In this document: one piece after another, positions 1-64,000 of the stretch
Numbering within the stretch: the stretch's first letter is position 1
Layout of the letters: each line of letters begins with the position of its first letter
Origin: a phage
DNA: 64,000 nucleotides
Sequence record: PZ445442.1
Reading direction: 5' to 3' (one strand)
Made by a program: the position numbers and the translations under genes
Notes under the pieces: generated by a model
The model's database searches: none
What the model was told of the DNA's origin: nothing
The model's input: only the letters and a program-made list of their open reading frames with translations

Positions 1-1118
1 TTTACATAGACCCACCATTCAATACTGGAAGGGCTTTTGAGCACTACGATGATAGCCTTGAGCATTCCATTTGGCTGGGCTTAATGAGGGATAGGTTAGA
101 AATAATTCGTAATCTTCTAAGTGATGATGGGGTAATATTCGTTCACTTAGATGATTGCGAAATGGCGTATTTAAAAGTTTTGATGGACGAGATTTTTGGT
201 CGTGCAAATCAGTTAAATACCATATCGATGACCACAAATTCCCCTTCGGGATTTAAGGCAACAGGAGCCACAGTTTTCTCCACAGCAAACTTTTTGCTTG
301 TATATGCAAAAGATCACACCCAGAAACCGCTTAACAAAATCTATATACCTAAAGGGTACGATACAGGATATAACAAATACCTATTAAACCCGGATGACCA
401 TTATAAAAATTGGACGTGGTGCAGTATTGCCGATGCGTTTGCAAAGGCCAATGGCTATAAGGATGCAAAAGAAGCCAAGAAAAAACTACCTGACACATTC
501 GATGATGAATTAGCACAATTCGCAATTGATAATGCAGAACGTGTATTTCAATCTGTTGCAATTGGTGGTGGTGCTAAAATAAAGAGAAAAGAAACTATCG
601 AGAAGTCAAAGAAAGATAGGGATAAGGTTTATGTACATCCAAATGAGGATGTTGAAGGATTTTATATCGCAAATGGTAGGCAAATGGTCTTTTACTCCAA
701 TAGGCTTTTGGAAATTGACGGTGAGATGCAACCTGCGGAACTAATAACTGATGTTTGGACAGACATTGGTTGGAATGGAATAGCAAATGAAGGCGGCGTT
801 AGTTTCAAAAATGGGAAAAAACCAGAAGCGCTTTTGAAGCGGATTTTCGAAATGTGCACGCGAGAAGGCGATTTGGTATTGGATTCATTCGGTGGTTCGG
901 GAACTACTGCTGCTGTAGCTCATAAGATGAAAAGACGCTGGATCTCAATCGAGCTAGGTGATCATTGTCATACCCATATTATTCCGCGCTTGGAAAAAGT
1001 GATCGATGGCGAAGATCAAGGTGGTATTTCTAAGTCTGTAAACTGGCAAGGTGGTGGTGGCTTCCGTTATTACAAACTTGCCCCGGCCTTAGTTGCGAAA
1101 GATAAGTCTGATCAATAA
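1..1118 (+). CDS. DNA methyltransferase, beta-class (N6-adenine or N4-cytosine), 5'-partial
   Basis: Reading frame is open from the window edge (frame of track ORF 84..1118); motif IV DPPF at nt 3-30 (YIDPPFNTG) precedes motif I FGGSGTT near the C-terminus, the order typical of beta-class amino-MTases. Confidence 0.7.
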   Translation, partial: YIDPPFNTGRAFEHYDDSLEHSIWLGLMRDRLEIIRNLLSDDGVIFVHLDDCEMAYLKVLMDEIFGRANQLNTISMTTNSPSGFKATGATVFSTANFLLVYAKDHTQKPLNKIYIPKGYDTGYNKYLLNPDDHYKNWTWCSIADAFAKANGYKDAKEAKKKLPDTFDDELAQFAIDNAERVFQSVAIGGGAKIKRKETIEKSKKDRDKVYVHPNEDVEGFYIANGRQMVFYSNRLLEIDGEMQPAELITDVWTDIGWNGIANEGGVSFKNGKKPEALLKRIFEMCTREGDLVLDSFGGSGTTAAVAHKMKRRWISIELGDHCHTHIIPRLEKVIDGEDQGGISKSVNWQGGGGFRYYKLAPALVAKDKSDQ

Positions 1119-1131
1119 AGAGTACAATCAA

Positions 1132-1437
1132 ATGATGAAACGTTATAAACCATACACTTTTGAAATCGATTTTGAACTTGACGATATGTTCACTGTGGAA
1201 GCTCAGGCAGTTGTCCAGTTGCCAGACCCAGAGTGTCGTGATTCTGATGTTGACTATTATGGATTTAGACAGATCACTGATGTGCATGTTTACCACAACG
1301 GTGAAGAGGTGGACTTCCACAAACTGCCAAACGATATGCGCCACTCAATTTACAAACGTGCAGCCCGTGAACTAGAGTCCTATCTTGATGCAGCGACGAC
1401 AGCAGCTGCATTTGCCGAAGAAGTGGGAGGTTTCTGA
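1132..1437 (+). CDS. hypothetical protein
   Basis: Track ORF 1093..1437 trimmed to first ATG (MMKRYKP...); start uncertain. Confidence 0.45.
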   Translation: MMKRYKPYTFEIDFELDDMFTVEAQAVVQLPDPECRDSDVDYYGFRQITDVHVYHNGEEVDFHKLPNDMRHSIYKRAARELESYLDAATTAAAFAEEVGGF

Positions 1438-1832
1438 TGATTACAGATGTGAAGATTGTCCAATACCACTTAACCAAGTTGGAAGATGCTGAGAAAGAGC
1501 TTGCAGAAGTTCTGAATAGTGGATATACTTTGCTATCATGCGCCTGCTCAGACACCTACGCTGTGTGGACACTTATCAGGAAGGAAGAGCCTGCAGGGAT
1601 CTTGGTGCCAAACCCTAAGATTATTAGTGAGGTGGATGACTACCCCCAGGACGGCCTGCCAGAAGGCTGGGAAGTATGGGAAGGTGGTGAAAACCCTGCA
1701 CCAGGTAAGTGGGTAAAATACAAACTACGTAGTGGTGCACAGTACGCTGACTACTCTGATGACCTAGACTGGAGTCATTCTTCACCAGGATCATCTGCAA
1801 GTTCATATGATATCGTTGCTTTTCAGGAATAA
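1437..1832 (+). CDS. hypothetical protein
   Basis: Track ORF; ATG overlaps upstream stop (TGATGA), suggesting translational coupling. Confidence 0.5.
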   Translation: MITDVKIVQYHLTKLEDAEKELAEVLNSGYTLLSCACSDTYAVWTLIRKEEPAGILVPNPKIISEVDDYPQDGLPEGWEVWEGGENPAPGKWVKYKLRSGAQYADYSDDLDWSHSSPGSSASSYDIVAFQE

Positions 1833-1844
1833 GGAGAGGGTGTT

Positions 1845-2327
1845 ATGTCAGATTTTATGTGGAAAGTAGGCTATGCCACTCCTGAAATGTGCGAGGCTTG
1901 CTTTGTGAAAATAGGCCGCGAGGATATCGACAAAGTGATCCTTAAGTTTCGTGATGTGGCTGTGATCGGCAACCGAGTGCTTAAGCACTTAAAGAATCTG
2001 AAGCTCACCAAAAAGAAGTTCTTCGGGCTTTTCGAAGAGAAAGTTGATGCTTGGACCCATTGCATTCAGGAAGCTAAATCTCACTACAGTGCTATCGTTA
2101 CTCCAGAACGGGTAGCTAAGATGGAAGGATTCATTAACAGCACAGAATTTGAGTGTCTGAAAGCTGCACTCGATAGTTATCCGAAATGCCTTAAGCACTT
2201 GGACAAGTATGCAGAAAAGGATGGGGAAATGTATCTAACCCTGGACGCATATTATGAGATGCAAGAAATTTTAAATTTAGATTTGACATTGGTATCCACC
2301 GAGTATACAATAGGTATCCGGGTTTAA
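1845..2327 (+). CDS. hypothetical protein
   Basis: Track ORF; AAGGAGAGGG Shine-Dalgarno about 6 nt upstream of ATG. Confidence 0.6.
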   Translation: MSDFMWKVGYATPEMCEACFVKIGREDIDKVILKFRDVAVIGNRVLKHLKNLKLTKKKFFGLFEEKVDAWTHCIQEAKSHYSAIVTPERVAKMEGFINSTEFECLKAALDSYPKCLKHLDKYAEKDGEMYLTLDAYYEMQEILNLDLTLVSTEYTIGIRV

Positions 2328-2333
2328 CACTAG

Positions 2334-2360
2334 GCCCTGCCCGAAAGGGTGGGGCTTTTT
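2334..2360 (+). terminator. rho-independent terminator (GAAA-tetraloop hairpin + T5)
   Basis: GCCCTGCCC-GAAA-GGGTGGGGC stem (with G-U pairs) followed by TTTTT; identical hairpin recurs at about 14611. Confidence 0.6.
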
Positions 2361-2378
2361 GCATTAGGAGACAGCAAA

Positions 2379-3140
2379 TTGAAATTTATCTACAAAGAAC
2401 ACTACCACAAAGGTGTTGTGTGGAGTCTATTTGACGGGTCTGGTGGTGCAGTCATTGACTGGGCAAAAGCTGGGTACCTGTGCCTGTGCTTTAATGCAGA
2501 AGGCGCTGATCACGGCAGTTATGCAGAGGTGATCACCGATCATCCCAACATTCACTATGTGGACTATTGGATTGACCCGTGGTTCCCTCAGGAAACTTTT
2601 TGCATGTATCCGGCTCCAGATTTTATTCTTGCATTTCCTCCGTGCACGCATTTAGCGGTATCAGGTGCTGCACATTTTAAGAAAAAGCTGGCTAAGGACC
2701 CCATGATCCAAATTAATGCTGTAAAGGATGCTCGGGTTGCGGAAGAGCTGGGAGAGATTTACGATTGCCCGTGGCATGTAGAGAATCCTGTGGGTGTTAT
2801 GTCCACACTGTGGCGCAAACCTGATTACCGTTTTCACCCTTCGGATTATGGCGGGTATTTACCGGAAGATGATGTAAACCCATGGTTTCCTGAATTTATA
2901 GCTCCACGTGATGCCTATCCAAAAATAACTTGCGGCTGGATAGGTAATGGATTTATAATCCCAGCCACAAAACCTGTCCCGCAAATAGTTGACGCGGTTA
3001 GTGGGTACTCCATGCAACACGCTAAGCTGGGTGGAAAGAGTGCAAGAACGAAGATGATCCGAAGCCTCACACCACGTGGCTGGGCAAAAGCTGTATTCTT
3101 AGCAAACGAGCCTGTAGTAAGGAGAAGGGCCAATGGTTGA
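2379..3140 (+). CDS. putative DNA (cytosine-5)-methyltransferase-like protein
   Basis: Track ORF 2349..3140 re-started at TTG 2379 (AGGAG SD at 2365-2369; the GTG at 2349 lies inside the terminator hairpin). Motifs resembling C5-MTase I (LFDGSGGA), IV (FPPCTHLAVSG) and VI (HVENPVG) in the right order; protein is short for this family. Confidence 0.4.
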   Translation: MKFIYKEHYHKGVVWSLFDGSGGAVIDWAKAGYLCLCFNAEGADHGSYAEVITDHPNIHYVDYWIDPWFPQETFCMYPAPDFILAFPPCTHLAVSGAAHFKKKLAKDPMIQINAVKDARVAEELGEIYDCPWHVENPVGVMSTLWRKPDYRFHPSDYGGYLPEDDVNPWFPEFIAPRDAYPKITCGWIGNGFIIPATKPVPQIVDAVSGYSMQHAKLGGKSARTKMIRSLTPRGWAKAVFLANEPVVRRRANG

Positions 3141-3804
3141 CTGGAGCAAGTATTTCACCTACAGTGACGGCAAACTGTTCTGGGCGTACACTGCAAAAGC
3201 CGGAAGGGGCAGGGTTATACATTACGCAGGTGAGGAGGCCACAGGCACAGATAAAAATGGCTATAGAGTGATATATGTGTCAGGTGTTGGGAGTGTTCGT
3301 AGGCATAGAATAGTTTGGGAGATGCATTACGGGGAGATACCTGAGGGACTTGTTGTGCGGCACAAGAACGACATAGCGGGCGATGATAGGGTAGAGAACT
3401 TAGTCCTAGGTACACAGGGCGATAATGCACGAGACATGATCTACAGTGACAAACTGAGCATTAACAATACCTCAGGGTGTAGAGGTGTACGCTACCATAG
3501 AGGCATAAAAAGATGGATTGCATCTGTTGGAGATATATACTTAGGGTGTTTTAAGACAAAAGAGGCTGCAATTGAATGCAGAAAGTTATGGGAGAAGGGA
3601 AAATTCGTCCCGCAAGAGTTGGATGTTAGAAACACTAGCGGTGTAACAGGGGTGTTCTATGTGCCGAGCTCTGGAAGGTGGAGAGTCAGAGTGCAAAGCG
3701 GCAAAAAGAGAAAGAGCTATGGCACTTACAATACTTTAGAAGAAGCAAAAACTGTAAGGGATAGAGTGATGAAAGAGATTGAGGAGTTTAAAGATGGGGA
3801 ATAA
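3133..3804 (+). CDS. HNH homing endonuclease (HNH + AP2-like DNA-binding domain), free-standing
   Basis: HRIVWEMHYGEIP...VVRHKNDIAGDDRVENL HNH signature and GVRYH..WIASV...LGCFKTKEEA AP2-like motif; sits between the MTase-like gene and primase-helicase. Confidence 0.7.
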   Translation: MVDWSKYFTYSDGKLFWAYTAKAGRGRVIHYAGEEATGTDKNGYRVIYVSGVGSVRRHRIVWEMHYGEIPEGLVVRHKNDIAGDDRVENLVLGTQGDNARDMIYSDKLSINNTSGCRGVRYHRGIKRWIASVGDIYLGCFKTKEAAIECRKLWEKGKFVPQELDVRNTSGVTGVFYVPSSGRWRVRVQSGKKRKSYGTYNTLEEAKTVRDRVMKEIEEFKDGE

Positions 3805-5872
3805 GTTTATATCCTCTGCATATAGCCGCTATGGAGAACCTAACCCAGTTGCAACAAGATACAAAAGTGGGGGTAGTATGAAACGAGACTATCGTGATGA
3901 AAAAGAGGTTGAAACTGTAGAGACTGTTTTAGAAAATACTAAAATTGTCCCTGTCCCACAACAAAATATCGGTCTGATGGCTGCACAATATTTTGGTGTG
4001 CGATCAGCATTGTCCCAAGAAGACGGTGTGACAGTCACTGCAACATATTTCCCATATTACGACCGATACGGAAATCTGTCCGGTTTCAAAAAGCGTGACT
4101 GGTCTAAGCCGAAAGAGCAGAAAGGGCACTGGTCTGTAGTAGGCATCGTAAAGGCCAACTCCCAGATGTTTGGTCAAAAGCTGTGTGCATCTTCCAACAA
4201 CCGTAAGCAGATCAACGTTTGTGAGGGAGAAGGTGATGTTATTGCAGCATGGCAGGCTGCATATCAGATACAAGTAAAAGGGATTCTCACCAATGCTAAA
4301 GCCCCGGCAAAGGTGAAGCAGTGGGCTAAAGAGGTCCAGGACGGGATCGATGCAGTTATCAACGGCGGTGATCTGGCAGGAAAACCCTGCCTGCCTTTTG
4401 TTGGAATTAACTGTGGATGTGCAAACGCAGTAGATACTTTTGCAAACAATGAGAAGTTTATCCGTAGCTATGGAACAGTTGTGCTGGCAATGGATAACGA
4501 TGCAGCTAACGAGGTAGAGAAGCAAAAACACGTCATTAAAGGTGTTGAGGCCACGCACAATATCGCAGCATTTTTAATGGCTGATAACGTTTACCACGTA
4601 GAATACCCTGGTGAAGTAAACGACCCTGACGGTGTAAAAGATATCCGAGACATGCTGAAGGCTAAAAAGCTGGAAGATATTGTCAACATGTTCCGGCATC
4701 CTGTTAAATATGTGCCTGATGCTGTGTCGGATTTAGAAGACTTCTCTATCGAGTCTTTGCGGAAAAAGACTTCCAACGGGGTAGATATCAGTGCAGAGTT
4801 CCCAAAACTGCAAAAAATGCTAAAAGGCTTGCACAAAGGGACACTCGTAATGCTTACAGGTCCATCAGGCGGCGGTAAAACAACCGTGGCTAAAAAACTG
4901 GAACACTGTATTGCAAGATACCTAATGGATCCGACATGCCAGAAGGCTGATGACTATGAAGAGGATGATCGTCTATGTATGATCCATCTTGAGGAGGACC
5001 CAGAGGAAGCAATTAACTCCTTGTATGCAAACCAGTTAGGGTTTGATGTTAAAGAGTTTGTTGAAGATCCTAGCCAGTTTTTAACTGATCAAGAACACGC
5101 AGAGATTCACCAATCATGGGCAAAAGCTGGAAAAATCAAAGTGTTCAAACATTTCGGGTCTATTCCGGTGGACGAGTTGATTACCAAGCTTAAGCAAATG
5201 GTTTGCCTGTACCATTGTCGTTATATTGTGCTGGATCACCTATCCATGGTAATTTCAGGGCTTAATGTTAAGGATGAGCGAAAAGAACTGGACATAGCTA
5301 TGACTCAGCTGGCTGCGTTTTGTAAGCAGTTTAATGTGTTTATCTTGGTGATCGCTCACCTCAAACGTACAGAGATTGTGCCTCCTAAGGACAAGGATGG
5401 TAACCCGTTACCTTTCTGGTATCCTGTGCGAAAAGAGAATTTGCGAGGATCGGCTGGGCTTGAGCAGTTGAGTTGGGTAGTCATAGGTGTCGAGGCCGAA
5501 GAAATGGTGGATCGTTCTCGTGGGCGTGTCCGTCTGGTAGGTCTTAAAAACCGTCCAGCAAAAACTTTAGGTATTGCTGACACTTTAGTTATGGACCCAC
5601 ACACAGGTAAGTTCCATGATGCCAGTAATTGGTACTGGGACAAAGAAATGCAAATGTTTACAGACGGAGAAGGTGGGGAGGTTGTTTGGAGACCTCAGGC
5701 TATGTTTGAGGATCAGGAGCATGCAGTTGTAGAAACACCTATGGGCAAGGTTGTGGCTGATAAGGTTGTAACTCCTACTGTTAAGTCTGTTGACACGCAG
5801 GAAGACCTCCAGTACGATGATCCATCCTCTGACCCGGTCCCCGGTTTTGAGGATGATGAAACGCCTTTTTAA
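3794..5872 (+). CDS. DNA primase-helicase (Toprim + DnaB-like helicase, T7 gp4-like)
   Basis: Toprim motifs CEGEGDV and LAMDNDAANE; Walker A GPSGGGKTT; Walker B/H2 IVLDHLS. Start moved to ATG 3794 with GAGGAG SD 7 nt upstream (track start 3779 is TTG). Confidence 0.85.
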   Translation: MGNKFISSAYSRYGEPNPVATRYKSGGSMKRDYRDEKEVETVETVLENTKIVPVPQQNIGLMAAQYFGVRSALSQEDGVTVTATYFPYYDRYGNLSGFKKRDWSKPKEQKGHWSVVGIVKANSQMFGQKLCASSNNRKQINVCEGEGDVIAAWQAAYQIQVKGILTNAKAPAKVKQWAKEVQDGIDAVINGGDLAGKPCLPFVGINCGCANAVDTFANNEKFIRSYGTVVLAMDNDAANEVEKQKHVIKGVEATHNIAAFLMADNVYHVEYPGEVNDPDGVKDIRDMLKAKKLEDIVNMFRHPVKYVPDAVSDLEDFSIESLRKKTSNGVDISAEFPKLQKMLKGLHKGTLVMLTGPSGGGKTTVAKKLEHCIARYLMDPTCQKADDYEEDDRLCMIHLEEDPEEAINSLYANQLGFDVKEFVEDPSQFLTDQEHAEIHQSWAKAGKIKVFKHFGSIPVDELITKLKQMVCLYHCRYIVLDHLSMVISGLNVKDERKELDIAMTQLAAFCKQFNVFILVIAHLKRTEIVPPKDKDGNPLPFWYPVRKENLRGSAGLEQLSWVVIGVEAEEMVDRSRGRVRLVGLKNRPAKTLGIADTLVMDPHTGKFHDASNWYWDKEMQMFTDGEGGEVVWRPQAMFEDQEHAVVETPMGKVVADKVVTPTVKSVDTQEDLQYDDPSSDPVPGFEDDETPF

Positions 5873-5930
5873 TGTTTAACAAAGAGTGGGAGGGGTAGTA
5901 CAACCGCCTCCCCTTTAAGGAGAACTGTAT

Positions 5931-8354
5931 ATGAGTATGTGGTCGTTCGATTTTGAGTCATCCGGTTTGCTGGAAGACCCAGATCTTTATTATCACTGCG
6001 GTCTGTTTAAAGAGCTGAATAAGAACCGTTTTATGCTGTTCCTTCCTCTAAATGACCGCACACACTACTCCGAGGAGGATATAGAAAAGGCTAAGAACTT
6101 CATTCTGGCAAAGAAAACTCTTTATAAAGATTTTGAAGTTCGCATAGCAGATTTTTCGGAGTTGGAAGGTTGGCTTACAGGCAATTCTGACTGGTCACCA
6201 ACAGCTTTGAACTGCCATAACTGCTACAGTTATGACTTTATGCTGATGGAAAGATTATCCGGTATTCATTTTGATATGTTCCGTGATCCTAAATGCATGG
6301 GGACTATCAACGATCACCAGGTTAACCTGTTTGATACGTTGGCGATGAGCCGAATCTTGTGGCCTGATCGCCCTTTACCAAAAGGTTGTCCGGACTCTGT
6401 ATTCAACCCGGTTACTAAGAAAATGCAGCCTGTTGGTCCCCACGGCCTTATGGCATGGGGCTACGCCCTTGGTAACCAGAAAGTTCAAATTGATGACTGG
6501 CGCGATCTTCCGTTGTGGAAGTATGTGGATCGTGTATTCGAGGACGTTATCATCCAGGAGCTGCTCTGGAAAGAGCTGGTAGCGGAATCAAAAGGTGTAT
6601 TCTACGGCAAATCTGACATGCAGAACTTTATGTACGATCCTGCCAAAGAGAAGCCGAAAGGGTTCAAGAAGATCACCTGGAAGAACGCATTACGCCGAGG
6701 CATGCTGCAGCACTTCCTGATGGAGCTGCAGGCCCGTCAGGGTGTGTATTTTGACATAGATGGAGCTATTGCTTTACGTGACCGTTGCGATGCGTGGATG
6801 AAAGAAATCGCTGATCGTGTTGAACCACAACTACCTTTAAAAGAGTTGTCAATGTCTCAGCGGCCCAAGTTCCCTGAAAAGCCGTTTAACCAAGATGGGA
6901 CAATCTCCAATAATGGTTGGAAATGGTTAAAAGATAAGCTTGGCTATCCTGTAGATATGAGCGCTTTAGAGTTCAAAGCCCCGCCTAAGCGAGCATTTAC
7001 CTCCACAGGGGATGTCAGCAAGATGGGGATAAAATGGTGTGAAGAGATGGGCTGCAAAGACCCTGATAAGATGGCTGATTTCTTGAGAGGCTATATTAAG
7101 GGCACTTCCACACCACAACCTTTACCTAAAGAGCTGATGGATCAGGCAATAAGTGATCTGCAGCAGAAGCGAATGCCTGACTGCAAGATACCTATGAAAA
7201 TCAGCAATCAGGACGACATTAAGCGGTATCTGATCAGTGCTGGCTGGCTCCCGACGATGTGGAGAACTAAGGATGTAACTAAAGACAGCAAGAAGAAAGC
7301 CCTACCTGATGCAGATGTTGATGCACGAGTATATGCATATATGGACGAGCTTTTAGAGTCAGAGTATTGTGATCTGATTATCAACTTCTGGAACAAAACT
7401 GATGCTAAGTTCCAGACAACCGTGCACAAGTTCCGAAGCTTTCCTAACTCCGAAAGGATTAAAAAGGAAGTATTCGGGAAAATACGTAGAAAAGCTAGGG
7501 CACTTATTACTTCTCCGCAACTGAAAGATACGTTTGGACACCTATGCCCGAATCTTGAAAAATTGAACGGAGAGATGGCTAAAGATATCGTCTTGTGGTT
7601 ATCTTTGCGAAACCGCAGATCGGTACTTGATCCAATCAAGGAGGATAAGGTTGATACTGGTCTTCTTAATCACCCACGTTTGAAGATTGACCATAAGCTT
7701 CCTGCTAAAAGCTCTGGATTAACAAACACTTCCAGACAGAAACACAGTATTTGTGCAAACATGCCTAAACCATCTCCTAAAGTGGTCATGGGTAAAGAGA
7801 TGCGTAGTCTGTGGGGTGTTCCTCCAGGATACTTTGAGATCGGTATTGACGGGTCCAACTTAGAGCAGCTTATCGGGGCTTGGGGTGCCTTTGAGTTCGA
7901 CAACGGATTGTATTATGATGTTGTAAGTAACGGGGACGCACACCAAAACAATGCTGAAGCATATACAAAAGTGGCAGGCAGAGAGGTGTCTCGTAACGAC
8001 GGTAAACCTATCACGTATGGGGTTATGTATGGGGCACAAAAAGATAAAGTTGCAGATATGCTGGACATCTCTCCAGAACTGGGGCAGAGAGTAATTGATG
8101 CTCTCTGGGATGCCAACCCAGGTCTTAAGGGGCGCAAAGAGGATCTGGAGAAATTCTGGGAAGCAACAGGTAAGAAATTTATCTACTCTTTTGACGGGCA
8201 TGCCATTTGGACCCGCTCTAAACACTCTTTGCTTAATGCATATCAGCAAAATGGCGGTGCATCGTTGTGCGACTTGGTCGGAATCCTCATGCACCACCAA
8301 ATGGTGAAGCGTGGATGGTATGATGAAGGTGTTCGTCGTATTATTTATTACCAT
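5931..8354 (+). CDS. DNA polymerase, family A, exon 1 (3'-5' exo + pol motifs A and B)
   Basis: Exo I FDFESSG at N-terminus; motif A-like GIDGSNLEQL; motif B KPITYGVMYGAQ; ORF halts at ...RRIIYYH just before motif C. Exon ends on T8354 (group I 5' splice-site U). Confidence 0.85.
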
Positions 8355-9196
8355 AAATAACATTGTGGCTTCGTGCAGTGATGCACGTCGAAAACCTCTT
8401 TAATTGACGGGAAGGCTAAGTTGACTTTTACACCTAAACATGGTAAAAGCTCAATATGCTAATCCGCAGCGAAGACTAAAGGGGTGTAGTTAAAATGGCT
8501 AGATCAGTTGATTATCACGGATATACCGTGTTTGATGATGGAACAATACCTTTATCGAAACGTGATCATACAACAATGTTCTGTTTTGATAATGGTCGAG
8601 GTTACCTTTGCGTAACCATGTTCATCGAGGGGAAGCAGTGCACAAAAGGTGTCCACCACTTGGTTGCTGAATGCTTTGTATCAAACCCTGATCCTGAAAG
8701 GCTCACATGGGTGAACCATAAGGACGGAAACAAATACAACAATGCATACTGGAACCTTGAATGGACCACCCCTGGTGGAAATATCAAACACGCTTATGAT
8801 AATGACCTCAGAGTAAGGCCAGTCGGTGAGTATAATGCCAACGCTGTACTGACCGAGGATGAGGTAACGGAGATTTGCGAACTGTTACAAAGTGGTTTAC
8901 GACAATGCGAGATTAGGGATCTTGGGTATCCTTATGAGACGGTCAGAGCCATAAAGCAAAGAAGACAGTGGAAACATATCTCTAAAAACTACACCTGGTA
9001 GTAACGTTCAGAGACTATCGAAAGCATAGCGCCAACATAAATTGGTGCGAAGAAGCGAGTAGAGTAGGCCAGCAAGTGCGGTCGAAATGGGAGGTGCCTT
9101 GGTAACAAGGTAGTGAGATAGTCCGATCCATACAGGAAACTGTATGGCTGTGCACGTAATGGTGCGGGGTAGCTTAACGACCTACCTGAACTATTG
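8355..9196 (+). mobile_element. group I self-splicing intron in DNA polymerase gene (contains HNH ORF)
   Basis: P1: exon CCAT (8351-8354) pairs with intron GTGG (8365-8368) giving the U-G splice-site wobble; P7 strands CAGAGACTA (about 9009-9017) and GAGATAGTCCG (about 9115-9125); intron ends in G9196; splicing restores motif C (...YYH|DEYQLQV). Confidence 0.7.
8495..9001 (+). CDS. intron-encoded HNH homing endonuclease
   Basis: Track ORF; HLVAECFVSNPDPERLTWVNHKDGNKYNNAYWNLEW HNH_3-like signature; located between P6-region and P7 of the intron. Confidence 0.75.
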   Translation: MARSVDYHGYTVFDDGTIPLSKRDHTTMFCFDNGRGYLCVTMFIEGKQCTKGVHHLVAECFVSNPDPERLTWVNHKDGNKYNNAYWNLEWTTPGGNIKHAYDNDLRVRPVGEYNANAVLTEDEVTEICELLQSGLRQCEIRDLGYPYETVRAIKQRRQWKHISKNYTW

Positions 9197-9550
9197 GATG
9201 AGTACCAACTTCAAGTGCCTGACACACCTAAGTATAAAACCGTATACACCTTCGACACAATTGAAGAGCTGGAAACATTTAAGGCCAAGCAGGAGGCTAA
9301 ACTTCATGTGTTCGACGGTCATAAGTACAAAAAGGCACGCAAGGATGAGGATGGAAACGAAGTGGTTGACAAGGACGGAAATACGGTGTACGATCCTATC
9401 CTGAACGATGACGGAAAGCTTGAACTTATCTGGAGCCCTGTGGGTGAAATGGTGGTGCATTGCTTCTGGCAAGCTTCTAAAATGATGGGAGTCCCGTTCC
9501 AGATCACAGGTGAATACTTGTGTGGTCGTAATTGGGGTGATTGTCACTAA
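9197..9550 (+). CDS. DNA polymerase, family A, exon 2 (motif C and C-terminus)
   Basis: Begins DEYQLQV (motif C HDE after splicing) and ends ...GRNWGDCH, resembling the C-terminal tail of family-A polymerases. Confidence 0.75.
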   Translation, partial: DEYQLQVPDTPKYKTVYTFDTIEELETFKAKQEAKLHVFDGHKYKKARKDEDGNEVVDKDGNTVYDPILNDDGKLELIWSPVGEMVVHCFWQASKMMGVPFQITGEYLCGRNWGDCH

Positions 9551-9599
9551 TGTAAACTATCAACACATGGAAGTGTTGTTGAGCAAAGAGGAGACTTTT

Positions 9600-9884
9600 A
9601 TGGTAGTAGAACCAACAAAAACATTTACATCCATGACTATCCCTGTTATTATGCAGGTGGAGTGTGTTCAGGTATCTCAAGTGTGGCCTGGCACCAAAAT
9701 CCCAACAGGGCCTGATTTCTTTCAGGTTGGGAAAGTGTACAATGTCTGGAAGGCACCAGATTGTTACCCTTTCATTAAAGATGACCGTGGGATGCTGTGG
9801 TACCTTGGAAATGACTTGACACTGCACCTTGGGAATACTATTATTGCAGTATTCAGACTTAACAAGAAGGAGACCGATCAATGA
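9600..9884 (+). CDS. hypothetical protein
   Basis: Track ORF 9510..9884 trimmed to ATG 9600 with AAAGAGGAG SD. Confidence 0.5.
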   Translation: MVVEPTKTFTSMTIPVIMQVECVQVSQVWPGTKIPTGPDFFQVGKVYNVWKAPDCYPFIKDDRGMLWYLGNDLTLHLGNTIIAVFRLNKKETDQ

Positions 9885-10108
9885 CGACTTTGGTTAAAGC
9901 TACCTTTGTAGAAGAAAAGATGACAGACCTGTCATTCTTTAAAGAAGGAAAGACCTACGAGGTTTATTACGATAAAGCTCGTGCAAACAAAATGATTAAA
10001 GACGAGGAAGGGGTTGCCTGGTATATCTCTCACCTGGCAAACGGTGAGTATCATATCTACGGAACCACTTTGCTTGCCAAGTTTGTAGTTGTTGAAGAGG
10101 ACCTATGA
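9881..10108 (+). CDS. hypothetical protein
   Basis: Track ORF; ATGA overlap with upstream gene. Confidence 0.5.
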   Translation: MTTLVKATFVEEKMTDLSFFKEGKTYEVYYDKARANKMIKDEEGVAWYISHLANGEYHIYGTTLLAKFVVVEEDL

Positions 10109-10299
10109 AAGTAAAGTATCTTGCTGAAGGTATGAATAGGTATTTTACCCTTGGTGAAGAATATTGGCCCTTTACAAACAACGGCGATGTCTACGTGAAA
10201 GATAATTTCGGCACGCCGTGGTTTCTGCACTCTAATGGGCTGGGATACTCCATTTACTGCGGTGCAGTGAACAACACAACTCTTGCAGAGTTCGTTTAG
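10105..10299 (+). CDS. hypothetical protein
   Basis: Track ORF; ATGA overlap with upstream gene. Confidence 0.45.
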   Translation: MKVKYLAEGMNRYFTLGEEYWPFTNNGDVYVKDNFGTPWFLHSNGLGYSIYCGAVNNTTLAEFV

Positions 10300-10309
10300 A
10301 GGAGGTAGG

Positions 10310-10681
10310 ATGTTAGTAAAAGGTACCCACACAGTCAAACAACGTATTGAAGTTGAGATTGATGATTGTGAGCTGAAGCATATTTTACGGTCATGCTCCA
10401 ACGTTTTGCTCCTTAGTATTCTTCAGGAGCGAGCGGAGAAAGAGTTCTTAAATGCATTGGCAGGCCGTCCCGGTGACTTCTGTGTGCGTAAGCGTGGTGA
10501 CAACAAGTCGTGGTTGTGGGAGATCGATGCCGACTGGGATTACCACAAAAATGAGGGTATAGATGAGCCTATTCGTGAACTGACGGACAAAGAGATTCAG
10601 ATGTACAATGAAGTTTGTCATTGGGCAACACGCCAACAAATTTACCTAGACCCTGTGTGGCTGATTGAAAATAGTCGTTGA
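10310..10681 (+). CDS. hypothetical protein
   Basis: Track ORF 10283..10681 trimmed to ATG 10310 after GGAGG SD. Confidence 0.5.
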   Translation: MLVKGTHTVKQRIEVEIDDCELKHILRSCSNVLLLSILQERAEKEFLNALAGRPGDFCVRKRGDNKSWLWEIDADWDYHKNEGIDEPIRELTDKEIQMYNEVCHWATRQQIYLDPVWLIENSR

Positions 10682-10757
10682 CAAGAAGTAAGGCTAGATG
10701 TAAGATACTCCCCACAAACAGAGTATTGATTGTTAAATAATTAAGGAGACCTCTAAG

Positions 10758-11012
10758 ATGAAAATCATGTTGAAACCAGAATGCGTTGCAAACGACCGAG
10801 CTTTTAAAGATTGCACACTTGGCGCTACTTATGAAGCAGAGTTTTGTGAGAACCCTTTGGTAAAAGCCCTTTTGGAAGAAGGGGCCCCTCTATCACAAGA
10901 AGAGCTTGATGAGCTGGAAAACTCAGCACAGTGCCTTACCTTTAAAGATGATGAAGGAGACTCTGTCTGGTGCACTGTTAATGAAGTAGTTTTTGTAAAA
11001 CCTGAACATTAA
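10758..11012 (+). CDS. hypothetical acidic protein
   Basis: Track ORF; AAGGAGACC SD; upstream TTGACA-N17-TAAGAT promoter-like element at about 10682-10710. Confidence 0.55.
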   Translation: MKIMLKPECVANDRAFKDCTLGATYEAEFCENPLVKALLEEGAPLSQEELDELENSAQCLTFKDDEGDSVWCTVNEVVFVKPEH

Positions 11013-11015
11013 TAC

Positions 11016-11044
11016 TTGACAACAGTGATGGGGCCTAATATAAT
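11016..11044 (+). promoter_or_regulatory. sigma70-type promoter (TTGACA-N17-TATAAT)
   Basis: Exact consensus -35 and -10 hexamers with 17-nt spacer read directly from sequence. Confidence 0.55.
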
Positions 11045-11075
11045 GGCCCTATCAAAACGAAAGGGGACCACAGCA

Positions 11076-11336
11076 ATGACCAAACAATATCAACGAATTA
11101 AAGCCAAGGTTAAGCCAGACTATCTGGAGAAAGACTCTGCTTTTCGGGACTGCACAGCCGACAAAGTTTACACAGGGGCTGTCCTGTTGAACGATAAACT
11201 TGAAGTAGATGTGCTGGGTAAAGAGGCCGTTATCGAGGATGACAACGGTGACTGTGTTTTCTGCACCACACGAGAGCTAGAAGTCTTAGAATATTTCGGT
11301 GAAATCTTCAACTCCTTAGACGACGAGGAAGCGTGA
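11076..11336 (+). CDS. hypothetical protein
   Basis: Track ORF 11016..11336 trimmed to ATG 11076, downstream of the consensus promoter (the track start is the TTG of the -35 hexamer). Confidence 0.5.
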   Translation: MTKQYQRIKAKVKPDYLEKDSAFRDCTADKVYTGAVLLNDKLEVDVLGKEAVIEDDNGDCVFCTTRELEVLEYFGEIFNSLDDEEA

Positions 11337-11725
11337 TGAAAAATATTTGGGATATCGATATCTTTGAAGCCTCTAAGCTTGACGGTGCTGATGGAGTGAT
11401 TATGGTGTCTGATGGCAAGGCAACACTAACTTCCGGAGATATCATCTATGCCTTGGACGAGCTGGCGCTTCTGAAATCTACCGGTAACACTTTGGAGGAG
11501 CGTCTTCAAGGATTCTCTTTCAAAGAAGGTACAAATACAGCCATGATGTGCACCACACGGACAGTTCAGGTTGGTAACGGTGTCTATATGATTATTGCTG
11601 TGTGTCCTAAATTCAGCAACGTCAACAAAGATGATGCTGACGCGGTCAACGATGTGGTTGTTCTCTTCGTGGGTGACGCTATGGCAGATCTGATGAATGC
11701 AGGAGAAGCAGCAAATGAAGACTGA
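11333..11725 (+). CDS. hypothetical protein
   Basis: Track ORF; ATGA overlap with upstream stop. Confidence 0.5.
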   Translation: MMKNIWDIDIFEASKLDGADGVIMVSDGKATLTSGDIIYALDELALLKSTGNTLEERLQGFSFKEGTNTAMMCTTRTVQVGNGVYMIIAVCPKFSNVNKDDADAVNDVVVLFVGDAMADLMNAGEAANED

Positions 11726-12017
11726 AAACATCACCCCAGCAGGGTTCTTAAAAGTATACCGTGAACTGCTATATACTACAGAGGACAGTGTTCTAGAGTA
11801 TCCAGAATATCTTTTGCTGTATAAGTATCTGCAGGAGGCTGGTGAAAATCTGCCAGTTAGTGCAGAAGGTGGTCCAAACTGGATATACAGCGCATGGAGA
11901 AAGGTTGACATTCTCCCAGACCCAGGTAAAGATATGGTAGTTTGGCAGCTTATCAACAACATCGGGATTCCAATCTTTGATGAAGCTGTTAAAATCTATT
12001 TTGAACTTGACGATTAA
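11715..12017 (+). CDS. hypothetical protein
   Basis: Track ORF 11697..12017; ATG 11715 preferred because of AGGAGAAG SD (alternative ATG at 11697). Confidence 0.45.
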   Translation: MKTENITPAGFLKVYRELLYTTEDSVLEYPEYLLLYKYLQEAGENLPVSAEGGPNWIYSAWRKVDILPDPGKDMVVWQLINNIGIPIFDEAVKIYFELDD

Positions 12018-12034
12018 TATCAGGAGACCTTAAG

Positions 12035-12280
12035 ATGACTGAAGCAGTTGCTCGCGCAGGACAGAAAGTACGTTGTGTTGAAGTAGGTTTTGGTGGCAAA
12101 GGGTGTCAAAACTTGACTCAAGGTAAGGAATACGCTGTTATCTCTGGGGGTGGAGACGAAAGTATTGTGTTCGAGGGCCACATCCTGGGTGCTGAAAACT
12201 TTGAAATCTTTGACGACGATGGGGACCCGATCACCTGCCTGCTGGACGGGAATTGGGGAACTTTCGAAGTGATTGGCTAA
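12035..12280 (+). CDS. hypothetical protein
   Basis: Track ORF; CAGGAGACC SD. Confidence 0.55.
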   Translation: MTEAVARAGQKVRCVEVGFGGKGCQNLTQGKEYAVISGGGDESIVFEGHILGAENFEIFDDDGDPITCLLDGNWGTFEVIG

Positions 12281-12363
12281 CAAATACCTATTGTAATTTA
12301 CAGAAGGGGATGCTAAAATAGTGTCTCCTTCTATGTTGTTCAAATAAAATCGGAGATTCCATA

Positions 12364-12729
12364 ATGGAACAAATGAACGATCAAGCGTCGGTTGCGATGA
12401 ACGAGCAAGAACAACCTCAAGAATTTTTCTTAGGGTTAAGTAAAGATCAAGTGTCTCTTCTGCTAGTGCTTTCTTCTTTCATGGGAAGACTTCAGGAGCT
12501 TACACAACAGCCAGAGGCTGAACAATTATTCCAGGCTCTGCGTGAAGAAGAAAAATATCGTCGTTTGGACTATGCCTTAGGTTGGGTAGCTCAACAACGA
12601 GATATGCTGATGGCCCTCTCTGGGACCACAAGTTTTGCAATGGGCCTGTTGGCTCAAGTTCAGGACAAATTAATTCAAGCAGGGTTTGCACACACGGCAA
12701 ACACTAACGAAGAACAAGGAGATAAATAA
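12364..12729 (+). CDS. hypothetical protein
   Basis: Track ORF; Q/E-rich helical protein. Confidence 0.5.
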   Translation: MEQMNDQASVAMNEQEQPQEFFLGLSKDQVSLLLVLSSFMGRLQELTQQPEAEQLFQALREEEKYRRLDYALGWVAQQRDMLMALSGTTSFAMGLLAQVQDKLIQAGFAHTANTNEEQGDK

Positions 12730-14000
12730 TGAGCGTTATTCAACAATTCGCTAACCCGATGAATCCGCGTGAAACTGTTTTACTAGCTCACGGCATGATT
12801 AAACGTGTCAGCATCAAGCCTATCAAAGGTGCTGATCCTACAACAGGTATTAAAACCACTGTGTGGCAAGGTAAGAAAATTGAATCCAGCCACACCATCT
12901 CTTTACTGATTTCTGAACTGGATTCCTCTGATAACCTACTTCAAGGTGGTGAAGAAGTTTGGATCAGTATGGGCGATAAGCTGCTTAAACCAGGTCATCA
13001 AGACTCTGTCTCTGTTAAAATTGATGACAAGTGGGAAACCGTAACGCCAGGATGGATCGTAAATATCCCTTTGAAGGCAAACGAGCATAACGGTAAGACC
13101 TACTACAAAGGCTCACTGGCTAAGATGGTTAAGCTGGGTGCAGGAGAGGCTCCAGCAGCGACTCAGCAGCAAAAACAGCAACAAGGTGCACAATCACAAG
13201 GCCAGAAGCAGAAACCTCAGCAGAATGCCAATCAGGGCGTTTTACGCATCTATGGTGATGTGACTCAGATTGTTGGCAACGTGGTTACTGTTAATGACCA
13301 CAAGATTGGCGAAGGTGCTATGGTTGTAACTGATGAGCAGCTTAAAGACCTAGTGGTAGGTGGTCGTGTTGCAGCCATTGTTGACAAAGACACCGGAAAC
13401 ATTATCAGTGGTTTCAAGGCCTATCCTCCTAAGGCAGAGAACGGTACTCAAGGCTCCGGTGGCAAGCGTAAATCCTCTTACGACCCTATTGGTGTGGAGA
13501 CGGGGCATAGCATCAATGCGTTGCAGATCATCCTGGATCGCGGGTTTAAGGTGGACGACCCACTAGGTGTGGCTAAAACACTGCACGTAGTCACCATTGA
13601 GCTTAAGAAAGAGTATGCTCAAGCCACCAACCGAACTGAAGATGAAGTAGGTGCCAGTGTCGGTAATGCGGTGTTGAACGCTTGTCGCCGTATTGACAAG
13701 AAAACGAAAGTTGATGATTTTGCAGCGGCAATTACTGCAGAAGCAAAAGATGTCTTGACTAATCTGGCTGAGCCGTTGTACGATTGGATCAAGAACGGTG
13801 CTGAGTCCACTGACCATCAAGAACCTCAAGCTGCCAAACAGGAAGCCGCTCCACAGCAAAACACTGTAGACGCACCTCCTGTAAATGATGAGGAAGATGA
13901 CCCGATGGGTCAGAATCCGGCGCAGTATGACTTCTGTGATGACATACCTTTCGCTCCGGTAGGTTTGCAATATGGCAAAAGTAGAATCCACGCATTGTAA
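12729..14000 (+). CDS. putative single-stranded DNA-binding (SSB-like) protein with C-terminal extension
   Basis: Inference only: Q-rich flexible linker ([20 protein letters not shown]) and acidic tail ending ...[17 protein letters not shown], resembling the bacterial SSB C-terminal DDDIPF tip, followed by 16 extra residues that overlap the next gene. Confidence 0.3.
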
Positions 14001-14595
14001 GAGGTGCATCAAGTGCGGAGAGGTGAAAGACATCTCCGAGTTCTACAAACACCCAAAGATGTCTGACGGTCATCTTAATAAGTGCAAAGAGTGTTGCAAG
14101 AAGGCCAGCAGGGAGGCTGACCAATTTTCCCACGACTCTTCAGAAAAAGGTGTAATACGCGTGCTGTACAAGGCTCAAAAGTGCAACAGCAAGCAAAGAG
14201 GTCACCCGCCTCCGACTTACACCAAAAAAGAGTTTAAGGAGTGGCTATACCTAAACGGTTACAAAGAGTTGTATGATCAGTGGGTAGCCAGCGGATACGA
14301 CAAAAGGAAAAAGCCTTCTTGTGACAGGATAGATGATTTCAAAGGGTACTCTTTTGATAATATCCGTTTAACGACTTGGGGAGAAAATAAAGACAAGCAG
14401 ACAGAGGATATTCTGTTGCATAGAAGCACCAGCGGTAGACGGTGTAAAAATGTAAGGAGGCTGGACATGAATGGCAACGTTCTTAAAGAATGGGTATCCC
14501 ACAATTCTTGTAGAAGAGAAACCGGAATATGTGTTGATTACTACATTCATGAAAAAATTCCAGCCCCAGATGGATACCTCTACGAATACTTTTAG
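13972..14595 (+). CDS. putative homing endonuclease (zinc-finger + HNH_3-like)
   Basis: N-terminal CxxC...CxxC cluster; [28 protein letters not shown] resembles the HNH_3 core (DHID..N...NLR..T..EN) with D in place of H; start overlaps 3' end of the SSB-like gene. Confidence 0.45.
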
Positions 14596-14610
14596 CACCT
14601 AACTAACATA

Positions 14611-14638
14611 GCCCTGCCCGAAAGGGTGGGGCATTTTT
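14611..14638 (+). terminator. rho-independent terminator (duplicate of the 2334 hairpin)
   Basis: Same GCCCTGCCC-GAAA-GGGTGGGGC stem followed by ATTTTT. Confidence 0.6.
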
Positions 14639-14657
14639 GTATAAGGAGATCTGAAAA

Positions 14658-15074
14658 ATGACATTAGAAGATATCATTGTTAAACCTGAGAACTATGACC
14701 AATACAACCTGTCAACTCAATCTGTAGACCTTGGATGCGCCACAGTTAGTGCGTGGCTGGTTAACGGAAAAGAGCTGGACAAGTGCTTAGAAGCTCACAT
14801 GTCTGTTAACAAGTTTCTGGATGAAAATACTCACTGGCTGGAAGGTGCAGGCGTATATGCTTCATGGTTGGAGAGCATGGGCTTTGACTATCAATCTGAT
14901 GAAGGGTGGTGGAGCTATCTAGCTATCTGTCCAGAAACACTGCAATGCTTCATGAAATACTCTGAAGATCTTGAGTACCGAGCGGTGGTTGATAGTGCTA
15001 TTGCCCGTTATAGCCGTAAACCTTTTTCCCACGACATTAAAACTGTGGAAGAGTTTGTTGAAGTTTTCTGTTGA
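14658..15074 (+). CDS. hypothetical protein
   Basis: Track ORF; AAGGAGATC SD. Confidence 0.55.
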   Translation: MTLEDIIVKPENYDQYNLSTQSVDLGCATVSAWLVNGKELDKCLEAHMSVNKFLDENTHWLEGAGVYASWLESMGFDYQSDEGWWSYLAICPETLQCFMKYSEDLEYRAVVDSAIARYSRKPFSHDIKTVEEFVEVFC

Positions 15075-15169
15075 CACAGGTTGAAAGGTGTGCAATTATA
15101 ACTTCATAGACGGGAGGACGTGATGAACGAAGAAAACTGGGATGTATAACTAACAGGAGGCCACTGCCC

Positions 15170-15367
15170 ATGATTTATCGAATCCGTGTAAGAGAAGATG
15201 CACCAGGCTGTTACTTTGACTGGCGTGGGTGGTGGTTTCTCCACCCAATGGATGGACTCACAGATAGAATGCTGGATGCTGCCCTTTATACAGATACCGA
15301 TATAGAATATAATCTCTATCTGAAGGACGGTATAGATAACGGCCTGTTTGAAGCAATTCCTGTGTAA
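15170..15367 (+). CDS. hypothetical protein
   Basis: Track ORF; CAGGAGGCC SD; upstream TTGACA..AATTAT promoter-like element near 15074-15105. Confidence 0.45.
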   Translation: MIYRIRVREDAPGCYFDWRGWWFLHPMDGLTDRMLDAALYTDTDIEYNLYLKDGIDNGLFEAIPV

Positions 15368-15435
15368 GAGGCTGTGATAGCTATGTTTTATGATCTTCCT
15401 GTAGCACCACCACCTGTTGAACCCGGAGAACTAAG

Positions 15436-15861
15436 ATGATCTATGAAATGCCAAAACTGATTCGCGACGATGCCCAAAACGCTCACACCATTATTATGGG
15501 CAAACGCATGGATATTATTTGTCATAGAGATTTCTGGGAAGGAAGTTACTTCACAGAGTATTTTGGTAAACTGGACAATGGTCTGCTGATCCAGTTCTAC
15601 ACCGATGCGGAAAACAACATTCCCTGGGAGTTCGAAACTGAAGATGTCCATAAACTTTTCACCTTCCTCGGTATTAAGGTTAAGGCCAAGTTTGAAGAAG
15701 GTGAGTGCGACGATTGTGGATTTTATGAGGTAACAGATTTCTACCTTCCTAGCGGTAAGAACCTTTACTATGAAAGCCACTTCGGTAACTCCAATATGCC
15801 ACAGTGCTGGACTGAGTTTTTTGAAATTGCGGAAGAGGAGCTGGCTTACCGTGATTATTGA
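15436..15861 (+). CDS. hypothetical protein (co-transcribed with macro-domain gene)
   Basis: Track ORF; 3' end overlaps start of the next gene. Confidence 0.5.
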   Translation: MIYEMPKLIRDDAQNAHTIIMGKRMDIICHRDFWEGSYFTEYFGKLDNGLLIQFYTDAENNIPWEFETEDVHKLFTFLGIKVKAKFEEGECDDCGFYEVTDFYLPSGKNLYYESHFGNSNMPQCWTEFFEIAEEELAYRDY

Positions 15862-16309
15862 TACTGTAGAGGGAGATTTAATCTCCCTTTTTAAGGGCGG
15901 TGCTGGTCACCTGATCCACGGTTGTAACTGCTTCCACACAATGGGCAAGGGTATAGCAAAACAGATTGCCCGTGAGTTTCCTCAAGCACTGTCAGCCGAC
16001 AAAGAGACTAGATACGGTTGCCTAAGTAAACTGGGTGCGTTCTCCCGATGGGAGCACTTATCTCCGATAGGTATTGTCTACGGAATCAATCTATATACCC
16101 AGTTCTACCCAGGACCTAATGCTGAGTATTTCTCAATCCTGAAAGGCTTTGAGCTAGTCAATGAAGTATTCAGCGGATCGACTTTACCATTCTACATCCC
16201 TAAGATCGGGTGCGGCATAGGCGGTTTGAAGTGGGAACACGTAGAGGACGTTATTAACCTTGCCACTTTCGACATAGATATTGTCGTGGTGGAGTACAAA
16301 AAGTGTTGA
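15851..16309 (+). CDS. putative macro-domain (ADP-ribose binding/hydrolase) protein
   Basis: Track ORF 15770..16309 re-started at GTG 15851 (GAGGAG SD 9 nt upstream). VEGDLIS...GAGHLIHGCNCFHTMGKGIAKQIAREFP and PKIGCGIGGL resemble the macro-domain GDIT...NAAN..GGGVAGAI and ISTGIYG motifs; call is from remembered motifs only. Confidence 0.45.
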   Translation: MIIDTVEGDLISLFKGGAGHLIHGCNCFHTMGKGIAKQIAREFPQALSADKETRYGCLSKLGAFSRWEHLSPIGIVYGINLYTQFYPGPNAEYFSILKGFELVNEVFSGSTLPFYIPKIGCGIGGLKWEHVEDVINLATFDIDIVVVEYKKC

Positions 16310-16560
16310 CGACCATCTTCTGAGGTGATATAGTTTCCACGACAACTAAGAGAGGAGAGCACTGTGGAGACTAAAATCTTAATTCTTGCTGTGGTAGATA
16401 CAACCGAAGGAGCTATATTCGAATCTGCAGGAGGGTATTTCTACCTACCATACGGAAAAAGAACTTCCGAGCCAAGTAAAGATTCAATCCTCAAAGTGTT
16501 CCCGTGTGCTTTCTGGCTGGAGATTTTGGTATAAGATTGCAGAGGATTTGGGAGAGAATT

Positions 16561-16755
16561 ATGAGAAACAAGAAAGAACTTTACTCCGGTGAGTGGATCA
16601 ACGATCAACAGGTGGGAGAGGTAACCTGCTTCCGATGTTTTACCAGGTACAATCTTAAAACTGCACCAAAAAGTGTTCCAAAGACTGACGGTTACTACAT
16701 AAAAGAACCTCATTGCCCAAAATGTAAATGCCGATTGTACTGGAGCAATCTGTAA
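16561..16755 (+). CDS. hypothetical zinc-ribbon protein
   Basis: Track ORF 16504..16755 trimmed to ATG 16561; CFRCF...CPKCKC cysteine pairs. Confidence 0.45.
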   Translation: MRNKKELYSGEWINDQQVGEVTCFRCFTRYNLKTAPKSVPKTDGYYIKEPHCPKCKCRLYWSNL

Positions 16756-16759
16756 GAGG

Positions 16760-16787
16760 TTGACATCTGAAAACTGCAGTGTATAAT
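16760..16787 (+). promoter_or_regulatory. sigma70-type promoter (TTGACA-N16-TATAAT)
   Basis: Consensus hexamers read from sequence upstream of gene 16819. Confidence 0.55.
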
Positions 16788-16818
16788 ATACGCATAAACT
16801 AACAGAGGGTGATGTATT

Positions 16819-17010
16819 ATGGTAATTTTTAACCGGGATGGTATCATAGTTAGACAGCACCCGTTCCTTGAATACTATCAAATTGAGCAATGGTGCTACG
16901 GGGATTGCAGTCACTCCTATGGGCAAAGTTGGGGATATCGTACAGTTTTTGAATCCACAGACCTTGACAAAGTAAAACAGAAAGTTTTAGAACTTCTTAA
17001 CAACAAGTGA
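16819..17010 (+). CDS. hypothetical protein
   Basis: Track ORF downstream of the consensus promoter. Confidence 0.5.
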   Translation: MVIFNRDGIIVRQHPFLEYYQIEQWCYGDCSHSYGQSWGYRTVFESTDLDKVKQKVLELLNNK

Positions 17011-17020
17011 GTATCGTGCC

Positions 17021-17353
17021 ATGGTAACATTGGAAAGACGTAAAGCTATTGCCGCCACACTGGCAGACATCTTTTGGGATTGTAATTTAAAATCTACCCG
17101 AAATTGTGGTGCATCTGTAGATGTATTATTCCCACGGCCTACTATTGTTGCAATGGGCAACCTGCTCGATGTGGTATATGGAGCATGGGACAAGGAAGGT
17201 GGATTCTATATCTGGCAACCTGACTACGGGACTTGGAAAGAGGTTAGTGGTTCTTCGGACTTCACTCCTGCAGTGGCTAAAATGGATGGCTGGAAAATCT
17301 ATGTCGGTAACGACATGGAACTGAAAGGCGAAATTGTTTACTGGTTACCTTAA
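17021..17353 (+). CDS. hypothetical protein
   Basis: Track ORF; weak SD. Confidence 0.45.
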   Translation: MVTLERRKAIAATLADIFWDCNLKSTRNCGASVDVLFPRPTIVAMGNLLDVVYGAWDKEGGFYIWQPDYGTWKEVSGSSDFTPAVAKMDGWKIYVGNDMELKGEIVYWLP

Positions 17354-17374
17354 GAAAGTCCAGGAGATAAAGTT

Positions 17375-17620
17375 ATGAACAAAGGGTGGACATTTGTAGA
17401 CGGCGTTAAAAACATGCCTCTAGGAAAGTATATTGTAGCCATGGCAGATGAGAATGGCAAGGTTGATTTCGGAGTTTGCGAGGTTGTTCTTGCAGGATCT
17501 GGTGACTATGCTCACAAAACTGGGATAATTAACGGTCATTTCTACTTTGATTACAACCCTGTTGTGGCGTATATGGCTATGCCAGAGTTCGAGCTCCCAA
17601 AGGAAGGTGCAGATGTTTAA
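17375..17620 (+). CDS. hypothetical protein
   Basis: Track ORF; CAGGAGATAA SD. Confidence 0.55.
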   Translation: MNKGWTFVDGVKNMPLGKYIVAMADENGKVDFGVCEVVLAGSGDYAHKTGIINGHFYFDYNPVVAYMAMPEFELPKEGADV

Positions 17621-17810
17621 GCTTAAATCTGCATGGAACATCGCTGTGGGGGACGAGATCCGTATCCCAGGTGGAAAGACCATTATGAAAATATCTCGTA
17701 TCGAGTACGAAGGTGATCGTGTATTTCATATCTTTGCAGAAGATGGTCGAGAAATTTATATACAGGCAGGCTCTCACATCTATATTCGTAAGAAAGGGGA
17801 GGACAAATGA
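17613..17810 (+). CDS. hypothetical protein
   Basis: Track ORF 17547..17810 trimmed to ATG 17613 (AAGGAAGG SD); overlaps upstream stop. Confidence 0.45.
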   Translation: MFKLKSAWNIAVGDEIRIPGGKTIMKISRIEYEGDRVFHIFAEDGREIYIQAGSHIYIRKKGEDK

Positions 17811-18136
17811 CAGAGATCATCATTTCAACTGCAGGGTATGTATTCCTGACAATCATTGCGCTGACTATTCTGGTGGCGGTGTATGGATTTGTTATCCTTC
17901 CTATTCTTGAGACATTTAGTTTGTGTCGGTGTTGGAGAAAAGCTTACGGTCCACAACCATGGAAGGACTGGCCCCACCTGGTGCGCTTAGCGTTCTCTTA
18001 TGCTTACGATCACTCCAGTAGTGCATGCATAACCGGATACCACGCCCACAACTGGAGCTGGGAAGGGTTGAGGAAATGGAATGTTACAAAGACCATACCT
18101 CTGCGCATGTACAAACCTAAAAACAAAGACAACTGA
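17807..18136 (+). CDS. hypothetical membrane protein
   Basis: Track ORF; N-terminal hydrophobic helix (IISTAGYVFLTIIALTILVAVYGFVILPIL). Confidence 0.5.
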   Translation: MTEIIISTAGYVFLTIIALTILVAVYGFVILPILETFSLCRCWRKAYGPQPWKDWPHLVRLAFSYAYDHSSSACITGYHAHNWSWEGLRKWNVTKTIPLRMYKPKNKDN

Positions 18137-18740
18137 TACTTGAAAATTCCTGGCATATCAAGTATAAGGGGGATTTCTAAAATGGATTTCCTCCTTTTGA
18201 TATTTCACCGGGCTGGATATTTTAAAATTCTTAGAAAATCAGAAAATGGATCGAAAACTAAAATGGATTTTTCAGAGTAGGCGCGACAAGCTGAATAGCT
18301 CATCCTATCGTTTGCACCATATTCCAGACCACCATTATAGATTTCCCACACATGCTAACCTCCCTCTACTAGAACTTCCTCCACTTACCCTTGACCTTCT
18401 ATGGTAACAATCTAACCACTATCTTGAAGTTGCGGTGCAGCTTTCCAGGTACTCGATCTACTTTTCATTTCAGGGCTTGGATTTTCTGAAAATTTTTCTC
18501 GATAAATTTCTCAGTACTCGATCTGTTTTTCGTTTTCTGAATCGGATTTTCTGGAAATCGTTCCGGATCTCGACCTGAAATTTTTGGGGACGAAATCTAT
18601 TTTTCGTTTTCAGAAATGGATTTTTAAAATTTCTATATGGGAATATTTTATGGGGCACTGTTTTATAGGAAATTGTTACGGAGGGTAATTAGCATGCTAA
18701 TTAAATTTATTAAATGCGAGGGATTCTTATTTAGAATTTT
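18137..18740. repeat. non-coding region with iteron-like direct repeats and palindromes
   Basis: Repeated AAATGGAT boxes (about 18181, 18244, 18260, 18612); degenerate 65-75 bp direct repeats starting GTACTCGATCT (about 18449 and 18514) containing GATTTTCTG(A/G)AAAT and TTTTCGTTTTC; 18-bp perfect palindrome TAATTAGCATGCTAATTA (about 18687-18704); inverted repeat ATACTTGA/TCAAGTAT near 18136-18165. Confidence 0.5.
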
Positions 18741-18769
18741 GAATGATAATTATTCTCGTTTGCAGAATA

Positions 18770-18960
18770 ACGGGCAGGCCCGGTGATTGTCTCCCGGCCC
18801 CTGCTGCCCCGGCTTGTTATTATAGTATCACACAGGACAAAGAAGGCAAGGATTTTTTGCATAAATTTTTAAATGATAATGATAACCGTTCTCATTTTAT
18901 GAAGCGCCCATCCCCGGTGGTTGTCTCCCCCGTCACCGGTGCCTGCCGTCCTTTCGATAG
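18770..18960 (+). repeat. two copies of a GC-rich stem-loop element (core GGTG(A/G)TTGTCTCC); third inverted copy at about 28343-28392
   Basis: GGCAGGCCCGGTGATTGTCTCC at about 18776 and CCGGTGGTTGTCTCCC...GGTGCCTGCCGT at about 18916; the reverse complement of both halves occurs at about 28343-28392. CCTGGCGGGG boxes at about 18973, 19040, 19227. Confidence 0.45.
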
Positions 18961-19358
18961 GTATATTATGCCGCCTGGCGGGGCCGCTGTCAACACTTTT
19001 CAAAAAATTTTTCTAACCTGATGCGCTAACCGTTGCAACCTGGCGGGGCCAGCCTGGCAGGTCCGCACTATAAAGTAAACAGCTACAGAAGAGGTACAAA
19101 AATGAAAGGTAATGCTACTCGCCTGGGAAATGTAGTGATTAATGATACGGAAGCTATCGCCCTGGTTGAAAAGGTTATGGCGGGAGCGTTGGAACATAAA
19201 GAAGAGTACGAAAAAAATGGTGGTTAACCTGGCGGGGGGCGGCAGGTGGATTCTATCATAAAAATAATTTAAAATAGTCGTTGACAACAAGGTTAATCAT
19301 GGTATTATTACCCTACAAGGTGAACAACACCGCACTAACCAGTAAAGAGGATAAATTT

Positions 19359-19556
19359 ATGAACGCATACGGGATCAAAGTACGTCGCAACACTCGCCAG
19401 GTGGTCACCAATCAAGTGATTTGCCGGGTGGATGTAACCATCAACAACGGGCAAGGCCTTTATAAATTTCGTCGCGGCCATAGCTATACCCTGCAACAGC
19501 TTAATCGTTGCGCCCTGACAAAAGGTCAGATCAACCACTGGTTTAATAAAAAATAA
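19359..19556 (+). CDS. hypothetical protein
   Basis: Track ORF 19281..19556 trimmed to ATG after AAAGAGGA SD; the track start is the TTG of an upstream TTGACA promoter hexamer. Confidence 0.5.
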   Translation: MNAYGIKVRRNTRQVVTNQVICRVDVTINNGQGLYKFRRGHSYTLQQLNRCALTKGQINHWFNKK

Positions 19557-19620
19557 GTATTGACATACAGTCCGACACCAAATACACTAAAAGCACAAAA
19601 GACACTAAGAGGATAAAATC

Positions 19621-20019
19621 ATGAAAACCACTACCTTTAATTTTGATAATGCAGACTTTTCTTTTTCTGATGTCAAGAACTGCCGCCGTGATCGTGGATT
19701 TTACAAGGCTTATAATCTGGTGGGCCTGGACGATGACAATAATTTGCACGAAGTAGCTGAGATCCGGTATTATGCCGCCGCCAGCGGGAACACTCACTAC
19801 TGCGTGTTTTGGATTCACGACAACAAGAACAATAAGTACGGTTATACTGGCGGCAAGGCGAGCGGTCACGGTTACGATAAAGCTAACGCAGCACTTGAGA
19901 GCGCATTAAATGCTATGGGGATCACTGCCGACGGCTGGATCTACGAAGAAGAGTTTTTGTCGGCACTTGCTGACCACCTGGGCTATAAAAAACACATTGT
20001 AACATGCGCCCACGAATAA
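19621..20019 (+). CDS. hypothetical protein
   Basis: Track ORF; AAGAGGATAA SD; upstream TTGACA-N17-TACACT promoter-like element. Confidence 0.55.
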   Translation: MKTTTFNFDNADFSFSDVKNCRRDRGFYKAYNLVGLDDDNNLHEVAEIRYYAAASGNTHYCVFWIHDNKNNKYGYTGGKASGHGYDKANAALESALNAMGITADGWIYEEEFLSALADHLGYKKHIVTCAHE

Positions 20020-20101
20020 AAATCATTGACACGCTGCAAAATTTAAGTAAACTAGACACAAAAGGCGGGAATGTTTCCCGCCAGCACAAAGGAAAAAGAT
20101 C

Positions 20102-20497
20102 ATGAATAAGAACGTACGCCGCATCATGAACGAACTGGCAAACGATGAAAAAATTATTGATATGCATTTGGTCAACATTTGCCGCCGTTGTGTAACATAT
20201 AACAACCGCGCCGCAAAAGCGCGTGAGATGAACGCAAAAGGCACCTTAAAGCCCTTTCAGGTGGTTGTAAAATCTATAACTAGCGCAGCAGGCCAGGCGC
20301 AGGACCACAACAACGAGAGCGCTAATATTGATCCGTCTTACGTAATGAAACGGATCCGGACTTGCAAGAATAAAGAGCAGGTATATAACGTCATAGATTG
20401 GCTGGACTCCCTGGGCGATGTGGTTTACAATAGGTTTTCTGCAGCTATCGAGATCCAGCTTGACAGATTGGACGGGAAAGTACTAAAAACTTATTGA
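20102..20497 (+). CDS. hypothetical protein
   Basis: Track ORF; upstream TTGACA..TAAACT promoter-like element and GGCGGGAATGTTTCCCGCC leader hairpin. Confidence 0.55.
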   Translation: MNKNVRRIMNELANDEKIIDMHLVNICRRCVTYNNRAAKAREMNAKGTLKPFQVVVKSITSAAGQAQDHNNESANIDPSYVMKRIRTCKNKEQVYNVIDWLDSLGDVVYNRFSAAIEIQLDRLDGKVLKTY

Positions 20498-20498
20498 G

Positions 20499-20545
20499 TT
20501 TATTTTTAGATGGCCTTGACACCAGGGCCATCAATAAAGTAAACT
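20499..20545 (+). promoter_or_regulatory. repeated 47-bp promoter cassette with palindrome over the -35 (copy 1)
   Basis: TTTATTTTTAGATGGCCTTGACACCAGGGCCATCAATAAAGTAAACT; GATGGCC/GGCCATC inverted repeat flanks TTGACA; TAAACT 18 nt downstream. Confidence 0.5.
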
Positions 20546-20576
20546 AACCACAGTTGAGCGGAAAGGGGGCTTAAAG

Positions 20577-20696
20577 ATGAGCACTACACGCCAGCACACA
20601 AAGGTAACCATCATCGTTTGCATCATTGGGTACATCCTGGCGCAAATGTTGATGGGTAGCGCCAACGGTGTCGCAAAATTTTTCTTAAACTTTTAA
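20577..20696 (+). CDS. small hydrophobic peptide (39 aa)
   Basis: ATG after AAAGGGGG SD; MSTTRQHTKVTIIVCIIGYILAQMLMGSANGVAKFFLNF; below track size cutoff. Confidence 0.35.
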   Translation: MSTTRQHTKVTIIVCIIGYILAQMLMGSANGVAKFFLNF

Positions 20697-20724
20697 TTGA
20701 CAAGCTAACTTAAATCGATATAAT
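20697..20724 (+). promoter_or_regulatory. sigma70-type promoter (TTGACA-N16-TATAAT)
   Basis: Perfect consensus hexamers; followed by leader hairpin and AAGGAG SD before gene 20776. Confidence 0.6.
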
Positions 20725-20775
20725 AAGCACATAAACGGGAAAACTTCCCAGAACACACAAAAGGAGAAAAACACC

Positions 20776-21117
20776 ATGACTACTATGACCGCCTCAGAAA
20801 AAGCTATGCAGATCGCTGAACTGAAAAAACAGATCGCAGACCTTGAGAATAAGATCGATAACTTTGAAATCGACGAGGACAAGTACGACGAAAACTATGA
20901 TGAATGGTTAGACGAGATCTACGGCGAAATTATGATCGGAAACATTTCTTTTCTTCCGTCGCGTATCCTCAAGGAGCTAGATCCTATCGCTTACCGCTGC
21001 GGATTTAGCGACTACATCGACAGCCTGGATATTGAGGACGATGAAGAATACCAGGAATTACAGACAGAGTTAGAAGAAGCAAAAGAAGAGCTTGCGGAGC
21101 TGGAAGAAAACGAGTAA
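20776..21117 (+). CDS. hypothetical highly acidic coiled-coil protein
   Basis: Track ORF; Asp/Glu-rich throughout (EDKYDENYDEWLDEIYGEI...DIEDDEEYQELQTELEEAKEELAELEENE). Confidence 0.55.
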   Translation: MTTMTASEKAMQIAELKKQIADLENKIDNFEIDEDKYDENYDEWLDEIYGEIMIGNISFLPSRILKELDPIAYRCGFSDYIDSLDIEDDEEYQELQTELEEAKEELAELEENE

Positions 21118-21118
21118 G

Positions 21119-21165
21119 CTTATTTTTAGATGGCCTTGACACCAGGGCCATCAATAAAGTAAACT
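21119..21165 (+). promoter_or_regulatory. repeated 47-bp promoter cassette (copy 2)
   Basis: Identical to the 20499 copy by eye; degenerate relative at about 21455-21502. Confidence 0.5.
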
Positions 21166-21206
21166 TTATACTGTTAACACTGAACTAATGCATAGGAGTT
21201 AAAACC

Positions 21207-21452
21207 ATGGCAGCACTAATCACCAAATATTATGCCCCTACCAACACCAAAAGCGCCCGTATCATGGTAAAAGGCTTCGGACGTAAAAAGGTGTACACCT
21301 GGGATTATGCCTTAGACACGGAAGACAACTACACCAACGCAATGACCGATTTTATTAATGAACTAAATAAGCAGATCTTGACAAGTTATAAAGTGACCGA
21401 TATTGCTTATATAGGTGAAGGCGGGATCTGTTTTGTAGGCATTGTGAAATAG
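21207..21452 (+). CDS. hypothetical protein
   Basis: Track ORF; ATAGGAGTT SD. Confidence 0.55.
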   Translation: MAALITKYYAPTNTKSARIMVKGFGRKKVYTWDYALDTEDNYTNAMTDFINELNKQILTSYKVTDIAYIGEGGICFVGIVK

Positions 21453-21526
21453 TTATTTTTTCGGTGGTCCTGGTTGCAGGGCCATCTATAAAGATAATTT
21501 ATTAACACCATGAAAGGAGAAAGTAC

Positions 21527-22066
21527 ATGATCAGCGGGGCAAGTTTTATTATTGGCGCTATTGCTACGGCTTTAATTGTAAATAAGATCCAGGATAAAAA
21601 GGAAAGAGGAAGTACCGCCCTTGCAGAATATCCATTTTGGGCATTCAACGATAACGAAGATTATATTATAAAGTATAAAAATAAAGAAGGTGACCAAGTA
21701 ACACCGCGACCGATCCCGGCTTACAAAATGCAGGAAACACTATACCGCCTGGAGGCGGGAGGCGCAAAAATTGTAGACTTTTGGGGATACGACCACACAG
21801 ATCAGGAAGTTATAAAGCGCCGTATCCGGGCTATTCAGGCCAATATTGAAGTTAGCAAGGGGGAATATATGAAAATTAATTTCGAGAAAATTGTAAAGCG
21901 CCCTCATGATTCCGAAGAGCTGCCAGAACGCCGCCAGCGTAACAATAAACTGAATAAGCCAAAAAGGTTTGGGAAGATCTGGCGTAATCATTATGATCGT
22001 AAATTGCCCGGCCTACTTTTGGAACGTGAACGACAGGCAGAACGATACCGCCATAAAGACAAATAA
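21527..22066 (+). CDS. hypothetical membrane-anchored protein
   Basis: Track ORF; N-terminal hydrophobic helix, basic C-terminus; GAAAGGAGAAAG SD. Confidence 0.55.
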   Translation: MISGASFIIGAIATALIVNKIQDKKERGSTALAEYPFWAFNDNEDYIIKYKNKEGDQVTPRPIPAYKMQETLYRLEAGGAKIVDFWGYDHTDQEVIKRRIRAIQANIEVSKGEYMKINFEKIVKRPHDSEELPERRQRNNKLNKPKRFGKIWRNHYDRKLPGLLLERERQAERYRHKDK

Positions 22067-22074
22067 CAACCAAC

Positions 22075-22103
22075 GCCCCGCCATTGTGCGGGGCTTTTTA
22101 TTT
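22075..22103 (+). terminator. rho-independent terminator
   Basis: GCCCCGC-CATTGT-GCGGGGC stem followed by TTTTTATTT. Confidence 0.6.
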
Positions 22104-22307
22104 CTATCCTACGAATAGCGCCCCTGGTTGGCCCCACAAACGCCACAAAAGCCCCTACCTATGCAATCCCCTTTCTTGACCTGAAAACAACGTCTAGGGC
22201 CGTTTTATGGCGTTAAAAATATTATTGACAGTGATTTTATTCAAAGCTTGACACCTTGGAATAGTCCGGATATACTAACCACATCAAAGCAAGAAGGAGT
22301 AAACGCC

Positions 22308-22568
22308 ATGCGTAAATTAAAAAATTTTGATAAAGTAGATGTTGTCCTGAATAATTTTTACTACTGCAATAATAAAGCCGTTTGGTGGCGTGATAGCTCC
22401 ACCGATAAAGTTAAAGCGCGCTTTCTCCAGGGGCACTGGCAAGGCCGCCCAGTGATTAAAATCTTAGGGCAATTGGTAGCGTTTAAAAATTGCCACCGTG
22501 TTGACGACGTTGAAGATATTTTGAACATTTTACGCCACAATAATTTAAAAAATAGTGTTGACAAGTAA
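22308..22568 (+). CDS. hypothetical protein
   Basis: Track ORF 22248..22568 trimmed to ATG 22308 after AAGGAGT SD; TTGACA-N17-TATACT promoter-like element upstream (about 22248-22276). Confidence 0.5.
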   Translation: MRKLKNFDKVDVVLNNFYYCNNKAVWWRDSSTDKVKARFLQGHWQGRPVIKILGQLVAFKNCHRVDDVEDILNILRHNNLKNSVDK

Positions 22569-22585
22569 GCCTCAATAAGTATACT
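22558..22585 (+). promoter_or_regulatory. sigma70-type promoter (TTGACA-N16-TATACT) with GC leader hairpin
   Basis: Hexamers read from sequence; followed by GGCGGG-AAAACTT-CCCGCC hairpin and AGGAG SD before ATG 22643. Confidence 0.55.
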
Positions 22586-22642
22586 TAAACACACAGGCGG
22601 GAAAACTTCCCGCCACTAACAAAGAAAATAGGAGAAAATATC

Positions 22643-23266
22643 ATGACCACCGTTAACATTACTACAGGTTACAATTTATCTTTCGACGTGCTGACCGACG
22701 AACAAAAAGAAAAAGCCGTTGAAATGGTCCGCGAAAGAGAAGAACACAGCGGGGATAATTTTTTTGCAGAAAGTGTAATTGAATACTATAAAGAATATGT
22801 TTTTCCAGAGTATGGCCTTGAAGATACCGAAGTACATTGGTCAGGCTTTTGGTGCCAGGGTGACGGCGCGTCAATCAGTGCGGAAAACGTGGATTTAGAA
22901 AAATTCTTGCGTAAAGTAAAGGCCCTGACCAAGTTCCGATCAATTCGTCACTTGTTCGGCACAATGCACGATGGCGAGCTATCCGCAAGTGTTGAGCGTG
23001 ATCCATATAGCCGCTATAGTCACGAAAACACTGTAAGCGGGTACATCGATACTACATGGCTAGACCTGACCGCCAAACAAGAAAATAAAGTGGAAGATCT
23101 GGAAGAGCTGATCACCGAGACGGTACGGGAGCTATCCCGCAAGGTTTACGTAGACCTGGAGGAGGCCTATCTTGAGCAATTTACCGCCGAAAACTTGATC
23201 GGCCTTATCGAGGCAAATGATTGGCGGTTTGATGTGGATGAGCATGGCGAGATGAGTTTTTCATAA
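22643..23266 (+). CDS. hypothetical protein
   Basis: Track ORF with promoter, leader hairpin and SD upstream. Confidence 0.55.
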   Translation: MTTVNITTGYNLSFDVLTDEQKEKAVEMVREREEHSGDNFFAESVIEYYKEYVFPEYGLEDTEVHWSGFWCQGDGASISAENVDLEKFLRKVKALTKFRSIRHLFGTMHDGELSASVERDPYSRYSHENTVSGYIDTTWLDLTAKQENKVEDLEELITETVRELSRKVYVDLEEAYLEQFTAENLIGLIEANDWRFDVDEHGEMSFS

Positions 23267-23355
23267 ATAAAGTGTTGCAATAATCTAAAAACCTGCTATA
23301 TTAAAACTCAAGGGGCAAGACGTTTGCCCCCACACAAAACAAAGAGGAAAACATC

Positions 23356-23736
23356 ATGAAAAACACTACTAAAGCTATTGACACCGTCATGTTTAACCTG
23401 GTTACATTCCGTGAAGATATGAAAGATCTTCCTCGTGAAACAGTGTGCGACCATATCGAAAACTATCGCAAACTAATCAAAGAGTTGCCTTTAAAACGTG
23501 ATCAATATGCGGCTAACGCCATGCTTAATGCCATGATCAAAAAGATGATCCAGTGTGATTTAACCCTGGCCTATGATTATGCAGGCGGTCGTTTTGCAGT
23601 ATACAATCAGCCCGTGCCCGGTATGAGCACCACCGAAGAATTGCACGCGCTCAATCTAAAACAAGACGTGTGGGATAGTATGCCTCGCGTGGTGGTATGG
23701 GTAGAAAGCGGAAAGATTTACGGCGATAATTTTTAA
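23356..23736 (+). CDS. hypothetical protein
   Basis: Track ORF; AAAGAGGAAAA SD; GGGGCAAGACGTTTGCCCC leader hairpin. Confidence 0.55.
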   Translation: MKNTTKAIDTVMFNLVTFREDMKDLPRETVCDHIENYRKLIKELPLKRDQYAANAMLNAMIKKMIQCDLTLAYDYAGGRFAVYNQPVPGMSTTEELHALNLKQDVWDSMPRVVVWVESGKIYGDNF

Positions 23737-23800
23737 TCAGGTAGCAGGCGGCATATTTGCCGCCTTATTGTTAATCAGAACTGTAAAAGAGGTACATAGA

Positions 23801-24172
23801 ATGGAATTTATTATTTTGGCTGTATTTGTTGCCTTGTTCAACGCCTGGATCGCTGGCAAGATGGGTAGATCCGCCTTTTTATGGTTTATTATATCTATTT
23901 TCCTGGGGGTGGTTGCAACTATTGTACTTGTTATCCTTGCAATTGTTGACAAGGGGAATAATAGAAAGGGTAAAGTATTTTCAGACCTGTACGACGCTCA
24001 AACGTTTGTCAACGCCTATTATAGTGATCTTCCAGTCTCCCTACGCTGCAGCCTGGCACAACAAGTTTTCGATGAGGCTAAAACCAGAGATCAAGCCCAT
24101 GAGATATGTTTAACTGAGGCGGATCGCCTATTTGAGAGGAATAGAAAATATGTGGGCCAACCGTTTAAATAA
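23801..24172 (+). CDS. hypothetical membrane protein
   Basis: Track ORF 23768..24172 trimmed to ATG 23801; two predicted TM helices in first 55 aa. Confidence 0.5.
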   Translation: MEFIILAVFVALFNAWIAGKMGRSAFLWFIISIFLGVVATIVLVILAIVDKGNNRKGKVFSDLYDAQTFVNAYYSDLPVSLRCSLAQQVFDEAKTRDQAHEICLTEADRLFERNRKYVGQPFK

Positions 24173-24371
24173 TGCCACATTAATTAATCCCTTTAGTGAA
24201 GATTTGAAGCCAGCCGCCTGGCGTGATGGATTCAATAACGAACGCTTTATTTTCAAGCCTGATCTTGAGGAATTTTATAACAATGGATCGAACAACGACA
24301 GAGATAATTTTTCTTGTGGTGTGCGTAGTGATGGTACTCCTGGGGGCCATTGTAAACCACGTCACTACTAA
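24150..24371 (+). CDS. hypothetical protein
   Basis: Track ORF 24132..24371 trimmed to ATG after GAGAGG SD; an alternative overlapping small TM ORF (in track ORF 24223..24408) cannot be excluded. Confidence 0.4.
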   Translation: MWANRLNNATLINPFSEDLKPAAWRDGFNNERFIFKPDLEEFYNNGSNNDRDNFSCGVRSDGTPGGHCKPRHY

Positions 24372-24391
24372 CAGGGGGAAAGGGGGAGACG

Positions 24392-24511
24392 ATGACACCC
24401 AAGGATAAGCCCCGCACCGATAAGGCGCGCCGTGTTATGGTATGGCTTGAGATCATCGCCCTTGAAATATTGTTAGGGGTAGGGATGTACTTTATCGCTG
24501 TAAGTAACTAA
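24392..24511 (+). CDS. small hydrophobic peptide (39 aa)
   Basis: ATG after GGGGGAGACG SD; MTPKDKPRTDKARRVMVWLEIIALEILLGVGMYFIAVSN; below track cutoff. Confidence 0.35.
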   Translation: MTPKDKPRTDKARRVMVWLEIIALEILLGVGMYFIAVSN

Positions 24512-24515
24512 GAAC

Positions 24516-24544
24516 GGCCCCCCGATCATGGGGGCCTATCTTTT
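24516..24544 (+). terminator. rho-independent terminator
   Basis: GGCCCCCC-GATCAT-GGGGGCC stem followed by TATCTTTT. Confidence 0.5.
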
Positions 24545-24648
24545 AAAAAAATTCTTCCGGGGTGTTGCAATCCGGTCCGGAATGTGGATAATAACAATCA
24601 ACGGGGAGCTAATCCCCACCACCACAAAAACCAGAAAGGAGAAACAAA

Positions 24649-24849
24649 ATGAGCAACAATATCCGCGTTATTAACTTCAAAAAAGAAGAAAAAATTGCCG
24701 TGCTGATTGACGGTCAAGAAATCTTCAAGGGCGACTATGAAGATCATCAAACGGCGATTAGTATCACTCGCGTGATTGGTTACCATAATTTTTACCCCCA
24801 AGGCGCTGAGGCAGCGGTTAAACGAATCAAAGAGATTGTAGGCCTGTAA
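24649..24849 (+). CDS. hypothetical protein
   Basis: Track ORF; AAAGGAGAAAC SD. Confidence 0.55.
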   Translation: MSNNIRVINFKKEEKIAVLIDGQEIFKGDYEDHQTAISITRVIGYHNFYPQGAEAAVKRIKEIVGL

Positions 24850-24851
24850 AA

Positions 24852-24898
24852 TTTATTTTTAGATGGCCTTGACTCCAGGGCCATCAATAAAGTAAATT
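24852..24898 (+). promoter_or_regulatory. repeated 47-bp promoter cassette (copy 3, TTGACT variant)
   Basis: ATTTATTTTTAGATGGCCTTGACTCCAGGGCCATCAATAAAGTAAATT. Confidence 0.5.
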
Positions 24899-24943
24899 TA
24901 AACCCTGTTAAAAATACCACGCAGTTAACAAGGAGTGATAGAC

Positions 24944-25243
24944 ATGTTTATCCAGGCTAATAATCTTTATTTCTTTGATGGTCAGATCGTAGACGGCGTG
25001 GAGGTGGAAATCACCGGGTGCCCTAGCGGTCAGGTTATGACTTTTCGGAATAATGCCTTTGATGATTCTCATATCGTTATGAGAATGGAAGTTAGTAAGC
25101 TGGATGACAAGAAAACACTTATCGACTATTCCGTCAAAGATCATCCAGACTACCACATGATCTATGGTGATTTGTGCATTGTTGACCGTGACAAGGTTGG
25201 CGGCATTGTGATCGCTATTGTGAACGATGTTTTCTCAAACTAA
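24944..25243 (+). CDS. hypothetical protein
   Basis: Track ORF 24935..25243 trimmed to ATG 24944 after AAGGAGTG SD. Confidence 0.5.
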   Translation: MFIQANNLYFFDGQIVDGVEVEITGCPSGQVMTFRNNAFDDSHIVMRMEVSKLDDKKTLIDYSVKDHPDYHMIYGDLCIVDRDKVGGIVIAIVNDVFSN

Positions 25244-25260
25244 TTTCAGCAGGTAATTTT

Positions 25261-25611
25261 ATGAAAGTAAAACTATATTACCTTAATGAGCTTAACCCCC
25301 TTGCCCAGGTCCGCGCCCTGGCTAATACCTTGATTTGTGAGAAATCTGTATATTGTGTTGAGCTTAACGCCATGCGTGAACGTCTCAAAGGTGGTTACTT
25401 TGACATCCATGCTGCAATCAACGGCCTGAATATAGAATTTATCCGCTTACGTAACAGCCGCCAGAATCTGGCAAGAATGGAACAAGATCCGGCCCACCTT
25501 CGTAAGCTGGTTATTGAAAATCATCTGATGTTTAATGCCGATGGTGATTATTACCATTTTCACCGTAAACGCTGGTACCGTAGCGGCAATATAGGAAAGA
25601 ATGCAAAATAA
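25261..25611 (+). CDS. hypothetical protein
   Basis: Track ORF. Confidence 0.55.
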   Translation: MKVKLYYLNELNPLAQVRALANTLICEKSVYCVELNAMRERLKGGYFDIHAAINGLNIEFIRLRNSRQNLARMEQDPAHLRKLVIENHLMFNADGDYYHFHRKRWYRSGNIGKNAK

Positions 25612-25646
25612 GGCCCCTGGCAGGGCCTGCAGCGATATAATCACAT

Positions 25647-25680
25647 AAAGGCTATGCGGTTGCATAGCCTTTATTATTTT
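25647..25680 (+). terminator. rho-independent terminator
   Basis: AAAGGCTATGC-GGTT-GCATAGCCTTT stem followed by ATTATTTT; a second hairpin GGCCCCTGGCAGGGCC lies just upstream. Confidence 0.55.
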
Positions 25681-25820
25681 GGCGTTACAGCGGCCCCCAA
25701 GGCGCTTAAAAAATTTTTAAAGAAGTACTTGCATCAAGTCCTACAATATGGATAATAAAGGGTGTCGGGGGGGGGCGGTGAGGCCTCCAATCATTAACCG
25801 GATAGATAGGAGTTAAAACC

Positions 25821-26105
25821 ATGGCTATTGTTACCGTTGGCGATGTAGTGGAAATGGAAGCAAAATACTTAAAAGCGGGTATGCATATCCTACGCAACGA
25901 TCTTGAACTAGTCCTGACAATGGTTGACTATAACCCAGGGCAAGATTATCCAAGCATCGACTACTTTTTTGAGTATGTTGATGAAGAGTTGAAAGAGGAT
26001 GAGGCCTATTGCGGTGAGTTCTGCAATTTCTTTTGTCCTGATGAGGTTGTAAAGGTTATCTATCAACCTGGCGTACCTTTCCCGCTGCACGCTATCAATA
26101 AATAA
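25821..26105 (+). CDS. hypothetical protein
   Basis: Track ORF; ATAGGAGTT SD. Confidence 0.55.
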   Translation: MAIVTVGDVVEMEAKYLKAGMHILRNDLELVLTMVDYNPGQDYPSIDYFFEYVDEELKEDEAYCGEFCNFFCPDEVVKVIYQPGVPFPLHAINK

Positions 26106-26168
26106 ACCTGGTGGGGCCGAAAAGGCCCCCTCCTGAAACTATGAAAAAATAAAGAGAGGTAAATCATC

Positions 26169-26402
26169 ATGATGGAACAAATTAAACGCGCTGAGTCTAT
26201 TAATGGCAATGTGATCTATTTTGTCAGCAAAAACGAAAAAGGCGTACCATATGCGGCGGTAATAGTACAACCTGACGGCGATTATTGGTTTACTGTATAC
26301 GGATCTTATTCTTTCGGGCGTCCGGTTCATGATAGAATTTTGAAAGTAGCAAATCCGACCGGGAAAAATATCACAGCAGAAAAATTTTTTGAAAATAGTT
26401 GA
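26169..26402 (+). CDS. hypothetical protein
   Basis: Track ORF; AAGAGAGG SD. Confidence 0.55.
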   Translation: MMEQIKRAESINGNVIYFVSKNEKGVPYAAVIVQPDGDYWFTVYGSYSFGRPVHDRILKVANPTGKNITAEKFFENS

Positions 26403-26478
26403 CATGACCATATAAGACTGTAATATATAAATCAAAGGGGGGCAACAAGCCCCACCAACCACAAAGAGGATAAAAATC

Positions 26479-26658
26479 ATGGCTATTATTGCAAAGACTG
26501 AGATCGTAGGCTTAGATTCTATTCTCCTCGCATATGAGGAAGCTATAGAAATGTATGTGGTTTCCTATGGTGAGTATATTCGTGAATATAAATCTATTGA
26601 TCTGGCTTTTGAATGTTATATTCGCCAGGTAAATAAAGCATATGATGATTATCGTTAA
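26479..26658 (+). CDS. hypothetical small protein (59 aa)
   Basis: ATG after AAGAGGATAA SD, preceded by TTGACA-N16-TAATAT promoter-like element (26399-26426) and GC leader hairpin; just below track cutoff. Confidence 0.45.
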   Translation: MAIIAKTEIVGLDSILLAYEEAIEMYVVSYGEYIREYKSIDLAFECYIRQVNKAYDDYR

Positions 26659-26743
26659 AATAGTTTGACAACAATTACAAATCGGGTAGAATGTATTTCG
26701 TAGGGCGGCAATGATGCCGCTCACAACTAAAAGAGAGATCATC

Positions 26744-26938
26744 ATGGCGCTTAAAAAACTAACAAGCAATACTCGTTGGGATGAAATCGACGGGGAAGTT
26801 TACATTTTTGCCCGTAAACCAGGGGATCAAAAATGGTCAAAGGCTTTTACTTGCCATCCTGCAACAATAGATCTGATAAAAAGTCAAGGACTACGTGAAG
26901 CAGTAGCAAGAAGTTTACTGATCCCTTGTAAAAATTAG
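26744..26938 (+). CDS. hypothetical protein
   Basis: Track ORF 26711..26938 trimmed to ATG 26744; TTGACA-N16-TAGAAT promoter-like element (26665-26692) and GCGGCAATGATGCCGC leader hairpin. Confidence 0.5.
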   Translation: MALKKLTSNTRWDEIDGEVYIFARKPGDQKWSKAFTCHPATIDLIKSQGLREAVARSLLIPCKN

Positions 26939-27015
26939 TTTGACAACAGTCAACAATCTGGTAAAGTGTACTACATAGCGCGGGAATACTTCCCGCCATT
27001 AATGAGGGTAATTTA

Positions 27016-27153
27016 ATGAAAACTTTCAACGCAACAGCCTCGACAATTGGTTATATTATTACAGTACAAGCCGTGGATCTGGTAGCAGCAGCAAACAAGA
27101 TTAAAAAGATGATTCCGCCAGGTAGTGAATTTTCCGTTTGGGAAGTAAAATAA
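27016..27153 (+). CDS. hypothetical small protein (45 aa)
   Basis: ATG after GAGGG SD; TTGACA-N16-TAAAGT promoter-like element (26940-26967) and GCGGG-AATACTT-CCCGC leader hairpin. Confidence 0.4.
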   Translation: MKTFNATASTIGYIITVQAVDLVAAANKIKKMIPPGSEFSVWEVK

Positions 27154-27236
27154 ATCTTGACAATAGTTTATTACTTGATAGACTGTATTTCGTAGGGCGG
27201 GGCAATAAGGCAACGCCCATTAATGAGGGTAGAATC

Positions 27237-27341
27237 ATGTTAGAGAAAATTTTCACGGTTGTAGTAGTTGGCCTGGCATTATCGGTTGGAGTGGTTGCAA
27301 CTATGGCTAACATGATCCTATCTTCCCACGGTATCGGTTAA
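27237..27341 (+). CDS. small hydrophobic peptide (34 aa)
   Basis: ATG after GAGGGTAG SD; TTGACA-N16-TAGACT promoter-like element (27157-27184); MLEKIFTVVVVGLALSVGVVATMANMILSSHGIG. Confidence 0.4.
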   Translation: MLEKIFTVVVVGLALSVGVVATMANMILSSHGIG

Positions 27342-27351
27342 GGTGAATCAA

Positions 27352-27567
27352 ATGATCACGAATAAGACAGGTAAAACAGAATTTTTACGCGGCTTGCAAA
27401 TAGGTAAGCCTGAGATCTGGCATTGCACTAAAACACCACGTGACGAAATGAAAGACTTCACCGCCACGCTGCAACGGGTAAAGATATCCATCACGCAGAA
27501 AAAGGCCTTGATAGTGGTGGAAGGTGAGATCCCTCAAACCGTTGTTATAGTTGAGCGTACAGCATAG
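27352..27567 (+). CDS. hypothetical protein
   Basis: Track ORF 27343..27567; ATG 27352 preferred (AAGGTG SD), GTG 27343 possible. Confidence 0.45.
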   Translation: MITNKTGKTEFLRGLQIGKPEIWHCTKTPRDEMKDFTATLQRVKISITQKKALIVVEGEIPQTVVIVERTA

Positions 27568-27658
27568 TTTAATTTATAGCGATACCTGAAAATTAACCAA
27601 TAAATCATAAACAGGCGGTTACCGCCGCCTTAAACGTAGCAGAAAGAGGCTAGACACA

Positions 27659-27943
27659 ATGAAAAAGATGATCGCAGTAGTTGCCCTGGTTGTTGGACTT
27701 AATGCGCCTGTAATGGCTAAAGAGCTGGCAAAAGAGGTTAATCTAACGGATATCCATGCCGTCAATCAAATCGGGGTTACTTATCGCTTATGCCTTGCCG
27801 CTAAAACTTTTAATGACGGCACAACAGAGTACTACGGATTCGAGGGTATCCGGTGCGGTAAGCTTGCTCGCGACCTTAAGGAAGATCCAGACCTGGAAGA
27901 TCTGCCCATCACCGTAAACGGTAAAGCTTACGTAAACCGTTAA
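27659..27943 (+). CDS. hypothetical secreted/periplasmic protein
   Basis: Track ORF; N-terminal signal-peptide-like segment MKKMIAVVALVVGLNAPVMA|KE. Confidence 0.5.
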   Translation: MKKMIAVVALVVGLNAPVMAKELAKEVNLTDIHAVNQIGVTYRLCLAAKTFNDGTTEYYGFEGIRCGKLARDLKEDPDLEDLPITVNGKAYVNR

Positions 27944-27945
27944 CC

Positions 27946-28080
27946 ATGAGAAAGATAATCATCACCTTGGGGATTGTGGCTGGATCGCTGGCGCTCTTTC
28001 CCCTTATGGTTAGGTATGTGCTGATCAGTATTGTCCTGGTAGTCAGTGATCTATTGGGAACGGTTGGCACCTTGTTTTAA
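27946..28080 (+). CDS. small hydrophobic peptide (44 aa)
   Basis: ATG immediately after upstream stop; MRKIIITLGIVAGSLALFPLMVRYVLISIVLVVSDLLGTVGTLF; weak SD. Confidence 0.3.
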   Translation: MRKIIITLGIVAGSLALFPLMVRYVLISIVLVVSDLLGTVGTLF

Positions 28081-28092
28081 AGAGCGATAAAA

Positions 28093-28284
28093 ATGAATAT
28101 CGAACAAGTTAGAAAGGTATTGGCGGTACTGCGTTATCATAATCATAGAAAGGTTATAGACGATCCTGATTATGTTGATTCAAGTCTGGAAGGGGATACA
28201 CTGCAAGCCATAAGCAACATGCAAGAATTGCTCAAGCGCATGACAGAGAAAAACCGACCGGACTACATAGGCGAAAAAATATAA
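28093..28284 (+). CDS. hypothetical protein
   Basis: Track ORF. Confidence 0.5.
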   Translation: MNIEQVRKVLAVLRYHNHRKVIDDPDYVDSSLEGDTLQAISNMQELLKRMTEKNRPDYIGEKI

Positions 28285-28300
28285 TCCTTATAAACTACAA

Positions 28301-28329
28301 AACAGGGCTTGCAATGGTCCTGTTTTTTG
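28301..28329 (+). terminator. rho-independent terminator
   Basis: AACAGG-GCTTGCAATGGT-CCTGTT stem followed by TTTTG. Confidence 0.5.
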
Positions 28330-28495
28330 TTATACTTGTTTCACGGCAGGCACCTGGCGACGGGTGGAGACAATCACCGGGCCTGCCTGTCATATAAGAA
28401 CTATAAAAACCGTTGACATCTGCCAGGTGGTGGGGTAACATTTATCTTGAAGGGGCAAAAGTGCCCACACAACAACCAGAAGAGAGGAAAACATT

Positions 28496-28768
28496 ATGTC
28501 AAGCTGGATTAATCAAGAAGTCGAATCACGTTTTAATGCTATTTGGGATCTCATCGAAAAAGAGGACGGAACATCAAGCCCTTATCTCAATAATCTTGAA
28601 TTCCATTTCGTGGAAGCGATGAACGCAGAACATGATCACGAAGGTGGTGCGGATGAGTTCGCTAAAGGGTATGGCTTCAACAATGCCAACGAAATGATCG
28701 AGGCGGTTGTACTCCAGGCTGAGGAAGATTATCAATTAAAAACGCTTGAATTCTGCCGCCGTAAGTAA
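28496..28768 (+). CDS. hypothetical protein
   Basis: Track ORF; TTGACA..TAACAT promoter-like element, GGGGCAAAAGTGCCC leader hairpin, AGAGAGGAAAA SD. Confidence 0.55.
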   Translation: MSSWINQEVESRFNAIWDLIEKEDGTSSPYLNNLEFHFVEAMNAEHDHEGGADEFAKGYGFNNANEMIEAVVLQAEEDYQLKTLEFCRRK

Positions 28769-28828
28769 TAAGATAATGACACGGGCCAAAAGGCCCACTA
28801 ATCAGAACCACACAAAGAGAGAAAGAAA

Positions 28829-29047
28829 ATGACAACCCGTAAAATTAAAGTTGTTTGCATTGAATCGACTGGGGGCGCTTTTGTAGTTGGTCAGGAATAT
28901 AATGCGGTTTTAATGGGTACGGATTGGAAGGTTAAAGGCCTTAATGGTTACGAGTACGGCACTACTTGCGGCTTGCGTGGTCGAATCGGATACGTGAGTT
29001 TAGACAACAAAGAAAAATTTGTTTTCGACACCGTTGTGAGTAAATAG
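28829..29047 (+). CDS. hypothetical protein
   Basis: Track ORF; GGCCCAAAAGGCCC leader hairpin and AAAGAGAGAAAG SD. Confidence 0.55.
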   Translation: MTTRKIKVVCIESTGGAFVVGQEYNAVLMGTDWKVKGLNGYEYGTTCGLRGRIGYVSLDNKEKFVFDTVVSK

Positions 29048-29125
29048 CATGAATTGCTAAAGACTGATCTGCGAACTGCTGTATTATCAACTAATCAAAA
29101 CGAACCGCATAAAGAGGAAAACATC

Positions 29126-29389
29126 ATGAAACGTCTGGATCAGCTTAAATTAGTTCAGTACATGGCCTACAGAATTCTTGAAGTCCAAAAAGGTAGCAAA
29201 AAAGAGGTTTGCGAGAAAGCTTATAAGATCTTTACTCGCAAAAAAGATGACTGGATGCTACGCCAGACCAAAAAATCCGATATCCTGGGGTACCTGGAAG
29301 AAGAGATCCGGCTTGAAGAACAAGAAGAGATCCGCCGCAGTGAGGCAGATTATCAGGCAGCTTGGGAAAACTGGATGAGCAACAAATAA
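29126..29389 (+). CDS. hypothetical protein
   Basis: Track ORF 29054..29389 trimmed to ATG 29126 after AAAGAGGAAAA SD. Confidence 0.5.
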   Translation: MKRLDQLKLVQYMAYRILEVQKGSKKEVCEKAYKIFTRKKDDWMLRQTKKSDILGYLEEEIRLEEQEEIRRSEADYQAAWENWMSNK

Positions 29390-29455
29390 TACAACAAGTT
29401 ACGGTCAGGGGGGTAATAAAGCCCCTTGATCACATAAAAATTATGCTATCCCTGG

Positions 29456-29484
29456 TTGACAGGGATCGGCAGTTTTGCTATATT
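29456..29484 (+). promoter_or_regulatory. sigma70-type promoter (TTGACA-N17-TATATT)
   Basis: Hexamers read from sequence upstream of gene 29534. Confidence 0.5.
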
Positions 29485-29533
29485 CTTTTTTGAAGGGGAG
29501 TTGTAAGAAAATTAACTAAGAGGTAAAAACACC

Positions 29534-29953
29534 ATGAACATTAAATCTAATAATCCGGCATATAGCTTTGATAACGCTTTTTGTCACGGTCCGGCGGCGA
29601 AAGGATTCGAAATCGATGGTAAACTAATTATTGTCAATGTTGACGGGGAAGAGGTTGCAGTATATCCGGTGGCAGACGTTAAAAGCCGTCTACAATGCCG
29701 CATGGATGTTACCGCCTATCAGCTTGATCCGGTCCGCATAGTTGCCCTGGTCCTGGAAGAAGAAATTAAAGCCATGCACCATAGCAACAGATTTATTGGT
29801 GACGCGCAGGATAATATGAAAGTATGCCGCCATAAAGTTAATGAAGTGCTTAAAGAGTACGGCTATAAAGATCTTATGATCAAACGCGAGGAAAAATTCC
29901 GCTACCGTAACGACCTGGCAAATCGGATTTTTGAAATATACGAATCATTATAA
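29534..29953 (+). CDS. hypothetical protein
   Basis: Track ORF; AAGAGGTAAAAA SD. Confidence 0.55.
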   Translation: MNIKSNNPAYSFDNAFCHGPAAKGFEIDGKLIIVNVDGEEVAVYPVADVKSRLQCRMDVTAYQLDPVRIVALVLEEEIKAMHHSNRFIGDAQDNMKVCRHKVNEVLKEYGYKDLMIKREEKFRYRNDLANRIFEIYESL

Positions 29954-29971
29954 TTTTTTAACTGAATTATC

Positions 29972-29997
29972 AAGGGGCTTAGGCCCCTTTCTTTTTG
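29972..29997 (+). terminator. rho-independent terminator ending the rightward block
   Basis: AAGGGGC-TTAG-GCCCCTT stem followed by TCTTTTTG. Confidence 0.55.
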
Positions 29998-30599
29998 TCT
30001 GCTCTTCCCCCTACCATAAACGGCCCTACCTGGCAAGTGGAATAATTGACGAGCCATCAATCCCACACACTGTACAAACATACATATAAAATAACTATTG
30101 CATAATTTTTCATTGTGTGGTAGCAGGGCCATTTTTACACATTTTTCCTTCCAAAATTGCACGTAATGCAGCATTTGCACAAAATTTAACCTGATGCATA
30201 TATTCAATAGCTTGTCAACAACTAAAAATCTTTATAAGTCATACACTTACATAACTACAAAAGCGTTTTCTACGTGAAAAATCGAGTATAACTATAGCCG
30301 CCAGATCTCAGAATTTACGTACGCTCGCCATTCTATAGCCTGCTAAGCATTTATTCCAACCATAGAATAACGGAATAGTCAATACCTGCATAAAATAATT
30401 ATTCGTGTAAACTGCATAACATAAATCGGCCCAGGTGTCAACATTTTTCGTAAACAGTCTGGAATTGTCACGTTAGGTTACCATAAGCAGAGAAATCTTT
30501 AGTCGTCTAATGTTTACTGTACGTTACTATATTAACTGAAATCATTAGATGACTAATAGAAAGATAAGAAATAATTAACAATACAATTATTTTATCTGT

Positions 30600-30960
30600 A
30601 ACAATAAGGCAACTATGCAAACGAATGGCATGGCGCGACGGAGTCGCGACATAATATAAAAGCAGTAACCATCACCCCCGTGATAGTTTGTCTGCAAACT
30701 ATTAATCAGATCATAGTTGCCTTGTATTTAGTTAATCATGACATAACAAGCAAGGCAACTATAGATCTTCTAATAGTTGCCCTGCTTTTATATTATGTCA
30801 TAAATTATTAACATGCAAACGAATGGCATGGCTTATAATTTTTGAGAAAATAGTCTATACGTGAACAGTAAGGCATGCAATAGTAACAATTGTTATTGTA
30901 TCCAGTGTGTTGAGTATGCCCAGTATGTCACCATTGTGTCCAGTATGTCAGACAAGTTTT
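30600..30960. repeat. cluster of inverted and direct repeats in the convergent non-coding region
   Basis: 9-bp site GGCAACTAT at about 30608 and 30754, its complement ATAGTTGCC at about 30713 and 30773; 19-bp direct repeat TGCAAACGAATGGCATGGC at about 30616 and 30814; 18-bp inverted pair GACATAATATAAAAGCAG (about 30648) / CTGCTTTTATATTATGTC (about 30782); CCAGTATGTCA x2 at about 30920-30950. Confidence 0.5.
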
Positions 30961-32399
30961 CCTCCTCTTTGTCAAGTGCTGCATGAAAAATTTACAAACT
31001 GGTATGGTAGCATTTTTGCGGCCCTGTTTACATTCAGTAATGTATGTATAATCCTTGTTGTGTGGGCGTTTAGACGTCTAGACGGTTGGAAGTCTACAGG
31101 TCAATATCTAATCTATTGGCTGCTAACTATATCCCACACAAATAGTAAGAAATATGATTGTTATATGCGTAAACTGTAACTCATGTTATCAATCCCTGTA
31201 TGTATCACCAGTGGTGCGCATAATGGGTATTATGTTAAATTGCCCGTAATGATAACTATTCTCACAATGATAGGTATTCTCATTCACCCCAACAAAATAG
31301 GTTGCAAATGTTGTGCCACTGTGTGAACGGCCTCACCTATTAATTTGCCTCACTGCCTCGATATTTGAGAATTATTATAAAAATGAGAAGTATTCCCATT
31401 CCGTCCGCCTGGCAGCACTCCAGTCGCTACGGCTCCTGACAGGGCAGCACTCCTGTAGGTCAGGTCAAAATCGGGGTAGAACTGGACCTGTTCAGATATT
31501 TCTGGCTGACTCTTCAGGTCTGTGTGGGAAAAGCCAACCTCTCCGGCGGGGCAGGGGAGGTAAATTAAAAAATTTACGTGGTGTATGAAGAGCCCTTCAG
31601 GTAAGGCATGTATTATAGGATGAAACCCTCTTCAGGCATGATATTTGTGGGTGTGATATTTGCTGGAAAGCCAGATATGACGGGACTCCCGGCGGGGCAG
31701 GGGTAGTACAGACGGGGAAATATGGGGATGTAGTTGGGGAAATTGATCAGGCAGGTGGGGTATAGGATATGTTACAAGTATGTTAAATATGGAGGTTGAA
31801 TATCTGTAGGATTTGTGTGTAAAATCAAAGACTTAAGTGGTGTTGTGGTATTTTCTATAAATAATTCAAGTTTAATAGGTAATATTTGCCTCTATCCACT
31901 TTGTGTGGTAAACAGATTCAGATGAGATTAGTTTACAAGTGTATACATAATATACAAATTAAAGATACAGGAAACCCCCCTCCCCCTTCGGCTACCATTC
32001 ACCTTTTCCTCTGACTGGTACTTAAACACTTATTCAGACTCTTCAGGTTATCACCCATATATCATATGGCAGTGACTGGTGTCCTCCGGCCCCTCTTTCG
32101 TCACCCGTCCGCTTCGCCATGCTAATGCCATAGCCAAAGGTTCGGTTGTTCACCCTGTTCACTCAGGTGTATCTCCATACCCCTTCAAACCGAAGAGAAC
32201 AGAAAACCCGAATTACTCGGTAAAAGAAAAGAGAAGAACTTAATTTTATCAGGATAGGCAAGAATGTCAAGGCATGACTGCTCACTAAACAAGCAAACAG
32301 TCATGTGTGGGAGGTAAGTGATTGTGGTGGTGGGAAATTTAGTTGAAAGATGTGTTATAGGTGCGCTTCCAGCACTTTAGCCGGGCAGCTAATTGTGTG

Positions 32400-32615
32400 T
32401 CAGTCCAGCGGTTCATCCTCTACTTCACTGAAATCAATGTTCATGGTCTCTTCCCAACCATCGATCTCAGCACAAGAGTGGAGTTCTTTAGGGTTTACTC
32501 CCAAAGCCTCAGCAACAGAGTCTATATTTAACACCTCTGGCAGGTATGATTCATCGAATTCAAGGTAAATCAGGCCACGAGTGTTGTCAGCTCCACCAAA
32601 TATTTCTATCTTCAT
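32400..32615 (-). CDS. hypothetical small acidic protein
   Basis: Track ORF; last gene of the leftward block. Confidence 0.5.
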   Translation of the reverse strand: MKIEIFGGADNTRGLIYLEFDESYLPEVLNIDSVAEALGVNPKELHSCAEIDGWEETMNIDFSEVEDEPLD

Positions 32616-32736
32616 GAAATCTCCTCTGGAAATGAGAGTGTGAACAGGGTTTTATACGTTCCAATACGCTGGAATTATGCTCGTTTTCCTCTTCAGGCCA
32701 TGCTTTAGCATGAGGAACCTGTGTGGGCTCGGTGCT

Positions 32737-33150
32737 TCATAGTCTACCACCTCTGAACTCTTCGTGCTCAGGCATAATAGAGAACCAGATATCTACGATG
32801 TCCTCCCACGTCAGGTCATTAGCCTCAGGATCTGTCTGGGGCGAAGATGAAGAATCTTCAGAATCGAAGTTTTCCTCTTTCACTGGCTCAGTCAATGGAC
32901 ATATGGTCACTCCTTCAGATGTTTCTTCAGATGCATGTGTGTTGATCATGTTCCACCCGTGAGTATTCCGGCAACAGCCGCTATGGACGTAATGATCATC
33001 AGGATCACCACTAAAACTTCGGACAATGTTCTCATTGTGTATCCCATATTCTCCAAACGATGTGTGGATACTATCACGAGAGCGGTAATGTGTCAACAGA
33101 AACGCCGCGAGGGTTTGGTTAAAATCCGAGCGTATGGTGATTTGGGTCAA
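32737..33150 (-). CDS. hypothetical protein
   Basis: Track ORF. Confidence 0.5.
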   Translation of the reverse strand: MTQITIRSDFNQTLAAFLLTHYRSRDSIHTSFGEYGIHNENIVRSFSGDPDDHYVHSGCCRNTHGWNMINTHASEETSEGVTICPLTEPVKEENFDSEDSSSSPQTDPEANDLTWEDIVDIWFSIMPEHEEFRGGRL

Positions 33151-33309
33151 AACGGACGTGCGTTCTCGCTACGCTCGAAAGAGAGATTTGTTTGTAGGAA
33201 GCTCTTAAACGCTCTGTAATTAGATTATCTGTCTAAGGTAGGCAATCGTGCACCAGATAAAGAAAAGGACGCCACAGAGCGTCCTAGGTGTCTTAAATTT
33301 GATATTTTG

Positions 33310-33621
33310 CTATACCCATGAGGGCTTATCAAGGTTGGAGTAGCTGAAAGGTGTCAAAAGGTGACTGTCAAAATCTCTCAAACTATCCAAATCTTTTTCC
33401 TCGTCCTGACACCATCTGTGCCTACACTTATTGTTGTAGTGCATAGAATGCATAGCGTTCTGCAACTTAACAGGCACAAGTGATTCAGGAGTAGATAGTA
33501 TTGTCGGGTATGCCAGAACCACCTCAAACAGTGGAAACACATCGAAACTAAAGTCTACCTCTGCAGAGGTTGATGGCATGTAAGAGTATTTAGCCGCCTT
33601 TGTAGACATAATCCACCTCAC
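33310..33621 (-). CDS. hypothetical protein
   Basis: Track ORF. Confidence 0.5.
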   Translation of the reverse strand: MRWIMSTKAAKYSYMPSTSAEVDFSFDVFPLFEVVLAYPTILSTPESLVPVKLQNAMHSMHYNNKCRHRWCQDEEKDLDSLRDFDSHLLTPFSYSNLDKPSWV

Positions 33622-33944
33622 ACAGGTTTGATAATACCTTTACCGAATAACTCTTCGTATCTAATCTTATCCGGATCCCACTCCTGGATAATTTCGAAGA
33701 CAATATCCAACCCAGGGATAATCACTTCTCCAGTGTCAAGTTTGGCAAGAACAAAACCAGAAGGCTGAATGGTTTCCCAGTTGCGACGATTGGAATAGAA
33801 GACCTCGAAAATATCACCGACCTTGATCTGTTGATCAAGATGTTCAAGATTCTCTTTCATATAGACGCAGCGTATTTTTCGTGCAGGCCATAGACCGCCT
33901 GCATCACGTTCATTCAATTCTTTTACAGTAATCGGTATACCCAT
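33618..33944 (-). CDS. hypothetical protein
   Basis: Track ORF; 4-nt overlap with downstream gene. Confidence 0.5.
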   Translation of the reverse strand: MGIPITVKELNERDAGGLWPARKIRCVYMKENLEHLDQQIKVGDIFEVFYSNRRNWETIQPSGFVLAKLDTGEVIIPGLDIVFEIIQEWDPDKIRYEELFGKGIIKPV

Positions 33945-33965
33945 CTCAAATCTCCTTCATAGATA

Positions 33966-33991
33966 GTAAAAAGAGGGGCCCAAGCCCCTCT
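33966..33991 (-). terminator. rho-independent terminator (minus strand)
   Basis: On the minus strand: GAGGGGC-TTGG-GCCCCTC stem followed by TTTTTAC. Confidence 0.5.
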
Positions 33992-33999
33992 CTTTGTCA

Positions 34000-34305
34000 T
34001 TATTCTACAGAGCGTTTGAACAGAATGTCTGCCTCAGACATGTGCTCAACCTCTTCTTCGATTTTAGCTCGACGTTTTTCAGCCTCATAGCGAATATCGA
34101 ACTCGGTAGCCACCAGGGATTTGATGAATTTAGGAGAATACAGGTGATCCTGCTTCTCTACGAGAATGATATCCTTAATGGCATCTTTCAGATCTTTAAT
34201 CTGAAGTTGGAGTTCTACCAGTTCTTCGATTGTTTTGCGAAGGCGATCACGCTCTGCAGTGTCAGAAGGAAGAGAGGTGAACAGTTCAACTTTAGATTTA
34301 GCCAT
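34000..34305 (-). CDS. hypothetical coiled-coil protein
   Basis: Track ORF; heptad-like charged sequence. Confidence 0.5.
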   Translation of the reverse strand: MAKSKVELFTSLPSDTAERDRLRKTIEELVELQLQIKDLKDAIKDIILVEKQDHLYSPKFIKSLVATEFDIRYEAEKRRAKIEEEVEHMSEADILFKRSVE

Positions 34306-34333
34306 AGTAAGAGTCTCCTTATGTTGTTTTAAA

Positions 34334-34651
34334 TTAACGTTCTACAAAAATACCGTTCAGTTCAATAACCAGGAATTTCTGGTCTTCGCTATCGTCTCGT
34401 GCCAGCACCTCACAGACGTATCGGTCATCCCCATCATCATCGCAGTCAAATACAAGACTGAGGACTTTATCATGATAAACCTTCGCCACTACCGCCTCGT
34501 AAGTATTGCCGATTGTGAATCCAAGATAATCTCCAATGCATTTGACAACAACATGATCGCCAGCATTTAAGTCAATCTTCGTCATTACTGCGCTCCTTGG
34601 GTAATAATACTGTATGTAAAACTTTAACCAGAGATGTGAATAACGCCCCAA
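34334..34651 (-). CDS. hypothetical protein
   Basis: Track ORF. Confidence 0.5.
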   Translation of the reverse strand: MGRYSHLWLKFYIQYYYPRSAVMTKIDLNAGDHVVVKCIGDYLGFTIGNTYEAVVAKVYHDKVLSLVFDCDDDGDDRYVCEVLARDDSEDQKFLVIELNGIFVER

Positions 34652-34740
34652 AACACACCGATAGCGCTAAAACAGACAAGGCCATCATTAAAGCTTCAGT
34701 AAAATCAGTCATTCCTCACCTCTTGTTAGTCACTATACTA

Positions 34741-35004
34741 TCATTTATCCTTGTCGTCAAGAACTTTTTTAAATCTTTCAGGGATATCTCCCGTTCTTAG
34801 ATAGTTCATGACCTCGCAAGGTTCCCACTTGAATTTCTTACAGAGTAGGGCGGCTGAGATTGTTTCATTGCGAAAAGAAAGGATATTAATATCCCACTCT
34901 GAGAACCCCAACTTCCGAAGGGTAGCTACAGAAATCCTTACCGCAACCCAGCAGCAAAAACATGCAACAAACGCCACTGCTACAACCCACATCAGGATGT
35001 TCAT
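34741..35004 (-). CDS. hypothetical membrane-anchored protein
   Basis: Track ORF; N-terminal hydrophobic helix MNILMWVVAVAFVACFCCWVAV. Confidence 0.45.
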   Translation of the reverse strand: MNILMWVVAVAFVACFCCWVAVRISVATLRKLGFSEWDINILSFRNETISAALLCKKFKWEPCEVMNYLRTGDIPERFKKVLDDKDK

Positions 35005-35093
35005 ATAAGCACCTTACTGAAATACAAGACACAGTGTTAAGGTTACTGACCAGCAAATAATTAACAGTGCCGTTGCAACCTTGGCAAGATTTA

Positions 35094-35381
35094 TCATAGT
35101 GCCTCTAAGATTTCATATCCTTCGGGTCGGAATACAAGCCACTCCGTGGCTCCGTTTGGTCGATACGCTTTATACAGAACAACCTGGTCTCGGCACATGC
35201 ACATGGCTACATAGTTTTCATCCACACCTGCAGCCTGCATTGCATCTTCTTCTCCGGCAACTGCTTTGCTTACAACTTCCTTGGTAGGCAAGTGTGCGAT
35301 CAGCTCGTCACCATCATTAATTCCAAAATGGCTGAGTTCGCCGTTGGTATCTTTAATCTTAATCTTAACCAGATCTTTCAT
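35094..35381 (-). CDS. hypothetical protein
   Basis: Track ORF. Confidence 0.5.
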   Translation of the reverse strand: MKDLVKIKIKDTNGELSHFGINDGDELIAHLPTKEVVSKAVAGEEDAMQAAGVDENYVAMCMCRDQVVLYKAYRPNGATEWLVFRPEGYEILEAL

Positions 35382-35710
35382 TAGTCTTCCCCCAGGTTCA
35401 AAGGTCCTAAGATTTCATATGCCAGATTAGAAGTTACAAGAGGGTCTTCTGCGTCTTTAGTATTATACCACCCGTGAATAACCAGAGTCCCACTTTGTTT
35501 CATGTCCAACTGGAACTCTTCTGCCGTTTCCTCATCCAGCTCCAAGATTTCCATAAGGTATTTGATGTTAGGGAGGTATGCAGCTGTTACAGTCCCCTCT
35601 ACCAGACCTTCAGGCCAACCTACATCTGGATGACAAGTAGGAACCAGGTTGGTCAGCTTAATGGTGTACGCTTTTTCTGCACGAGCCTTCAGTAACGGGT
35701 CAATCTTCAT
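35381..35710 (-). CDS. hypothetical protein
   Basis: Track ORF; abuts neighbours. Confidence 0.5.
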   Translation of the reverse strand: MKIDPLLKARAEKAYTIKLTNLVPTCHPDVGWPEGLVEGTVTAAYLPNIKYLMEILELDEETAEEFQLDMKQSGTLVIHGWYNTKDAEDPLVTSNLAYEILGPLNLGED

Positions 35711-36060
35711 TATTCGTCCTCCTCTTCGGTACCTGCTTCCAGTAATAAGTTAAGAATATCTTCTGCACAAGGCTCATAGAACTCTTGGCCTTCATTATCG
35801 ATGATTTTATAGTCATCTCCACGAATAATCAGGGGATCACTCTCAAAATTATCGAGACCTTTAACAACGACAACACGATCGATTGCCATCATTGTAAGAA
35901 CTTTATCGACATCTTCCTCTGCTACACCATACTGCAGCAGAATGTCTTTGGTAGGAGGAACAGCATCCACCACAACACCGTTACCAAAACCTTCCGGGAG
36001 TTTAGCTAAAATATCTTCCGGAACCACATTCACATCAAAACCAGTAATTTCTACTTTCAT
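35710..36060 (-). CDS. hypothetical acidic protein
   Basis: Track ORF. Confidence 0.5.
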   Translation of the reverse strand: MKVEITGFDVNVVPEDILAKLPEGFGNGVVVDAVPPTKDILLQYGVAEEDVDKVLTMMAIDRVVVVKGLDNFESDPLIIRGDDYKIIDNEGQEFYEPCAEDILNLLLEAGTEEEDE

Positions 36061-36321
36061 TTACAGCACCTCTTCGTCAACTACTTCATAAAAATGGCTT
36101 GGGATTGCAATAGCGTTCTCACCTTCACCCAAGAACACTGTCCCACTAACGATTAACATTAGAAGAACGTCTGCGATACCTTCCTCGGGGACGTTGCCAA
36201 AACCTTTGATCAGCTCGTAGGTTGGAATATTTACCTCTAAGATGTCACCATCTTTAGAACGGAAATCAACACCGTCCTGAATCTCTGCCGTTTCAAGGTT
36301 TTTCAATTTAATCTTCATCAA
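36061..36321 (-). CDS. hypothetical protein
   Basis: Track ORF. Confidence 0.5.
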   Translation of the reverse strand: MMKIKLKNLETAEIQDGVDFRSKDGDILEVNIPTYELIKGFGNVPEEGIADVLLMLIVSGTVFLGEGENAIAIPSHFYEVVDEEVL

Positions 36322-36397
36322 TCGGTCTCCTGTCTTGTTAAGATGAAGGTATTATTTCACACAGGGTTGGCGTTGTCAACACCTGTGTGCAAGAAAA

Positions 36398-36793
36398 TTA
36401 CTGAAACAGTGCAGATAAATTACCTTCTGGTGGGAACTTATCTGCCAAAAACGGTGTTAGCACAGTAGCCTTCTGAAGATCTGGGGTCCACTCGTTGTTC
36501 AGAACATCCCAGTAGTACGCAATATTGCTGTGTGGGTGCCGCATTACGAACTTTTTCCCTTCGTAGTCATCTGAAACCTCTACAGAAGAAATAACAACAG
36601 AATCTTCAAGGGTTTCTTCATAGAAAGATCCACCTTCAAATTTCCAACGAGATGCAAGAGCCCCTGCCTTGAACGCTGCAGATAACGGACTGTCGGCAAG
36701 AACATACATTTCTTGCACTCTGTCGCTGCGATCTTTGCTTCTTACGTTGTATACAGTATCTGAACTATACTCAACACGGTATAGGCTTACCAT
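36398..36793 (-). CDS. hypothetical protein, paralog family A
   Basis: Track ORF; shares a ..HP.S...YW.....W.TP....AT.L.. pattern with ORF 38600..38998. Confidence 0.55.
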   Translation of the reverse strand: MVSLYRVEYSSDTVYNVRSKDRSDRVQEMYVLADSPLSAAFKAGALASRWKFEGGSFYEETLEDSVVISSVEVSDDYEGKKFVMRHPHSNIAYYWDVLNNEWTPDLQKATVLTPFLADKFPPEGNLSALFQ

Positions 36794-37152
36794 TACCGCA
36801 CCTCCTCAATAACTTCCACATCTGAACCTACCACAAATGCAAAAGGGCAGGTTTCATGAAAGACATCCGGATCGCCGCCAAGCTTGCTAACAATCTCTCC
36901 ACCACTAATAAACACAAGCTCACCGATATTCATCAAATTGCTGAAATAGTACCCATAATGATTAAAGAATGCAGCAGGGTCAGGTAGACTGGTAGCCTCA
37001 AGCACTACATCGGTTAAGGTTACTTTCTTATCATAACCTCTCGCCTTTTGAGATGCAAGATCTGCAGAATCCTCAGGCGACCGGAGATGCACAGGGATTG
37101 TTTCACCAATAAAGCGTACTTTCATATTATCACCCAACAACCATAGCTTCAA
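36793..37152 (-). CDS. hypothetical protein
   Basis: Track ORF. Confidence 0.5.
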   Translation of the reverse strand: MKLWLLGDNMKVRFIGETIPVHLRSPEDSADLASQKARGYDKKVTLTDVVLEATSLPDPAAFFNHYGYYFSNLMNIGELVFISGGEIVSKLGGDPDVFHETCPFAFVVGSDVEVIEEVR

Positions 37153-37393
37153 AAGGAGTCATGAACGAATAAACGGCATCATCATCAGCTTCAGGGAATG
37201 CTCCCAAAGACTTCATGTCTGAGCCCTTGACAAATACAAGGTTTTGATCAAAAGCTTCTTGGGGATCAATCCGATACATATTACGTAGAATATCGCTTAC
37301 CTCCTCATCAAGAGGTGAGTATGCTGTGCACGTTTTTCCGATCAAGCTTTGAGAATCAGGGTATCCACCTGAAGTTTTAAAATAAACAATCAT
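37130..37393 (-). CDS. hypothetical protein
   Basis: Track ORF. Confidence 0.5.
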   Translation of the reverse strand: MIVYFKTSGGYPDSQSLIGKTCTAYSPLDEEVSDILRNMYRIDPQEAFDQNLVFVKGSDMKSLGAFPEADDDAVYSFMTPFEAMVVG

Positions 37394-37484
37394 ATAGTAT
37401 CACCTCTGGCAAGAGATTGGGATTCCTTTCCCACAAATAATTACAAACCTTCCTTATCGAGGAAGTATGCTAATCTAAGCAGGA

Positions 37485-37754
37485 TTATTCCTCTACAATC
37501 TCATACACATCAGGAGTTACAATCAACTCTTCTCCGTTACCAGGTGCAACAAACACCACCAAACCTTCAGGTGTGTGCTTTTTAGCCATCTCGATAACAT
37601 CTTCCCGCAGAGCTGGCTCCATCAGATCAAAACCTTCACCCAGGGCATCACGAACCACCTTCATATAGTCCACTGGTTGTGCTTCAACAATCATGCCTTC
37701 AACCAGACCACAATTTTTGTCTGCCAGCTCAGTTTTGAATAATTTAATTTTCAT
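37485..37754 (-). CDS. hypothetical protein
   Basis: Track ORF. Confidence 0.5.
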   Translation of the reverse strand: MKIKLFKTELADKNCGLVEGMIVEAQPVDYMKVVRDALGEGFDLMEPALREDVIEMAKKHTPEGLVVFVAPGNGEELIVTPDVYEIVEE

Positions 37755-37780
37755 TTGGAGGTCTCCTCAATTATTTGATA

Positions 37781-37882
37781 TTAATAGCCGTAACCTAACA
37801 CATTAACTACAACTGCGATTGCAAACATAATTTCAAAGCATGCAATCTCTACATTTGGGACTAATTTCTTAATCACACCCAT
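37781..37882 (-). CDS. small hydrophobic peptide (33 aa)
   Basis: Minus-strand ATG after GAGGTG SD; MGVIKKLVPNVEIACFEIMFAIAVVVNVLGYGY; below track cutoff. Confidence 0.3.
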   Translation of the reverse strand: MGVIKKLVPNVEIACFEIMFAIAVVVNVLGYGY

Positions 37883-37891
37883 TGTAGCACC

Positions 37892-38209
37892 TCATTCTCC
37901 AAAGTCAATCTTTACTTTGCCTTTCCCCTTACCTTTCTTTCCACCGCATTTAGCCAGCTGACGTGCTGCAACATCTACCATACGGTCAGTTGCCTCGTAA
38001 GCATCACTGCCTTTAGCCTTGGCAATAACTTCTTTTCCAGAATTGTCAAAAATGAACGCCATAACTTCCTGGTGATCATTTTCAACTTTTACACTCACAC
38101 GTGCATAGTTGGCAGAGGGGTGCAAACGCTCCAGCTTAGACATTTTGTGGGAAATGAAAGACACCATACCTTCAGTGATTTCTACGTTGCCAGTGATTTC
38201 AATTTGCAT
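37892..38209 (-). CDS. hpf: ribosome hibernation promoting factor (HPF/RaiA/YfiA family) homolog
   Basis: MQIEITGNVEITEGM...KLERL...VSVKVE...AKAKGSDAYEATDRMVDVAARQLAK aligns by eye along its length with E. coli HPF/YfiA (MQLNITGNNVEITEALREFV..KLEQ...VVLKVE...AEGQDMYAAIDGLIDKLARQLTK); Lys/Gly-rich tail is extra. Confidence 0.75.
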   Translation of the reverse strand: MQIEITGNVEITEGMVSFISHKMSKLERLHPSANYARVSVKVENDHQEVMAFIFDNSGKEVIAKAKGSDAYEATDRMVDVAARQLAKCGGKKGKGKGKVKIDFGE

Positions 38210-38291
38210 AACGTGTTCCTTTTAAAGAAGAGGGAACCAAACCCTCTTTGAAAACAATGATACTAAATCTGAAGCGTTGTGTCAACAGTTT

Positions 38292-38582
38292 TTACAGCTT
38301 GTTGTCGATAGTTCTTAAAATATCTACAGCAAGATCTGCCATTTTTCGAACATACTCTGCAAACTCAACAGGATCCTTGATCGAAGAATTCACAGGGTCG
38401 TACCCTAGAGCGTTCAAAATGGCTGCAGCATCTACAACCTTCTCATCATTTGCGAAGATCTCTCCGTCAAACTTGTAGGTCCATTTTGAGTCAACCTTAG
38501 CAGAGCAGGGTTTGTCCATGCTTGTTACACCATCGTCTTTAAACTCTCCTGCGTTATCAATATTTAGAATTAAATCCATCAT
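38292..38582 (-). CDS. hypothetical protein
   Basis: Track ORF. Confidence 0.5.
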   Translation of the reverse strand: MMDLILNIDNAGEFKDDGVTSMDKPCSAKVDSKWTYKFDGEIFANDEKVVDAAAILNALGYDPVNSSIKDPVEFAEYVRKMADLAVDILRTIDNKL

Positions 38583-38599
38583 AGTGACACCTCACTGTT

Positions 38600-38998
38600 T
38601 CAGTTTAGCTTTTCTTCAACAACCCCATAGCTCGGGGCAGAGTCAAGAGCTTTTTGGTTTAAAAGTGGTGTAGCAGAATCTGCAAACGGTGTCCAAGTTT
38701 TTGTTCTGGCATTCCAGTAATGCTTCACTCTGGAATCTGGATGCACTATAACAAAAACTTTTTCACTTGTCAACACATTAATTTCTTCTACACCCTTGCT
38801 GATAATTTCTCCGTCATAGCCTCCAGTCTGGTATCCTTCGTACCAGGTTCTTGCATAGGCATAGCCAGCCTGCCAGCATGCAGCCTCCTCCGAGGTGGAG
38901 ACTACGTAGAAGTCTTTCTCAAATTCCGGAATACGCCCTTGCTTTACGCTCCAAGCTCCGCGAATTTTCATTGTAACTTTGAATAGTTTATTTTTCAC
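38600..38998 (-). CDS. hypothetical protein, paralog family A
   Basis: Track ORF; paralog of 36398..36793. Confidence 0.55.
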   Translation of the reverse strand: MKNKLFKVTMKIRGAWSVKQGRIPEFEKDFYVVSTSEEAACWQAGYAYARTWYEGYQTGGYDGEIISKGVEEINVLTSEKVFVIVHPDSRVKHYWNARTKTWTPFADSATPLLNQKALDSAPSYGVVEEKLN

Positions 38999-39010
38999 AA
39001 CGGTTACCCA

Positions 39011-39295
39011 TCACAGCTCTACAATATCTGCATCTGACCCTGCCCCAAAGGCATAATAGGACTCTTCCCCGAAATAATATTCCGGTGCACCAGCAGCGAT
39101 CAGGTCTGATCCCAAAATAAACACCACGTTGTGGCCTACATAGCTGTGATGTTGCCGCACAGGATCATCCCACGGCAACCCTTCAAAGTATACCGCAGGA
39201 ACGACCTTTCCTTTCAGGAAGGATTGCCCCAAGTAGACGTTAGAATCAAGAATTTTAACCTTCATGATCGTCCTCCACGATCTCCACATCCTCAC
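39011..39295 (-). CDS. hypothetical protein, paralog family B
   Basis: Track ORF; MKVK(I/V/F)LD...GKV......DLIAAGA core shared with 39255..39482 and 43009..43242. Confidence 0.5.
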   Translation of the reverse strand: MRMWRSWRTIMKVKILDSNVYLGQSFLKGKVVPAVYFEGLPWDDPVRQHHSYVGHNVVFILGSDLIAAGAPEYYFGEESYYAFGAGSDADIVEL

Positions 39296-39482
39296 CTAGG
39301 GCAAAGTTGTAGGTCCACTGACTGTCAAAGCAGTCCTGAGATGCACCAGCGGCAATAAGATCTGCCCCTTTTATTTTTAAAAGGTCAGGGTAATCTTCGT
39401 TAGGTACAGCAGTAAACACTTTCCCTACTAAAGGCTCCTGACCAATATAGAAGCTTGAATCTAAAACTTTAACTTTCATCAA
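39255..39482 (-). CDS. hypothetical protein, paralog family B
   Basis: Track ORF; see family B motif. Confidence 0.5.
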   Translation of the reverse strand: MMKVKVLDSSFYIGQEPLVGKVFTAVPNEDYPDLLKIKGADLIAAGASQDCFDSQWTYNFALGEDVEIVEDDHEG

Positions 39483-39766
39483 CGGTCTCCATCAGGTGGT
39501 TGTGGGACGTAAACACTGTTACGAATATCGTCCGCAGTATAGTAATAAGTGTCTCCAACCCTATCTCTGGCTGCAATGTACTCTGCTATACCAATAAGTG
39601 CCATTGATTTGGTGGCGTATCTTCCCAACTCGTTAGCTCCCCAGTAGAATTTAGACCAGTAGGGAATAAGACCGAACAAATATACCTTTTGACGAACTTC
39701 CCAGTAAGTGCCTTTTCCGACAAGTTTAAACTCGACTTCACTACTGTTAATCTTTTTCATTATCAA
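39479..39766 (-). CDS. hypothetical protein
   Basis: Track ORF. Confidence 0.5.
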   Translation of the reverse strand: MIMKKINSSEVEFKLVGKGTYWEVRQKVYLFGLIPYWSKFYWGANELGRYATKSMALIGIAEYIAARDRVGDTYYYTADDIRNSVYVPQPPDGDR

Positions 39767-40059
39767 TCTCCCTCTACCGTGGTCGGATTGTCAGTAAGAA
39801 ATTGAGCATTGGCTGGAGGCACGCCTGACATTTTCCACACAACCATAAGTTTGTAACCCGGCACCCTGTTAAGTGCAGATCGAGTAGAGTTTGTGCACGT
39901 ATACTTTCGCTTTCCAAACCCGTTCTCCATCATAATCCAGTACCCAGTATCTTTGTCACCAGGTATCGGTAGACCACCTTCATCAACCCACTGAATGGAC
40001 CACGGCACGATGGCTACAGCTTTATATTTAAACTTTTTAAACCACTCAAAAAGTTTCAT
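39763..40059 (-). CDS. hypothetical protein
   Basis: Track ORF; the tandem repeat lies immediately upstream. Confidence 0.5.
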   Translation of the reverse strand: MKLFEWFKKFKYKAVAIVPWSIQWVDEGGLPIPGDKDTGYWIMMENGFGKRKYTCTNSTRSALNRVPGYKLMVVWKMSGVPPANAQFLTDNPTTVEGD

Positions 40060-40063
40060 AATT

Positions 40064-40255
40064 CAGCCTCGCATAGACATAATCACTATAAACAGGCAAA
40101 CAATGAATCCGAATGCCACGCCACCCATAAACGTTAATATTGATGCAATCATAGTCAATCAGCCTCGCATAGACATAATCACTATAAACAGGCAAACAAT
40201 GAATCCGAATGCCACGCCACCCATAAACGTTAATATTGATGCAATCATAGTCAAT
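40064..40255. repeat. perfect tandem direct repeat, 2 x 96 bp (plus 9-bp start of a third unit)
   Basis: Unit CAGCCTCGCATAGACATAATCACTATAAACAGGCAAACAATGAATCCGAATGCCACGCCACCCATAAACGTTAATATTGATGCAATCATAGTCAAT appears twice back-to-back; intergenic on the minus strand. Confidence 0.8.
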
Positions 40256-40436
40256 CAGCCTCGCTTGGCAACTCTTCTACCTTAACATGCCGAAAAGTGT
40301 TACCGTAATGGTTGATCCATGACATCAGCTCGCTTTCTTGCTCTTCCTCTGGGATGAACTCTCGAATGCTGACAAGTTTTAAGAAAACCCAATCACAATC
40401 TGCACCCATTCTACCAGACAGGCAATAGTGCTTCAT
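40251..40436 (-). CDS. hypothetical protein
   Basis: Track ORF. Confidence 0.45.
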   Translation of the reverse strand: MKHYCLSGRMGADCDWVFLKLVSIREFIPEEEQESELMSWINHYGNTFRHVKVEELPSEAD

Positions 40437-40454
40437 AAAACCCTCCCGCCTGGT

Positions 40455-40649
40455 TTAGAATATTGCTTCTTCCATTGCGCCTGAGAGCAACAAAGAGGTG
40501 ATCTGGCTAACATTCATCTCAGACTCTACTTCCTCCCCTTTGAAAGGTTCGCGGCAGAATAGGACTGTTTCAGGACTTTTACTTCGAACAATATAATACA
40601 AATCATTCAATGTGTTGTAGTAATAAGTGTTAAAATGTAAGTTTTTCAT
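40455..40649 (-). CDS. hypothetical protein
   Basis: Track ORF. Confidence 0.45.
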   Translation of the reverse strand: MKNLHFNTYYYNTLNDLYYIVRSKSPETVLFCREPFKGEEVESEMNVSQITSLLLSGAMEEAIF

Positions 40650-40933
40650 TTTCTAGTCCTCTTCTTAGATTTTTGTGCAGAAACGCTTTCTGCAATACGA
40701 GACAGGCGTTCTTCTGAAGCTTTACCTATCCCAGGTTTCTTGAGCGGGTTATCTTTATGACCGCAATCCAATTGGATATTGGATACCTCCCCAACCTTGT
40801 AAGTCAATTCTAGCAAAAGGTTGTCGTCCTTGTCAAATGTTCTTACGATAAATTTTTTATCGTTCTCCTGAACTTCATATCTGGTACCTGCAGTATACAA
40901 CATGGTACCATCAGCATAGGATATCCAGATCAT
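40646..40933 (-). CDS. hypothetical protein
   Basis: Track ORF. Confidence 0.5.
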   Translation of the reverse strand: MIWISYADGTMLYTAGTRYEVQENDKKFIVRTFDKDDNLLLELTYKVGEVSNIQLDCGHKDNPLKKPGIGKASEERLSRIAESVSAQKSKKRTRK

Positions 40934-41277
40934 TGAGCCTCCTTCTGCTGCAACAGCATTAACTCTTTGTTAGAGATCTTTACTGCTGTTTTTATTGTTC
41001 CATCTTTACGGAACCACGACCAGAACTCTACAGTGTCCCCACTATCAAGCAAAGCATACCCGTGGTAGAAGTCTTTGTCCTTAGACAGTTTCTCATCTAT
41101 GTCTGCATCGACACATTCATGATCCATAGCATTTTGCCTGAATGCATCGGTTATGCCAATGCACGCCTTGCTCTCAAGACTGGTATATCCGATATCTTTT
41201 AATTCAGTTTCCCAAGTCCAGTACCCTATAAAAGCTAAAACAGCTACCCACAGTAATAACGTTTTAATCTTTGGCAT
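40930..41277 (-). CDS. hypothetical secreted or membrane-anchored protein
   Basis: Track ORF; N-terminal MPKIKTLLLWVAVLAFIGYWTW hydrophobic segment. Confidence 0.5.
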   Translation of the reverse strand: MPKIKTLLLWVAVLAFIGYWTWETELKDIGYTSLESKACIGITDAFRQNAMDHECVDADIDEKLSKDKDFYHGYALLDSGDTVEFWSWFRKDGTIKTAVKISNKELMLLQQKEAQ

Positions 41278-41339
41278 TCTCTCTACCTCTTTCTTAGTTT
41301 ATTTCACTATGGCACATCCTTTGTGCCATATCTCAACTA

Positions 41340-41810
41340 CTACTTAAATAGTAGTTCAAAATAGTGCAAAATTAACAGAAGTTGAACTACACCTAGTGCA
41401 ACGGCAAGTATGTTAATCTTAGAATCGAAAAACTTCTTAACTTTTACTCTAAAAGGTTCCTTAATGTCCTTTACGATCCTATCTATAGATGACCTCATAT
41501 CTCTGATTACCATCCTGAACATTAAAGACGGATGCTCCCCCATCTCTGTAACGGAATCGAAAACATACTCTCTTCGGTCATAAGGGCCGCCAGCTCTGCG
41601 TATTAACCTCTCCACAGAGACCTCGAACGTCACACCTGTAACGTAATCATCTATAACAAGTCGTGACGGGTCTTTACCTTTACTATCAAGAGGTATCAAA
41701 GTTATCTTTCCAGATTTTGTTAAAATTTCCCCTTTTTCAAGCAAGGTGTACCAATGCTCTCTGCCAAGACTGTTGAGGCACGTTTTTACATATTTAACAA
41801 ACATCGTCAC
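41340..41810 (-). CDS. hypothetical protein
   Basis: Track ORF; C-terminal hydrophobic helix. Confidence 0.5.
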   Translation of the reverse strand: MTMFVKYVKTCLNSLGREHWYTLLEKGEILTKSGKITLIPLDSKGKDPSRLVIDDYVTGVTFEVSVERLIRRAGGPYDRREYVFDSVTEMGEHPSLMFRMVIRDMRSSIDRIVKDIKEPFRVKVKKFFDSKINILAVALGVVQLLLILHYFELLFK

Positions 41811-42010
41811 CCCTCATCGCACGTCTGATATAACCACTCTATAAAATCTTGATACCATTCTCCCTCTGAGCGCTCCGTAGGCCAATAATCTTCACCCTCT
41901 CGTGCATTAAAATCTGAGTATTCAACTTTCCACTCCTTTACCAGCTCGTGGAGAAGGTTTTCAGCCTGCTCTAAAGATTTATTTTTTACCATTGCTGTCT
42001 CCTTTTTCAA
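41807..42010 (-). CDS. hypothetical protein
   Basis: Track ORF; start uncertain. Confidence 0.45.
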   Translation of the reverse strand: MKKETAMVKNKSLEQAENLLHELVKEWKVEYSDFNAREGEDYWPTERSEGEWYQDFIEWLYQTCDEG

Positions 42011-42211
42011 GATAGTTATACATCAGAACTGCACCACCTAAGATGGCTACCAGTAACAATACCCCAGATAGCATCTCAATAAACATGGCTTGAAACACTG
42101 GAAGGCCTCCCTAAATTAACGCACCATTTTAAATACATGCTCTTTTCCCATAAAGGTGCCTGGCTAAGATCTGCGTAGAACGCAATCTCTTTAAGAACAG
42201 TATAAACAGTT

Positions 42212-42448
42212 TTAGGTGCGGTCTCCATCCCTACCCTCCTTTTTCTCCTTACGGATATTCTTGTAGTAATCAACCAGGCACATTATCACGATGAAGATAA
42301 CAACAGGCCAAAAAGGTGCAGCAGTGATGATGGTGATAAAATCATCAAACTTCACCCTTCGTCTGGACACGATGCATACACCTGTCAAGAATACCGCTGT
42401 TATAACGGACATTACCAGGTAACCTATTAGCACAACATTTATACTCAT
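42212..42448 (-). CDS. hypothetical membrane protein
   Basis: Track ORF; two hydrophobic helices. Confidence 0.45.
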   Translation of the reverse strand: MSINVVLIGYLVMSVITAVFLTGVCIVSRRRVKFDDFITIITAAPFWPVVIFIVIMCLVDYYKNIRKEKKEGRDGDRT

Positions 42449-42478
42449 TGGTCCTCCCTTTGTAGGTTAAATTGTATA

Positions 42479-43012
42479 CTACGGATGGTTGCTGATGGTG
42501 TTAAGAAAATTATCCCGTTCTTTCTCAGAGTTTTCACGAGTGTAGCTGAAAAACATGTCTAGAATAACCTTATTGATATATTCCAGCTCCTCTGTGTTCA
42601 GGTACTTAGCAGGATCTGCAATGACATCCCAAGTCTCATACAGACCGCACTCATGATACCCCCAACGCTGCTCAATTGTCAAGCTGAGTGGCAAATCTTT
42701 ACCGTCACAAACAACCTTCCATCTACAAATGCTGGTATCTGGGCGTATCTGTGCACGGTATATCTGTACAAAATCCAATTTGAATTTGAGGTACTCGTCA
42801 TACAATTTAAGCACAAAGCTCTCGATTTGTGGAGACACTTTTGCAGCAAACTGTGCGTATTTGTACTTGCACTGGATGATCTTTCTGCGTTTTGCAGTTA
42901 AATTTTTTGCCGCCAGTTGTTCTTCAGTGTATCTCCACCTACGATCAACAAACGCAACAGGGTCTTTGTCCCCATAGAGGTCTTCCCAGTTAATCAGAAG
43001 CATACCTGTCAC
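42479..43012 (-). CDS. hypothetical protein
   Basis: Track ORF. Confidence 0.5.
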   Translation of the reverse strand: MTGMLLINWEDLYGDKDPVAFVDRRWRYTEEQLAAKNLTAKRRKIIQCKYKYAQFAAKVSPQIESFVLKLYDEYLKFKLDFVQIYRAQIRPDTSICRWKVVCDGKDLPLSLTIEQRWGYHECGLYETWDVIADPAKYLNTEELEYINKVILDMFFSYTRENSEKERDNFLNTISNHP

Positions 43013-43242
43013 TCCTCCACAACTTCAAGGCCTTTACCGCCTCGCTCTGGCAGATTACTTAAAGATAGGTAATACATATAATCAGGAGAGATCCTGCCAG
43101 ACTCTGCACCTGCAGCTAGTAAATCCTTCCCTTTAACCAGGACAACATTCTCGTTTGCAGATAGCCGTTTTGCTTCCACAATTTTACCAACACAGTCAAC
43201 CAAGGAAGGGTACCCTAAATCTGTAAGAAATTTAACTTTCAT
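43009..43242 (-). CDS. hypothetical protein, paralog family B
   Basis: Track ORF; MKVKFLTD...VGKIVEA...GKDLLAAGAE. Confidence 0.5.
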   Translation of the reverse strand: MKVKFLTDLGYPSLVDCVGKIVEAKRLSANENVVLVKGKDLLAAGAESGRISPDYMYYLSLSNLPERGGKGLEVVEE

Positions 43243-43281
43243 GCTACCTCCTGCTTCTACCGTCCCTGGTAAGATAAATTA

Positions 43282-43680
43282 TTACTGAACAGAGCGCGGG
43301 GCTGGGAAGGATAACTCTTCTAAAGAGAAGATTTCATTTCCTACCACCCAAGTTGCTGGATCATCTGGGTTGACGGGATAGATAATCATCACCTCGTCAG
43401 TGTTACATACCCGCTTTTTACCTGTGGAGTCATCAGCAACCAGCATGCGCGGTTCTTCAGAAATGCACAGGTAGCCTCCTCGGCCCACTGTTCCTTCCAC
43501 AGGGTCTTGCCCTTTGATCACGATGATTATCTTCTCTCCTGAGGCGATATTACCTTGCACACTCACCGTTTGACCAACCTTGGATGTGCCAATCTTAGTG
43601 ACTTCGAACATTACATCCCGAATTACTGTTGCATAATCGCCAGACACTTTCTTACCTTCTTTAGTGATCTCAATCTTCAT
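43282..43680 (-). CDS. hypothetical protein
   Basis: Track ORF. Confidence 0.5.
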   Translation of the reverse strand: MKIEITKEGKKVSGDYATVIRDVMFEVTKIGTSKVGQTVSVQGNIASGEKIIIVIKGQDPVEGTVGRGGYLCISEEPRMLVADDSTGKKRVCNTDEVMIIYPVNPDDPATWVVGNEIFSLEELSFPAPRSVQ

Positions 43681-43943
43681 ACACTGGGCTCCTTAAATGA
43701 ATCTATGTAATCAATTAAATCCCAAGCATCGCGATGGGCTGTCAGAGGGTATACTTCCCCAAGAGGGATCATGGCAATAAGTCTATCAAAAACCCAATCT
43801 GGACGCAACATTTTATGGTGATATTCCCACTCACCTTCTACAGATTTTTTCTGAGTAATCAGGATCTCTGTGTAGTGTTTCGCCTGTCTTGAGTAAATTG
43901 AGAATGACTTGTACATAAATGACCCCCTTGTTGAGAACAACAA
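43677..43943 (-). CDS. hypothetical protein
   Basis: Track ORF. Confidence 0.5.
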   Translation of the reverse strand: MLFSTRGSFMYKSFSIYSRQAKHYTEILITQKKSVEGEWEYHHKMLRPDWVFDRLIAMIPLGEVYPLTAHRDAWDLIDYIDSFKEPSV

Positions 43944-43950
43944 TACACAA

Positions 43951-44265
43951 CTACCAGGTTACTGTCAAGTAGGCAACCGTGTTATTTTTCTCTGGAGAGA
44001 TGCCGACAACATCTACCTGCAAACCTCCTGCCCTTAAATCTCCAACAATGTGCGGGAAGTAATCTGAGAGATGCGACGGTAGATTTATCGAAAATCCGCA
44101 TCCCAGAAAGCCTGCTAACGCTTTATTTTGTATCTCCCCTACAATCGCATCATAAATGGAGTTAAGCTCGTCAGGGAGCGTTACAGGACGTTTTAGCGCT
44201 AACTGGTGTAATTTGTCCTTAGCACTCATTTTCATTTCAGGTCTACCTCTGGGGGTGCCAACCAC
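43951..44265 (-). CDS. hypothetical protein
   Basis: Track ORF. Confidence 0.5.
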   Translation of the reverse strand: MVGTPRGRPEMKMSAKDKLHQLALKRPVTLPDELNSIYDAIVGEIQNKALAGFLGCGFSINLPSHLSDYFPHIVGDLRAGGLQVDVVGISPEKNNTVAYLTVTW

Positions 44266-44765
44266 ATAAATGGCGGCAAGTCTAAACGGTTTTTCTTATC
44301 CCACACAAAATATGCATATGCTTGCCCGTCAGTTCTACCATTTGATTGAAATGATGGACGCTTAGATATTGTGATCACAGTAGTAGGTGCATTATCAAGC
44401 CACCATTCAAATCTGGCTTTGCTTTCCAGAAAATTAAGACGCAAAAGCATAATAACTACGTCAGCATCTTTCAACGCCTTGTCTACGAACTCACGGGCCA
44501 GACTGTATGGTGGGTTGGTGATAATACAGTCAACATGGTTGTATTCTGTATTCAGATAGTCAACACCTTCTTGGATTTCTCCCCATGCAGATCCTAACGG
44601 CATACGGGAGTAGAACACACCTGAGGCACTATTCCTGCAAGGCTCTAAGTAGGTCCAGTCTTCTGGGAACGGAATAAGGTCATACAGCCCTTCTGCACAC
44701 CACTCCGGTGTCACATACTCATCGTAGGCGTTACGTTGTTCATCAGGTTTTCTAGCACAAGTCAT
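44232..44765 (-). CDS. DNA N6-adenine methyltransferase (small NPPY-type)
   Basis: Catalytic motif IV IITNPPY; compact 177-aa protein. Confidence 0.65.
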   Translation of the reverse strand: MTCARKPDEQRNAYDEYVTPEWCAEGLYDLIPFPEDWTYLEPCRNSASGVFYSRMPLGSAWGEIQEGVDYLNTEYNHVDCIITNPPYSLAREFVDKALKDADVVIMLLRLNFLESKARFEWWLDNAPTTVITISKRPSFQSNGRTDGQAYAYFVWDKKNRLDLPPFMWLAPPEVDLK

Positions 44766-44783
44766 GCAAATCTCCAGATCATA

Positions 44784-44805
44784 AAAGCCCTCCGAAGAGG
44801 GCTTT
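44784..44805 (-). terminator. terminator-like hairpin downstream of ClpP-like gene
   Basis: AAAGCCCTC-CGAA-GAGGGCTTT palindrome with flanking A/T runs. Confidence 0.45.
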
Positions 44806-44816
44806 AGAATTAATGT

Positions 44817-45866
44817 TTAAGCTTCTTCGACAATTCCTGCACCCAGGATTTTTTCATTGAGCTCTTTTGCTGTTTTAATAATATTGTCCACCAGGCGCTT
44901 GCGAGTCTTATCTTTCACCTTAACCTCTTCACCGCCGTTCAGAGTAGTCTTCAATTGAGACAGAATATCCTGAAGTTCAACGACAGAGAATCTCTGCAGA
45001 TCTTCTGAAGTAATCTCACCCAGGGCAATTCTGATGGTCTCGCCACTTTCCATCTGCAGATTCAGGAACACAGTGTGAACATCACCTTTCGAACCACCCG
45101 CTTTTGCAGATTCAACAGCATGAACTAACTCATCTAAAGATGTGCACTGGTGAATCTCCGGGAGACCTGCTTCACCTAACACGCCTTCTTCATCACCTTT
45201 TGCCAGAAGCTTTTTCGGTTTTTGTCCGTTCTGGATGCGTTGTATGTTGCCTTCATCCAGAATAATAGCTCCAGTGCGTGCTGCCAGCTCTTCTCCGTCC
45301 AACCACACTTCGCCACCAGCTGTGATGGATGCGATCTCATCTTCTGTCAGCACCCCACCGTAGTATTTTTCAATCAGGCGTTCAAAACGTTTTTTCCAGT
45401 AGCTGACCTGAGTATTCATGTTCACACCGTTACCATAAGTGCCACCTTGATAGTAGTGGAACATAAACTCTGTGTCCGGAGCCACAGTGCGTTCTTTGCA
45501 ACCCAGCCATAAGATTGTTCCCGCAGAGCAGCACATTCCTTCAGCATGTGCAACAACGCTTGCCTGAGACTCGCGGAATGCCTGCAGATAAGCCATCGCA
45601 ATGTGCACGCAACCACCAGGGCTGTTAATGATCACTCGAATGCTTTCTTCAGGCTGAGCCATACGGATCGTCTGCAGGCGAGACATATGATCCTGCAGGT
45701 CTTCCAAATCGTCGATATAAAGAACGTGGTCAACAACAGGTGTTGGGTAGCTGTATGTTTCCATGATACCGCCCGGCATACCAAACATTTTATTACTCAT
45801 AGGTTCGAAACCGTTCTGTTTCTCTTTCATGCCGTGTACCATGGTGCTGCGAGGTGTTAAATTCAT
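44817..45866 (-). CDS. ClpP-family (S14) serine protease-like protein with long C-terminal extension
   Basis: VIINSPGG, GMCCSAGT and MFHYYQGG match ClpP signature blocks (INSPGG, GQAASMG, MIHQPLGG); about 150 extra charged C-terminal residues. Confidence 0.65.
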   Translation of the reverse strand: MNLTPRSTMVHGMKEKQNGFEPMSNKMFGMPGGIMETYSYPTPVVDHVLYIDDLEDLQDHMSRLQTIRMAQPEESIRVIINSPGGCVHIAMAYLQAFRESQASVVAHAEGMCCSAGTILWLGCKERTVAPDTEFMFHYYQGGTYGNGVNMNTQVSYWKKRFERLIEKYYGGVLTEDEIASITAGGEVWLDGEELAARTGAIILDEGNIQRIQNGQKPKKLLAKGDEEGVLGEAGLPEIHQCTSLDELVHAVESAKAGGSKGDVHTVFLNLQMESGETIRIALGEITSEDLQRFSVVELQDILSQLKTTLNGGEEVKVKDKTRKRLVDNIIKTAKELNEKILGAGIVEEA

Positions 45867-45926
45867 GAGAAATCCTTAATATTGGAAGTTGAAAGCTATT
45901 TATTTAAACCTGATTCACATTTACCT

Positions 45927-46238
45927 TTATTTAGCAATCACTATGGAATACTTACGATTGTCAGAAGCATCACAACTCAATGATTGCCAGTCTACCACAT
46001 ACCACGTATCATTGTCAACAATTACTTTATCGCCTGTTCTGTAGCAAGTGCTGCTTTCAATAATTCGAGACTCGATAAAGAATCTGTGTCGGCGCTCACG
46101 TAGCAACGCTAAGTTAATTATATTACCACCGCTGTCCTTGGTCCACACATTCTTGGATCCTTTATTTGCCAAAATTGTCTCGCCGTTATAGACAAACAGG
46201 CAGTATATTTTATTCAGTTTCTCTTGTATTGTAGCCAT
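45927..46238 (-). CDS. hypothetical protein
   Basis: Track ORF. Confidence 0.5.
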   Translation of the reverse strand: MATIQEKLNKIYCLFVYNGETILANKGSKNVWTKDSGGNIINLALLRERRHRFFIESRIIESSTCYRTGDKVIVDNDTWYVVDWQSLSCDASDNRKYSIVIAK

Positions 46239-46267
46239 ACTGTCCTTCTCTCTGTTTTGTCCGATAA

Positions 46268-46296
46268 TAATATCTAAAGCTTACCTATTTGTCAAC
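46268..46296 (-). promoter_or_regulatory. sigma70-type promoter on minus strand (TTGACA-N17-TATTAT)
   Basis: Seen on the plus strand as ATAATA...TGTCAA; sits between phoH and the next leftward gene. Confidence 0.5.
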
Positions 46297-46339
46297 AACT
46301 GTTTTAGATATTTAAGGGTGGAATAACCACCCTTCTGTA

Positions 46340-47128
46340 TTACTCGGAAACAGGGGTCCAAATATGATTTGCACGATCCTCAATAAGATTGAGTGCGATC
46401 TGACGGCCCAACCCGGAACGAACGACATCGTCTGGACTATCAAAGCTGATCATTCCAACCTCAGGATCTGGATGACGAGTAAAGAAATCCGTCACCCACG
46501 CAAGGCCAGATTTACCAGGGATGTCACGTTGGCTATTATCACCCATAATTACAAGGGTGGCTTGATCAGAGATCCTTGTGATAATTGACAACATTTCTTC
46601 AGGGTTAGTTTGCTGTGCCTCGTCAATCAGGACAAAGCATCGCTCATCGAAACTACGACCACGAATGCTTTCAACCTCACAAATCTCGATACGACTGTTC
46701 TGACCGTCTCCCAGCATTGCGGCAAAAGCACCTTTGCCAACACGACGACAAATCGTGTCCATCATGCTTCGAAGATAGGGCCACAGTTTCTGCATTGCAT
46801 TTCCGGGTTTAAATCCTGAAGTCTTTCCTGTCTGGACGTAAGGACGTGCAACAATGATCTTATCAATCTCGTTCTTACGCAGAAGATCACCTGCATATGC
46901 AGATGCCATAAATGTCTTACCGGATCCAAACACACCGTTTACAATAATAATCTTACGTGACCCTAGATAATCAAGATACTTTTGCTGCTTCTTATTCATT
47001 GGTCGGAGAGCTGGAGCGGTGTGCTCTCTTTCGTCAGCAAATTTCTCAGCAGCCTTACGCAAGCGATCAGATTTGCGAGCCTCTCTAGCTTCATCACGCA
47101 TGCGTTTTGTTTCTTTAGCTCGACCCAT
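46340..47128 (-). CDS. phoH: PhoH-like ATPase
   Basis: Walker A GVFGSGKTF, Walker B FVLIDEAQ, and overall PhoH-like block order. Confidence 0.85.
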   Translation of the reverse strand: MGRAKETKRMRDEAREARKSDRLRKAAEKFADEREHTAPALRPMNKKQQKYLDYLGSRKIIIVNGVFGSGKTFMASAYAGDLLRKNEIDKIIVARPYVQTGKTSGFKPGNAMQKLWPYLRSMMDTICRRVGKGAFAAMLGDGQNSRIEICEVESIRGRSFDERCFVLIDEAQQTNPEEMLSIITRISDQATLVIMGDNSQRDIPGKSGLAWVTDFFTRHPDPEVGMISFDSPDDVVRSGLGRQIALNLIEDRANHIWTPVSE

Positions 47129-47166
47129 GTTGGGACTCCTTTCAGATTGAGATGTGCCAAGTACTT

Positions 47167-47517
47167 TTACTGCAACAGTTTTTCAATAGCCGCTTCCATG
47201 CTGCTTGCAACAGCCTGAACTCGGATATTCATCTCTTCTTGGTGGATCAGCTCCTTAAGCTCTTTAATGGTAAATTCTTTAGAGAAACCTTCCACCATAA
47301 TCTTGTGCAAGGCTTCTTGCGTGTCTACTTGCAAGAACTTTTCCAGTTTGTTGGCAGAGGCTTCTAAATCAGCCCGAATACGAGGGTCATCTGTGCGATT
47401 CAGCATTAGGCGTAAGCCATCAAGATTAGTAGAAATAGCATCTGCATGTTGAGTAACTAACCGTGGCAAAATGAGATCTACAAACTTATTAGCCAAATCG
47501 ATACGTTCTTGTGTCAC
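47167..47517 (-). CDS. hypothetical protein
   Basis: Track ORF; GTG start overlapping upstream stop. Confidence 0.5.
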   Translation of the reverse strand: MTQERIDLANKFVDLILPRLVTQHADAISTNLDGLRLMLNRTDDPRIRADLEASANKLEKFLQVDTQEALHKIMVEGFSKEFTIKELKELIHQEEMNIRVQAVASSMEAAIEKLLQ

Positions 47518-47627
47518 TGTTGCACCCCCTCTTCATCTCCATGATGTTTCTTTTCACGCTTGTGTTTTTTCTTAAGCTCAAGCGCAATCTCTTTCTTGTA
47601 CGCCTTCTTCAAGGCTTTTTTAGCCAT
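47514..47627 (-). CDS. small lysine-rich basic protein (37 aa)
   Basis: ATG after GGAGGTG SD; MAKKALKKAYKKEIALELKKKHKREKKHHGDEEGVQQ; below track cutoff. Confidence 0.4.
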   Translation of the reverse strand: MAKKALKKAYKKEIALELKKKHKREKKHHGDEEGVQQ

Positions 47628-47691
47628 TTGGCACCTCCTCTGCTTTCATTTTACGATAATTATACCTATCTAAACAAAGCTTTGTCAACAA

Positions 47692-48165
47692 CTAGTCTAC
47701 CTGAACCCAACCGCCTGATACTTTTTTAAACATTCTTTGGTTATCACTGCCTCGGAACGGTTTCTTGGTTGGTAAATCTTTTACATACTTACCGTCAATG
47801 ATGATATCAGCCAGTTTAAGAACATCACTAGAGATATGGTCAAATGTGAACCCAGTATATACAAGAATAGTTTTCTTGTCACCAAATTTTTCCTTAATTT
47901 TCTCCATCAGGCTAATAATATCTGGCTCATTATAGTATGCTAAGGGTTCTCCACCCAGCAGAGAGATACCGCACACAGACGGGTTATCTAAATCTGACAA
48001 GATTTTTTGCAAGTCTTCTTCAGTGAACTCCCTCCCCTTATCTTTTGACCAAAATGCCTGATTAAAGCAACCAGGGCAAGCGTGTGGGCACCCAGATACC
48101 CACAAGGCAGTTCTAATACCTGGCCCTTCGGTGTAAGATATTTCTGTGTATCCGACAATGTTCAT
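47692..48165 (-). CDS. nrdG: anaerobic ribonucleotide reductase activating protein (radical SAM)
   Basis: CxxxCxxC radical-SAM cluster (GCPHACPGC) in a roughly 157-aa protein immediately downstream of nrdD. Confidence 0.8.
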   Translation of the reverse strand: MNIVGYTEISYTEGPGIRTALWVSGCPHACPGCFNQAFWSKDKGREFTEEDLQKILSDLDNPSVCGISLLGGEPLAYYNEPDIISLMEKIKEKFGDKKTILVYTGFTFDHISSDVLKLADIIIDGKYVKDLPTKKPFRGSDNQRMFKKVSGGWVQVD

Positions 48166-48278
48166 AGATACTCCGCATCACATTTAGGGCAATGCCAAAT
48201 AAAATCGTCTAGTGCCTTGCACCAACGAAGATTGCAACTACAGCCGCACTTGCAAATTTTATAAATACCTGATGACAT
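48162..48278 (-). CDS. small zinc-ribbon protein (38 aa), translationally coupled to nrdG
   Basis: GGAGG SD; MSSGIYKICKCGCSCNLRWCKALDDFIWHCPKCDAEYL; stop overlaps nrdG ATG (ATGA). Confidence 0.45.
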   Translation of the reverse strand: MSSGIYKICKCGCSCNLRWCKALDDFIWHCPKCDAEYL

Positions 48279-48341
48279 ACTGCACCTCCTAGCTCACTGT
48301 GTGTCAATAATATGCCACATCCTTGTGGCTTTTGTCAAGAA

Positions 48342-49604
48342 TCAGCAACCACAACTTCCGTAGTGCTTAACTCGCTCGATAACTTCCGCTTGCTTACCTT
48401 TATTGTAAGGACGGGAGTTAGGACTGGAAAGATATCCAGACACTCTTCGGATCACTGAGATATATTGTTCATCGTGGCATCCGCACGCAGGGCAGCAGAA
48501 CCCTTTAGCTGTTGCACTGAACTCACCAGAGAAACCACACTTGAGACATTTATCCACAGGTTGGTTAATACCAAAATACATAATGTGTTTATACCCGAAG
48601 TCAACAAGAGCCTCTAAAGCATCCAGGTTGTTTTTCAGGTTAGGTGTCTCTACGTATCCGATGTTGCCACCAGAGGAGATCATAGCAAAACCTTCCTCAT
48701 ACTCCCACTTATCAAAAGGAGAGCTATTTATCCATACTGGCTGATGGAAACTGTTGGTGAGATATTCATGCTCGTGCTTCAACACTTCCGGATATTCACG
48801 ATCCAGACAGGTTGCAGCTTTATAGCATAGACTCTCAGAAGGAGTGCCGTACAAGCTAAATGCTAGTCTACTTTCCTTCTTGTATCGCTCACAAGCATCT
48901 CTCATGTGCTGAAGGATTCTAAGAGCTAAAGCCTTGTCACCCTCTCTACCCAAAATCTGACAGGTTTCATACACACCAATATACCCAATACTGATGGAAG
49001 CGTACCCGTCATAGAAGAGTTTATCAATACTCTCTTCAGGACCCAGGCGAGCAAGAGCGCCTTCACACCACATGATAGGGTTCTGCCCTGCCTTGGTGCC
49101 TTTCAGACGGTTAACCCTTACAAGGTGAGCTTCATATGCCAAATCCAGATACTCGTCAAGAACGGCAAAGAAATCAACACCTTCCGTCTTAGCTTTTGCC
49201 GCAATCATTGGTAGGTTAAGGCTAACAACACCCAAGTTGAATCTGCCGAGGTATTTCTCCTCACCTGTTTCCAAGTCATTGTATTTGCTAAGAAAACTCC
49301 GGCAACCCATGCTCGTTACTTTGCCATCTGTCGATCCTGTTACTTTACGATTTAGTGGAACAGAAACAAAGTCAGGATAAATCCGCTCTGCAGAGCATTC
49401 CAGAGCTAATCGTTTCAAATCATAGTTAGGATCTCCAGGGTTCATGTTGACACCCTCTTCTAGGAAGAACAACACTTTAGGGAACACAGGTGTGATACGT
49501 TCTTCACCAAGACCCATTTTGTGGACTTTCAAGTAGTTTTTGGTAATCATTCTACCAAAGACTGAGGTGTCCAGACCTAAACTTAATGTGATGAATGGAG
49601 TCTG
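48342..49604 (-). CDS. nrdD: anaerobic ribonucleoside-triphosphate reductase, exon 2
   Basis: Begins QTPFITLSLGLDTS... (E. coli NrdD: QTPFVTFGFGLGTS); contains GCRSFL and the C-terminal Cys cluster plus glycyl-radical-like RRVSGYL. Confidence 0.8.
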   Translation of the reverse strand, partial: QTPFITLSLGLDTSVFGRMITKNYLKVHKMGLGEERITPVFPKVLFFLEEGVNMNPGDPNYDLKRLALECSAERIYPDFVSVPLNRKVTGSTDGKVTSMGCRSFLSKYNDLETGEEKYLGRFNLGVVSLNLPMIAAKAKTEGVDFFAVLDEYLDLAYEAHLVRVNRLKGTKAGQNPIMWCEGALARLGPEESIDKLFYDGYASISIGYIGVYETCQILGREGDKALALRILQHMRDACERYKKESRLAFSLYGTPSESLCYKAATCLDREYPEVLKHEHEYLTNSFHQPVWINSSPFDKWEYEEGFAMISSGGNIGYVETPNLKNNLDALEALVDFGYKHIMYFGINQPVDKCLKCGFSGEFSATAKGFCCPACGCHDEQYISVIRRVSGYLSSPNSRPYNKGKQAEVIERVKHYGSCGC

Positions 49605-50401
49605 CTGTCTCCTCCCTGTGTTTCCACAGGGCCAGACTATCTCTTACTCTACTTCAATAAGATAATAACCCTTTATTGTGAGATGCTTACCTTCGGCATT
49701 TCCTTCGATAGCCCTATGAACGTTACCTACGTTCAAGTTTAAGGCTTTTGCACAGGCATAGAGTGAAGGATATTCACCCACCAAGGTTTTCCCTTTGTAT
49801 GCCTGCACTTTCCTATAGCACTTACCTGGACAAAGTCCTGTTCGGAAAGCATGTCTCTTATTATCTTCCGGCAAAACCCACTCTAGGTTAGACGGATGAT
49901 CATTCAATGTATTGCCATCTTTATGATTCACTTCCCAGTTTTCAGGGTCTTCTGGGACATCCGGCAAACAATACAAGGCAACAACCCTTGAGGTTTGGAT
50001 TCGAATCTTTTTACCTTTGTGGTTGAAAGAGTACATATAACGGCGTTTAACATGCTTGTTACCTTTTCCATAACCTCCCCACAATATTGGGTGTAGCATT
50101 CCACGTTTCCCGTATACGTTTCCAACCTCATCAATCACATAGTTTGATTCTTCACCATTAAGAATGATCTTTTTCATAGAGCCTCTCCATTTCGAAGTTA
50201 GTATTTCAACTAACCCCTACACTACTTGGTTCAGAAATGTTTGTCAAGCATCTCTGCCTTTCGTTAGTCGTTACAACCGTTCCAACTCCTGTAAGAACTA
50301 GTCACGGGATTGGCATAGCTTTCGCCTTAGCGTTCCCCGTTAGCCGGATTTACCGACCCCTCTTATGAGGTTAGGAGAGTTTTACAACGGCCAGTTTGTT
50401 A
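49605..50401 (-). mobile_element. group I self-splicing intron in nrdD (contains HNH ORF)
   Basis: Exon 1 ends ...AACGGU; intron GCCGUU pairs with it (P1, U-G at splice site, 10-nt loop as in the pol intron); P7 strands GACUA-ACGAAAGG and GAGAUAGUC; GAAA-tetraloop hairpin CCCTGTGGAAACACAGGG; intron ends in G; splicing gives ...SVNG|QTPF.... Confidence 0.7.
49644..50177 (-). CDS. intron-encoded HNH homing endonuclease
   Basis: WEVNHKDGNTLNDHPSNLEWV HNH signature; located between P7 5' strand and P7' 3' strand of the intron. Confidence 0.75.
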   Translation of the reverse strand: MKKIILNGEESNYVIDEVGNVYGKRGMLHPILWGGYGKGNKHVKRRYMYSFNHKGKKIRIQTSRVVALYCLPDVPEDPENWEVNHKDGNTLNDHPSNLEWVLPEDNKRHAFRTGLCPGKCYRKVQAYKGKTLVGEYPSLYACAKALNLNVGNVHRAIEGNAEGKHLTIKGYYLIEVE

Positions 50402-51262
50402 ACCGTTGACAGAGGTTAACGTATTGATTTGATAGAGCAAAGTCTGCATGCTGTCAAATACATCTTTATCTGTCATTTGCATTGCAACAGTTTCAGCATC
50501 CGGCAACCAATGTTCCTGGCAAAATTTAAGGTTCTTCTCATAGGTCGCTCCAGCATACTGTGCCAGATAATGATCAATATGGCTCATAGTCTGACCTCCA
50601 TATTGAGCACTAGCTACAGCACTAGAGATTTGGCTAAGGATTGTTGTTGCAACCCCTATTGACTTCGGCTTACTGACATGGGCGTTACCAATGTTGAATC
50701 CGTTTTCCAACATATCTGGATAATTTACCAAACAACAGTTTGTTAACGGACTGATCAAGTAGTCAAGATCATGCACATGGATGAAGCCTTTATTGTGCTC
50801 TTCTGAAACACGGTCTGGCAGGATCTGTGTTGATGCAAGGTGTTTGCTAAGGATGCCTGCAAGCAGGTCACGATGAGTGTGTACATGATTAGTAGGCTTA
50901 TTTGCGTTTTCTTTTGTAAATTCATCACAAGTTCGATCCAAGAAGCCACTAATATCTGCAAGCAGTTTTCCACCTGCCTCTCTGTTATTATCTCTTGTCT
51001 GTCTATACTGGATGTATTCTCTGGCTGCACATTTTAAACCCATATCCATAAGAGCATCTTCAACAAGGATATGGATATTTTTTACAGAGATCGTGCACTG
51101 GTCGGTTGGTAGATTGTTAGCCACAACTTCATTAACCGCGCAGGCGATCCGGTAAGCTTCTTCTTCAGTATGTCCAGACTCAAGTAAGGCGGACTCTGCC
51201 GCCTTGATCACCTTAATTCCGTTATAGAACTCTTCTCTACCGTCCCGTTTTACAACTTTCAC
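50402..51262 (-). CDS. nrdD: anaerobic ribonucleoside-triphosphate reductase, exon 1 (ATP-cone + N-terminal catalytic region)
   Basis: VVKRDGREEF ATP-cone start; NENANK...RDLLAGI, IHVHDLDY and GNAHVSKPKSIGVATT blocks match E. coli NrdD from memory. Confidence 0.8.
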
Positions 51263-51537
51263 TTTTTCTCTCCAAAACCATTCTTAACAAAAGAGATGAA
51301 ATCGTCGGCACCGCCTATATGGACACTGTCAAGATCGCTTTCTAAGAAGATCTGCGGCAACGTTCTGGGGACAATTGGACTGCACTTCTCAATAAGCTCT
51401 TCTTTTGTGTAGCCCTCGCCAAGTGTCTTATATACAAAAGGCAGACCTTTGCTGATTGCAAATTCTTTTGCTCTGACACAATGTGGGCAGTTATCCTTAC
51501 CGTAAATGATGATGAAAAAAGATTTTTCGCAGCTCAT
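51259..51537 (-). CDS. glutaredoxin
   Basis: CPHC active site and TLPQIFL....HIGGADD glutaredoxin fold signature. Confidence 0.75.
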   Translation of the reverse strand: MSCEKSFFIIIYGKDNCPHCVRAKEFAISKGLPFVYKTLGEGYTKEELIEKCSPIVPRTLPQIFLESDLDSVHIGGADDFISFVKNGFGEKK

Positions 51538-51540
51538 ATA

Positions 51541-52629
51541 TTAAAACTCCCAAATTTCTTCTTCAGCGTCGTTAACAGTTGTGTTGACGCGGTAGTCAGT
51601 GTTCGACATTTCTTGGTTCGCCGTCTGTTGTAATGAAGGTTTCATCCACACCTGCATAAACGGTAGCGGGTCCTTTGTTGGCGGCACAAAGTCTTTGTCG
51701 ATGTCGTAGTAATCATAAATCGGTGAGCAGTTATAGTCAACCCACTCTTTAAGCAACGGTGAGTTAAGACCTATAATCGCTCTTCCTTCGCTGAAAATAT
51801 AGTCACTCCAACCGTACTCTTTGGTTCGTACTTCATCAAGAATCTCTTTTAACTCCCCCTTTATCTCAAGGAAGCTTTTCTCCCATGCGGGATCATTAAG
51901 CAAGATATCAATGATGGCAAAATCACCTTTCGAATGTAGCATTTCGTCAAGCATGATTTTTTGAACAAGCTGCGCCACCTGAACAAAGATACCCTGTTCA
52001 GCTACTGCGAAAGTGCATGCAAAACTTGCAATAAACTCAATACTTTCCAGAGCTAAAAGTGCAAAAAGCGCTCTAAGAATGCATTTCCGCACAACATCTT
52101 CTTCAACACTAGAAGGATCCAGGCGGTATTTTGCACCAATAACCTCAAGCTCTTGCATGTATTTGACAATAACGCCGGATCTGCTCAGAACGTTTTGGTT
52201 TTCCTGAATCTCTTCTATAATCTCACGGGCATTGGGGAGGCATTGTCTAACAATCTCTGAGTAAGTTAGTGCGTGAAGAACTTCAATCTCTGACTGTTTC
52301 ATCAATAGAGTGAAAAGCTCACTATTAGTGATGAATGGTGAAAAGAGGCAGATGATCGATCTTGCCGCAACGCTATCAGCCTCCCATTGCCACATCAAGG
52401 TCTGCACCATCACGTCATAAGTTGACTTTGAGCATGTTACAAAATCTGAAATAGATTGCGACAAATCCACTTCATCCTCTGCCCAATCTTGCTCTTTTTG
52501 TTTTTTGTATAGTTCAAACAGTTGTGGATATTTTTTGTTGATAGAGTCGTACATACCCATTTGCTGTCCCAGAAACAGCGGATAGTCACCAGTTTTATGA
52601 GCGGTGTTCTCAGCATTAAATACAGCCAT
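51541..52629 (-). CDS. nrdB: ribonucleotide reductase class Ia beta subunit
   Basis: Track ORF 51541..52689 trimmed to ATG 52629 (GAGG SD); iron-ligand region ALESIEFIASFACTFAVAEQG resembles R2. Confidence 0.85.
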   Translation of the reverse strand: MAVFNAENTAHKTGDYPLFLGQQMGMYDSINKKYPQLFELYKKQKEQDWAEDEVDLSQSISDFVTCSKSTYDVMVQTLMWQWEADSVAARSIICLFSPFITNSELFTLLMKQSEIEVLHALTYSEIVRQCLPNAREIIEEIQENQNVLSRSGVIVKYMQELEVIGAKYRLDPSSVEEDVVRKCILRALFALLALESIEFIASFACTFAVAEQGIFVQVAQLVQKIMLDEMLHSKGDFAIIDILLNDPAWEKSFLEIKGELKEILDEVRTKEYGWSDYIFSEGRAIIGLNSPLLKEWVDYNCSPIYDYYDIDKDFVPPTKDPLPFMQVWMKPSLQQTANQEMSNTDYRVNTTVNDAEEEIWEF

Positions 52630-52646
52630 TATTCTACCTCTAAAAT

Positions 52647-52660
52647 GGGGCCGAAGCCCC
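52647..52660 (-). promoter_or_regulatory. stem-loop in 38-nt nrdA-nrdB intergenic spacer
   Basis: GGGGC-CGAA-GCCCC hairpin between nrdA stop and nrdB SD. Confidence 0.4.
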
Positions 52661-52667
52661 TTTAAAA

Positions 52668-54983
52668 TTATAGTGCACAGCTTTCGCAATACGGATCTTC
52701 AACTGAACTATCTGCAATCAAAGGATAGTTCTTTCTGGTTTCATCTTCAGCCTGTTTCTTGGCATGAAGTTCCTCTGCCAAGGAGTCACCAGCACCAACC
52801 CTAGAGTTTAAATAATACCATGTCTTCATCCCGAATTTAGTGGCACGGATAAGGTACCCTAACTGCTCCTTCATTGAAATTTTACCATCTTTCAACTTGG
52901 TGTAGTCTATGTATAAATCCGCGCTGATTGCCTGACCTGTGAATTTTTGAATCACGGCATACATATCGATCATGTCGTTAGTATCAACGTCCCAAGCCGA
53001 GGTGTAATACTCTTTCAACTCATCATAGTCAGGAACGATAAACAGCACCTGCCCTTGTGGCGACTTTTTAAAGATAATGTGCTCACGGACAGGATAAACC
53101 CCGTTAGTGGTGTTTGTTGCCAGCGAAGAGCTTTCATTAGGCATATATGCTTCAAGAACGCTATTACGTAGCCCACCATTCTCAATGATTTCTTTACGTA
53201 ACCCTTCCCAATCCTGTTTAAGAGAAGGATCTTTCACCACGCTATCGACCTCTTTGTTATAGGTGTCGATTGGTAACCAACCTTCTGGATATTTTGTTTT
53301 ATGCATCCACTCGCAGACACCACGCTCTTTTGCCAACCGTAAACTTGCCTTATGCAAGCTGTAGCTGTGAAGTTCTGCAAGATCGTGAACGAGCTGTTTA
53401 CTTTCAGGAGACCCGTAAGTAACCTTGTGGCTGGCAATAAAATGTGCAACATTGGTAAGGCCAACCCCGATGGATCTGCGTTTTTTAACTGTGCTTTCCA
53501 TATTTTCATACGGATATGTCATGATTTCCATAACATTGTCAATCATAAGCACCGTATAGTATGCAACATCCTCATACTCCTCTGGAGTAACCCTCCCAGC
53601 TACAAGAGATGACAGGAAGCACAATGCAACCTCTCCATCATCAGCATCGTACTTGAAGATATTACGCATATCTGAATAGCCTTTTGTCGGGAGGGCTATT
53701 TCTGCACACAGGTTGCTTGAATAGATCACATCTTTAAAAGGTGTATGTCTATTCATCTCATCTGTCCAGTATACGTACAGCCTTCCCACCTCAGTGCGCT
53801 GCGTGATCAGTTCAACAGCAAGATCTCTGGCTCGGATCCATGTTTTAGGAATACTGTCATCTTTAGCAATACGATCAACCTCTGCATCAAACTCCTCCAT
53901 AGACATGGTGAAGATACCCTCATGCAGTTGAGGCGCGTGCTTATAAGAAACAAGCATCCAATCTAAATTCTTAGCCACACGGTTGATAAACGACCTATTA
54001 ATACCGATGGAGTAGTCCATGGTGTTGATTCTTTTTGAAGCAACAGTCATAGGGTTTCTCAAACGGATTAGCTCATCAATCTGCGGGTCCAGTGCAAGGA
54101 ATGATACTGTTGCAGAACCACCACGTGATTGTTGTCTGTTCTCCTTAACCCCAGCATCAATACCTCGATAATATGGAATCTTACCCATATGTTTAATAGT
54201 GTTACCACGAACACCATCGCCTGCAGATCTTGAGGATAAGTAGTAGCCGATACCTGCTTGATTAACCGTCATTGTGTACGCAACTTCACGTGCCACACCA
54301 ATAGATTTTGCTGTATCGTCAGCTTTTATTACACAACAAGATGCATATCCTGTCTTACCTGTGCGCAGCCCGTTTAAGTACGGTGTCGGGGCATTGATCT
54401 TTAAGTCGGACAGATAAGTGTATAATTTTACAACATCGTTGATACGACGTTCTTTCGGCATATTCTTCATGACAGCCATTGCTATCCCCATAAACATCAT
54501 CTGGGGAGATTCAAACAAGGTGTCTTTAAGAGTATCCTTGATCCCATATTTGTCGCGAAACTGTTTAAGGACTGCATAGCCATAACCGAGATCTTTACTG
54601 TGGTCAATAACAGCGTCTAAAGTGTTTAGCTCGGTAAAGCTATAACCCATATCCTCCCAATAACCTTTCTCAACCATGTCATTGTAAAATGATGGTAAGG
54701 AAGGGATCTTTGTAAACCCTCCAAAAGCCTCTTTATAGATCTGACCAATAAGAACACGACCAGCCATACAGGAATGTGCTTCGTCTTTACGGCTAACACA
54801 AGAGTCTATAATAGCTTGGTTAACTTCTTTGGTTGTACATCCATCATACAACCGCTTGTAGGCATCCAGTGCAATATGTGACCAATTGCCGTTACCATCG
54901 TCACCGAAAATAGCTGCCTTATTTAAACGTTCTGGATCGAATGCCACTTCACATCCGTTGCTTTTAATTACCTTGGTGATCAA
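52668..54983 (-). CDS. nrdA: ribonucleotide reductase class Ia alpha subunit
   Basis: N-terminal ATP-cone (VIKSNGCEVAFD), active-site SNLCAEI block, PNESSSLATNTTNG, C-terminal Cys pair. Confidence 0.9.
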   Translation of the reverse strand: MITKVIKSNGCEVAFDPERLNKAAIFGDDGNGNWSHIALDAYKRLYDGCTTKEVNQAIIDSCVSRKDEAHSCMAGRVLIGQIYKEAFGGFTKIPSLPSFYNDMVEKGYWEDMGYSFTELNTLDAVIDHSKDLGYGYAVLKQFRDKYGIKDTLKDTLFESPQMMFMGIAMAVMKNMPKERRINDVVKLYTYLSDLKINAPTPYLNGLRTGKTGYASCCVIKADDTAKSIGVAREVAYTMTVNQAGIGYYLSSRSAGDGVRGNTIKHMGKIPYYRGIDAGVKENRQQSRGGSATVSFLALDPQIDELIRLRNPMTVASKRINTMDYSIGINRSFINRVAKNLDWMLVSYKHAPQLHEGIFTMSMEEFDAEVDRIAKDDSIPKTWIRARDLAVELITQRTEVGRLYVYWTDEMNRHTPFKDVIYSSNLCAEIALPTKGYSDMRNIFKYDADDGEVALCFLSSLVAGRVTPEEYEDVAYYTVLMIDNVMEIMTYPYENMESTVKKRRSIGVGLTNVAHFIASHKVTYGSPESKQLVHDLAELHSYSLHKASLRLAKERGVCEWMHKTKYPEGWLPIDTYNKEVDSVVKDPSLKQDWEGLRKEIIENGGLRNSVLEAYMPNESSSLATNTTNGVYPVREHIIFKKSPQGQVLFIVPDYDELKEYYTSAWDVDTNDMIDMYAVIQKFTGQAISADLYIDYTKLKDGKISMKEQLGYLIRATKFGMKTWYYLNSRVGAGDSLAEELHAKKQAEDETRKNYPLIADSSVEDPYCESCAL

Positions 54984-55288
54984 TTTGCTTCCTCCACTTC
55001 ACTAACGTATTTATCAAGGCAGGTATCAGTATCTTGCTGGATAAAAGTATCCTCTTCTACAGAGATATTTATAATTTTACCTGTATACTCGTCATAATAG
55101 ACATCATCATACATTTTAATATCGTTTGTCAGGCCATTGAACCAAAGCCAACCAACATACTCTGCCCGACTTGCAAAACCAAGATCCTTCCACTTGGAGT
55201 TATGACTCATCTTCACCACCTTAGCTTTCAATACCGAATAATTTTTCCAGGCGATGCAGATCTTCAAAATTGAAAGGTTCATCAACAA
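54980..55288 (-). CDS. hypothetical protein
   Basis: Track ORF. Confidence 0.5.
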   Translation of the reverse strand: MLMNLSILKICIAWKNYSVLKAKVVKMSHNSKWKDLGFASRAEYVGWLWFNGLTNDIKMYDDVYYDEYTGKIINISVEEDTFIQQDTDTCLDKYVSEVEEAN

Positions 55289-55721
55289 TATGAATATCTT
55301 CAGCCTTTTCAGATTGTTTTGTATACTTTCTTACATTAACACGATCCTCTACAGGGATATCATACGGGAGATCTTGAACAAGCATTGCCTCACCAGGTGC
55401 TTTATCTACATCTAAAATATCTACACCGTTATACATTTGTGGGTATCTAAAGTCTGCACGCATGACACCAGCAAATACATCTGCCTTTCGATAATGTGTT
55501 GGCTTATTTTTGCATCGAACGTTTTTTCCACGAAGAACATCAATACTTTTTAAATCAAACCCTACGGCAAAGAGTGCAGCTCGGAGACCGTTTCGTGTGC
55601 GAACGTTAAACCCGGGGACGGTAGATAGAAAATCTAAAGTAACTGAAATAAATGTCTTTTTAGGAATCATAACATTACTCATATCTGTCTCCATTTCTGG
55701 CTCACCAACAAAGTGAGCCAT
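55221..55721 (-). CDS. hypothetical protein
   Basis: Track ORF; start uncertain. Confidence 0.45.
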   Translation of the reverse strand: MAHFVGEPEMETDMSNVMIPKKTFISVTLDFLSTVPGFNVRTRNGLRAALFAVGFDLKSIDVLRGKNVRCKNKPTHYRKADVFAGVMRADFRYPQMYNGVDILDVDKAPGEAMLVQDLPYDIPVEDRVNVRKYTKQSEKAEDIHIVDEPFNFEDLHRLEKLFGIES

Positions 55722-55780
55722 TATTATAGATTATCTAATACTATTAGTCAACACAAAAGTTACCTATCGCTGTGATAGGA

Positions 55781-56764
55781 TTAACCTTTCACGAAGTGGT
55801 TATTAAGCAGTTGTCTGTGCTGAACCCACCCACAAAAGTTGGCAGACCAGAATTTACCATCACGGTCTTGATGGGTTACACCTTCCTGCCAAGTACTGAT
55901 GTCTTGTGTGATTTCACATGAAGACAGGTAGTAGTTTAAACGTTCCATTGCGTTATCGTGATCCATAGGTGTTGCCTGGTGCTCGTAAGGGCTTGCATGA
56001 ATACGATCCCCACCAATCAATTTTTTAGCCACACTATCTGCCTTTTCAAACGTGCTGTCAATATTTCGATAAGATACTTGTGCACAGCAACTAGCACTGA
56101 TAGACAGAGCTTCTTTAGTATCGAGAATGCAGAGCTTTCCTTCTGTGTCACGTACAGCGTAGTTAAACTCTCCGTCCAAATAAACGTGCTCTACATATGG
56201 GGTGTGCCATTGACCCGGTTTAAGGATTTCAGGAGTGCTATTCTCAAGAGCCTCCCACATACAATTAGCTAACATCTGAATCGTAGGATCCGCATCGTGC
56301 CAGCAACGGAGGTGGAAAAAATTATTCCACTCGGTGCTTGTTACAACTGTTTTCATGCGCTGGAACGGCTCCACTAAGCGGTTACATACTTGCTTATGGT
56401 AACCAGCAAGGGCGAACTTCTCTGCATGCCAAGCGGCGTTTTTTGCAGCTTCTTTCCAAAACTCTTCAGGAGTTAGCTCCATGTCAGTGTACTCTACACG
56501 GATCTTTTGATCGTGTTCCCCACCATCTTCCATTCCTCGCTTATTTACACCGAAGCGAACTGGCATTGCCGGATTCTCCACAATCTGTTGCAGCATCTTG
56601 CCGACAGGTACTGCACGGGAAGACATGGCGTTTCGGCTGAACACTCGGTGCGTCATAAGCTCTGAGTGAATAATTCGAGGATACTCTAGTTCAAAAGTGG
56701 TGATACGCTTACCTTTCTCGGAAATGCTGTCAGCAATAATCTTTGCAGTGCACAGTTTTAGCAT
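55781..56764 (-). CDS. thyX: flavin-dependent thymidylate synthase (ThyX-like), long form
   Basis: ThyX-like RHR-S...S.R signature region (ELMTHRVFSRNAMSSRA); 327 aa, longer than typical ThyX. Confidence 0.7.
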   Translation of the reverse strand: MLKLCTAKIIADSISEKGKRITTFELEYPRIIHSELMTHRVFSRNAMSSRAVPVGKMLQQIVENPAMPVRFGVNKRGMEDGGEHDQKIRVEYTDMELTPEEFWKEAAKNAAWHAEKFALAGYHKQVCNRLVEPFQRMKTVVTSTEWNNFFHLRCWHDADPTIQMLANCMWEALENSTPEILKPGQWHTPYVEHVYLDGEFNYAVRDTEGKLCILDTKEALSISASCCAQVSYRNIDSTFEKADSVAKKLIGGDRIHASPYEHQATPMDHDNAMERLNYYLSSCEITQDISTWQEGVTHQDRDGKFWSANFCGWVQHRQLLNNHFVKG

Positions 56765-56964
56765 TATTTAGCTCTCCTTGTTTTAATTTTGGAAATTTCG
56801 TCTGGGTTTATGTTGGCCTTAAATGCAAGGTATCTGTTGAACATGTCAGAGCACATATCTTGGGTGATCCTAGAGGCATACACTAGCTTACCTCCTAGAT
56901 CATACACCTCTAGCCAGTCACCGTATCTGACTACAGGATCGCCACCTTTAGAACATCTGCCCAT
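56764..56964 (-). CDS. hypothetical protein
   Basis: Track ORF. Confidence 0.5.
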   Translation of the reverse strand: MGRCSKGGDPVVRYGDWLEVYDLGGKLVYASRITQDMCSDMFNRYLAFKANINPDEISKIKTRRAK

Positions 56965-56965
56965 T

Positions 56966-57559
56966 TCAAATACCTTCTAAAAATTTTCCTATTTTATACC
57001 AGCTATTAGCGGTATAGTCAACACTGACCTTTAACTCCTCGAATTGCTCATAAGGCGTATCTTTTAGGATTTTAATAACTTCAGGTCGTGAAGCGAATTG
57101 GTTCAGGTATTCATGCCTGTCGTCAATTATAACATCTACAGCCACATTCCCTTTGAAATGTGTGGCGTAGAAGCCGTGGCCCTGGGTGTGATCGTCCAGA
57201 TCCATAAAATCACTGGTCCAACGCTTTAAGAACCTTGATTTAGATGCAAGGTGACCTTTCTTGCATACCGAGATAAATGCAAGCTTGTGACCACGAGCCA
57301 CCAAATCTTTCATAACCTCAATAGCCCCCTCTTCAGGCTTAAGGAAGTCGTAGAGGAACGGATCACTCCAGAAATCAAAAGGTCCTATGATGTTTTCTTT
57401 GGGACGATCAGGCCAATACTTTGACAGATCGTAATACATTAGCCCATTAGATGGTTTAGCCACTGTCTTACTGGCTGGACCATACAAACGCTCCAACCAC
57501 TCCCACCATGCTGTTCCTGAATCTACCAGTGTCAGATCTACATCAATTCCGATTAACAT
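56966..57559 (-). CDS. HAD-superfamily phosphatase (putative 5'-deoxynucleotidase)
   Basis: HAD motif I IGIDVDLTLVD (DxDxT) at N-terminus; sits among nucleotide-metabolism genes. Confidence 0.55.
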   Translation of the reverse strand: MLIGIDVDLTLVDSGTAWWEWLERLYGPASKTVAKPSNGLMYYDLSKYWPDRPKENIIGPFDFWSDPFLYDFLKPEEGAIEVMKDLVARGHKLAFISVCKKGHLASKSRFLKRWTSDFMDLDDHTQGHGFYATHFKGNVAVDVIIDDRHEYLNQFASRPEVIKILKDTPYEQFEELKVSVDYTANSWYKIGKFLEGI

Positions 57560-58167
57560 TCTTCTTGGGCCTCTTTAGCATCAATATACTTGCACACAAT
57601 CTCCGATGCACACTCCCAAGGTGCACCTTCAGGGTTTACAACATCAAACTCAACCCCTTTTATTCCGTTCTTTTCCAGACTTAGATAGGTTCTGGAATCA
57701 TTTCCCCAGTCATATCCTACACGGTGAATACGGAACAACAACAGATCTCCACCTGTGCTGTATGCGTACTCGCTAAGGCATGCCAGCTCCTCTTTGAATC
57801 CCCCATCGGAGTAAACAATAACCCCTTTACCTTCAGGGAAATCTTTCTTCAAAGATGCGACTGCGGCTTTACCGAAAGCATCTTCACCAAAGATAGGTTT
57901 AATCAGATTTTCACTACAATGGATCATCCATTCTCGCGGAGAAACATGCTTGCCGTCTATCATTAAGAAAGGGCAAGGCTCTTCTTTGTAGTGGCGGTCA
58001 TAAAGTGCATTCCAGAGTTGAGGAGTTACACCAGCTGCCTTAATTGCCACACTGAAGAGCATTTCCTTAACCTCACGGTGGTGTGAGTTAGGAATAGCTT
58101 CCAACAAGAGATCTGCAATGTGATCCTTACCACTGCTGGGTGGGGCGTTAAGAACAATAATATCCAT
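57553..58167 (-). CDS. deoxynucleoside monophosphate kinase-like P-loop kinase
   Basis: P-loop LNAPPSSGKDHIADLL resembles T4 gp1 dNMP kinase (GVKRSGKDTTADFI). Confidence 0.6.
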   Translation of the reverse strand: MDIIVLNAPPSSGKDHIADLLLEAIPNSHHREVKEMLFSVAIKAAGVTPQLWNALYDRHYKEEPCPFLMIDGKHVSPREWMIHCSENLIKPIFGEDAFGKAAVASLKKDFPEGKGVIVYSDGGFKEELACLSEYAYSTGGDLLLFRIHRVGYDWGNDSRTYLSLEKNGIKGVEFDVVNPEGAPWECASEIVCKYIDAKEAQEEC

Positions 58168-58370
58168 TAAAAACCTCCGTGGTATTCTTCAACTGCATCA
58201 ATAATACTTTTACACTTATCTACCAGCTCGTTAGCCACTACAGCATCGTCTTCCCAAACAGCTTCCTCGATCTGATCAAGCAATGATCGCATCTTACCCA
58301 TCATTTCTGGGATAAAGTCTTCTGAAAAGCTGTCTGGAATTGTTAACTTTAGTGTCATTGCGTTCTCCAA
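58167..58370 (-). CDS. hypothetical protein
   Basis: Track ORF. Confidence 0.5.
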   Translation of the reverse strand: MENAMTLKLTIPDSFSEDFIPEMMGKMRSLLDQIEEAVWEDDAVVANELVDKCKSIIDAVEEYHGGF

Positions 58371-58385
58371 TCATACTATGCGTTA

Positions 58386-58844
58386 TTAGAAGTTTGTTTT
58401 TACACGTCCCTTTTCATCAACCTCGTTGTTGGCTAGAAGCGTTACAAAGTCTGTGAAACGGACATGAAGAACTCTTTTCTTATCAAGGTATCCTAAAGCC
58501 ACCCCTGAGAAATTTAGCATCAAAGGGGCTAAAGAAGCTCTGGCACTGAAATGCTGTTGTTCTACCCTTCCAACACCCTTAGTGTAGGATGGGTTAAGAT
58601 TGTAAGTTCTGAATCCCAGTTTTGTTGGAGCTTTAGAATTAAAAACAACTTTATAGCGTTTCTTACTCAACTTATGCTCCAGGATAAGCATTCCCTTATC
58701 ACCCTTGATAAGTTGAAAATCTGTAAAGTGCTCTTTTAATACGAAAGGTAGTGCCAGTCCCATCGCCTGCCCCCTTTGTACCGCTGTCTCACCAAAAGCT
58801 TTTGCATCAGTAAGTTCTTTGGTCAAGTCTATGCTTTTGATCAT
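58386..58844 (-). CDS. hypothetical protein
   Basis: Track ORF. Confidence 0.5.
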   Translation of the reverse strand: MIKSIDLTKELTDAKAFGETAVQRGQAMGLALPFVLKEHFTDFQLIKGDKGMLILEHKLSKKRYKVVFNSKAPTKLGFRTYNLNPSYTKGVGRVEQQHFSARASLAPLMLNFSGVALGYLDKKRVLHVRFTDFVTLLANNEVDEKGRVKTNF

Positions 58845-59625
58845 ACCTAGTCTCCAAAATGTATTGTAGTTCTTTCTTACCTATACTCTTCATTCCGGCA
58901 GTCTTACCTGCTTCTTCTTGAAAAGAAGAATAGCATTCAGCAAACACTCTGTCAACACCGTCAACTAAAGATTTTATGAAATATGTTGATTCTTCAGATT
59001 TTGGGTCATCCTCCCCCAATACTTTTCCAGCATTATACCCAACACGTCTTACACAGAAGTCGTAGTCATCTGGAGTGCTAAAAGAAAATAACTTATTCTC
59101 CCCAATCTCTACAGGATCCCTGTTGCACGCCTTTTTCTCCCAAATTTGGAAAACACACGGCACGTCATAAGGTTTGCCATTAAGTAGAAACGAGTTCTTA
59201 GGGCACCTTTCACTGTAGACAAGGTGCATCGACATGTCCAGTTTGTTTGCAAAAAATATTTTTTCAAATGTCCGTGGCAAGATGAAGGCTATAGCCCCTC
59301 CAAGCTCTAGCAATGATGCACAATGGTTAAAGAATTTGCAAGCTAAAGATGAATTCTTGCCAAATGGTGGGTTACCTATGAAGACATCTGCCTTGGGATG
59401 CACCTCCAAGAAGTTTGCCTGAATGCACGGTGTTGGTCCTTCAAATTCAGGATCTGGTACTAGATCGTAAGACAGTATCTCTGAAAATAGTTTTGAAAAA
59501 GAACCCCTTCCAGCAGAAGGCTCAACGTATGCACAATTTCCATACTTATCTTTTACTTTACCAACAAGATATTCTGCATACTCAGGGTTTGTGTAATATT
59601 TGTCGTTGGACTCTTTCTTGCTCAA
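58807..59625 (-). CDS. DNA N6-adenine methyltransferase, gamma-class-like
   Basis: YYTNPEYAEYLV, motif I VEPSAGRGSF and motif IV FIGNPPFG; track ORF 58807..59655 starts inside a terminator hairpin, so the start is tentatively moved to in-frame TTG 59625 after GGAGG. Confidence 0.6.
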   Translation of the reverse strand: MSKKESNDKYYTNPEYAEYLVGKVKDKYGNCAYVEPSAGRGSFSKLFSEILSYDLVPDPEFEGPTPCIQANFLEVHPKADVFIGNPPFGKNSSLACKFFNHCASLLELGGAIAFILPRTFEKIFFANKLDMSMHLVYSERCPKNSFLLNGKPYDVPCVFQIWEKKACNRDPVEIGENKLFSFSTPDDYDFCVRRVGYNAGKVLGEDDPKSEESTYFIKSLVDGVDRVFAECYSSFQEEAGKTAGMKSIGKKELQYILETRYDQKHRLDQRTY

Positions 59626-59644
59626 AGTGCCTCCAAAAGGAAAA

Positions 59645-59662
59645 GGGAGGCGCAAGCCTCCC
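59645..59662 (-). terminator. rho-independent terminator (minus strand)
   Basis: GGGAGGC-TTGC-GCCTCCC stem followed on the minus strand by TTTTCCTTTT. Confidence 0.55.
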
Positions 59663-59671
59663 TATACTTGA

Positions 59672-60661
59672 TTAGATTATCTGAATCAGGGTGTTTTTCA
59701 TTTCTTCTCTGGTACGGATGTTGTTACGGTCACGAACAACAGATCCACAACCTTCGCAGCGATATGTTTTAAATGCACTCAGTTGAGTATACGCCAAAGC
59801 TTCTTCCTCGTGAAGGTGTTCTCCACCGCAGCGTGGGCAACGAACTTTTGGCTCCTCATCCTGGTAGTACAATGACATGTTGGGGTGCTGCTTAGCAAAC
59901 GGGCGTGCCAGCAAATACAGGCCTTCCAGAGATAGGATATCACCAACATTGTACTCCCGCATCTGTTTAAACGCCTCAAGATCACCATGAACACACTTGA
60001 TCCACATTTCAAATGTGTGGTCAATCAGTTTCTGTCGGGCAAGTTGGAAGTATTTGCAGGCATACTCCAAAGTGTTTGCATTCAAACGGAATGCCTTCTT
60101 GATCATTTTAAGGGTGTCAACCTCTTTGTATGGGCTTGTTGGAGGCAACCCGTGAAATGCAAATCGTTGGTTTGCCCACCCACAGTCAAAACCTGAATTG
60201 TGGGCTACTGCGACATCACATTTATCCAGATAATACCACAAGTCCTGAATCAATTCGAGGTCATTGTGAATATCCTCATCCCACATTTTGCAATCGGGAA
60301 GAGCGCAGTCAACCACACTAGGACTGTCTAACCACTTACCTGCGAAAGTTAGCATATAGGGCATAATTTCAATACCGCAGGTTTGAATGTTGGTCTTATA
60401 GTGCCCAAAGAACCAGCCGTTTGTTGGTGATGTTTCTGTATCATACACCCAAACTTTAGCTCCTTTGTGTTCTTCAAGGAAGCGCTCCGTTGCTTCTCCT
60501 ACAATCTCTGACATATTCTCTTGTGCACGTTTAAGCTGTAGTCGGATCCAACTCTCACGTGACTCACGGCCTAAAAATTCACGAGCAATTTGTCTATTAG
60601 TGTATCCCTGCTGCTTTAGTGTTAAAATTTGCTCAAGAGTTAACTTTGTCATCATCGTCAA
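59672..60661 (-). CDS. DEDD-family 3'-5' exonuclease (DnaQ-like) with N-terminal HTH and C-terminal zinc ribbon
   Basis: Exo I VYDTETS, Exo II VAHNSGFD, Exo III H..D; C-terminal CPRCGG...CEGCG. Confidence 0.65.
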   Translation of the reverse strand: MTMMTKLTLEQILTLKQQGYTNRQIAREFLGRESRESWIRLQLKRAQENMSEIVGEATERFLEEHKGAKVWVYDTETSPTNGWFFGHYKTNIQTCGIEIMPYMLTFAGKWLDSPSVVDCALPDCKMWDEDIHNDLELIQDLWYYLDKCDVAVAHNSGFDCGWANQRFAFHGLPPTSPYKEVDTLKMIKKAFRLNANTLEYACKYFQLARQKLIDHTFEMWIKCVHGDLEAFKQMREYNVGDILSLEGLYLLARPFAKQHPNMSLYYQDEEPKVRCPRCGGEHLHEEEALAYTQLSAFKTYRCEGCGSVVRDRNNIRTREEMKNTLIQII

Positions 60662-60667
60662 AATTCC

Positions 60668-60889
60668 TTAGTAAAACTGAAGAATGTCTTTTAAAGCGAA
60701 GTCACGATATTCGCCCTTGTCTACATCAAAGGCATGCATCAACCACTGCTCTTCTTTATGATACTCTGTAGAGCCAAACCATAAATTAGGCTCAGTAACG
60801 CAGCGATCTGCAACAACACCTTTCCAGTTACGGTATTTCATCCTGATCAGGACTGAGTCGCAAGGATTGAATACCTTTTTCATCCCCAT
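60668..60889 (-). CDS. hypothetical protein
   Basis: Track ORF; overlaps start of next ORF, boundaries uncertain. Confidence 0.4.
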   Translation of the reverse strand: MGMKKVFNPCDSVLIRMKYRNWKGVVADRCVTEPNLWFGSTEYHKEEQWLMHAFDVDKGEYRDFALKDILQFY

Positions 60890-61433
60890 AGAAATCTCTC
60901 TCCTCAGTTTTCTTTATAAACTCCTGCATGTAGGACTCAATAGCCTCATGCTTGGTGCACTCTGGATTAATGACAAGATTGAGATCTGATTCTGCTCGTG
61001 CAATAATCGTAGCTTTAGAGCATCTCCTCAAGAACTTTGTCATATCATCTCTGTAGTTTTTGTGGAGCGGGAAGTCGCTGTAGTCTTTCTCCAGATAGTC
61101 AGCCATCCGGCGCAACGCCTCTGATAAACTGCAATCTGTATACTCGTTACAGTATTTCATCCAGTATTTAAGCACATACCCCTCAAAGGTATTAGTGCAC
61201 TGAGACAAAACACCCCTGCAACGACCAGTCAGATGATCATGATCTAAACAAGGCTTACGAAGTGGCTCGCACAAGATCGGATCAAGACCATCCTGCTCCT
61301 CTGACAATTCTTTTCGAAAGTTGGCTATGTCCTTAGAATCTTTTAGCCACCCGCTATGAACGGGGGCTTTGACAGCTTTCTTTCTTATTTTACGCTTTGC
61401 GATAACCCCTCCAGATGCGCCCTGCCTATCCAA
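60828..61433 (-). CDS. endonuclease VII-like (T4 gp49-type) junction-resolving nuclease
   Basis: PCLDHDHLTGRCRGVLSQCTNTFEG matches the T4 endo VII zinc/HNH core (NHLDHDHELNG...RGLLCNLCNAAEG). Confidence 0.65.
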   Translation of the reverse strand: MDRQGASGGVIAKRKIRKKAVKAPVHSGWLKDSKDIANFRKELSEEQDGLDPILCEPLRKPCLDHDHLTGRCRGVLSQCTNTFEGYVLKYWMKYCNEYTDCSLSEALRRMADYLEKDYSDFPLHKNYRDDMTKFLRRCSKATIIARAESDLNLVINPECTKHEAIESYMQEFIKKTEERDFYGDEKGIQSLRLSPDQDEIP

Positions 61434-62014
61434 TAAGCATCTGCGAGATCGGCCTTACCTTGTACCAAATTGATCCCATCTAGGAACCCTGGTTCAGATA
61501 CTTCGCAGGCCTTAACCATCAACTTTTTATCCATCGTAACAGGTTTCTTCACAGTATGCTCTTTACCTGTCTTTTTGTCAAGCTTTTTCTTCTCCTCGAA
61601 AGCAAGTTCCTCAGGAAGATGACTACGAGCAAACTTTTTGGCAGTTGTTGGTGTCACTGTGTGGACCTTAAACAGGCCGTCATTTTCACAATCAGCTAAG
61701 GCATCCCAAAGCATAACTTCAAGACCGTAAAACAACCCAGCCAGTTCACGTGTGGCATCCCCGCGTGATCCAAAGGAAAGCCCTTCCATAACTACGGTGT
61801 CAACGCCGTGCGTGTGGATATAATATCTGACCTGTTTGCAGATCCAGTCAATACGCTCAGCAGCTGTTGCAAAAGAAACCGTCCCTGGTTTCTTCTCTTT
61901 TGCAGATGAGCTTTGAGTTCGTAACACAACCTTATGAACAGGCTTTCCATCGTCCCATACAACGCAAGCTGTGTGTGTCAACGACTGGTCTATGGATAAT
62001 AGACGCTCTCTCAT
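61385..62014 (-). CDS. RuvC-like Holliday junction resolvase
   Basis: N-terminal LSIDQSLTHTACVVW resembles the RuvC catalytic start (GIDPG...G.AV); C-terminal LADAYWIGRA acidic-residue motif. Confidence 0.5.
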   Translation of the reverse strand: MRERLLSIDQSLTHTACVVWDDGKPVHKVVLRTQSSSAKEKKPGTVSFATAAERIDWICKQVRYYIHTHGVDTVVMEGLSFGSRGDATRELAGLFYGLEVMLWDALADCENDGLFKVHTVTPTTAKKFARSHLPEELAFEEKKKLDKKTGKEHTVKKPVTMDKKLMVKACEVSEPGFLDGINLVQGKADLADAYWIGRAHLEGLSQSVK

Positions 62015-62346
62015 GCTTCCTCATCCTCCTCTCCTTCATCAGGAGCATAAGCCTTATCTTTGAACAATACGAGAGAGCAAAGCTTAACATCTGTTTCCAC
62101 ACTGGTGAACATGCATAACCGCTCGCCCTCAATCAGCTCACAATCCTCTTTTAAAACAGCAGACCATACACGGTCATCTGCGTAATCATCCGTGTACAGG
62201 ATGTATGAAATGGTGTCATCTTCATACAACCGCCACATACCTGTGGCAACAACGAATGTATTTTTTGTTTTAAGTGTCCCTGTTGTGTGATCATCCTCAA
62301 AAACAGCTTCCATAATTGCGTTATCTACAGAATTTTTAGTCATCAA
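62011..62346 (-). CDS. hypothetical protein
   Basis: Track ORF. Confidence 0.5.
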   Translation of the reverse strand: MMTKNSVDNAIMEAVFEDDHTTGTLKTKNTFVVATGMWRLYEDDTISYILYTDDYADDRVWSAVLKEDCELIEGERLCMFTSVETDVKLCSLVLFKDKAYAPDEGEEDEEA

Positions 62347-63482
62347 ATTGCTCCAACATTTCTAAGAACGTTAACAAGTTTTGTTTGATCATTGAATGTT
62401 CGCTTCATATACAAACAGTCAAAAATTATACTCATCCATTGACCTACGGAAATTCTACGATCAATACCATTGAAGTCAGTATACTTAACAACACCTTTCG
62501 GGAACCACTTCTTGTACTGATCAATAATAGCCATCCACATCTCCTTTGGAGTGCTGCACTGAGACAGTAGGTAGAATGCTGAGGCATCTCCGAACTTACC
62601 CTTACCGATAAGTCCCTGATACGGCTTGATGTTGTCAGCAGAGTCACCACACAGCATTTGGTATCCGAAGAACAGCATTCCGTAACCACCAACCTCTCCA
62701 TTAGGCTTCATGAAGATGTTCCCCATACCGTTATCGATCAGCATAGGGGTTTCTCTTACAAAATCTCCCTTATCGTTCCGCATGGGATCGAACACAAGCC
62801 CCGGTAGTGTTCTTTGGTCCTTATCAATAGAGATAATAAACTTGTTGAACTTACCTGTTTTTTGGTAGTGGTTCCAACCTTCAAATTGCTGGATAGCTAA
62901 CCAGTCGTCAGCCTCGATACCGTTGATCACTTGAGCATTATACTGCTTTTGGAGATACTGTCTTGCATCTCCAAGCAGCAGTGGTCGAAGAGTATTGTTA
63001 CGGTTGGCTTTATATCTTTCCGGCATGGGAAGATCTAGTCTGAAATTACCTGTGCCTCCAAGTACCCCCACGCACCGATCTTCCGGAATACCGAGATAAT
63101 TAAGGACTGCATTAGCTTTACACTTAATTGTGTGCAAGCAGTTCTCTACAGGATCAGGGGTTTGGATATCCAAGACATCGAAATCTTCTCGTGTCCACGG
63201 AATAAACTCCTTGCCAGCCTTTTTACATGCAGCTTCACGGTTGGTATTCTCAGCTTTTAACCAACCTCCAACGGTGTTCTTCTGCCGCCCCCAGAACTCT
63301 GTTCGTGTTTTAAACATCTTCTTACGTCCGGAGGCTTTGTGTGTTACCTCAATTGTCCTTTTTTCACAACTTGCTGCAGCTTGATATGCAACCTGATCGA
63401 AGTCATAATAAACTATAGCGTCAGGTTCAAGAAGATCAGCCAGACAATCTATGGACTCAATAAGTGGATATTCTCTACTCAA
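62343..63482 (-). CDS. 5'-3' exonuclease / flap endonuclease (T5 D15-like)
   Basis: GIEADDWLA and LCGDSADNIKP (H3TH) motifs of FEN-family nucleases. Confidence 0.8.
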   Translation of the reverse strand: MSREYPLIESIDCLADLLEPDAIVYYDFDQVAYQAAASCEKRTIEVTHKASGRKKMFKTRTEFWGRQKNTVGGWLKAENTNREAACKKAGKEFIPWTREDFDVLDIQTPDPVENCLHTIKCKANAVLNYLGIPEDRCVGVLGGTGNFRLDLPMPERYKANRNNTLRPLLLGDARQYLQKQYNAQVINGIEADDWLAIQQFEGWNHYQKTGKFNKFIISIDKDQRTLPGLVFDPMRNDKGDFVRETPMLIDNGMGNIFMKPNGEVGGYGMLFFGYQMLCGDSADNIKPYQGLIGKGKFGDASAFYLLSQCSTPKEMWMAIIDQYKKWFPKGVVKYTDFNGIDRRISVGQWMSIIFDCLYMKRTFNDQTKLVNVLRNVGAI

Positions 63483-63783
63483 AGACCCTCCTGTTAGTTA
63501 TTCTGCAAGATGGTTGGATGCTGTAATGGAATGCATCATCACTCTCTGCAATAAGTGACTCAACATCCCAATACTTTTCAAAAAGGAACGGATTAGACCC
63601 CCAGTGGTGGGTTATTTTCATCAAGGAGTCTGGTATCATATAACCACAGATCTTAATTACATCGCCAGGTTGAATTGTGTTTTCATGAAGGTTGCTTGCC
63701 TTCTTCAGAATCATACCTTTATGATTCTCGTTTGCATACAACTGGACAATATCTTTATCTTCAACAATAAAAATTTTAAGCAT
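63475..63783 (-). CDS. hypothetical protein
   Basis: Track ORF. Confidence 0.5.
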   Translation of the reverse strand: MLKIFIVEDKDIVQLYANENHKGMILKKASNLHENTIQPGDVIKICGYMIPDSLMKITHHWGSNPFLFEKYWDVESLIAESDDAFHYSIQPSCRITNRRVFE

Positions 63784-64000
63784 ATCTAGTTCTCCTAGTT
63801 TATAGATATCTGACCGATAATATCAGATTAATAACACTTTTGTCAAGACTTTTTAGTCTTTCTTGGAGAGCTTTTTGTTGATCTTTTCCTTTTGTGGTAG
63901 ATTCCAAGTGCAGCGTTTTCTTGGGCGCACGTTTTAACAGTTCTCAGAGAAGAACTTTCAGCTTTAGGCAGGTTTAACTCCCACCAACCGAGCCAGTAAA

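Follow-up and report, generated by a model that had tools for sequence, protein, structure and literature searches.

The 105-residue protein encoded on the minus strand at 37892-38209 of the phage DNA analysed here (the window, 64,000 nucleotides) is a member of the S30AE (HPF/RaiA) superfamily, HPF-like rather than RaiA-like and an equivalog of neither, and its core is under strong purifying selection, that is, selection for function. Among sequenced phages, it is the genus Vequintavirus that is marked by this gene. The window matches Escherichia phage EmilHeitz (Bas49; MZ501062.1), a Vequintavirus of the BASEL collection, at 100% identity; there the gene is bas49_0155 (QXV78057.1) with the existing GenBank annotation 'ribosome hibernation factor'. 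Its product is identical in 105/105 residues to rV5 gp144 (ABI79209), which has been annotated as 'sigma 54 modulation factor' from the deposition of the rV5 genome on, the gene itself having been annotated since 2006. The rV5-group HPFs were included among the virus-encoded ribosomal proteins of Mizuno et al. 2019 (Nat Commun 10:752, PMC6375957), and hpf was also described as an auxiliary gene of rV5-like phages by Mathieu et al. 2020 (PMC6969025). Because the gene was thus already annotated and published in 2019, a phage HPF homolog is not a new finding, and the EmilHeitz gene is a rediscovery of published rV5 gp144 in another isolate. Full-text literature searches revealed no functional follow-up of the rV5-type HPF beyond PMC6375957 and PMC6969025, and the use of a hibernation factor to a lytic phage was raised as a question in print in 2019. 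New here are the dN/dS values, the GC match, the sigma-70 promoter, the pattern of contact residues, and a 64%-identical lineage with an unrelated basic tail.

The coding sequence comprises 105 codons plus stop in the ORF list, with the start ATG at 38209 and the stop at 37892-37894, in agreement with the open reading frame named in the earlier note on this DNA and placing it on the minus strand. The product (105 aa) is MQIEITGNVEITEGMVSFISHKMSKLERLHPSANYARVSVKVENDHQEVMAFIFDNSGKEVIAKAKGSDAYEATDRMVDVAARQLAKCGGKKGKGKGKVKIDFGE. It divides into a core and a tail as follows.

37892..38209, minus strand: complete coding sequence of the HPF homolog (ORF list, GenBank annotation, Pfam and NCBIfam matches above cutoffs).
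37946..38209, minus strand: S30AE core, residues 1-88 (AlphaFold2 model, Foldseek, dN/dS).
37895..37945, minus strand: C-terminal tail, residues 89-105, GGKKGKGKGKVKIDFGE (pLDDT, charge, alleles).

Family membership was supported by profile searches as well as by pairwise alignment. The Pfam family PF02482 (Ribosomal_S30AE) matched residues 3-88 with E=1.8e-12 and 48.3 bits against a gathering score of 23.7, and TIGR00741 (HPF/YfiA family) of NCBIfam reached 45.9 bits against a cutoff of 40.9. The equivalog model for short HPF of the E. coli type (NF007780) was still the top NCBIfam model with 55.8 bits, far under its cutoff of 125, and the RaiA/YfiA equivalog (NF007654) missed its cutoff of 158 with 17.6 bits. 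HMMER aligned the protein colinearly over residues 1-89 with E. coli HPF structures in the PDB (2rql, 4v8h, 6h4n; E of about 5e-12). In BLASTP, for which residues 1-89 of the E. coli HPF query had been checked against the PDB alignment, the two proteins were 43% identical and colinear over residues 1-87, compared with 25% identity to E. coli RaiA. The motifs that the earlier note had aligned by eye, MQ(I/L)xITGN.VEITE, KLE, V.(V/L)KVE and D.Y.A.D..(V/I)D..ARQL.K, were all recovered when HMMER and BLASTP aligned the protein with E. coli HPF, and the note's proposal of an HPF/RaiA family homolog is fully supported by the significant S30AE match, the PF02482 and TIGR00741 thresholds passed, and the modelled HPF fold. 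The likeness to E. coli HPF/YfiA that it had claimed held for HPF, while that to YfiA/RaiA proved much weaker in both sequence identity and equivalog score.

Structure prediction pointed in the same direction. An AlphaFold2 model built from a 4-sequence alignment, with a confidence that was still high enough (mean pLDDT of 83 for the whole protein and about 90 over the core), comprises the elements E2-7, H13-29, E33-43, E46-55, E60-67 and H70-89. In a Foldseek search of the PDB, 34/34 significant matches were HPF, RaiA or pY proteins, with V. cholerae HPF (4hei, rmsd 1.1 Å over 90 residues) as the best match and E. coli HPF in the 100S ribosome (6h4n_x) superposing with 1.2 Å over 89 residues. 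The model hence has the HPF topology at an rmsd of 1.1-1.2 Å, and the superposition on HPF that had been proposed earlier as a check came out in favour of the family assignment. The protein is not of the long-HPF type, in which a linker leads into a dimerisation domain of ~60 aa at the C-terminus: no second Pfam domain was found in its 105 residues, and the chain past residue 89 is predicted to be disordered. Nor does it match the build of E. coli short HPF (~95 aa, with a short basic helical C-terminus comprising K89, K91, K93 and H95), as it has 105 aa and its helix ends at G89-G90.

To quantify selection, residues 1-88 of the EmilHeitz protein were compared with seven other Vequintavirus alleles by the Nei-Gojobori method, which gave dN/dS values of 0.04-0.13. 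The EmilHeitz and phage Aya cores differ by a dS of 0.63 and a dN of 0.024, the rV5 allele shows zero nonsynonymous differences from EmilHeitz, and in the comparison with a more divergent lineage (P0004) synonymous sites were saturated at a dN of 0.26. With a GC content of 43.1% (GC3 39.6%), the gene equals both the window (43.0%) and its neighbours. A GC content equal to that of the phage and an identity to host HPF of only 43% argue for an early acquisition and a long residence of the gene in the phage. The recent transfer from a host that was suggested in 2019 (PMC6375957) is rejected on the grounds of 43% identity to E. coli HPF, 45% to the best match outside these phages, and phage-like GC.

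The distribution of the gene follows that of the genus. Using tblastn, matches of 94-100% identity to the protein were obtained from 119 phage records that are essentially rV5-like throughout, and the homolog was present in 119/121 of the records sharing the surrounding 4 kb. When E. coli HPF served as the query, ~118 of 130 matching phage records were these same rV5-like phages. A HMMER search of 1.84 billion representative proteins identified one closer relative (P0004), 64-65% identical, which is carried on contigs of up to ~137 kb with a similar small-gene block and gene neighbourhood; the nucleotide identity of this lineage to Vequintaviruses is 73-80% over one third of an 8-kb stretch. 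The nearest match outside these phages was 45% identical and a typical gammaproteobacterial HPF sequence. A word-indexed protein search returned 5 close relatives only, and a scan of IMG/VR only 2 further loci of this lineage. The second match of the HMMER search, a protein of 1160 aa (P0006, E=2.9e-9), was rejected as a false positive arising from weak matches summed over ~8 near-identical tandem repeats of ~110 aa.

Several observations on the records themselves were made along the way. An rV5-like lineage with a 64%-identical HPF homolog was found in L002, L003 and L004 (Logan ERR6997038, ERR4623478 and SRR25571739) and appears to be absent from the GenBank phage collection searched, and a protein of the P0004 lineage is filed under 'Escherichia coli' by one source. 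Eighteen 'Campylobacter phage' records (MG0656xx; host Campylobacter jejuni) are ~97% identical to E. coli rV5-like phages in this region; all are unannotated, some are fragmentary, and the host label looks doubtful.

Upstream of the gene, three elements were located on the coding strand.

38257..38285, minus strand: putative sigma-70-type promoter, TTGACA-17 nt-TATCAT (consensus scan, 11/12 positions).
38228..38248, minus strand: hairpin AAGAGGG-TTTGGTT-CCCTCTT in the 5' UTR between promoter and Shine-Dalgarno sequence (significance doubtful).
38216..38221, minus strand: Shine-Dalgarno-like AAGGAA, 6 nt upstream of the ATG (read from sequence).

The promoter-like site coincides with the 'Sigma70-type promoter; P144' annotated at the homologous position of rV5. 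Both hexamers were identical in 9/9 Vequintavirus alleles compared, and at the corresponding position the divergent lineage L002 still has TTGACA as -35 hexamer. The record of phage Murica annotates a ribosome_binding_site at the same place as AAGGAA. Between 30 and 48 kb of the window, 15/16 promoter-like sites matching at least 10/12 positions lie on the minus (coding) strand, a bias that fits many independent promoters for host RNA polymerase driving the small-gene block; in total, 60 promoter-like sites were counted in 30000..48000 compared with 38 ± 6.8 in shuffles. Because the gene is part of this block and has its own near-consensus sigma-70 promoter, we infer that it is probably transcribed by host RNA polymerase from the start of infection. 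The hairpin has a 7-bp stem and a minimum free energy of -9.9 kcal/mol; most Vequintavirus alleles preserve the stem, which is weaker in the Murica/nomo/V18 group and lacking in L002. As its energy is ordinary (z-score of -0.49 against shuffles) and it is missing from the divergent lineage, it was rejected as a conserved regulatory element. Among terminator-like sites, a strong GC-rich hairpin with 8-9 pairs and a T-rich tail (AGAGGGGCC-CAAG-CCCCTCT, 33970..33995) came out best over the 18 kb scanned; it was scored on the plus strand, opposite to the coding (minus) strand of the block.

Among ten neighbouring proteins considered as functional partners there were 0 Pfam matches, and six had only function-unknown PHROGs; across the 64-kb window, ARAGORN detected no tRNA or tmRNA genes and no Rfam family reached its gathering score. 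Directly downstream, a hydrophobic ORF of 33 aa (MGVIKKLVPNVEIACFEIMFAIAVVVNVLGYGY; 37781..37882, minus strand) starts 9 nt past the HPF stop, with a GAGGTG Shine-Dalgarno sequence that overlaps this stop; it probably shares a transcript with the HPF homolog and is translationally coupled to it. The ORF forms a PHROG of its own (15151) and appears as a gene in the records of rV5, nomo, V18 and JES2013, while in L002 gene calling leaves the interval between the HPF gene and the next one, a gene of 89 aa, empty. A promoter-like TTGACT-16-TACAAT is present at 37908..37881; since its -10 hexamer ends on the first base of the ATG of the 33-aa ORF, this site would serve the next gene and not the 33-aa ORF itself.

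The 89-aa gene (37485..37754, minus strand) was considered as a second S30AE gene and rejected, as it lacks Pfam matches and does not resemble the HPF homolog. In nomo, APCEc02, ECP32 and other records it is labelled 'sigma 54 modulation factor', which, given the lack of both a Pfam match and HPF similarity, is an annotation slip and was probably propagated off by one from APCEc02. Records of O177 and bov phages, in turn, give the name 'ATP-dependent protease La type I' to the HPF gene.

We then asked how much of the ribosome-contacting surface is retained. The key contacts in HPF- and YfiA-bound Gram-negative ribosomes are given in a 2025 preprint (10.1101/2025.10.07.680626): Lys26 and Gln29 touch phosphates near m3U1498, Thr53 and residue 62 contact m2G966, His55 and Glu60 the C-terminus of uS9, and Lys80, Arg83, Lys87, Lys89 and Lys91 the 16S rRNA, with Lys80, Arg83, Lys87 and Lys91 as the basic contacts common to HPF and YfiA. 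These positions were mapped on a 23-sequence alignment, in which 21 sequences are bacterial relatives. K22 and K25 (E. coli K23 and K26), E60, R83, K87 and K91 are kept in the phage protein, so that five of the six basic positions K23, K26, K80, R83, K87 and K91 are retained. E. coli Q29 corresponds to R28, arginine being the commonest state in the family, and H55 is replaced by phenylalanine, as in 4/21 bacterial relatives. In contrast, K80, which is lysine in 17/21 bacterial relatives, is valine in the phage protein and threonine in P0004, T53 is replaced by phenylalanine and K89 by glycine. Strand 4 of the phage lineage carries extra lysines (AKAKG compared with ASAEG in E. coli). The replacements of T53, K80 and K89 depart from the family norm and would weigh against a canonical reading. 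Overall, the contact surface seems largely, not wholly, canonical, which fits ribosome binding with an altered, perhaps weaker, affinity.

The Lys/Gly-rich tail described in the earlier note is indeed present (residues 89-100, GGKKGKGKGKVK); residues 89-105 have a computed net charge of +4. Past K87, the helix ends at G89-G90, and the remainder (KKGKGKGKVKIDFGE) is predicted to be disordered, with AlphaFold2 pLDDT values below 50 at residues 90-95 and 97-105. A Gly-rich tail was found in 0/21 aligned bacterial relatives. The divergent 64% lineage has a tail (SKSKGIDKRTAKWDY) that is unrelated in sequence and still basic, and in Murica (99 aa) and APCEc02 (101 aa) a frameshift in the purine run AAGGGGAAAGG leads to loss of the last residues with the KKGKG run kept. 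Judging from these alleles, the conserved feature is a flexible basic extension and not a specific tail sequence. The Murica and APCEc02 differences are single-base indels, homologous to window positions 37905-37930, and could be slippage variants or homopolymer sequencing errors; the sequence of the APCEc02 allele recurs in a cluster of three proteins (P0003) that stems from a separate Logan assembly (16-kb contig).

The identical protein has been examined experimentally once. Mizuno et al. expressed rV5 HPF (gp144) from pBAD24 in E. coli and detected its peptides in crude extract, including the C-terminal peptide VKIDFGE by mass spectrometry, so that the full-length protein was made (PMC6375957). 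In purified 70S or 100S ribosomes no rV5 HPF peptides were detected by mass spectrometry, and expression of the protein by itself in late-exponential E. coli caused no discernible change in 100S (PMC6375957). The ribosomes came from cells at an OD600 of 1 and had been pelleted through 500 mM NH4Cl, and the authors, who themselves regarded the assay as weak, considered that the growth phase was unsuitable, that salt had dissociated the protein, or that binding had truly been lost (PMC6375957). Absence from salt-washed ribosomes is weak evidence against ribosome binding, yet it is negative. The 2019 assay lends no support to the inferences of host shut-off, ribosome protection or translation bias that the earlier note had drawn from the homology.

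Few phage genes have the ribosome as their direct target, and the present one is fixed throughout a genus of coliphages that are abundant, infect a broad range of hosts and serve in typing and therapy. Fixation in the genus together with strong purifying selection means that the gene must do something useful, and hibernation factors might be used by a phage to preserve, release or reprogramme host ribosomes. We consider it probable that the protein acts at the canonical ribosomal site in some way. As to the benefit for the phage, we tentatively put the parking and shielding of idle host ribosomes first, as a possibility that falls somewhat short of an even chance. The protein would then be a functional, diverged S30AE protein of the short-HPF type, acquired long ago by the rV5-like lineage, whose core would dock in the 30S head-body channel of vacant host ribosomes via K22, K25 and R28 of helix 1 and R83, K87 and K91 of helix 2, overlapping the positions of A- and P-site tRNA and mRNA as cellular HPF does. 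The flexible Lys/Gly tail would add non-specific contacts to 16S rRNA phosphates, could thereby make up for the contacts lost with K80 and K89, and might extend toward uS7 and the RMF region like the tail of RaiA. Binding would probably be reversible and salt-labile, and would not lead to 100S dimers without host RMF. Idle ribosomes, e.g. those freed by decay of host mRNA, might in this manner be parked, shielded and kept intact for re-use on phage mRNA. On the other side, an early ribosome-silencing factor looks counter-productive for a phage that depends on ribosomes.

The contact pattern and the 2019 experiment also bear on a different account, in which the S30AE fold has taken on a new job and binds another RNA or a host protein, e.g. 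as a decoy or inhibitor, rather than the decoding site. The protein was expressed and yet absent from purified ribosomes (PMC6375957), K80V, T53F and K89G affect well-conserved contacts, and the DMYAAID motif has become DAYEATD. In addition, the protein has its own function-unknown PHROGs family (12469) and scores below the HPF equivalog cutoff, and the best PDB match below the HPF, RaiA and pY proteins is the T7 dGTPase inhibitor Gp1.2, a weak and remote resemblance (E=1e-3, TM 0.45) suggesting that phages may reuse broadly similar small alpha/beta folds. However, the most diagnostic contacts, R83 (which touches m4Cm1402), K87 and K22/K25, are conserved in both phage lineages under strong purifying selection, a basic disordered tail suits RNA binding, and the negative binding assay used 500 mM NH4Cl (PMC6375957). 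We regard a role away from the decoding site as rather improbable, if worth keeping in view.

A release of ribosomes from hibernation, proposed by Mizuno et al. (PMC6375957), would make use of the same site to the opposite end. The phage protein would compete with host HPF and RaiA for the 30S site, its longer tail would exclude RMF, and 100S ribosomes in slow-growing or stressed hosts would be prevented or dissolved; weak binding would allow easy displacement by initiation factors and phage mRNA, leaving the ribosomes available. In line with this, 100S formation was not promoted and the protein was lost from ribosomes in high salt (PMC6375957), a lower affinity would agree with the replacement of K80, K89 and T53, and the tail extends 16-17 residues past the end of the core (88-89) compared with ~6 in E. 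coli HPF, recalling the longer RaiA tail that runs toward the RMF site (10.1101/2025.10.07.680626). Occupancy of the decoding channel itself blocks translation, however, so that swapping host for phage HPF would not obviously free ribosomes. Moreover, the RaiA tail is acidic at its end and the phage tail basic, the 64% lineage has a different tail sequence and two isolates can do without the last residues, and Vequintaviruses are not known to meet or replicate in hosts rich in 100S. On balance, we consider this explanation unlikely.

A more specific version of ribosome parking would make the protein a distinct subtype of hibernation factor: a salt-labile, RaiA-like 'parking' factor whose tail runs along 16S rRNA to the uS7/anti-SD/RMF region, excludes RMF and 100S formation, and shields vacant 70S and 30S particles from nucleases or ribosome-targeting defences. 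If true, the phage would replace the slow-to-reverse hibernation of its host with its own rapidly reversible version, an idea that we hold to be distinctly unlikely in this full form.

Shut-off of the host, or a bias toward phage messages, both of them ideas of the earlier note, would follow if an early, abundant protein blocked 30S or 70S initiation generally or for host mRNAs. A strong promoter of constitutive type would be suited to this, and both HPF and RaiA overlap tRNA and mRNA binding sites (10.1101/2025.10.07.680626). HPF-type factors, however, bind vacant ribosomes only, and no known mechanism separates host from phage mRNA. Furthermore, in the 2019 experiments the inducer was present from the overnight pre-culture to an OD600 of 1 and ribosome profiles were normal (PMC6375957); growth to this density under continuous induction with normal profiles argues against strong toxicity or global shut-off, and we rate this explanation as very doubtful. 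That the gene is an inert passenger, a captured host gene in decay without use to the phage, might be read from the lack of a known phenotype and the frameshifted tails of two isolates, but is effectively refuted by the selection analysis (dN/dS of 0.04-0.13 at a dS of up to 0.63), by conservation in 119 genomes and a 64%-identical sister lineage, and by a composition that has fully converged on that of the phage together with a conserved promoter and Shine-Dalgarno sequence of its own.

Compared with known systems, the closest counterpart is rV5 gp144, which is the same protein in the same gene neighbourhood under the same promoter P144, without any difference. Phage-encoded bS21 and bL12 are, like rV5 HPF, auxiliary genes of the translation apparatus; both were incorporated into E. 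coli ribosomes, whereas rV5 HPF was not detected there (PMC6375957). The S30AE proteins of jumbo phages (Cronobacter phage GAP32, Escherichia phage PBECO4 and Xanthomonas phage XaC1; PHROG 8990) are likewise phage-encoded and have the same fold, but are only 17-24% identical to the Vequintavirus HPF in structural alignments and form a separate PHROG. As they are distant, have their own PHROG, and the GAP32 protein was placed elsewhere in the HPF tree by Mizuno et al. (PMC6375957), an independent acquisition is probable.

E. coli RaiA (YfiA, protein Y) belongs to the same superfamily, has the same fold, and shares with the phage protein a C-terminal extension that exceeds the one of HPF in length. 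The RaiA extension points toward the RMF site and is associated with 70S rather than 100S hibernation (10.1101/2025.10.07.680626). The two tails differ in charge, with a net -4 for RaiA and +4 for the phage protein. The phage gene lies in a phage small-gene block, unlike bacterial hpf, which sits in the rpoN operon. E. coli-type short HPF converts RMF-induced 90S dimers into 100S. This protein (YhbH) has the same fold as the phage protein, with an rmsd of 1.2-1.6 Å, and K23, K26, E60, R83, K87 and K91 are common to both, whereas the short basic helical end of E. coli HPF gives way in the phage protein to a helix break at G89-G90 followed by a disordered Lys/Gly tail.

Follow-up and report, generated by a model that had tools for sequence, protein, structure and literature searches.

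The genome of Escherichia phage EmilHeitz, as represented in the window analysed here (a stretch of DNA of 64 kb), contains two back-to-back copies of a 96-bp unit, each of which codes for the same small peptide. Judged from the sequence, this array is probably a genuine and recent tandem duplication of a single mini-gene cassette, which was mediated by microhomology and is either fixed or polymorphic in the phage stock. All the marks of such an event that can be read at the sequence level are present, namely copies arranged head to tail, a single-copy ancestor flanked by a short direct repeat (designated R), and one R left at the junction. EmilHeitz is an rV5-like myovirus (Vequintavirus) which is held as Bas49 in the BASEL collection.

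The 96-bp Array in the EmilHeitz Genome

Using Tandem Repeats Finder, an array was identified at positions 40063-40264 with a period of 96, 2.1 copies, 100% matches, no indels, and a score of 404. The segments 40063-40158 and 40159-40254 are direct copies in head-to-tail orientation and are 100% identical, and the array is the sole repeat of such size within the window. Ninety-six identical bases cannot arise by chance. An earlier, sequence-only reading had described a perfect 2 x 96-bp tandem duplication at 40064-40255, which is the same array in a frame shifted by one base, and the duplication was confirmed. The partial third unit which had been reported is also present, but it comprises 10 bp (TCAGCCTCGC, 40255-40264) and not 9 bp. 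The placement of the array directly upstream of the minus-strand ORF 39763-40059 was correct as well, with a distance of 3 nt to the start of this ORF. The features of the region are listed in Table 1.

In a megablast comparison of a 2,501-bp query with the deposited EmilHeitz genome, MZ501062.1, the identity was 100%, yet it extended over 2,405 bp. When one unit is removed, the window matches positions 64683-128586 of MZ501062.1 over 63,904 bp without a mismatch, and it is therefore only by the second unit that it differs from the deposited genome. Either of the two units may be the "extra" one. The identity of the units, together with the complete agreement with single-copy EmilHeitz elsewhere, supports the view of the sequence-only reading that the duplication is very recent.

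Table 1: Features of the duplicated region and of the related prophage arrays. Positions refer to the window unless a record is named; SD, predicted Shine-Dalgarno sequence.
Feature	Position	Strand	Remarks
Repeat unit copy 1 (upstream in the direction of transcription)	40159..40254	-	100% identical to 40063-40158
Make-up of copy 1			6-nt leader TTGACT, 29-codon ORF and stop; the final 10 nt are R
Repeat unit copy 2 (downstream)	40063..40158	-	Identical to copy 1
Small gene copy A	40159..40248	-	ATG 40248-40246, TGA 40161-40159; bas49_0162 / QXV78064.1
Small gene copy B	40063..40152	-	Identical to A; stop followed after 3 nt by the ATG of the 98-aa gene
Upstream neighbour, 61-aa gene bas49_0163	40251..40436	-	phrog_2381, no known function
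Downstream neighbour, 98-aa gene bas49_0161	39763..40059	-	phrog_8932, no known function
R, upstream copy	40255..40264	-	Within the 3' end of the 61-aa gene; its GAGG is the SD of copy A, with 10-nt spacing to the ATG
R, middle copy	40159..40168	-	Last codons CGA GGC and TGA of copy A; SD for copy B
R, downstream copy	40063..40072	-	End and stop of copy B; SD for the 98-aa gene, 7-nt spacing
Weak sigma-70-like site TTGCCA-16-TATGAT, 10 of 12	40271-40244	-	-10 overlaps the ATG of copy A
Prophage array, E. coli PAR (L025)	NZ_CP012379.1, about 5157-6108	minus strand of locus	
Prophage array, E. coli M1/5 (L026)	NZ_CP053296.1, about 5353-6092	minus strand of locus	

The Mini-Gene within Each Unit

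The array had been taken to lie in an intergenic region. This was incorrect, since each unit is filled by a complete minus-strand ORF, which is annotated in GenBank as the CDS bas49_0162. The locus is part of a long run of small leftward genes which are packed end to end, and on the minus strand the unit has the organization GCGAGGCTGA-TTGACT-ATG...(29 codons)...CGA-GGC-TGA. The single copy present in the GenBank record comprises 90 nt, and copies A and B of the window both code for the 29-aa peptide MIASILTFMGGVAFGFIVCLFIVIMSMRG. In most other Vequintavirus records the bas49_0162 ORF has been left unannotated, and for this reason the stretch was read as an intergenic gap.

The peptide contains one hydrophobic helix and a lone arginine at the C-terminus. 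Its mean Kyte-Doolittle value is 2.04, with 2.59 for the best window of 19 residues. The 29-aa product is predicted to be a single-pass hydrophobic membrane peptide which would be long enough to span the membrane. In a tblastn search, the ORF was found to be intact, of full length, and present once per genome in 91/91 Vequintavirus records carrying it. For EmilHeitz and the diverged copies from E. coli prophages (described below), dN/dS ratios of 0.11-0.21 were obtained in frame and of 0.4-4.2 in the other two frames. In the comparison of EmilHeitz to the prophage of strain M1/5, 11 synonymous and 9 non-synonymous differences were counted over 21 and 66 sites, resulting in a dN/dS of 0.17 in frame and of 0.66 and 2.97 in the other frames. 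The in-frame values of the diverged copies thus identify the small ORF as a real gene under purifying selection.

The start codon was assigned with the help of a metagenomic Vequintavirus variant (L024; ENA ERZ28582848 scaffold_40, 1672-1785), in which the leader GATTGACTATG is replaced by GATTAACATG. Here, the R repeats are spaced by 95 nt and the 61-aa gene ends at TAA. Both the in-frame TTG and the -10-like TATGAT are gone from this variant, while the ATG has been retained, showing that the ATG is the start of the small ORF. A 31-aa product starting at the TTG was not found in any record.

A search of PHROGs with the peptide yielded only phrog_6302 with E = 0.004, which is not a significant match, and matches to Pfam were below threshold only. 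An exhaustive phmmer search against 1.84 billion representatives identified one cluster, consisting of the same peptide. Thus, in the PHROGs, Pfam, and phmmer searches no sequence relationship between the peptide and any named family was detected. Expression or proteomic data for the peptide were not found in the literature.

Of the two neighbours, the 61-aa gene has its stop codon in the TGA of GAT-TGA (40253-40251) and not in the TGA within R; in the alleles without a cassette, it becomes 62 aa long. With the 98-aa gene on the downstream side, a highly variable mosaic block begins.

The Direct Repeat R and Its Junctions

R is a 10-bp direct repeat with the sequence GCGAGGCTGA on the minus strand. 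It brackets an 86-bp body, designated U, which holds most of the 29-codon gene, so that the R copies are spaced by 96 bp. Within the window, the 10-mer is present only at 40063, 40159, and 40255. At the junction of the two units (...TCTAT-GCGAGGCTGA-TTGACTATG...) one R is left at 40159-40168, and the U-U junction sequence which is specific to the duplication is AGTCAATCAGCCTCGCATAGAC. By its position, R is part of the translational punctuation of the cassette itself, providing the Shine-Dalgarno sequence for the next ORF and, in the case of the downstream copy, the last codons and the stop. In the sampled single-copy genomes nearest to EmilHeitz, R flanks U on both sides at a distance of 96 bp, and the upstream R of FV3-type genomes deviates from this sequence at 1-2 bases.

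Pairs of direct repeats of at least 10 bp which are 20-500 bp apart occur 65 times in the window, versus 30 +/- 5 expected from a first-order Markov model. The R pair is unremarkable in itself, and the argument therefore rests on the duplication having landed exactly on R. For a random duplication, the probability of being flanked by at least 10 bp of existing homology is about 1e-5. A coincidence expected only about once in 100,000 cases implies that the event was guided by microhomology.

Elsewhere in the window, short-range direct repeats cluster near 18.1-19.3, 26.6-27.2, and 30.6-31.6 kb. The repeats of the window include TAGTTTGACAACA and the 17-mer TGTATTTCGTAGGGCGG, the latter being repeated 492 bp apart. 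The excess of short-range repeats is probably due to promoter or terminator modules which recur in the rightward early region. A separate stretch of 2.4 kb at about 29,954-32,399, located between convergent gene blocks, is without an annotated CDS in EmilHeitz, and neither a tRNA nor an Rfam match was identified in it. Its segment 30,600-30,830 is dense in repeats and includes a perfect 18-nt inverted repeat (30648-30665 / 30782-30799); a perfect 20-nt direct repeat is present at 30615 / 30813. This CDS-free stretch may serve as an origin or encode non-coding RNA.

Copy Number and Haplotypes among Related Phages

Variation of the copy number among isolates had been suggested as a check in the sequence-only reading, and such variation was found. 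Alleles with 0, 1, and 2 copies exist, and in an alignment the three states share identical breakpoints at GCGAGGCTGA. The 0-copy allele consists of R and is present in Murica, JEP1, S127 BCL3, and others. The 1-copy allele has the structure R-U-R and is present in 91 GenBank records, of which one is the deposited genome of EmilHeitz and the remaining 90 are further Vequintavirus records. The 2-copy allele, R-U-R-U-R, is present only in this window. Among 118 related GenBank records, one copy is thus present in 91, while 27 records (about a quarter) are devoid of the ORF. Of 60 records chosen as a spread sample, 13 are about 96 bp shorter. For further assemblies, which were found via exact flanking proteins, one copy was identified in 15/20 and none in 5/20; among those with an identical 98-aa gene, the 0-copy allele is present in 5/10.

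A second genome with two copies was not identified by junction-centred blastn against 50,697 phage records, which included the 91 records carrying the ORF. Scans of IMG/VR, metagenome contigs, and GTDB genomes for the exact junction gave no 2-copy match, and the 2-copy state was also absent from the 20 assemblies found through exact flanking proteins. An antisense ORF of 96 aa, which can be encoded by a 2-copy genome alone, is not on record. In the papers found on Bas49/EmilHeitz, in which the phage is used for defence and receptor studies, neither a re-sequencing nor a duplication was reported. Among the defence systems, Avs8 and KpAvs2 are known to act against Bas49.

The cassette is located at a sharp mosaic boundary (window 39,600-40,600; loci L001-L013). 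The upstream genes bas49_0163 and 0164 and the cassette are mostly 90-100% conserved across the sampled Vequintavirus genomes, with the exception of JLBYU08. The downstream genes, 0161 and 0160, form three haplotype classes with a mutual identity of only 64-79%. Both 0- and 1-copy alleles were identified in each of these classes (A51.2 versus Murica; JLBYU08/A141 versus JEP1; ECP32 versus S127 BCL3). The presence of both states on all three haplotypes implies that loss or gain at R has occurred repeatedly, or that the states were moved by recombination exactly at this site. The R pair is therefore recombinationally active in nature.

Two observations on the records compared are added here. In a more distant Vequintavirus-like sequence (L014; IMGVR_UViG_3300010279_000001, 740-800), with 86% amino acid identity in the 61-aa gene, no cassette is present, and the junction differs (...GTGAGGACGAGTAATG..., without an exact R). 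This may be an empty site that never held the cassette. Furthermore, across the region, 18 records designated "Campylobacter phage" (MG0656xx; several of them UNVERIFIED) share 94-100% identity with Vequintaviruses of E. coli, and their host labels look doubtful.

Homologues in E. coli Prophages

The same mini-gene, again unannotated, was identified in an unrelated temperate prophage which, among 5,426 complete E. coli genomes, is present in 10. Its product is MIASILTFIGGVALGFIICLFLVIMSMRG in strain PAR and MIASILTFVGGMAAGFILCLFLVVMSMRD in strain M1/5. In the PAR prophage the boundaries match those of the EmilHeitz cassette: the start reads ...ACGAGGCTGATT-ATG and the end ATG-CGA-GGC-TGA. The cassette boundaries CGAGGCTGA are common to EmilHeitz and the prophage, and the distance from GAGG to the ATG is 10 nt in EmilHeitz and 6 nt in the prophage.

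About 8 tiny hydrophobic ORFs (20-47 aa), which are not annotated, follow one another head to tail in these prophages (Table 1). On one side, this array is bordered by the gene of a 180-aa protein containing an HExxH motif (phrog_1365; without a Pfam match), and on the other by a gene at the position of the small terminase, which is annotated as DNA-binding or hypothetical. The first member of the array is the homologue of the duplicated peptide. In M1/5, two diverged tandem paralogues of the type MDAY... are present at a place where PAR has one.

Proposed Origin of the Duplication

For phage T4, it was shown experimentally that segmental amplifications and deletions are bounded by microhomologies of 6-10 bp which normally flank the locus, and that one copy of the microhomology remains between the amplified repeats (PMC9391042). 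In EmilHeitz, the two copies of R in a single-copy ancestor of the type R-U-R may have mispaired, either by replication slippage or by unequal recombination between sister or concatemeric genomes. With the R copies misaligned, R-U-R would give rise either to R-U-R-U-R, as present in this window, or to the natural 0-copy allele R. Since the breakpoints are located within R, the product is clean, with Shine-Dalgarno sequence, start, and stop being kept in both copies. The neighbours are intact, the 61-aa gene keeping its own stop and the 98-aa gene its Shine-Dalgarno sequence. Both copies would be part of one polycistronic leftward transcript, and the expected effect would be a roughly doubled synthesis of the peptide with no new regulation. 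The event would have occurred during recent propagation and may have been neutral or mildly beneficial. While the specific 2-copy allele is new, the mechanism is an ordinary one, known for large lytic phages.

Alternative Explanations

The sequence-only reading had interpreted the array as a duplicated promoter or regulatory region or as an array of binding sites. It is highly improbable that a duplicated promoter, operator, or binding-site array alters the transcription of the downstream 98-aa gene, since the unit is a coding mini-gene and contains no complete promoter. A sigma-70-like site with 10 of 12 matches overlaps the upstream edge of the array, and a promoter was predicted by PhagePromoter at the same spot in phage Gotham. 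If this site fires, the transcript would start inside copy A, and a complete copy B would be carried by it only in the duplicated genome. However, the site is probably not functional. Its -35 element lies outside the unit, and therefore only the -10 element is duplicated; at the corresponding -35 distance before the second -10, the sequence is TGTCTA, with 2 of 6 matches. In the L024 variant, the ATG has survived but the -10 is destroyed. The region contains 9 promoter-like sites versus 6.3 +/- 2.6 in shuffled sequences, which is no enrichment, and in a custom scan strong TGTTGACA-N17-TATxxT sites were identified elsewhere (38287, 38775, 46297, 47690, and others), but none in the unit. The promoter type of the subfamily has been described as TGTTGAC-N17-19-TATAAT (PMC7344957), and the site at 40271-40244 is without the subfamily-type TGTTGACA motif. 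All of the unit is coding, and it evolves in the manner of a protein; the relatives carry 0 or 1 unit, so that the array is conserved in none of them. In the unit, no terminator, no Rfam match, and no dyads or iterons beyond a 9-nt palindrome were found; a transcript map of rV5-like phages was not found in the literature. Extremely unlikely, too, is a miniature mobile element, that is, an 86-bp insertion with a 10-bp target-site duplication which was inserted twice. The presence/absence polymorphism and the exact 10-bp direct repeats do resemble a target-site duplication, and a homologous cassette is present in an unrelated prophage, from which it follows that the cassette has moved between phage lineages. 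This candidate was nevertheless rejected, since terminal inverted repeats are absent and each of the 91 phages and 10 E. coli genomes carries the cassette at a single locus. Since R consists of the Shine-Dalgarno sequence and stop of the cassette itself and also brackets the cassette in the prophage, it was not made by insertion. A second insertion exactly head to tail would also be far less likely than unequal recombination.

A discrepancy of assembly or record version, either by an assembler artefact in this sequence or by the collapse of two true copies in the GenBank record, is an unlikely explanation. In this case, the two sequences would not be separated by any biological event. It would account for the 96 bp being the sole difference from MZ501062.1 in 63.9 kb, and for the finding that two copies are present in no other public sequence searched; the record deposited for EmilHeitz has one copy. 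In a de Bruijn graph, a perfect tandem repeat appears as a loop, and the number of traversals can be misjudged either way. However, the breakpoints are located exactly on an existing 10-bp microhomology which is used in nature for the reciprocal deletion, as is predicted by biological slippage or recombination. A loop in the graph would also be resolved at the boundaries of the repeat, so that the argument from the breakpoints is not decisive. An array of 202 bp is within the reach of ordinary paired reads, and assemblers collapse repeats more often than they expand them. For a real duplication, it is quite unlikely that a higher dose of the peptide was selected on the propagation host in an adaptive amplification ("accordion"), for example in connection with host defence or superinfection exclusion, and equally doubtful that the duplication represents the first step towards an array that could expand further. 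In its anatomy, the array matches the T4 tifA amplifications which were selected by toxIN. In addition, a perfect 96-bp repeat should collapse by homologous recombination, and its presence as the consensus state would therefore suggest a bottleneck, such as a plaque, or selection. In the M1/5 prophage a neighbouring mini-gene of the array is present as two diverged tandem paralogues (one in PAR), so that duplicates of such cassettes can persist. On the other hand, only two copies and no ladder were found, and the 64 kb contain no compensating change. Natural phages can do without the gene, as about a quarter of the relatives have 0-copy alleles, and its product has no Pfam or PHROG assignment and forms one cluster among 1.84 billion representatives. 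A neutral variant can also be fixed by the purification of a single plaque.

Comparison to Known Systems

The closest resemblance in anatomy is to the amplification of dmd-tifA in T4 under toxIN selection (Srikant et al., eLife 2022, PMC9391042). As in T4, the copies in EmilHeitz are arranged head to tail, and the boundaries are located on a short direct repeat (6-10 bp in T4) which flanks the ancestral segment. One microhomology is left between the copies, the same kind of microhomology also yields deletions, and like T4, EmilHeitz is a large virulent coliphage. However, the unit in EmilHeitz comprises 96 bp with one mini-gene, whereas the T4 segment contains dmd and tifA with the tifA promoter. 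In EmilHeitz, two copies are present without a ladder, without compensatory deletions, and without a known selection. Furthermore, the promoter is located outside the EmilHeitz unit, and the microhomology is the Shine-Dalgarno sequence and stop of the cassette rather than a chance match.

A tandem change in gene copy number has reportedly also been observed for the K3L gene of poxviruses, in the "genomic accordion" attributed to Elde et al. (2012). In both cases, tandem copy-number change is a fast and reversible route to the dose of a viral gene. In contrast to K3L, the EmilHeitz array shows no evidence of selection, of expansion past two copies, or of later divergence or collapse, and the two cases differ in virus, replication system, and scale.

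The product of the mini-gene resembles those small peptides of about 20-50 aa which cross the membrane once and are known from phages and from E. coli, like the 29-aa KdpF and the 31-aa MgtS class. Shared features are the length of 29 aa, one hydrophobic helix, a basic residue at the C-terminus, an own Shine-Dalgarno sequence, and a tight packing in the operon; genes of the bas49_0162 type are likewise usually missed by annotation pipelines. However, the EmilHeitz peptide is without sequence relationship to the named families, and the likeness is one of general features only. A further likeness exists to regulatory tandem repeats, like iterons, operator arrays, and duplicated promoters, since direct repeats are present immediately upstream of a gene. 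Regulatory arrays are non-coding, short (about 15-25 bp), and conserved as arrays, whereas the EmilHeitz unit comprises 96 bp, is fully coding, and is present in 0-1 copies in the relatives.

Implications for Vequintaviruses and Other Large Phages

A more far-reaching view, which has to be regarded as rather improbable, would be that the cassette of Shine-Dalgarno sequence, mini-ORF, and stop is a self-contained and horizontally exchanged module, with the punctuation CGAGGCTGA serving as a recombination handle and the copy number (0/1/2) as an adaptive dosage switch. If this were true, phages would delete, acquire, and amplify tiny genes for membrane peptides in register, leaving the neighbours undisturbed. 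The window would then show the zero-divergence step of the process behind the mini-ORF arrays of the prophages, and the dosage switch would be tied to host range or defence.

The probable microhomology-mediated duplication of the mini-gene has more immediate consequences. The window differs from the BASEL reference Bas49 by a gene duplication, and users of the stock may want to check for it. Conserved genes for micro-proteins can be misread as regulatory DNA in repeat-based scans, and apparent gaps in the early regions of phages can hide conserved micro-proteins. With one pair of 10-bp repeats and three alleles, the locus provides a small and clean example of the change of gene content in large virulent phages.

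Follow-up and report, generated by a model that had tools for sequence, protein, structure and literature searches.

Ribonucleotide reductase (RNR) genes are the phage genes most often interrupted by introns (PMC3653736). The classic case in nrdD, the gene for class III RNR, is the sunY intron of phage T4 with its endonuclease I-TevII. In the DNA polymerase gene of the Bacillus phage SPO1 there is a group I intron whose ORF encodes I-HmuI, an HNH endonuclease of ~175 aa with known nicking activity. Among the Vequintavirinae, splicing of HNH-containing introns has been shown by RT-PCR in terL, pol, nrdA and nrdB of the Certrevirus phage CB7 (PMC7344957), and in the paper on phage rV5 terL introns are the only ones reported.

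The window analysed here is a stretch of 64,000 nucleotides of phage DNA (record PZ445442.1), and this study concerns positions 49605-50401 on its minus strand. We regard this segment, with high confidence, as a mobile group I intron, nrdD-I1, which carries its own HNH homing-endonuclease gene and interrupts the class III RNR gene nrdD. A group I intron with an HNH endonuclease inside nrdD had been proposed by an earlier reading made from the sequence alone, without database searches (the sequence-only reading), and the core helices, the splice junction and a Pfam HNH_3 match all agree with it.

Compared with the described systems, nrdD-I1 resembles T4 sunY in host gene and in the conserved NrdD stretch that is interrupted, in lacking P2, in running from P1 through GUAAAA into P3, in its P4 (ACGGGG) and in having P7.1 and P7.2. 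However, sunY is inserted 32 nt upstream, inside the Tyr180 codon, rather than at G190|Q191 (T4 numbering); its endonuclease is of the GIY-YIG type and lies downstream of P9, whereas that of nrdD-I1 is an HNH protein in P8; and it is without the two hairpins found here between P3 and P4, core similarity between the two introns reaching only z ~3. The SPO1 intron is likewise a phage group I intron with an HNH endonuclease of similar size, but it sits in another host gene of another phage group and the protein similarity is weak. CB7, by its published description, belongs to the same subfamily and has HNH introns in replication and nucleotide-metabolism genes, although nrdD was not reported as interrupted (PMC7344957). 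The related phages phi92 and JEP1 carry an intron in the same gene, nrdD-I2, which phi92 annotates as a 'spliced variant' and which JEP1 combines with nrdD-I1. This second intron lies at G289|C290 (T4 numbering), adjoining the active-site Cys, is absent from the window, and is close to the T4 sunY and td cores (z 15-34) but not to nrdD-I1.

Materials and methods

The T4 sunY reference sequence was taken from NC_000866. For the analysis of covariation, an alignment was hand-curated to fit the structural model, and pairs, column shuffles and shifted registers were counted on it in Python. When MAFFT was applied to the diverged introns it misaligned the variable helices, and an N-padded version was off by one column; pairs were therefore counted on our own curated alignment.

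Results

The nrdD gene and its splice junction

Positions 48300-51300 of the window are 100% identical to Escherichia phage EmilHeitz (Bas49, MZ501062.1), an rV5-like Vequintavirus of the BASEL collection. That record gives nrdD as a joined CDS in two pieces (bas49_0185) enclosing a 'putative homing endonuclease' (bas49_0186), and the BASEL paper describes the use of comparative genomics for the boundaries of homing-endonuclease-associated introns (PMC8594841). The locus is made up as follows:

50402..51262, minus strand: nrdD exon 1; Pfam ATP-cone (E 5.9e-14) and NRDD (E 6e-41)
49605..50401, minus strand: group I intron nrdD-I1, 797 nt, first base U50401, terminal G49605; 797-bp difference from intron-less alleles
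49644..50177, minus strand: homing-endonuclease ORF, 177 aa, I-HmuI-like HNH, filling the P8 loop; identical to QXV78088.1
48342..49604, minus strand: nrdD exon 2; first residues QTPFITLSLG..., active-site Cys region (MGCRSF) and glycyl-radical domain

The GTG start of exon 1 overlaps the stop codon of the glutaredoxin gene, and the exon codes for the ATP-cone and the N-terminal NrdD domain. Its ORF (50399-51262, minus strand) ends in ...NTLTSVNG, the last exon codon being GGU, and then in the stop UAA, while the reading frame of exon 2 is open upstream through QQTPFITLSLGLDTS; the sequence-only reading had described both ends, and both were found where it placed them. Splicing after U50402 and after G49605 takes out 797 nt and gives ...SVNG|QTPFITLSLG, in an NrdD of 707 aa, with an expected ligated exon junction of ...GUCAACGGU|CAGACUCC... 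(also written GUCAACGGU|CAGACUCCA). Excision thus restores the frame and leaves a terminal G at the 3' splice site, as is characteristic of group I introns. The spliced protein is colinear with T4 NrdD (1h78; E 2.4e-167) and gap-free over SVNG|QTPF (T4: SSNGQTPFVT), and the junction is also gap-free against 9d3x (TSNGQTPFTS). The intron separates the Gly codon from the Gln codon in the conserved motif NGQTPF.

The boundaries 49605-50401 given by the sequence-only reading proved exact on two counts. An exact-sequence look-up of the 636-aa spliced protein that starts at the ATG at 51049 returned QXV78087.1, the GenBank joined CDS, so that the deposited junction is the same as the one read from the sequence. 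Related phages with intron-less nrdD, for which that reading had suggested looking, were also found: in LL12, S127, O157 typing phage 4 and nimi the gene runs ...AACGGG|CAAAC... and is in each case exactly 797 bp shorter. The codon at position -1 is GGU in all carriers and GGG in the intron-less alleles examined (4/4). A 3' splice site after G49602 would remove Gln191, and it was rejected because the intron-less genes have this residue.

RNA structure of the intron

The following elements of nrdD-I1 were assigned, all on the minus strand:

50386..50407: P1; exon AACGGU 50407-50402 with internal guide GCCGUU 50391-50386, and U50402·G50391 at the splice site
50374..50379: P3 5' strand CUCUCC, straight after P1 and GUAAAA, with no P2
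50343..50370: two extra hairpins between P3 and J3/4; hp1 CCUC-AUAA-GAGG 50370-50359 and hp2 GUCGG-UAAAU-CCGGC 50357-50343
50273..50340: P4-P6 domain; P4 ACGGGG/UCCCGU, P5, P5a with a GAAA loop, P6 GACU[A]GUUC.../GAACGGUU
50265..50269: P7 5' strand GACUA, pairing with UAGUC 49639-49635; invariant in the family
50232..50256: P7.1 hairpin CAGAGAUG/CAUUUCUG, 8/8 positions paired; the loop holds a -35-like TTGACA
50194..50217: P7.2 hairpin GGGGUUAGU/ACUAACUUC, preceded by the conserved AGUAGUGUAG, which contains a -10-like TAGTGT
50183..50188: P3 3' strand GGAGAG; also a Shine-Dalgarno-like sequence for the endonuclease ORF (putative regulatory role)
50181-50176 and 49652-49647: P8, 5' strand CUCUAU and 3' strand GUAGAG, with the endonuclease ORF in the loop
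49605..49639: 3' core; P7 3' strand UAGUC 49639-49635, P9 CCCUGUG-GAAA-CACAGGG 49631-49614, tail AGGAGACAG to G49605

The P1 pairing with its U·G, the P7 strands GACUA/UAGUC and the GAAA-capped P9 hairpin, all named by the sequence-only reading, are present, and around them the conserved core is complete, with the P3/P7 pseudoknot, P4-P6 and P8 fully paired. The loop of P1 is the 10-nt UAACAAACUG; its final bases CUG could form a P10 with the first bases of exon 2, CAG, although this candidate has 3 bp only. A UAA lies between hp2 and P4, and the intron ends 9 nt beyond P9. The P5 motif GCUAAG...UAUGC has 10/11 positions of the classical 11-nt GAAA-tetraloop receptor and, together with the GAAA loop of P9 (L9), would fit the known L9-P5 contact. 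As in IA2 introns (T4 td/nrdB/sunY type), P7.1 and P7.2 stand between P7 and the 3' strand of P3; unlike in that type, the 5' strand of P3 does not directly precede J3/4-P4, hp1 and hp2 intervening. When phage AlexBoehm is aligned to the Rfam model, P3 is formed with the 3' strand of hp2 instead; this alternative was rejected, as it reaches only ~3 bp in most lineages, whereas the CUCUCC/GGAGAG-type pairing is perfect and covaries.

No match to Rfam was obtained in the whole window at gathering thresholds, and permissive scans alone recovered both of its introns, the one in nrdD and one in pol. The group I scan proposed by the sequence-only reading did give a match, RF00028 (Intron_gpI), at 27.1 bits (E 1.4e-4, local scan), which falls short of the curated cut-off of 50. 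Posterior probability in the Rfam alignment is high on AAGAGAUAGUCU and P9. The low score is probably due to the 534-nt ORF in P8 and to the unusual 5' half of the intron; an ORF-less variant of the intron in AlexBoehm scores 29.8 bits, also below 50.

In 7 introns, which represent 5 lineages and have quite different sequences, every helix of the model pairs completely. This complete pairing carries no weight, because the helices were chosen by hand; compensatory changes, however, do count, and on the alignment hand-curated to fit the model compensatory double changes were found in 40/68 pair columns, against 21.8 +/- 2.9 in 500 column shuffles. When the 3' partners were shifted by 1-3 columns, pairing fell to 36-47% of cells. 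P1 has compensatory changes in 4/6 pair columns across lineages (relatives have GGAGGU/GCCUCC and GGUGU/GCACU), all 7 pair columns of P3 covary (CUCUCC/GGAGAG, CUCUGC/GCAGRG, CACGGUG/CGCCGUG, AUACCUU/AAGGUAU), and hp1 and hp2, which neither T4 sunY and td nor the pol intron have, are found in every related lineage and covary there. P4 and P7 are invariant in the family and agree with the Rfam consensus. Folding of the ORF-less variant gave z = -3.8 against shuffles, and its centroid recovers P1, hp2, P4/P5, P6a, P7.2, P8a and P9.

On the strength of the sequence, we infer with high confidence that nrdD-I1 splices and that it homes. The transcript would fold into a group I core (P1 with its U·G, the P3/P7 pseudoknot, P4-P6, P7.1/P7.2, P8 and P9), in which the GAAA-capped P9 probably docks on the receptor-like P5 motif. 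As a putative ribozyme it would let an external guanosine attack after U50402; the freed exon 1 would then attack after the terminal G49605, and the exons would join to encode the 707-aa NrdD.

The endonuclease ORF and its expression

The AUG of the endonuclease ORF lies within the 5' strand of P8, and its stop, UAA, follows directly on the 3' strand. The 177-aa protein matches Pfam HNH_3 (29.4 bits, cut-off 24.8, residues 78-107) and falls into phrog_59 with E 3.5e-26. The alignment with I-HmuI (1u3e) spans residues 8-160, nearly the whole protein, and takes in a putative NUMOD-like region at the C terminus; the similarity is weak (E 3.9e-4), and the Pfam I-HmuI_NUMOD-like model reaches 18.4 bits, below its cut-off of 27. 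Beyond the Vequintaviruses its nearest homologue is ~32% identical.

Upstream of the AUG, the purine-rich GGAGAGG coincides with the 3' strand of P3. Because the ribosome-binding site would be part of P3 and the AUG part of P8, the folded ribozyme should mask translation of the endonuclease. Control by RNA folding of this kind, with the ribosome-binding site hidden, would be analogous to what is found for the ORFs in T4 introns.

A promoter-like element had also been noted inside the intron, upstream of this ORF. The sequence is indeed there (minus strand, TTGACA 50247-50242, 17 nt, TAGTGT 50224-50219), but its strength as a promoter is not borne out: TAGTGT has 3/6 of the -10 consensus positions and overlaps the conserved core segment AGUAGUGUAGGG, and in a promoter scan of 2.2 kb, where ~4 stronger sites are expected by chance, TTGACA-N17-TAGTGT was not flagged. 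It may be speculated that a transcript from this element, being without the 5' strand of P3, would leave the ribosome-binding site free.

The intron would spread by homing. In a mixed infection with a related phage whose nrdD has no intron, the endonuclease would nick or cut that allele, and repair would copy the intron, together with adjacent exon sequence, into it.

Distribution among Vequintaviruses

Among 121 Vequintavirus records that contain the region, 28 have the intron with the endonuclease, 14 an ORF-less intron and ~79 no intron at the site. In the first group the intron core is 98.4-100% identical. The ORF-less version, found for example in AlexBoehm, is 257 nt long and occupies the same site; it is 86-87% identical to nrdD-I1 over the first 156 nt and differs in the P7.1-P8 block, P7.1 being absent and P7.2 kept. 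Between the two variants P3 has changed in a compensatory way, from CUCUCC/GGAGAG to CUCUGC/GCAGGG.

As an alternative to splicing, the two halves of nrdD might be translated separately and assemble into an active enzyme, the insert being a free-standing endonuclease cassette, and many GenBank records do list two separate nrdD ORFs; most records of sister phages show 'nrdD' in two or three pieces alongside an isolated HNH gene rather than one spliced gene. Exon 2 also offers an in-frame ATG at 49550, and functional split RNR genes are known (PMC3653736); nrdA of Aeromonas phage Aeh1, split by the mobE endonuclease gene, is reported to be such a case. However, a separate C-terminal half would lose the invariant QTPF, since its ORF offers no ATG until 18 codons beyond the junction, and the group I core of the insert is complete, its helices covarying and its splice-site signatures exact. 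Nor can an endonuclease cassette explain the 14 phages that have the 257-nt version, without any ORF, at the same site, and we consider a split gene without splicing very improbable.

The intron could also be a decaying relic that no longer splices, nrdD being a pseudogene that is tolerated as class I NrdAB suffices aerobically. NrdAB is encoded next door, the Rfam score is below threshold, and a degenerate intron ORF has a precedent in T4, where I-TevIII is recorded as defective. Decay is hard to reconcile, however, with nrdD exons that are both intact and conserved in 42/42 carriers, with core helices that are all intact and vary between variants by compensation (P3), or with an endonuclease ORF that keeps its full length, at 95% identity or more, in all 28 records that have it; a relic is scarcely credible on this evidence.

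Measured against EmilHeitz, three divergent carriers have 97.2-99.0% identity in the intron, 95.8-98.5% in exon 1 and only 90.3-93.0% in exon 2. An intron more conserved than its exons is consistent with horizontal spread, although the difference could partly reflect constraint rather than recent spread. Along with the presence/absence polymorphism, it lends homing indirect support.

Comparison with the intron in pol

The window contains a second intron, which has this form:

8355-9196: pol intron; P1 CCAU/GUGG, with U·G and a loop of 10 nt; YHDE, a motif of family-A polymerases, restored on splicing; GenBank joined CDS

For this intron, U8348 was discarded as the base before the 5' splice site, where it would form a U-A pair, since U8354 gives both CCAU/GUGG with U·G and YHDE. 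The sequence-only reading had concluded that one intron family has colonised two essential genes, and several resemblances speak for recent movement of copies between genes in this phage lineage. Both introns are of the phage group I type, possess P7.1/P7.2 and differ little in their P7 strands; each has a P1 loop of 10 nt, GCUAAG...UAUGC in P5 and a GAAA L9, and both ORFs belong to the broad family phrog_59. The P1 loop, which had been called the same, agrees in length but not in sequence (nrdD UAACAAACUG, pol AAAUAACAUU). The P7 strands are almost identical, as had been said, but both correspond to the consensus P7 of the whole class in Rfam; P7.1/P7.2 and the GAAA L9 with a receptor-like P5 are likewise features at the level of the class.

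Other evidence sets the two introns apart. The pol intron has P2, P9.1 and P9.2 and holds its ORF in P6; in contrast, nrdD-I1 has no P2, has hp1 and hp2, ends shortly past P9 and holds its ORF in P8, the different ORF-bearing loop having been noticed correctly from the sequence. A blastn search with 11-base words and the nrdD intron core as query found no second place in the EmilHeitz genome. The alignment of the two introns to each other, which had been suggested as a check, revealed no specific similarity beyond the class consensus: in global alignments nrdD-I1 scores z 1.4-4.2 against the pol intron, the level it reaches against T4 sunY or td (1.4-3.6), whereas it scores 5.6-11.6 against the metagenomic introns L013 and L008, and the pol intron scores 4-10, itself weak, against td, sunY and nrdD-I2. 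The endonucleases align over 48 aa only, around the HNH motif, and share 23/48 residues there. The two introns are therefore members of the same broad class and are not supported as one family moved between two genes, an origin we regard as unlikely. Nor is nrdD strictly an essential gene: T4 nrdD is dispensable in aerobic growth.

Wider relatives

Scanning viral contigs for the 16-mer GGCTAACGGGGAACGC brought up related introns in four further lineages and in one metagenomic Vequintavirus, and blastn with one related intron led to Lactococcus 949-group, Enterococcus, Acinetobacter, Flavobacterium and Bacillus phages. The intron of Lactococcus phage LW81 interrupts a gene for topoisomerase II and, judged by eye, shares the layout of nrdD-I1. 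The hp1/hp2 layout is common to L008, L011, L013, L017, L022 and LW81, and the host genes in the lineage are unrelated (nrdD, topoisomerase II and a structural-protein gene), occurring in coliphages, in Lactococcus, Enterococcus and other phages and in metagenomic contigs. We tentatively raise the possibility, itself rather doubtful, that nrdD-I1 stands for a sub-lineage of phage group I introns which is distinct in structure and has not been described so far. The layout lacks P2, has the covarying hp1/hp2 and a receptor-like motif in P5 facing a GAAA L9, and places the 3' splice site within ~10 nt of P9. No description of hp1/hp2 ('P3.1/P3.2') was found in a literature search that covered the structural group I literature less than thoroughly.

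Discussion

The boundaries of nrdD-I1, the reading frame that its removal restores, its covarying helices, the family of its endonuclease and its presence/absence polymorphism are all observed, and from these sequence data catalysis, masking of endonuclease translation and homing would follow. The intron is already annotated in the public record and is a well-known kind of phage element, and it leaves the current understanding of phage introns unchanged. Mildly new are only the site of insertion, which is distinct, the polymorphism with its three states, and the sharing of the hp1/hp2 layout with a dispersed lineage that scores below threshold.

For annotation, the curated threshold of Rfam misses nrdD-I1. 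If the sub-lineage is real, then, because it falls under this threshold, annotation pipelines would log its members as split genes and not as introns.

For the biology of these phages, nrdD-I1 marks a second, independent insertion point for introns in nrdD, the classic site of T4 lying 32 nt away, and JEP1 and phi92 carry a third nrdD intron, adjoining the active-site cysteine codon. The Vequintaviruses thus offer three natural states at a single site, intron with endonuclease, ORF-less intron and empty, which are suited to studies of homing and intron loss.

Structure of the nrdD-I1 intron and its relatives

The group I intron of nrdD (nrdD-I1) belongs to a lineage of P2-less introns, in which the following element is present:

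50343-50370, minus strand: two covarying hairpins between the 5' strand of P3 and J3/4.

The same two-hairpin, P2-less layout was also found in the introns L008, L011, L013, L017, L022 and L033, and the introns that have it lie in genes that are not related to each other, from widely differing phages, e.g., in the topoisomerase II gene of Lactococcus phage LW81; those of L008 and L011 occupy an N-terminal site within a structural-protein gene. No description of this layout was found in the literature, of which the part on group I intron structure was covered incompletely.

A small hairpin also spans the 3' splice site of nrdD-I1 (49597-49613, minus strand), pairing GGAG of the intron (49612-49609) with CUCC of the exon (49600-49597). 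In the ORF-less variants this hairpin is GGGG/CCCC, such that the change in the intron is matched by a synonymous change in the exon (ACU to ACC).

The ORF-less and endonuclease-carrying versions of nrdD-I1 were compared using phage AlexBoehm (L002) and 50178-50265 of the window. A simple deletion linking the two was ruled out, as the whole stretch between the P7 strands differs: P7.1 is present in one version and absent from the other, and the sequences of P7.2 and P8 are unlike. The P3 pairing is kept in both through a compensatory C/G swap. This pattern suggests that the two versions are old sub-lineages, or that they arose by recombination.

Annotation of nrdD and comparison with the deposited genome

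In GenBank, NrdD starts at an internal ATG (51049, minus strand), giving 636 aa. The ORF opens upstream, at a GTG (51262, minus strand) that overlaps the stop codon of the glutaredoxin gene (GTGA):

51049-51262, minus strand: N-terminal NrdD extension, from the GTG start upstream of the GenBank ATG.

The 71 extra residues complete the ATP-cone domain (Pfam, E = 5.9e-14), and NrdD is annotated at 707 aa in intron-less sister phages.

The window also carries an exact 96-nt tandem duplication (40063-40254; copies 100% identical), while the deposited EmilHeitz genome (MZ501062.1) has a single copy, located where bas49_0161 and bas49_0162, both small hypothetical genes, meet. The extra copy therefore shifts coordinates relative to GenBank by 96 between the pol and nrdD regions.

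Other introns and endonuclease genes

A second nrdD intron (nrdD-I2), not found in the window, lies between the codons for Gly289 and the active-site Cys290 (T4 numbering) in two phages:

L003 (JEP1), 1495-2246: nrdD-I2, with an HNH ORF.
L005 (phi92), 2245-2492: nrdD-I2, without an ORF.

It is closely related to the T4 sunY core, with which it has the guide sequence GCUCAU in common. The 3' domain (P9.1/P9.2) of the pol intron resembles those of nrdD-I2 and the T4 td intron. The pol intron, with P1 formed by CCAU/GUGG, is inserted between His and Asp of motif C of the family-A polymerase (YYH|DEYQ):

8355-9196, plus strand: pol group I intron (Rfam 38.9 bits, below threshold).
8495-9001, plus strand: its HNH ORF, 168 aa, located in P6.
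3133-3804, plus strand: bas49_0075, free-standing 'putative homing endonuclease', flanked by the genes for the Dcm-like methyltransferase and for primase/helicase.

The last of these is a further, putative, mobile endonuclease of the replication module.

Follow-up and report, generated by a model that had tools for sequence, protein, structure and literature searches.

Two predicted junction resolvases of different types encoded side by side in a phage nuclease operon

Introduction

Why would a phage encode two Holliday junction resolvases of different types in neighbouring genes? The question is raised by a stretch of phage DNA of 64,000 nucleotides (sequence record PZ445442.1, hereafter the window), in which an earlier note, made without database searches, had named adjacent genes for a DnaQ-like exonuclease, a T4 endonuclease VII-like nuclease, a RuvC-like protein and a flap endonuclease. 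The note attributed them to recombination-dependent replication or to the processing of branched DNA before packaging, and remarked that the two resolvase types would be redundant unless one had a different role. Viral resolvases have a broad debranching activity, by which DNA is cleared for the assembly of virions (PMC3864405).

Results

PHROG and Pfam profile searches found all four nuclease genes on the minus strand of positions 59672-63482, with the identities that had been given to them and with matches that are far beyond chance (Table 1). Two small lineage-specific proteins are encoded among them, so that the description of the genes as adjacent is accurate for the RuvC-like and endonuclease VII-like genes, which overlap by 49 nt, but not for the others: a 111-aa gene lies between the FEN and RuvC-like genes and a 73-aa gene, whose longest ORF overlaps the endonuclease VII gene by 62 nt, precedes the exonuclease gene. 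Positions 59000-64000, which include this region, are 100% identical to phage EmilHeitz (Bas49, MZ501062.1), an rV5-like Vequintavirus of E. coli. In that record, three of the four genes are labelled as nucleases and the RuvC-like gene as 'hypothetical protein'.

Table 1. Predicted genes and control sites of the nuclease locus (coordinates in the window)
Feature	Position	Strand	Support
Intrinsic terminator-like hairpin	59634..59663	-	8-bp stem, 6 GC pairs, T tract after
Stand-alone DEDDy 3'-5' exonuclease, 329 aa	59672..60661	-	phrog_403, E=9.5e-110
73-aa protein	60668..60889	-	phrog_3715, E=5e-26
T4 gp49-type endonuclease VII homologue, 201 aa	60828..61433	-	PF02945; phrog_423, E=2.9e-37
RuvC-family structure-selective endonuclease (predicted), 209 aa	61385..62014	-	phrog_159 'RuvC-like Holliday junction resolvase', E=3.3e-39
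111-aa protein, acidic C-terminal tail DEGEEDEEA	62011..62346	-	phrog_7583, unknown function
FEN-type 5'-3' exonuclease / flap endonuclease, 379 aa	62343..63482	-	phrog_107 'exonuclease', E=1.7e-71
102-aa protein, operon's first gene	63475..63783	-	phrog_14449, E=2e-72
Sigma70-like promoter (predicted)	63817..63846	-	TTGACA, 18-nt spacer, TATTAT, upstream TG; 11/12 matches

With the 102-aa gene included, seven minus-strand genes touch or overlap and are flanked by promoter-like and terminator-like sites. On the evidence of their sequence, they form one transcription unit that runs from a predicted promoter near 63846 to a predicted terminator at 59663-59644. The promoter-like site, whose function is proposed from its match to the consensus, ties for the best score across 54000-64000. 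Being of the sigma70 host type, it points to an operon expressed early or in the middle of infection, not late. Such timing is a less neat fit to a role in packaging. The terminator-like hairpin, which begins 9 nt past the exonuclease stop codon, reads AGGGAGGC-TTGC-GCCTCCCT and is followed by TTTCCTTTTG; a terminator is also annotated within the corresponding 5-kb stretch of the related phages EdH4 and HdK5. As for the small proteins, the 102-aa gene is present, among viral loci, in the closest relative only, and the 'transposase' label of its PHROG family is probably inherited. The 111-aa protein has only 9 relatives among the 1.84 billion representative proteins searched, and in 12 loci its gene separates the FEN gene from the RuvC gene, with the acidic tail kept. 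The 73-aa gene is syntenic in about 18 loci and its product shows weak WYL and Sm-like SH3 matches (PF13280 and PF10902, both under cut-off).

Downstream of the operon lie genes for a dNMP kinase (phrog_139), an NT5C-like nucleotidase (PF06941) and ThyX (PF02511), and ribonucleotide reductase genes come after the ThyX region in the phage annotation. Given these genes, a role in salvage fits equally well. The order FEN, RuvC, endonuclease VII, 73-aa protein, exonuclease, dNMP kinase, nucleotidase and ThyX recurs in about 20 loci, which favours a module for host-DNA breakdown and nucleotide salvage, where the two endonucleases would nick or cut DNA and the two exonucleases would degrade it to dNMPs for the downstream enzymes. 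The early-type promoter, the opposite polarity of the two exonucleases and the presence of several phage DNA methyltransferases that could mark the phage's own DNA all suit such a module. It would also parallel phage T7, in which gene 3 endonuclease I and gene 6 exonuclease degrade host DNA and also process phage DNA; there, as here, a lytic phage pairs a resolving endonuclease with a FEN-superfamily 5'-3' exonuclease, although T7 has one resolvase instead of two and its endonuclease I is related to neither RuvC nor endonuclease VII. However, the strong terminator-like hairpin stands between the nuclease operon and the genes for nucleotide metabolism, enzymes of the resolvase type select their substrates by structure and make poor bulk DNases, and we found no evidence that Vequintaviruses degrade host DNA. 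We regard a salvage module as an unlikely, though not negligible, explanation. Salvage and DNA maturation are not mutually exclusive.

Residue conservation shows that all four nucleases have intact predicted active sites. In contrast to T7 gene 6, T4 RNase H and T5 D15, the FEN-like protein has diverged too far to be matched directly in Pfam, but five of its homologues match PF01367 and five PF02739. A profile of 16 homologues searched against solved structures retrieved the 5'-3' exonuclease 9l56 (E=5.7e-6) and, more weakly, the N-terminal domain of Taq polymerase and T5 exonuclease. Nine acidic residues (D27, D29, E190, D192, D193, D220, D222, D280 and D283) are invariant among the homologues, and the carboxylates of the FEN active site are conserved. 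At the other end of the operon, the protein that had been called DnaQ-like is indeed a predicted 3'-5' exonuclease, but its Exo III motif is Y-x3-D (DEDDy) and not the DEDDh type of DnaQ. D74, E76, D159, Y237 and D241 are invariant in its homologues. It scores 21.8 bits against PF00929, under the cut-off of 24, matches weakly the Exo II region of Pol III epsilon, and carries a helix-turn-helix at its N-terminus and a CxxC...CxxC zinc ribbon at its C-terminus.

For the two resolvase candidates, AlphaFold models predict folds that match the two classical types of junction resolvase, and the concern that one of them might lack catalytic residues was not borne out. In the RuvC-like protein, D9, E77, D189 and D192 are kept in all 59 complete copies. 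They are the equivalents of the catalytic tetrads of E. coli RuvC (D7, E66, D138, D141) and phage bIL67 RuvC (D8, E71, D145, D149) (PMC3864405), with the same D-x2-D spacing as D138/D141 of the E. coli enzyme (1HJR). The model (pLDDT 92.8) has the RNase H-like fold with RuvC topology common to the resolvases of E. coli, T. thermophilus (4LD0, 4EP4), D. radiodurans (7W8D) and bIL67 (4KTW); its best 11 matches in the PDB are all bacterial RuvC (E=1e-7, target TM 0.72-0.79), and bIL67 RuvC is also among the matches. Compared with these enzymes, the protein is only 12-17% identical, about 50 residues longer and interrupted by two insertions, one at residues ~36-48 and the other a lysine-rich beta-hairpin at ~131-160, both of which are specific to the Vequintavirus-like clade. 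As with bIL67 RuvC and poxvirus A22, this viral RuvC has no RuvAB to partner it. The family has a mean column identity of 45%.

The same gene is labelled 'RNaseH' in phages magaca, ime, nomo, Murica and others, and an RNase H that removes RNA primers would have a fold related to that of RuvC and a sensible place near the FEN gene. Yet no RNase H occurs among the first 30 structural matches, of which the top 11 are RuvC resolvases, and the D...E...D-x2-D arrangement on the C-terminal helix is the RuvC catalytic pattern. The protein itself has no direct match to Pfam RuvC (PF02075), but four distant family members match it, and its PHROG family is named RuvC-like. An RNase H function is thus highly improbable.

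The endonuclease VII-like protein, first recognised by its motif CLDHDHLTG...RGVLSQC (residues 62-79), matches PF02945 with 31.7 bits (cut-off 23.6), and its family profile (mean column identity 47%) matches T4 endonuclease VII with E=5e-15 over T4 residues 9-155. T4 endonuclease VII is the sole significant PDB match of its model (pLDDT 86.3) in Foldseek (TM 0.69-0.75), with 152-157 aligned columns for a chain length of 157. The N-terminal helix, the beta-beta-alpha-metal core and the C-terminal helical domain are common to both proteins (T4 gp49: 1EN7, 1E7L, 2QNC, 2QNF), although their identity is only 22-24% and the phage protein has, unlike gp49, a basic N-terminal extension of ~25-30 residues. 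T4 residues D40, H41, H43, R54, N62 and E65 correspond to D64, H65, H67, R73, N81 and E84; the first five are kept in 22/22 copies that co-occur with RuvC and E84 in 19/22. Four of the T4 residues, D40, H41, H43 and N62, are essential (PMC6083498), and their equivalents are invariant.

What the protein does not share with T4 is the Cys4 zinc site, where C23, C26, C58 and C61 are replaced by D51, L54, S77 and T80. Sequence comparison indicates that this loss is derived and widespread among viral contigs. Since the T4 mutants C23S and C61S have lost both activity and DNA binding (PMC6083498), substrate binding may differ from that of T4. The missing DNA-binding site could also point to another His-Me finger nuclease, such as a packaging HNH enzyme or a homing endonuclease like F-CphI, which uses the endonuclease VII catalytic motif (PMC6083498); homing HNH genes are many in Vequintavirus genomes. 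Nevertheless, the similarity to gp49 spans the whole chain, C-terminal helical domain included, the gene holds a fixed syntenic position throughout the clade with no signs of mobility seen, and L024, a divergent family member found in that position, keeps the T4-like CxxC...CxxC. That the protein is no junction resolvase is therefore very unlikely.

Comparative genomics reveals a slot for resolvases that follows the FEN gene and is occupied in related viral contigs by RuvC alone, by endonuclease VII alone or by both, and here by both in adjacent and overlapping genes. Of the links in this gene order, that between neighbouring FEN and RuvC genes is conserved most widely (33/60 loci), and in 23 of the 60 RuvC-like viral loci an endonuclease VII gene follows immediately or closely downstream on the same strand. 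Single occupancy takes both forms, the partner having been sought within 10 kb on either side (less at contig ends): one locus (L114) has FEN, a 71-aa ORF, endonuclease VII and the exonuclease without RuvC, and in others (L014, L025/26, L044-46, L056 and L059) FEN is accompanied by RuvC but not by endonuclease VII. By sequence comparison, the Vequintavirus-like clade as a whole has kept the two-resolvase state. The identical two classes also serve jumbo phages as junction resolvases without RuvB, but there they are distributed in 'a nearly complementary pattern' (Iyer et al. 2021, PMC7824862), whereas here they are encoded together. T4, for its part, has no RuvC-type enzyme beside its endonuclease VII.

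The suspicion of redundancy was reasonable and finds indirect support in this complementarity and in the relatives where either enzyme alone fills the slot, as if functionally equivalent. The second enzyme might then do the same debranching job as insurance, for instance against inhibitors of one resolvase class that come from the host or from a competitor, or represent a transitional stage of non-orthologous displacement. If the state were transitional, decay would be expected in some lineages. Instead, the pair is retained while RuvC identity drops to ~36% and that of endonuclease VII within the pair-bearing clade to ~26-45%, the co-occurring copies keep their catalytic residues, and the two families have similar mean column identities. 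These observations make plain backup a rather unlikely explanation.

Discussion

Taken together, the gene content and comparisons suggest that the operon probably matures replicated phage DNA with four metal-dependent nucleases, the two resolvases dividing the work. Removal of primers and flaps would fall to the FEN enzyme and trimming of 3' ends to the DEDDy exonuclease, and the two structure-selective endonucleases would excise four-way and three-way branches from replicating DNA to make it packageable. By analogy with their well-studied relatives, the RuvC type would cut with the greater specificity for Holliday junctions, while the endonuclease VII type may debranch broadly during packaging, acting on junctions, forks, mismatches and nicks. 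A slot that is filled singly in relatives but holds here two enzymes with invariant catalytic residues argues for such a division of work rather than simple redundancy.

Whereas the gene content proposed in the earlier note is confirmed, its interpretation is partly supported. Debranching before packaging and distinct resolvase roles are what we infer from known T4 endonuclease VII and RuvC. Recombination-dependent replication is unsupported, as no recombinase or SSB is annotated across the whole phage genome and none emerged when ten ORFs that lie downstream of the polymerase gene were scanned with PHROG. The junctions would have to be generated by RecA of the host or by some protein that has escaped recognition.

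To conclude, both the resolvase slot pattern and the loss of the zinc site in the endonuclease VII homologue go beyond existing database annotation. The nuclease genes are of ordinary kinds and the novelty is modest; what is unusual is that both resolvase types adjoin each other.

Results

Four nuclease genes in an apparent operon of an rV5-like phage

Over window 59000-64000, and likewise over window 1-25000, the sequence is 100% identical to MZ501062.1 (Escherichia phage EmilHeitz, Bas49; Vequintavirinae, Vequintavirus), which assigns the nuclease genes to an already sequenced and annotated rV5-like phage of E. coli. Identity of at least 90% over window 59000-64000 is found in 121 phage records. 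MZ501062.1 labels the FEN gene 'putative 5'-exonuclease', the RuvC-like gene 'hypothetical protein', the endo VII gene 'packaging and recombination endonuclease' and the exonuclease gene 'DnaQ-like 3'-5' exonuclease'; elsewhere in GenBank, the RuvC-like gene is named 'RNaseH' or, in recent records, 'RuvC-like Holliday junction resolvase'. Some 20 GenBank entries under the name 'Campylobacter phage' (e.g. C15, A147 and D1), which give Campylobacter jejuni as host, share 95-100% identity with these E. coli Vequintaviruses; this suggests that their host is mislabelled or that the phage is a contaminant. Window position 1 corresponds to position 64683 of MZ501062.1 and window 59000 to position 123586; the window is thus 96 nt longer than the matching part of the deposited record, somewhere between 25000 and 55781. 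Elsewhere, a gene-free, AT-richer stretch (window ~30050-32400; GC 0.386) separates converging blocks of plus- and minus-strand genes at a change of sign in GC skew. Repeats, both direct and inverted, are densely clustered in it at 30600-30830; among them are a perfect inverted repeat of 18 nt and a perfect direct repeat of 20 nt, 198 nt apart. No tRNA genes were found in the unannotated 30-32.5 kb gap. This stretch may be a replication origin, a terminus or a regulatory region.

The four nuclease genes are all on the minus strand, with PHROG matches of E 1e-37 to 1e-110 (Table). An earlier note based on the sequence alone had named them as an exonuclease, an endo VII-like nuclease, a RuvC-like protein and a flap endonuclease; these identities are correct, and the motif that it quoted for the endo VII-like protein is real and corresponds to residues 62-79.

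Table. Features of the nuclease region, in window positions
Feature	Position	Strand	Remarks
Sigma70-like promoter	63846-63817	-	TTGACA, 18 nt, TATTAT, with TG; just upstream of the 102-aa gene
102-aa gene	63475-63783	-	First gene of the putative operon, precedes the FEN gene; phrog_14449 'transposase'
FEN-like gene	62343-63482	-	PHROG match
111-aa gene (p111)	62011-62346	-	Between FEN and RuvC genes; conserved acidic C-terminal tail
RuvC-like gene	61385-62014	-	PHROG match, phrog_159
Endo VII-like gene	60828-61433	-	PF02945, phrog_423
73-aa gene (p73)	60668-60889	-	Between endo VII and exonuclease genes; phrog_3715
DnaQ-like (DEDDy) exonuclease gene	59672-60661	-	phrog_403
Terminator-like hairpin	59663-59644	-	8-bp stem, 6 GC pairs, T tract; starts 9 nt past the exonuclease stop codon

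The promoter is the joint-best sigma70-like match within 54-64 kb and the hairpin is the best one in the scan. Since these consensus matches bracket seven genes that all touch or overlap (by 49 nt for RuvC/endo VII and 62 nt for endo VII/p73), the seven genes look like a single operon of ~4.2 kb. The 62-nt overlap is that of the longest p73 ORF, and the true start may be further downstream. A frameshift fusion of the RuvC-like and endo VII-like proteins was also considered. No slippery heptamer (X XXY YYZ) is present in the RuvC frame of the 49-nt overlap, and diverged homologues of endo VII also keep its basic N-terminal extension; both observations fit an ordinary overlapping start of endo VII, and the fusion was dropped. 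Downstream of the putative operon (window 59626-59663), the longest ORF of an N6-adenine methyltransferase (TTG at 59655) opens inside the terminator hairpin, and the GenBank start (window 59626), past the hairpin, is more plausible.

This layout bears on a serious rival account, not exclusive of others, in which the nuclease operon would serve a T7-like breakdown of host DNA and nucleotide salvage. The early type of the promoter and the presence of nucleotide-metabolism genes immediately downstream both fit such a role, although the terminator separates those genes from the nuclease operon.

Three small genes accompany the nucleases. The phrog_14449 protein shows no transposase domain in Pfam, and its 'transposase' label is probably an inherited mis-annotation; among the viral loci, its gene is found in the closest relative only. 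p111 is syntenic in 12 loci; in a full HMMER scan covering 1.84 billion representative proteins, only 9 relatives were found. Pfam gave no match, and PHROG matched it to a family of unknown function only; p111 could act as a partner of a nuclease, as a regulator or by mimicking DNA. p73, conserved in place between the endo VII and exonuclease genes, displays weak similarity to WYL and Sm-like SH3 folds and a conserved core (Y.NW.G...R.V.P..W.G.TEYH...QW...D.DK...R.FA..DI).

The RuvC-like protein has a complete catalytic tetrad and a RuvC fold

The RuvC family (PF02075) belongs to the RNase H-like/retroviral integrase superfamily, and RuvC acts as a homodimer that makes paired symmetric cuts in Holliday junctions. 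As neither the RuvC-like nor the FEN-like protein has direct sequence matches in Pfam or the PDB, homologue profiles were used for both, and structure prediction for the RuvC-like protein. The window copy of the RuvC-like protein, which has no Pfam match, strongly matches PHROG 159 'RuvC-like'. A search of 5.8 billion proteins yielded 33 relatives, and 4 of the most distant ones match PF02075 (best E=1.8e-6); the family profile itself matches D. radiodurans RuvC weakly (E=0.55). In an alignment of 30 homologues, the catalytic carboxylates E77, D189 and D192 are invariant and D9 nearly so, and the D-E-D-D tetrad is present in 59/59 complete copies from viral loci. Its counterparts are D7, E66, D138 (D138/H) and D141 in E. 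coli RuvC and D8, E71, D145 and D149 in bIL67 RuvC (PMC3864405).

The AlphaFold model of the monomer (pLDDT 92.8, pTM 0.89) points to the same family. The best 11 Foldseek matches in the PDB are all bacterial RuvC (E 1e-7 to 1e-5, target TM 0.72-0.79), followed at lower rank by bIL67 RuvC, Ydc2 and RuvX. The first 30 PDB matches include no RNase H, and this speaks against the 'RNaseH' annotation. Two insertions distinguish the RuvC-like protein from 157-161-aa relatives, one of them a lysine-rich beta-hairpin (residues ~131-160). By analogy with bIL67 RuvC, where more positive charge leads to a broader substrate range (PMC3864405), this hairpin might broaden the range of substrates.

A single possible case of decay was seen, in the Raoultella phage Ro1-like locus L027 (9995-10486; L-numbers designate viral loci or contigs recovered as relatives). 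There, the RuvC-like gene is apparently split or truncated: tblastn aligns two pieces, and the main ORF has no C-terminal D-x2-D, possibly owing to a frameshift, an insertion or a sequencing error.

The endo VII-like protein is a full-length gp49 homologue that has lost the zinc site

The endo VII-like protein is the only one of the four nucleases to pass a Pfam cut-off directly (PF02945, 31.7 bits versus 23.6). Alone, it matches T4 endonuclease VII at E=1e-4 in phmmer (residues 61-173 versus T4 37-153), and a 36-homologue profile extends the match to T4 residues 9-155 (E=5e-15). In a Foldseek search of the PDB with the monomer model (pLDDT 86.3), T4 endo VII is the only significant match, with 152-157 aligned columns against 157-residue chains and TM 0.69-0.75. 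The C-terminal helical domain of gp49, which forms a domain-swapped dimer in T4, is covered by these alignments, the comparison being made here on a monomer model. Since the profile and model alignments span essentially the whole T4 chain, the protein is a full-length gp49 homologue and does not merely share the catalytic motif. This distinction matters because the homing endonuclease F-CphI uses the same motif (PMC6083498).

Residues D64, H65, H67, R73 and N81 are invariant among 36 homologues and E84 is nearly so; the first five are kept in 22/22 copies that co-occur with a RuvC-like gene. They correspond to T4 D40, H41, H43, R54 and N62 (and E84 to E65), these five T4 residues being catalytically essential (PMC6083498). 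In contrast, the T4 zinc ligands C23, C26, C58 and C61 (CX2C...CX2C) are replaced by D51, L54, S77 and T80, the profile alignment to T4 showing D, L, S and T/V there. The protein's own cysteines (C55, C62, C72 and C79) are not conserved in its family. T4 endo VII with C23S or C61S is inactive and fails to bind DNA (PMC6083498).

Loss of the zinc site is derived, since the divergent syntenic copy L024 retains CxxC...CxxC. All four cysteines are retained only in L024 and L126-128, while CR3-like copies retain the first zinc-ligand cysteine alone. None of the four cysteines is present in most of the 80 endo VII loci from viral contigs, several of which are 345-366 kb long. A zinc-less signature, D-[TSIL]-Q-[VCT] at the T4 cysteine positions, is widespread in metagenome viral contigs L085-L125, with no RuvC within 10 kb; these contigs include some of jumbo-phage size (345-366 kb; L086, L091, L104, L108, L113, L120 and L121).

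The two exonucleases and the phage polymerase

Used alone, the FEN-like window protein found no match in Pfam and PDB searches. With a profile built from 16 homologues, the solved 5'-3' exonuclease 9l56 is recovered at E=5.7e-6, and weaker matches are obtained to the Taq N-terminal domain (0.009) and T5 exonuclease (0.06); 5/16 homologues match PF01367 and 5/16 match PF02739. The profile alignment lines up the YK..R, EADD, DKD and GD..DN motifs, with CGDSADNIKP of the FEN-like protein facing GDKADNIPG of 9l56 (GD-x2-DN H3TH-type motif). Nine acidic residues are invariant in the 16 homologues and in 32/32 complete copies.

In the 3'-5' exonuclease, the residues of Exo I (D74, E76), Exo II (H154, N155, F158, D159) and Exo III (Y237, D241) do not vary among 12 homologues, and 19/19 complete copies have them. 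The tyrosine of Exo III places the enzyme in the DEDDy subclass. 'DnaQ-like' as proposed in the earlier note thus stands at the level of the DEDD superfamily and not at that of the DnaQ subclass, which is DEDDh. The protein has a helix-turn-helix at its N-terminus and a zinc ribbon at its C-terminus. It strongly matches PHROG 403 and weakly matches Pol III epsilon (E=0.011), and its score against PF00929 (21.8 bits, Exo II region only) is below the cut-off of 24.

Could this enzyme be a missing proofreading subunit of the phage polymerase? On visual inspection, the T7-type family A polymerase displays N-terminal DFES and HNCYSYD motifs, and it aligns weakly but colinearly with the exonuclease-domain region of T7; this suggests that it has its own N-terminal 3'-5' exonuclease domain. 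As Pol A seems to carry these motifs itself, a proofreading role for the stand-alone exonuclease seems unlikely. The polymerase gene (window ~5931-9550) is split by an insertion with an HNH homing endonuclease ORF (8495-9001), its second exon giving a 'DNA polymerase' PHROG match at 9194-9550.

A resolvase slot downstream of the FEN gene

The distribution of the two resolvases was examined in viral loci, presence or absence of the partner being judged within 10 kb or less on either side of each gene. The FEN gene is located just upstream of the RuvC-like gene in 33/60 loci. In 23/60, those with a RuvC identity of about 36% or more, an endo VII gene follows immediately or closely downstream on the same strand. 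The order FEN, p111, RuvC, endo VII, p73, exonuclease, dNMP kinase, NT5C-like nucleotidase and ThyX is found in ~20 loci. In a reverse scan with the endo VII profile, RuvC is adjacent in 18 of 80 loci, all of them in the Vequintavirus-like clade. Other loci have one class only. L114 associates a phrog_107 FEN, a 71-aa ORF, a phrog_423 endo VII and a phrog_403 exonuclease, and no RuvC was found in endo VII loci of this type with filters off. Conversely, L014, L025/26, L044-46, L056 and L059 have FEN-RuvC with no endo VII at 10 kb or less; in a more distant lineage (L052 and L057), FEN-RuvC is adjoined by a short PF02945 protein. With RuvC-only, endo VII-only and dual loci all found, the place that follows the FEN gene behaves like a slot for resolvases, able to accommodate one class, the other, or both.

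Both resolvases are kept across the clade with similar conservation (mean column identity of 45% for the RuvC-like and 47% for the endo VII family), and neither has lost a catalytic residue in complete or co-occurring copies. In the relative L093, which has endo VII only, the FEN and endo VII genes are separated by an inserted HNH homing endonuclease gene (phrog_99; 5379-5990), showing that the cassette is also a target of mobile nucleases.

Discussion

EmilHeitz carries four intact nuclease genes, two of them with resolvase folds, in one apparent operon. The enzyme families are known, as is the phage, which is mostly annotated, and the gene content itself is not a discovery. Novelty is modest and incremental and concerns two variants, a cassette with two resolvases that has been conserved and an endo VII branch free of zinc; neither is a high-order surprise. 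In jumbo phages, the unrelated RuvC and endo VII classes were reported to be nearly complementary, or nearly mutually exclusive (Iyer et al., PMC7824862), whereas their conserved co-occurrence in the Vequintavirus-like clade runs in the opposite direction. Our literature searches found no discussion of two resolvases in rV5-like phages; they gave only an annotation-level listing of a RuvC-like gene in the related phage KEC4.

What are two resolvases used for? We infer that their roles are at least partly different, because otherwise one of them would have decayed in some lineage. Both enzymes would be active and structure-selective, and would free replicated phage DNA of branches and flaps. 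More tentatively, and with greater doubt than confidence, FEN-[resolvase]-DEDDy may be a cassette for branch processing that large lytic phages use as a module, with RuvC and endo VII normally able to replace each other; the Vequintavirus-like clade would have kept both for a long time because they divided the work. One possible division would assign replication and recombination intermediates to RuvC and FEN, the zinc-free endo VII debranching DNA at packaging or cutting another class of substrate. Alternatively, RuvC and endo VII, encoded by overlapping and translationally coupled genes, could act as a complex.

The earlier note had read these genes as a sign of recombination-dependent replication or of branched-DNA processing before packaging. 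The four nuclease genes and two resolvase types that it named hold, and its interpretation finds partial support. Recombination-dependent replication as such does not find support: no phage recombinase or SSB is annotated in the whole EmilHeitz record, and ten ORFs downstream of the polymerase gene match PHROG families of unknown function, a phosphatase and the second polymerase exon, with no recombinase or SSB among them.

To conclude, a large branch of endo VII has lost a zinc site that T4 endo VII requires for DNA binding, and would have to maintain its fold and substrate binding without it. Besides, with its adjacent and apparently co-transcribed genes, the dual-resolvase cassette offers a natural system for asking what each class contributes. 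Should the modular-cassette reading be true, the reason for the usual mutual exclusion of viral resolvase classes could be tested directly, since Bas49 is a tractable phage of E. coli K-12.
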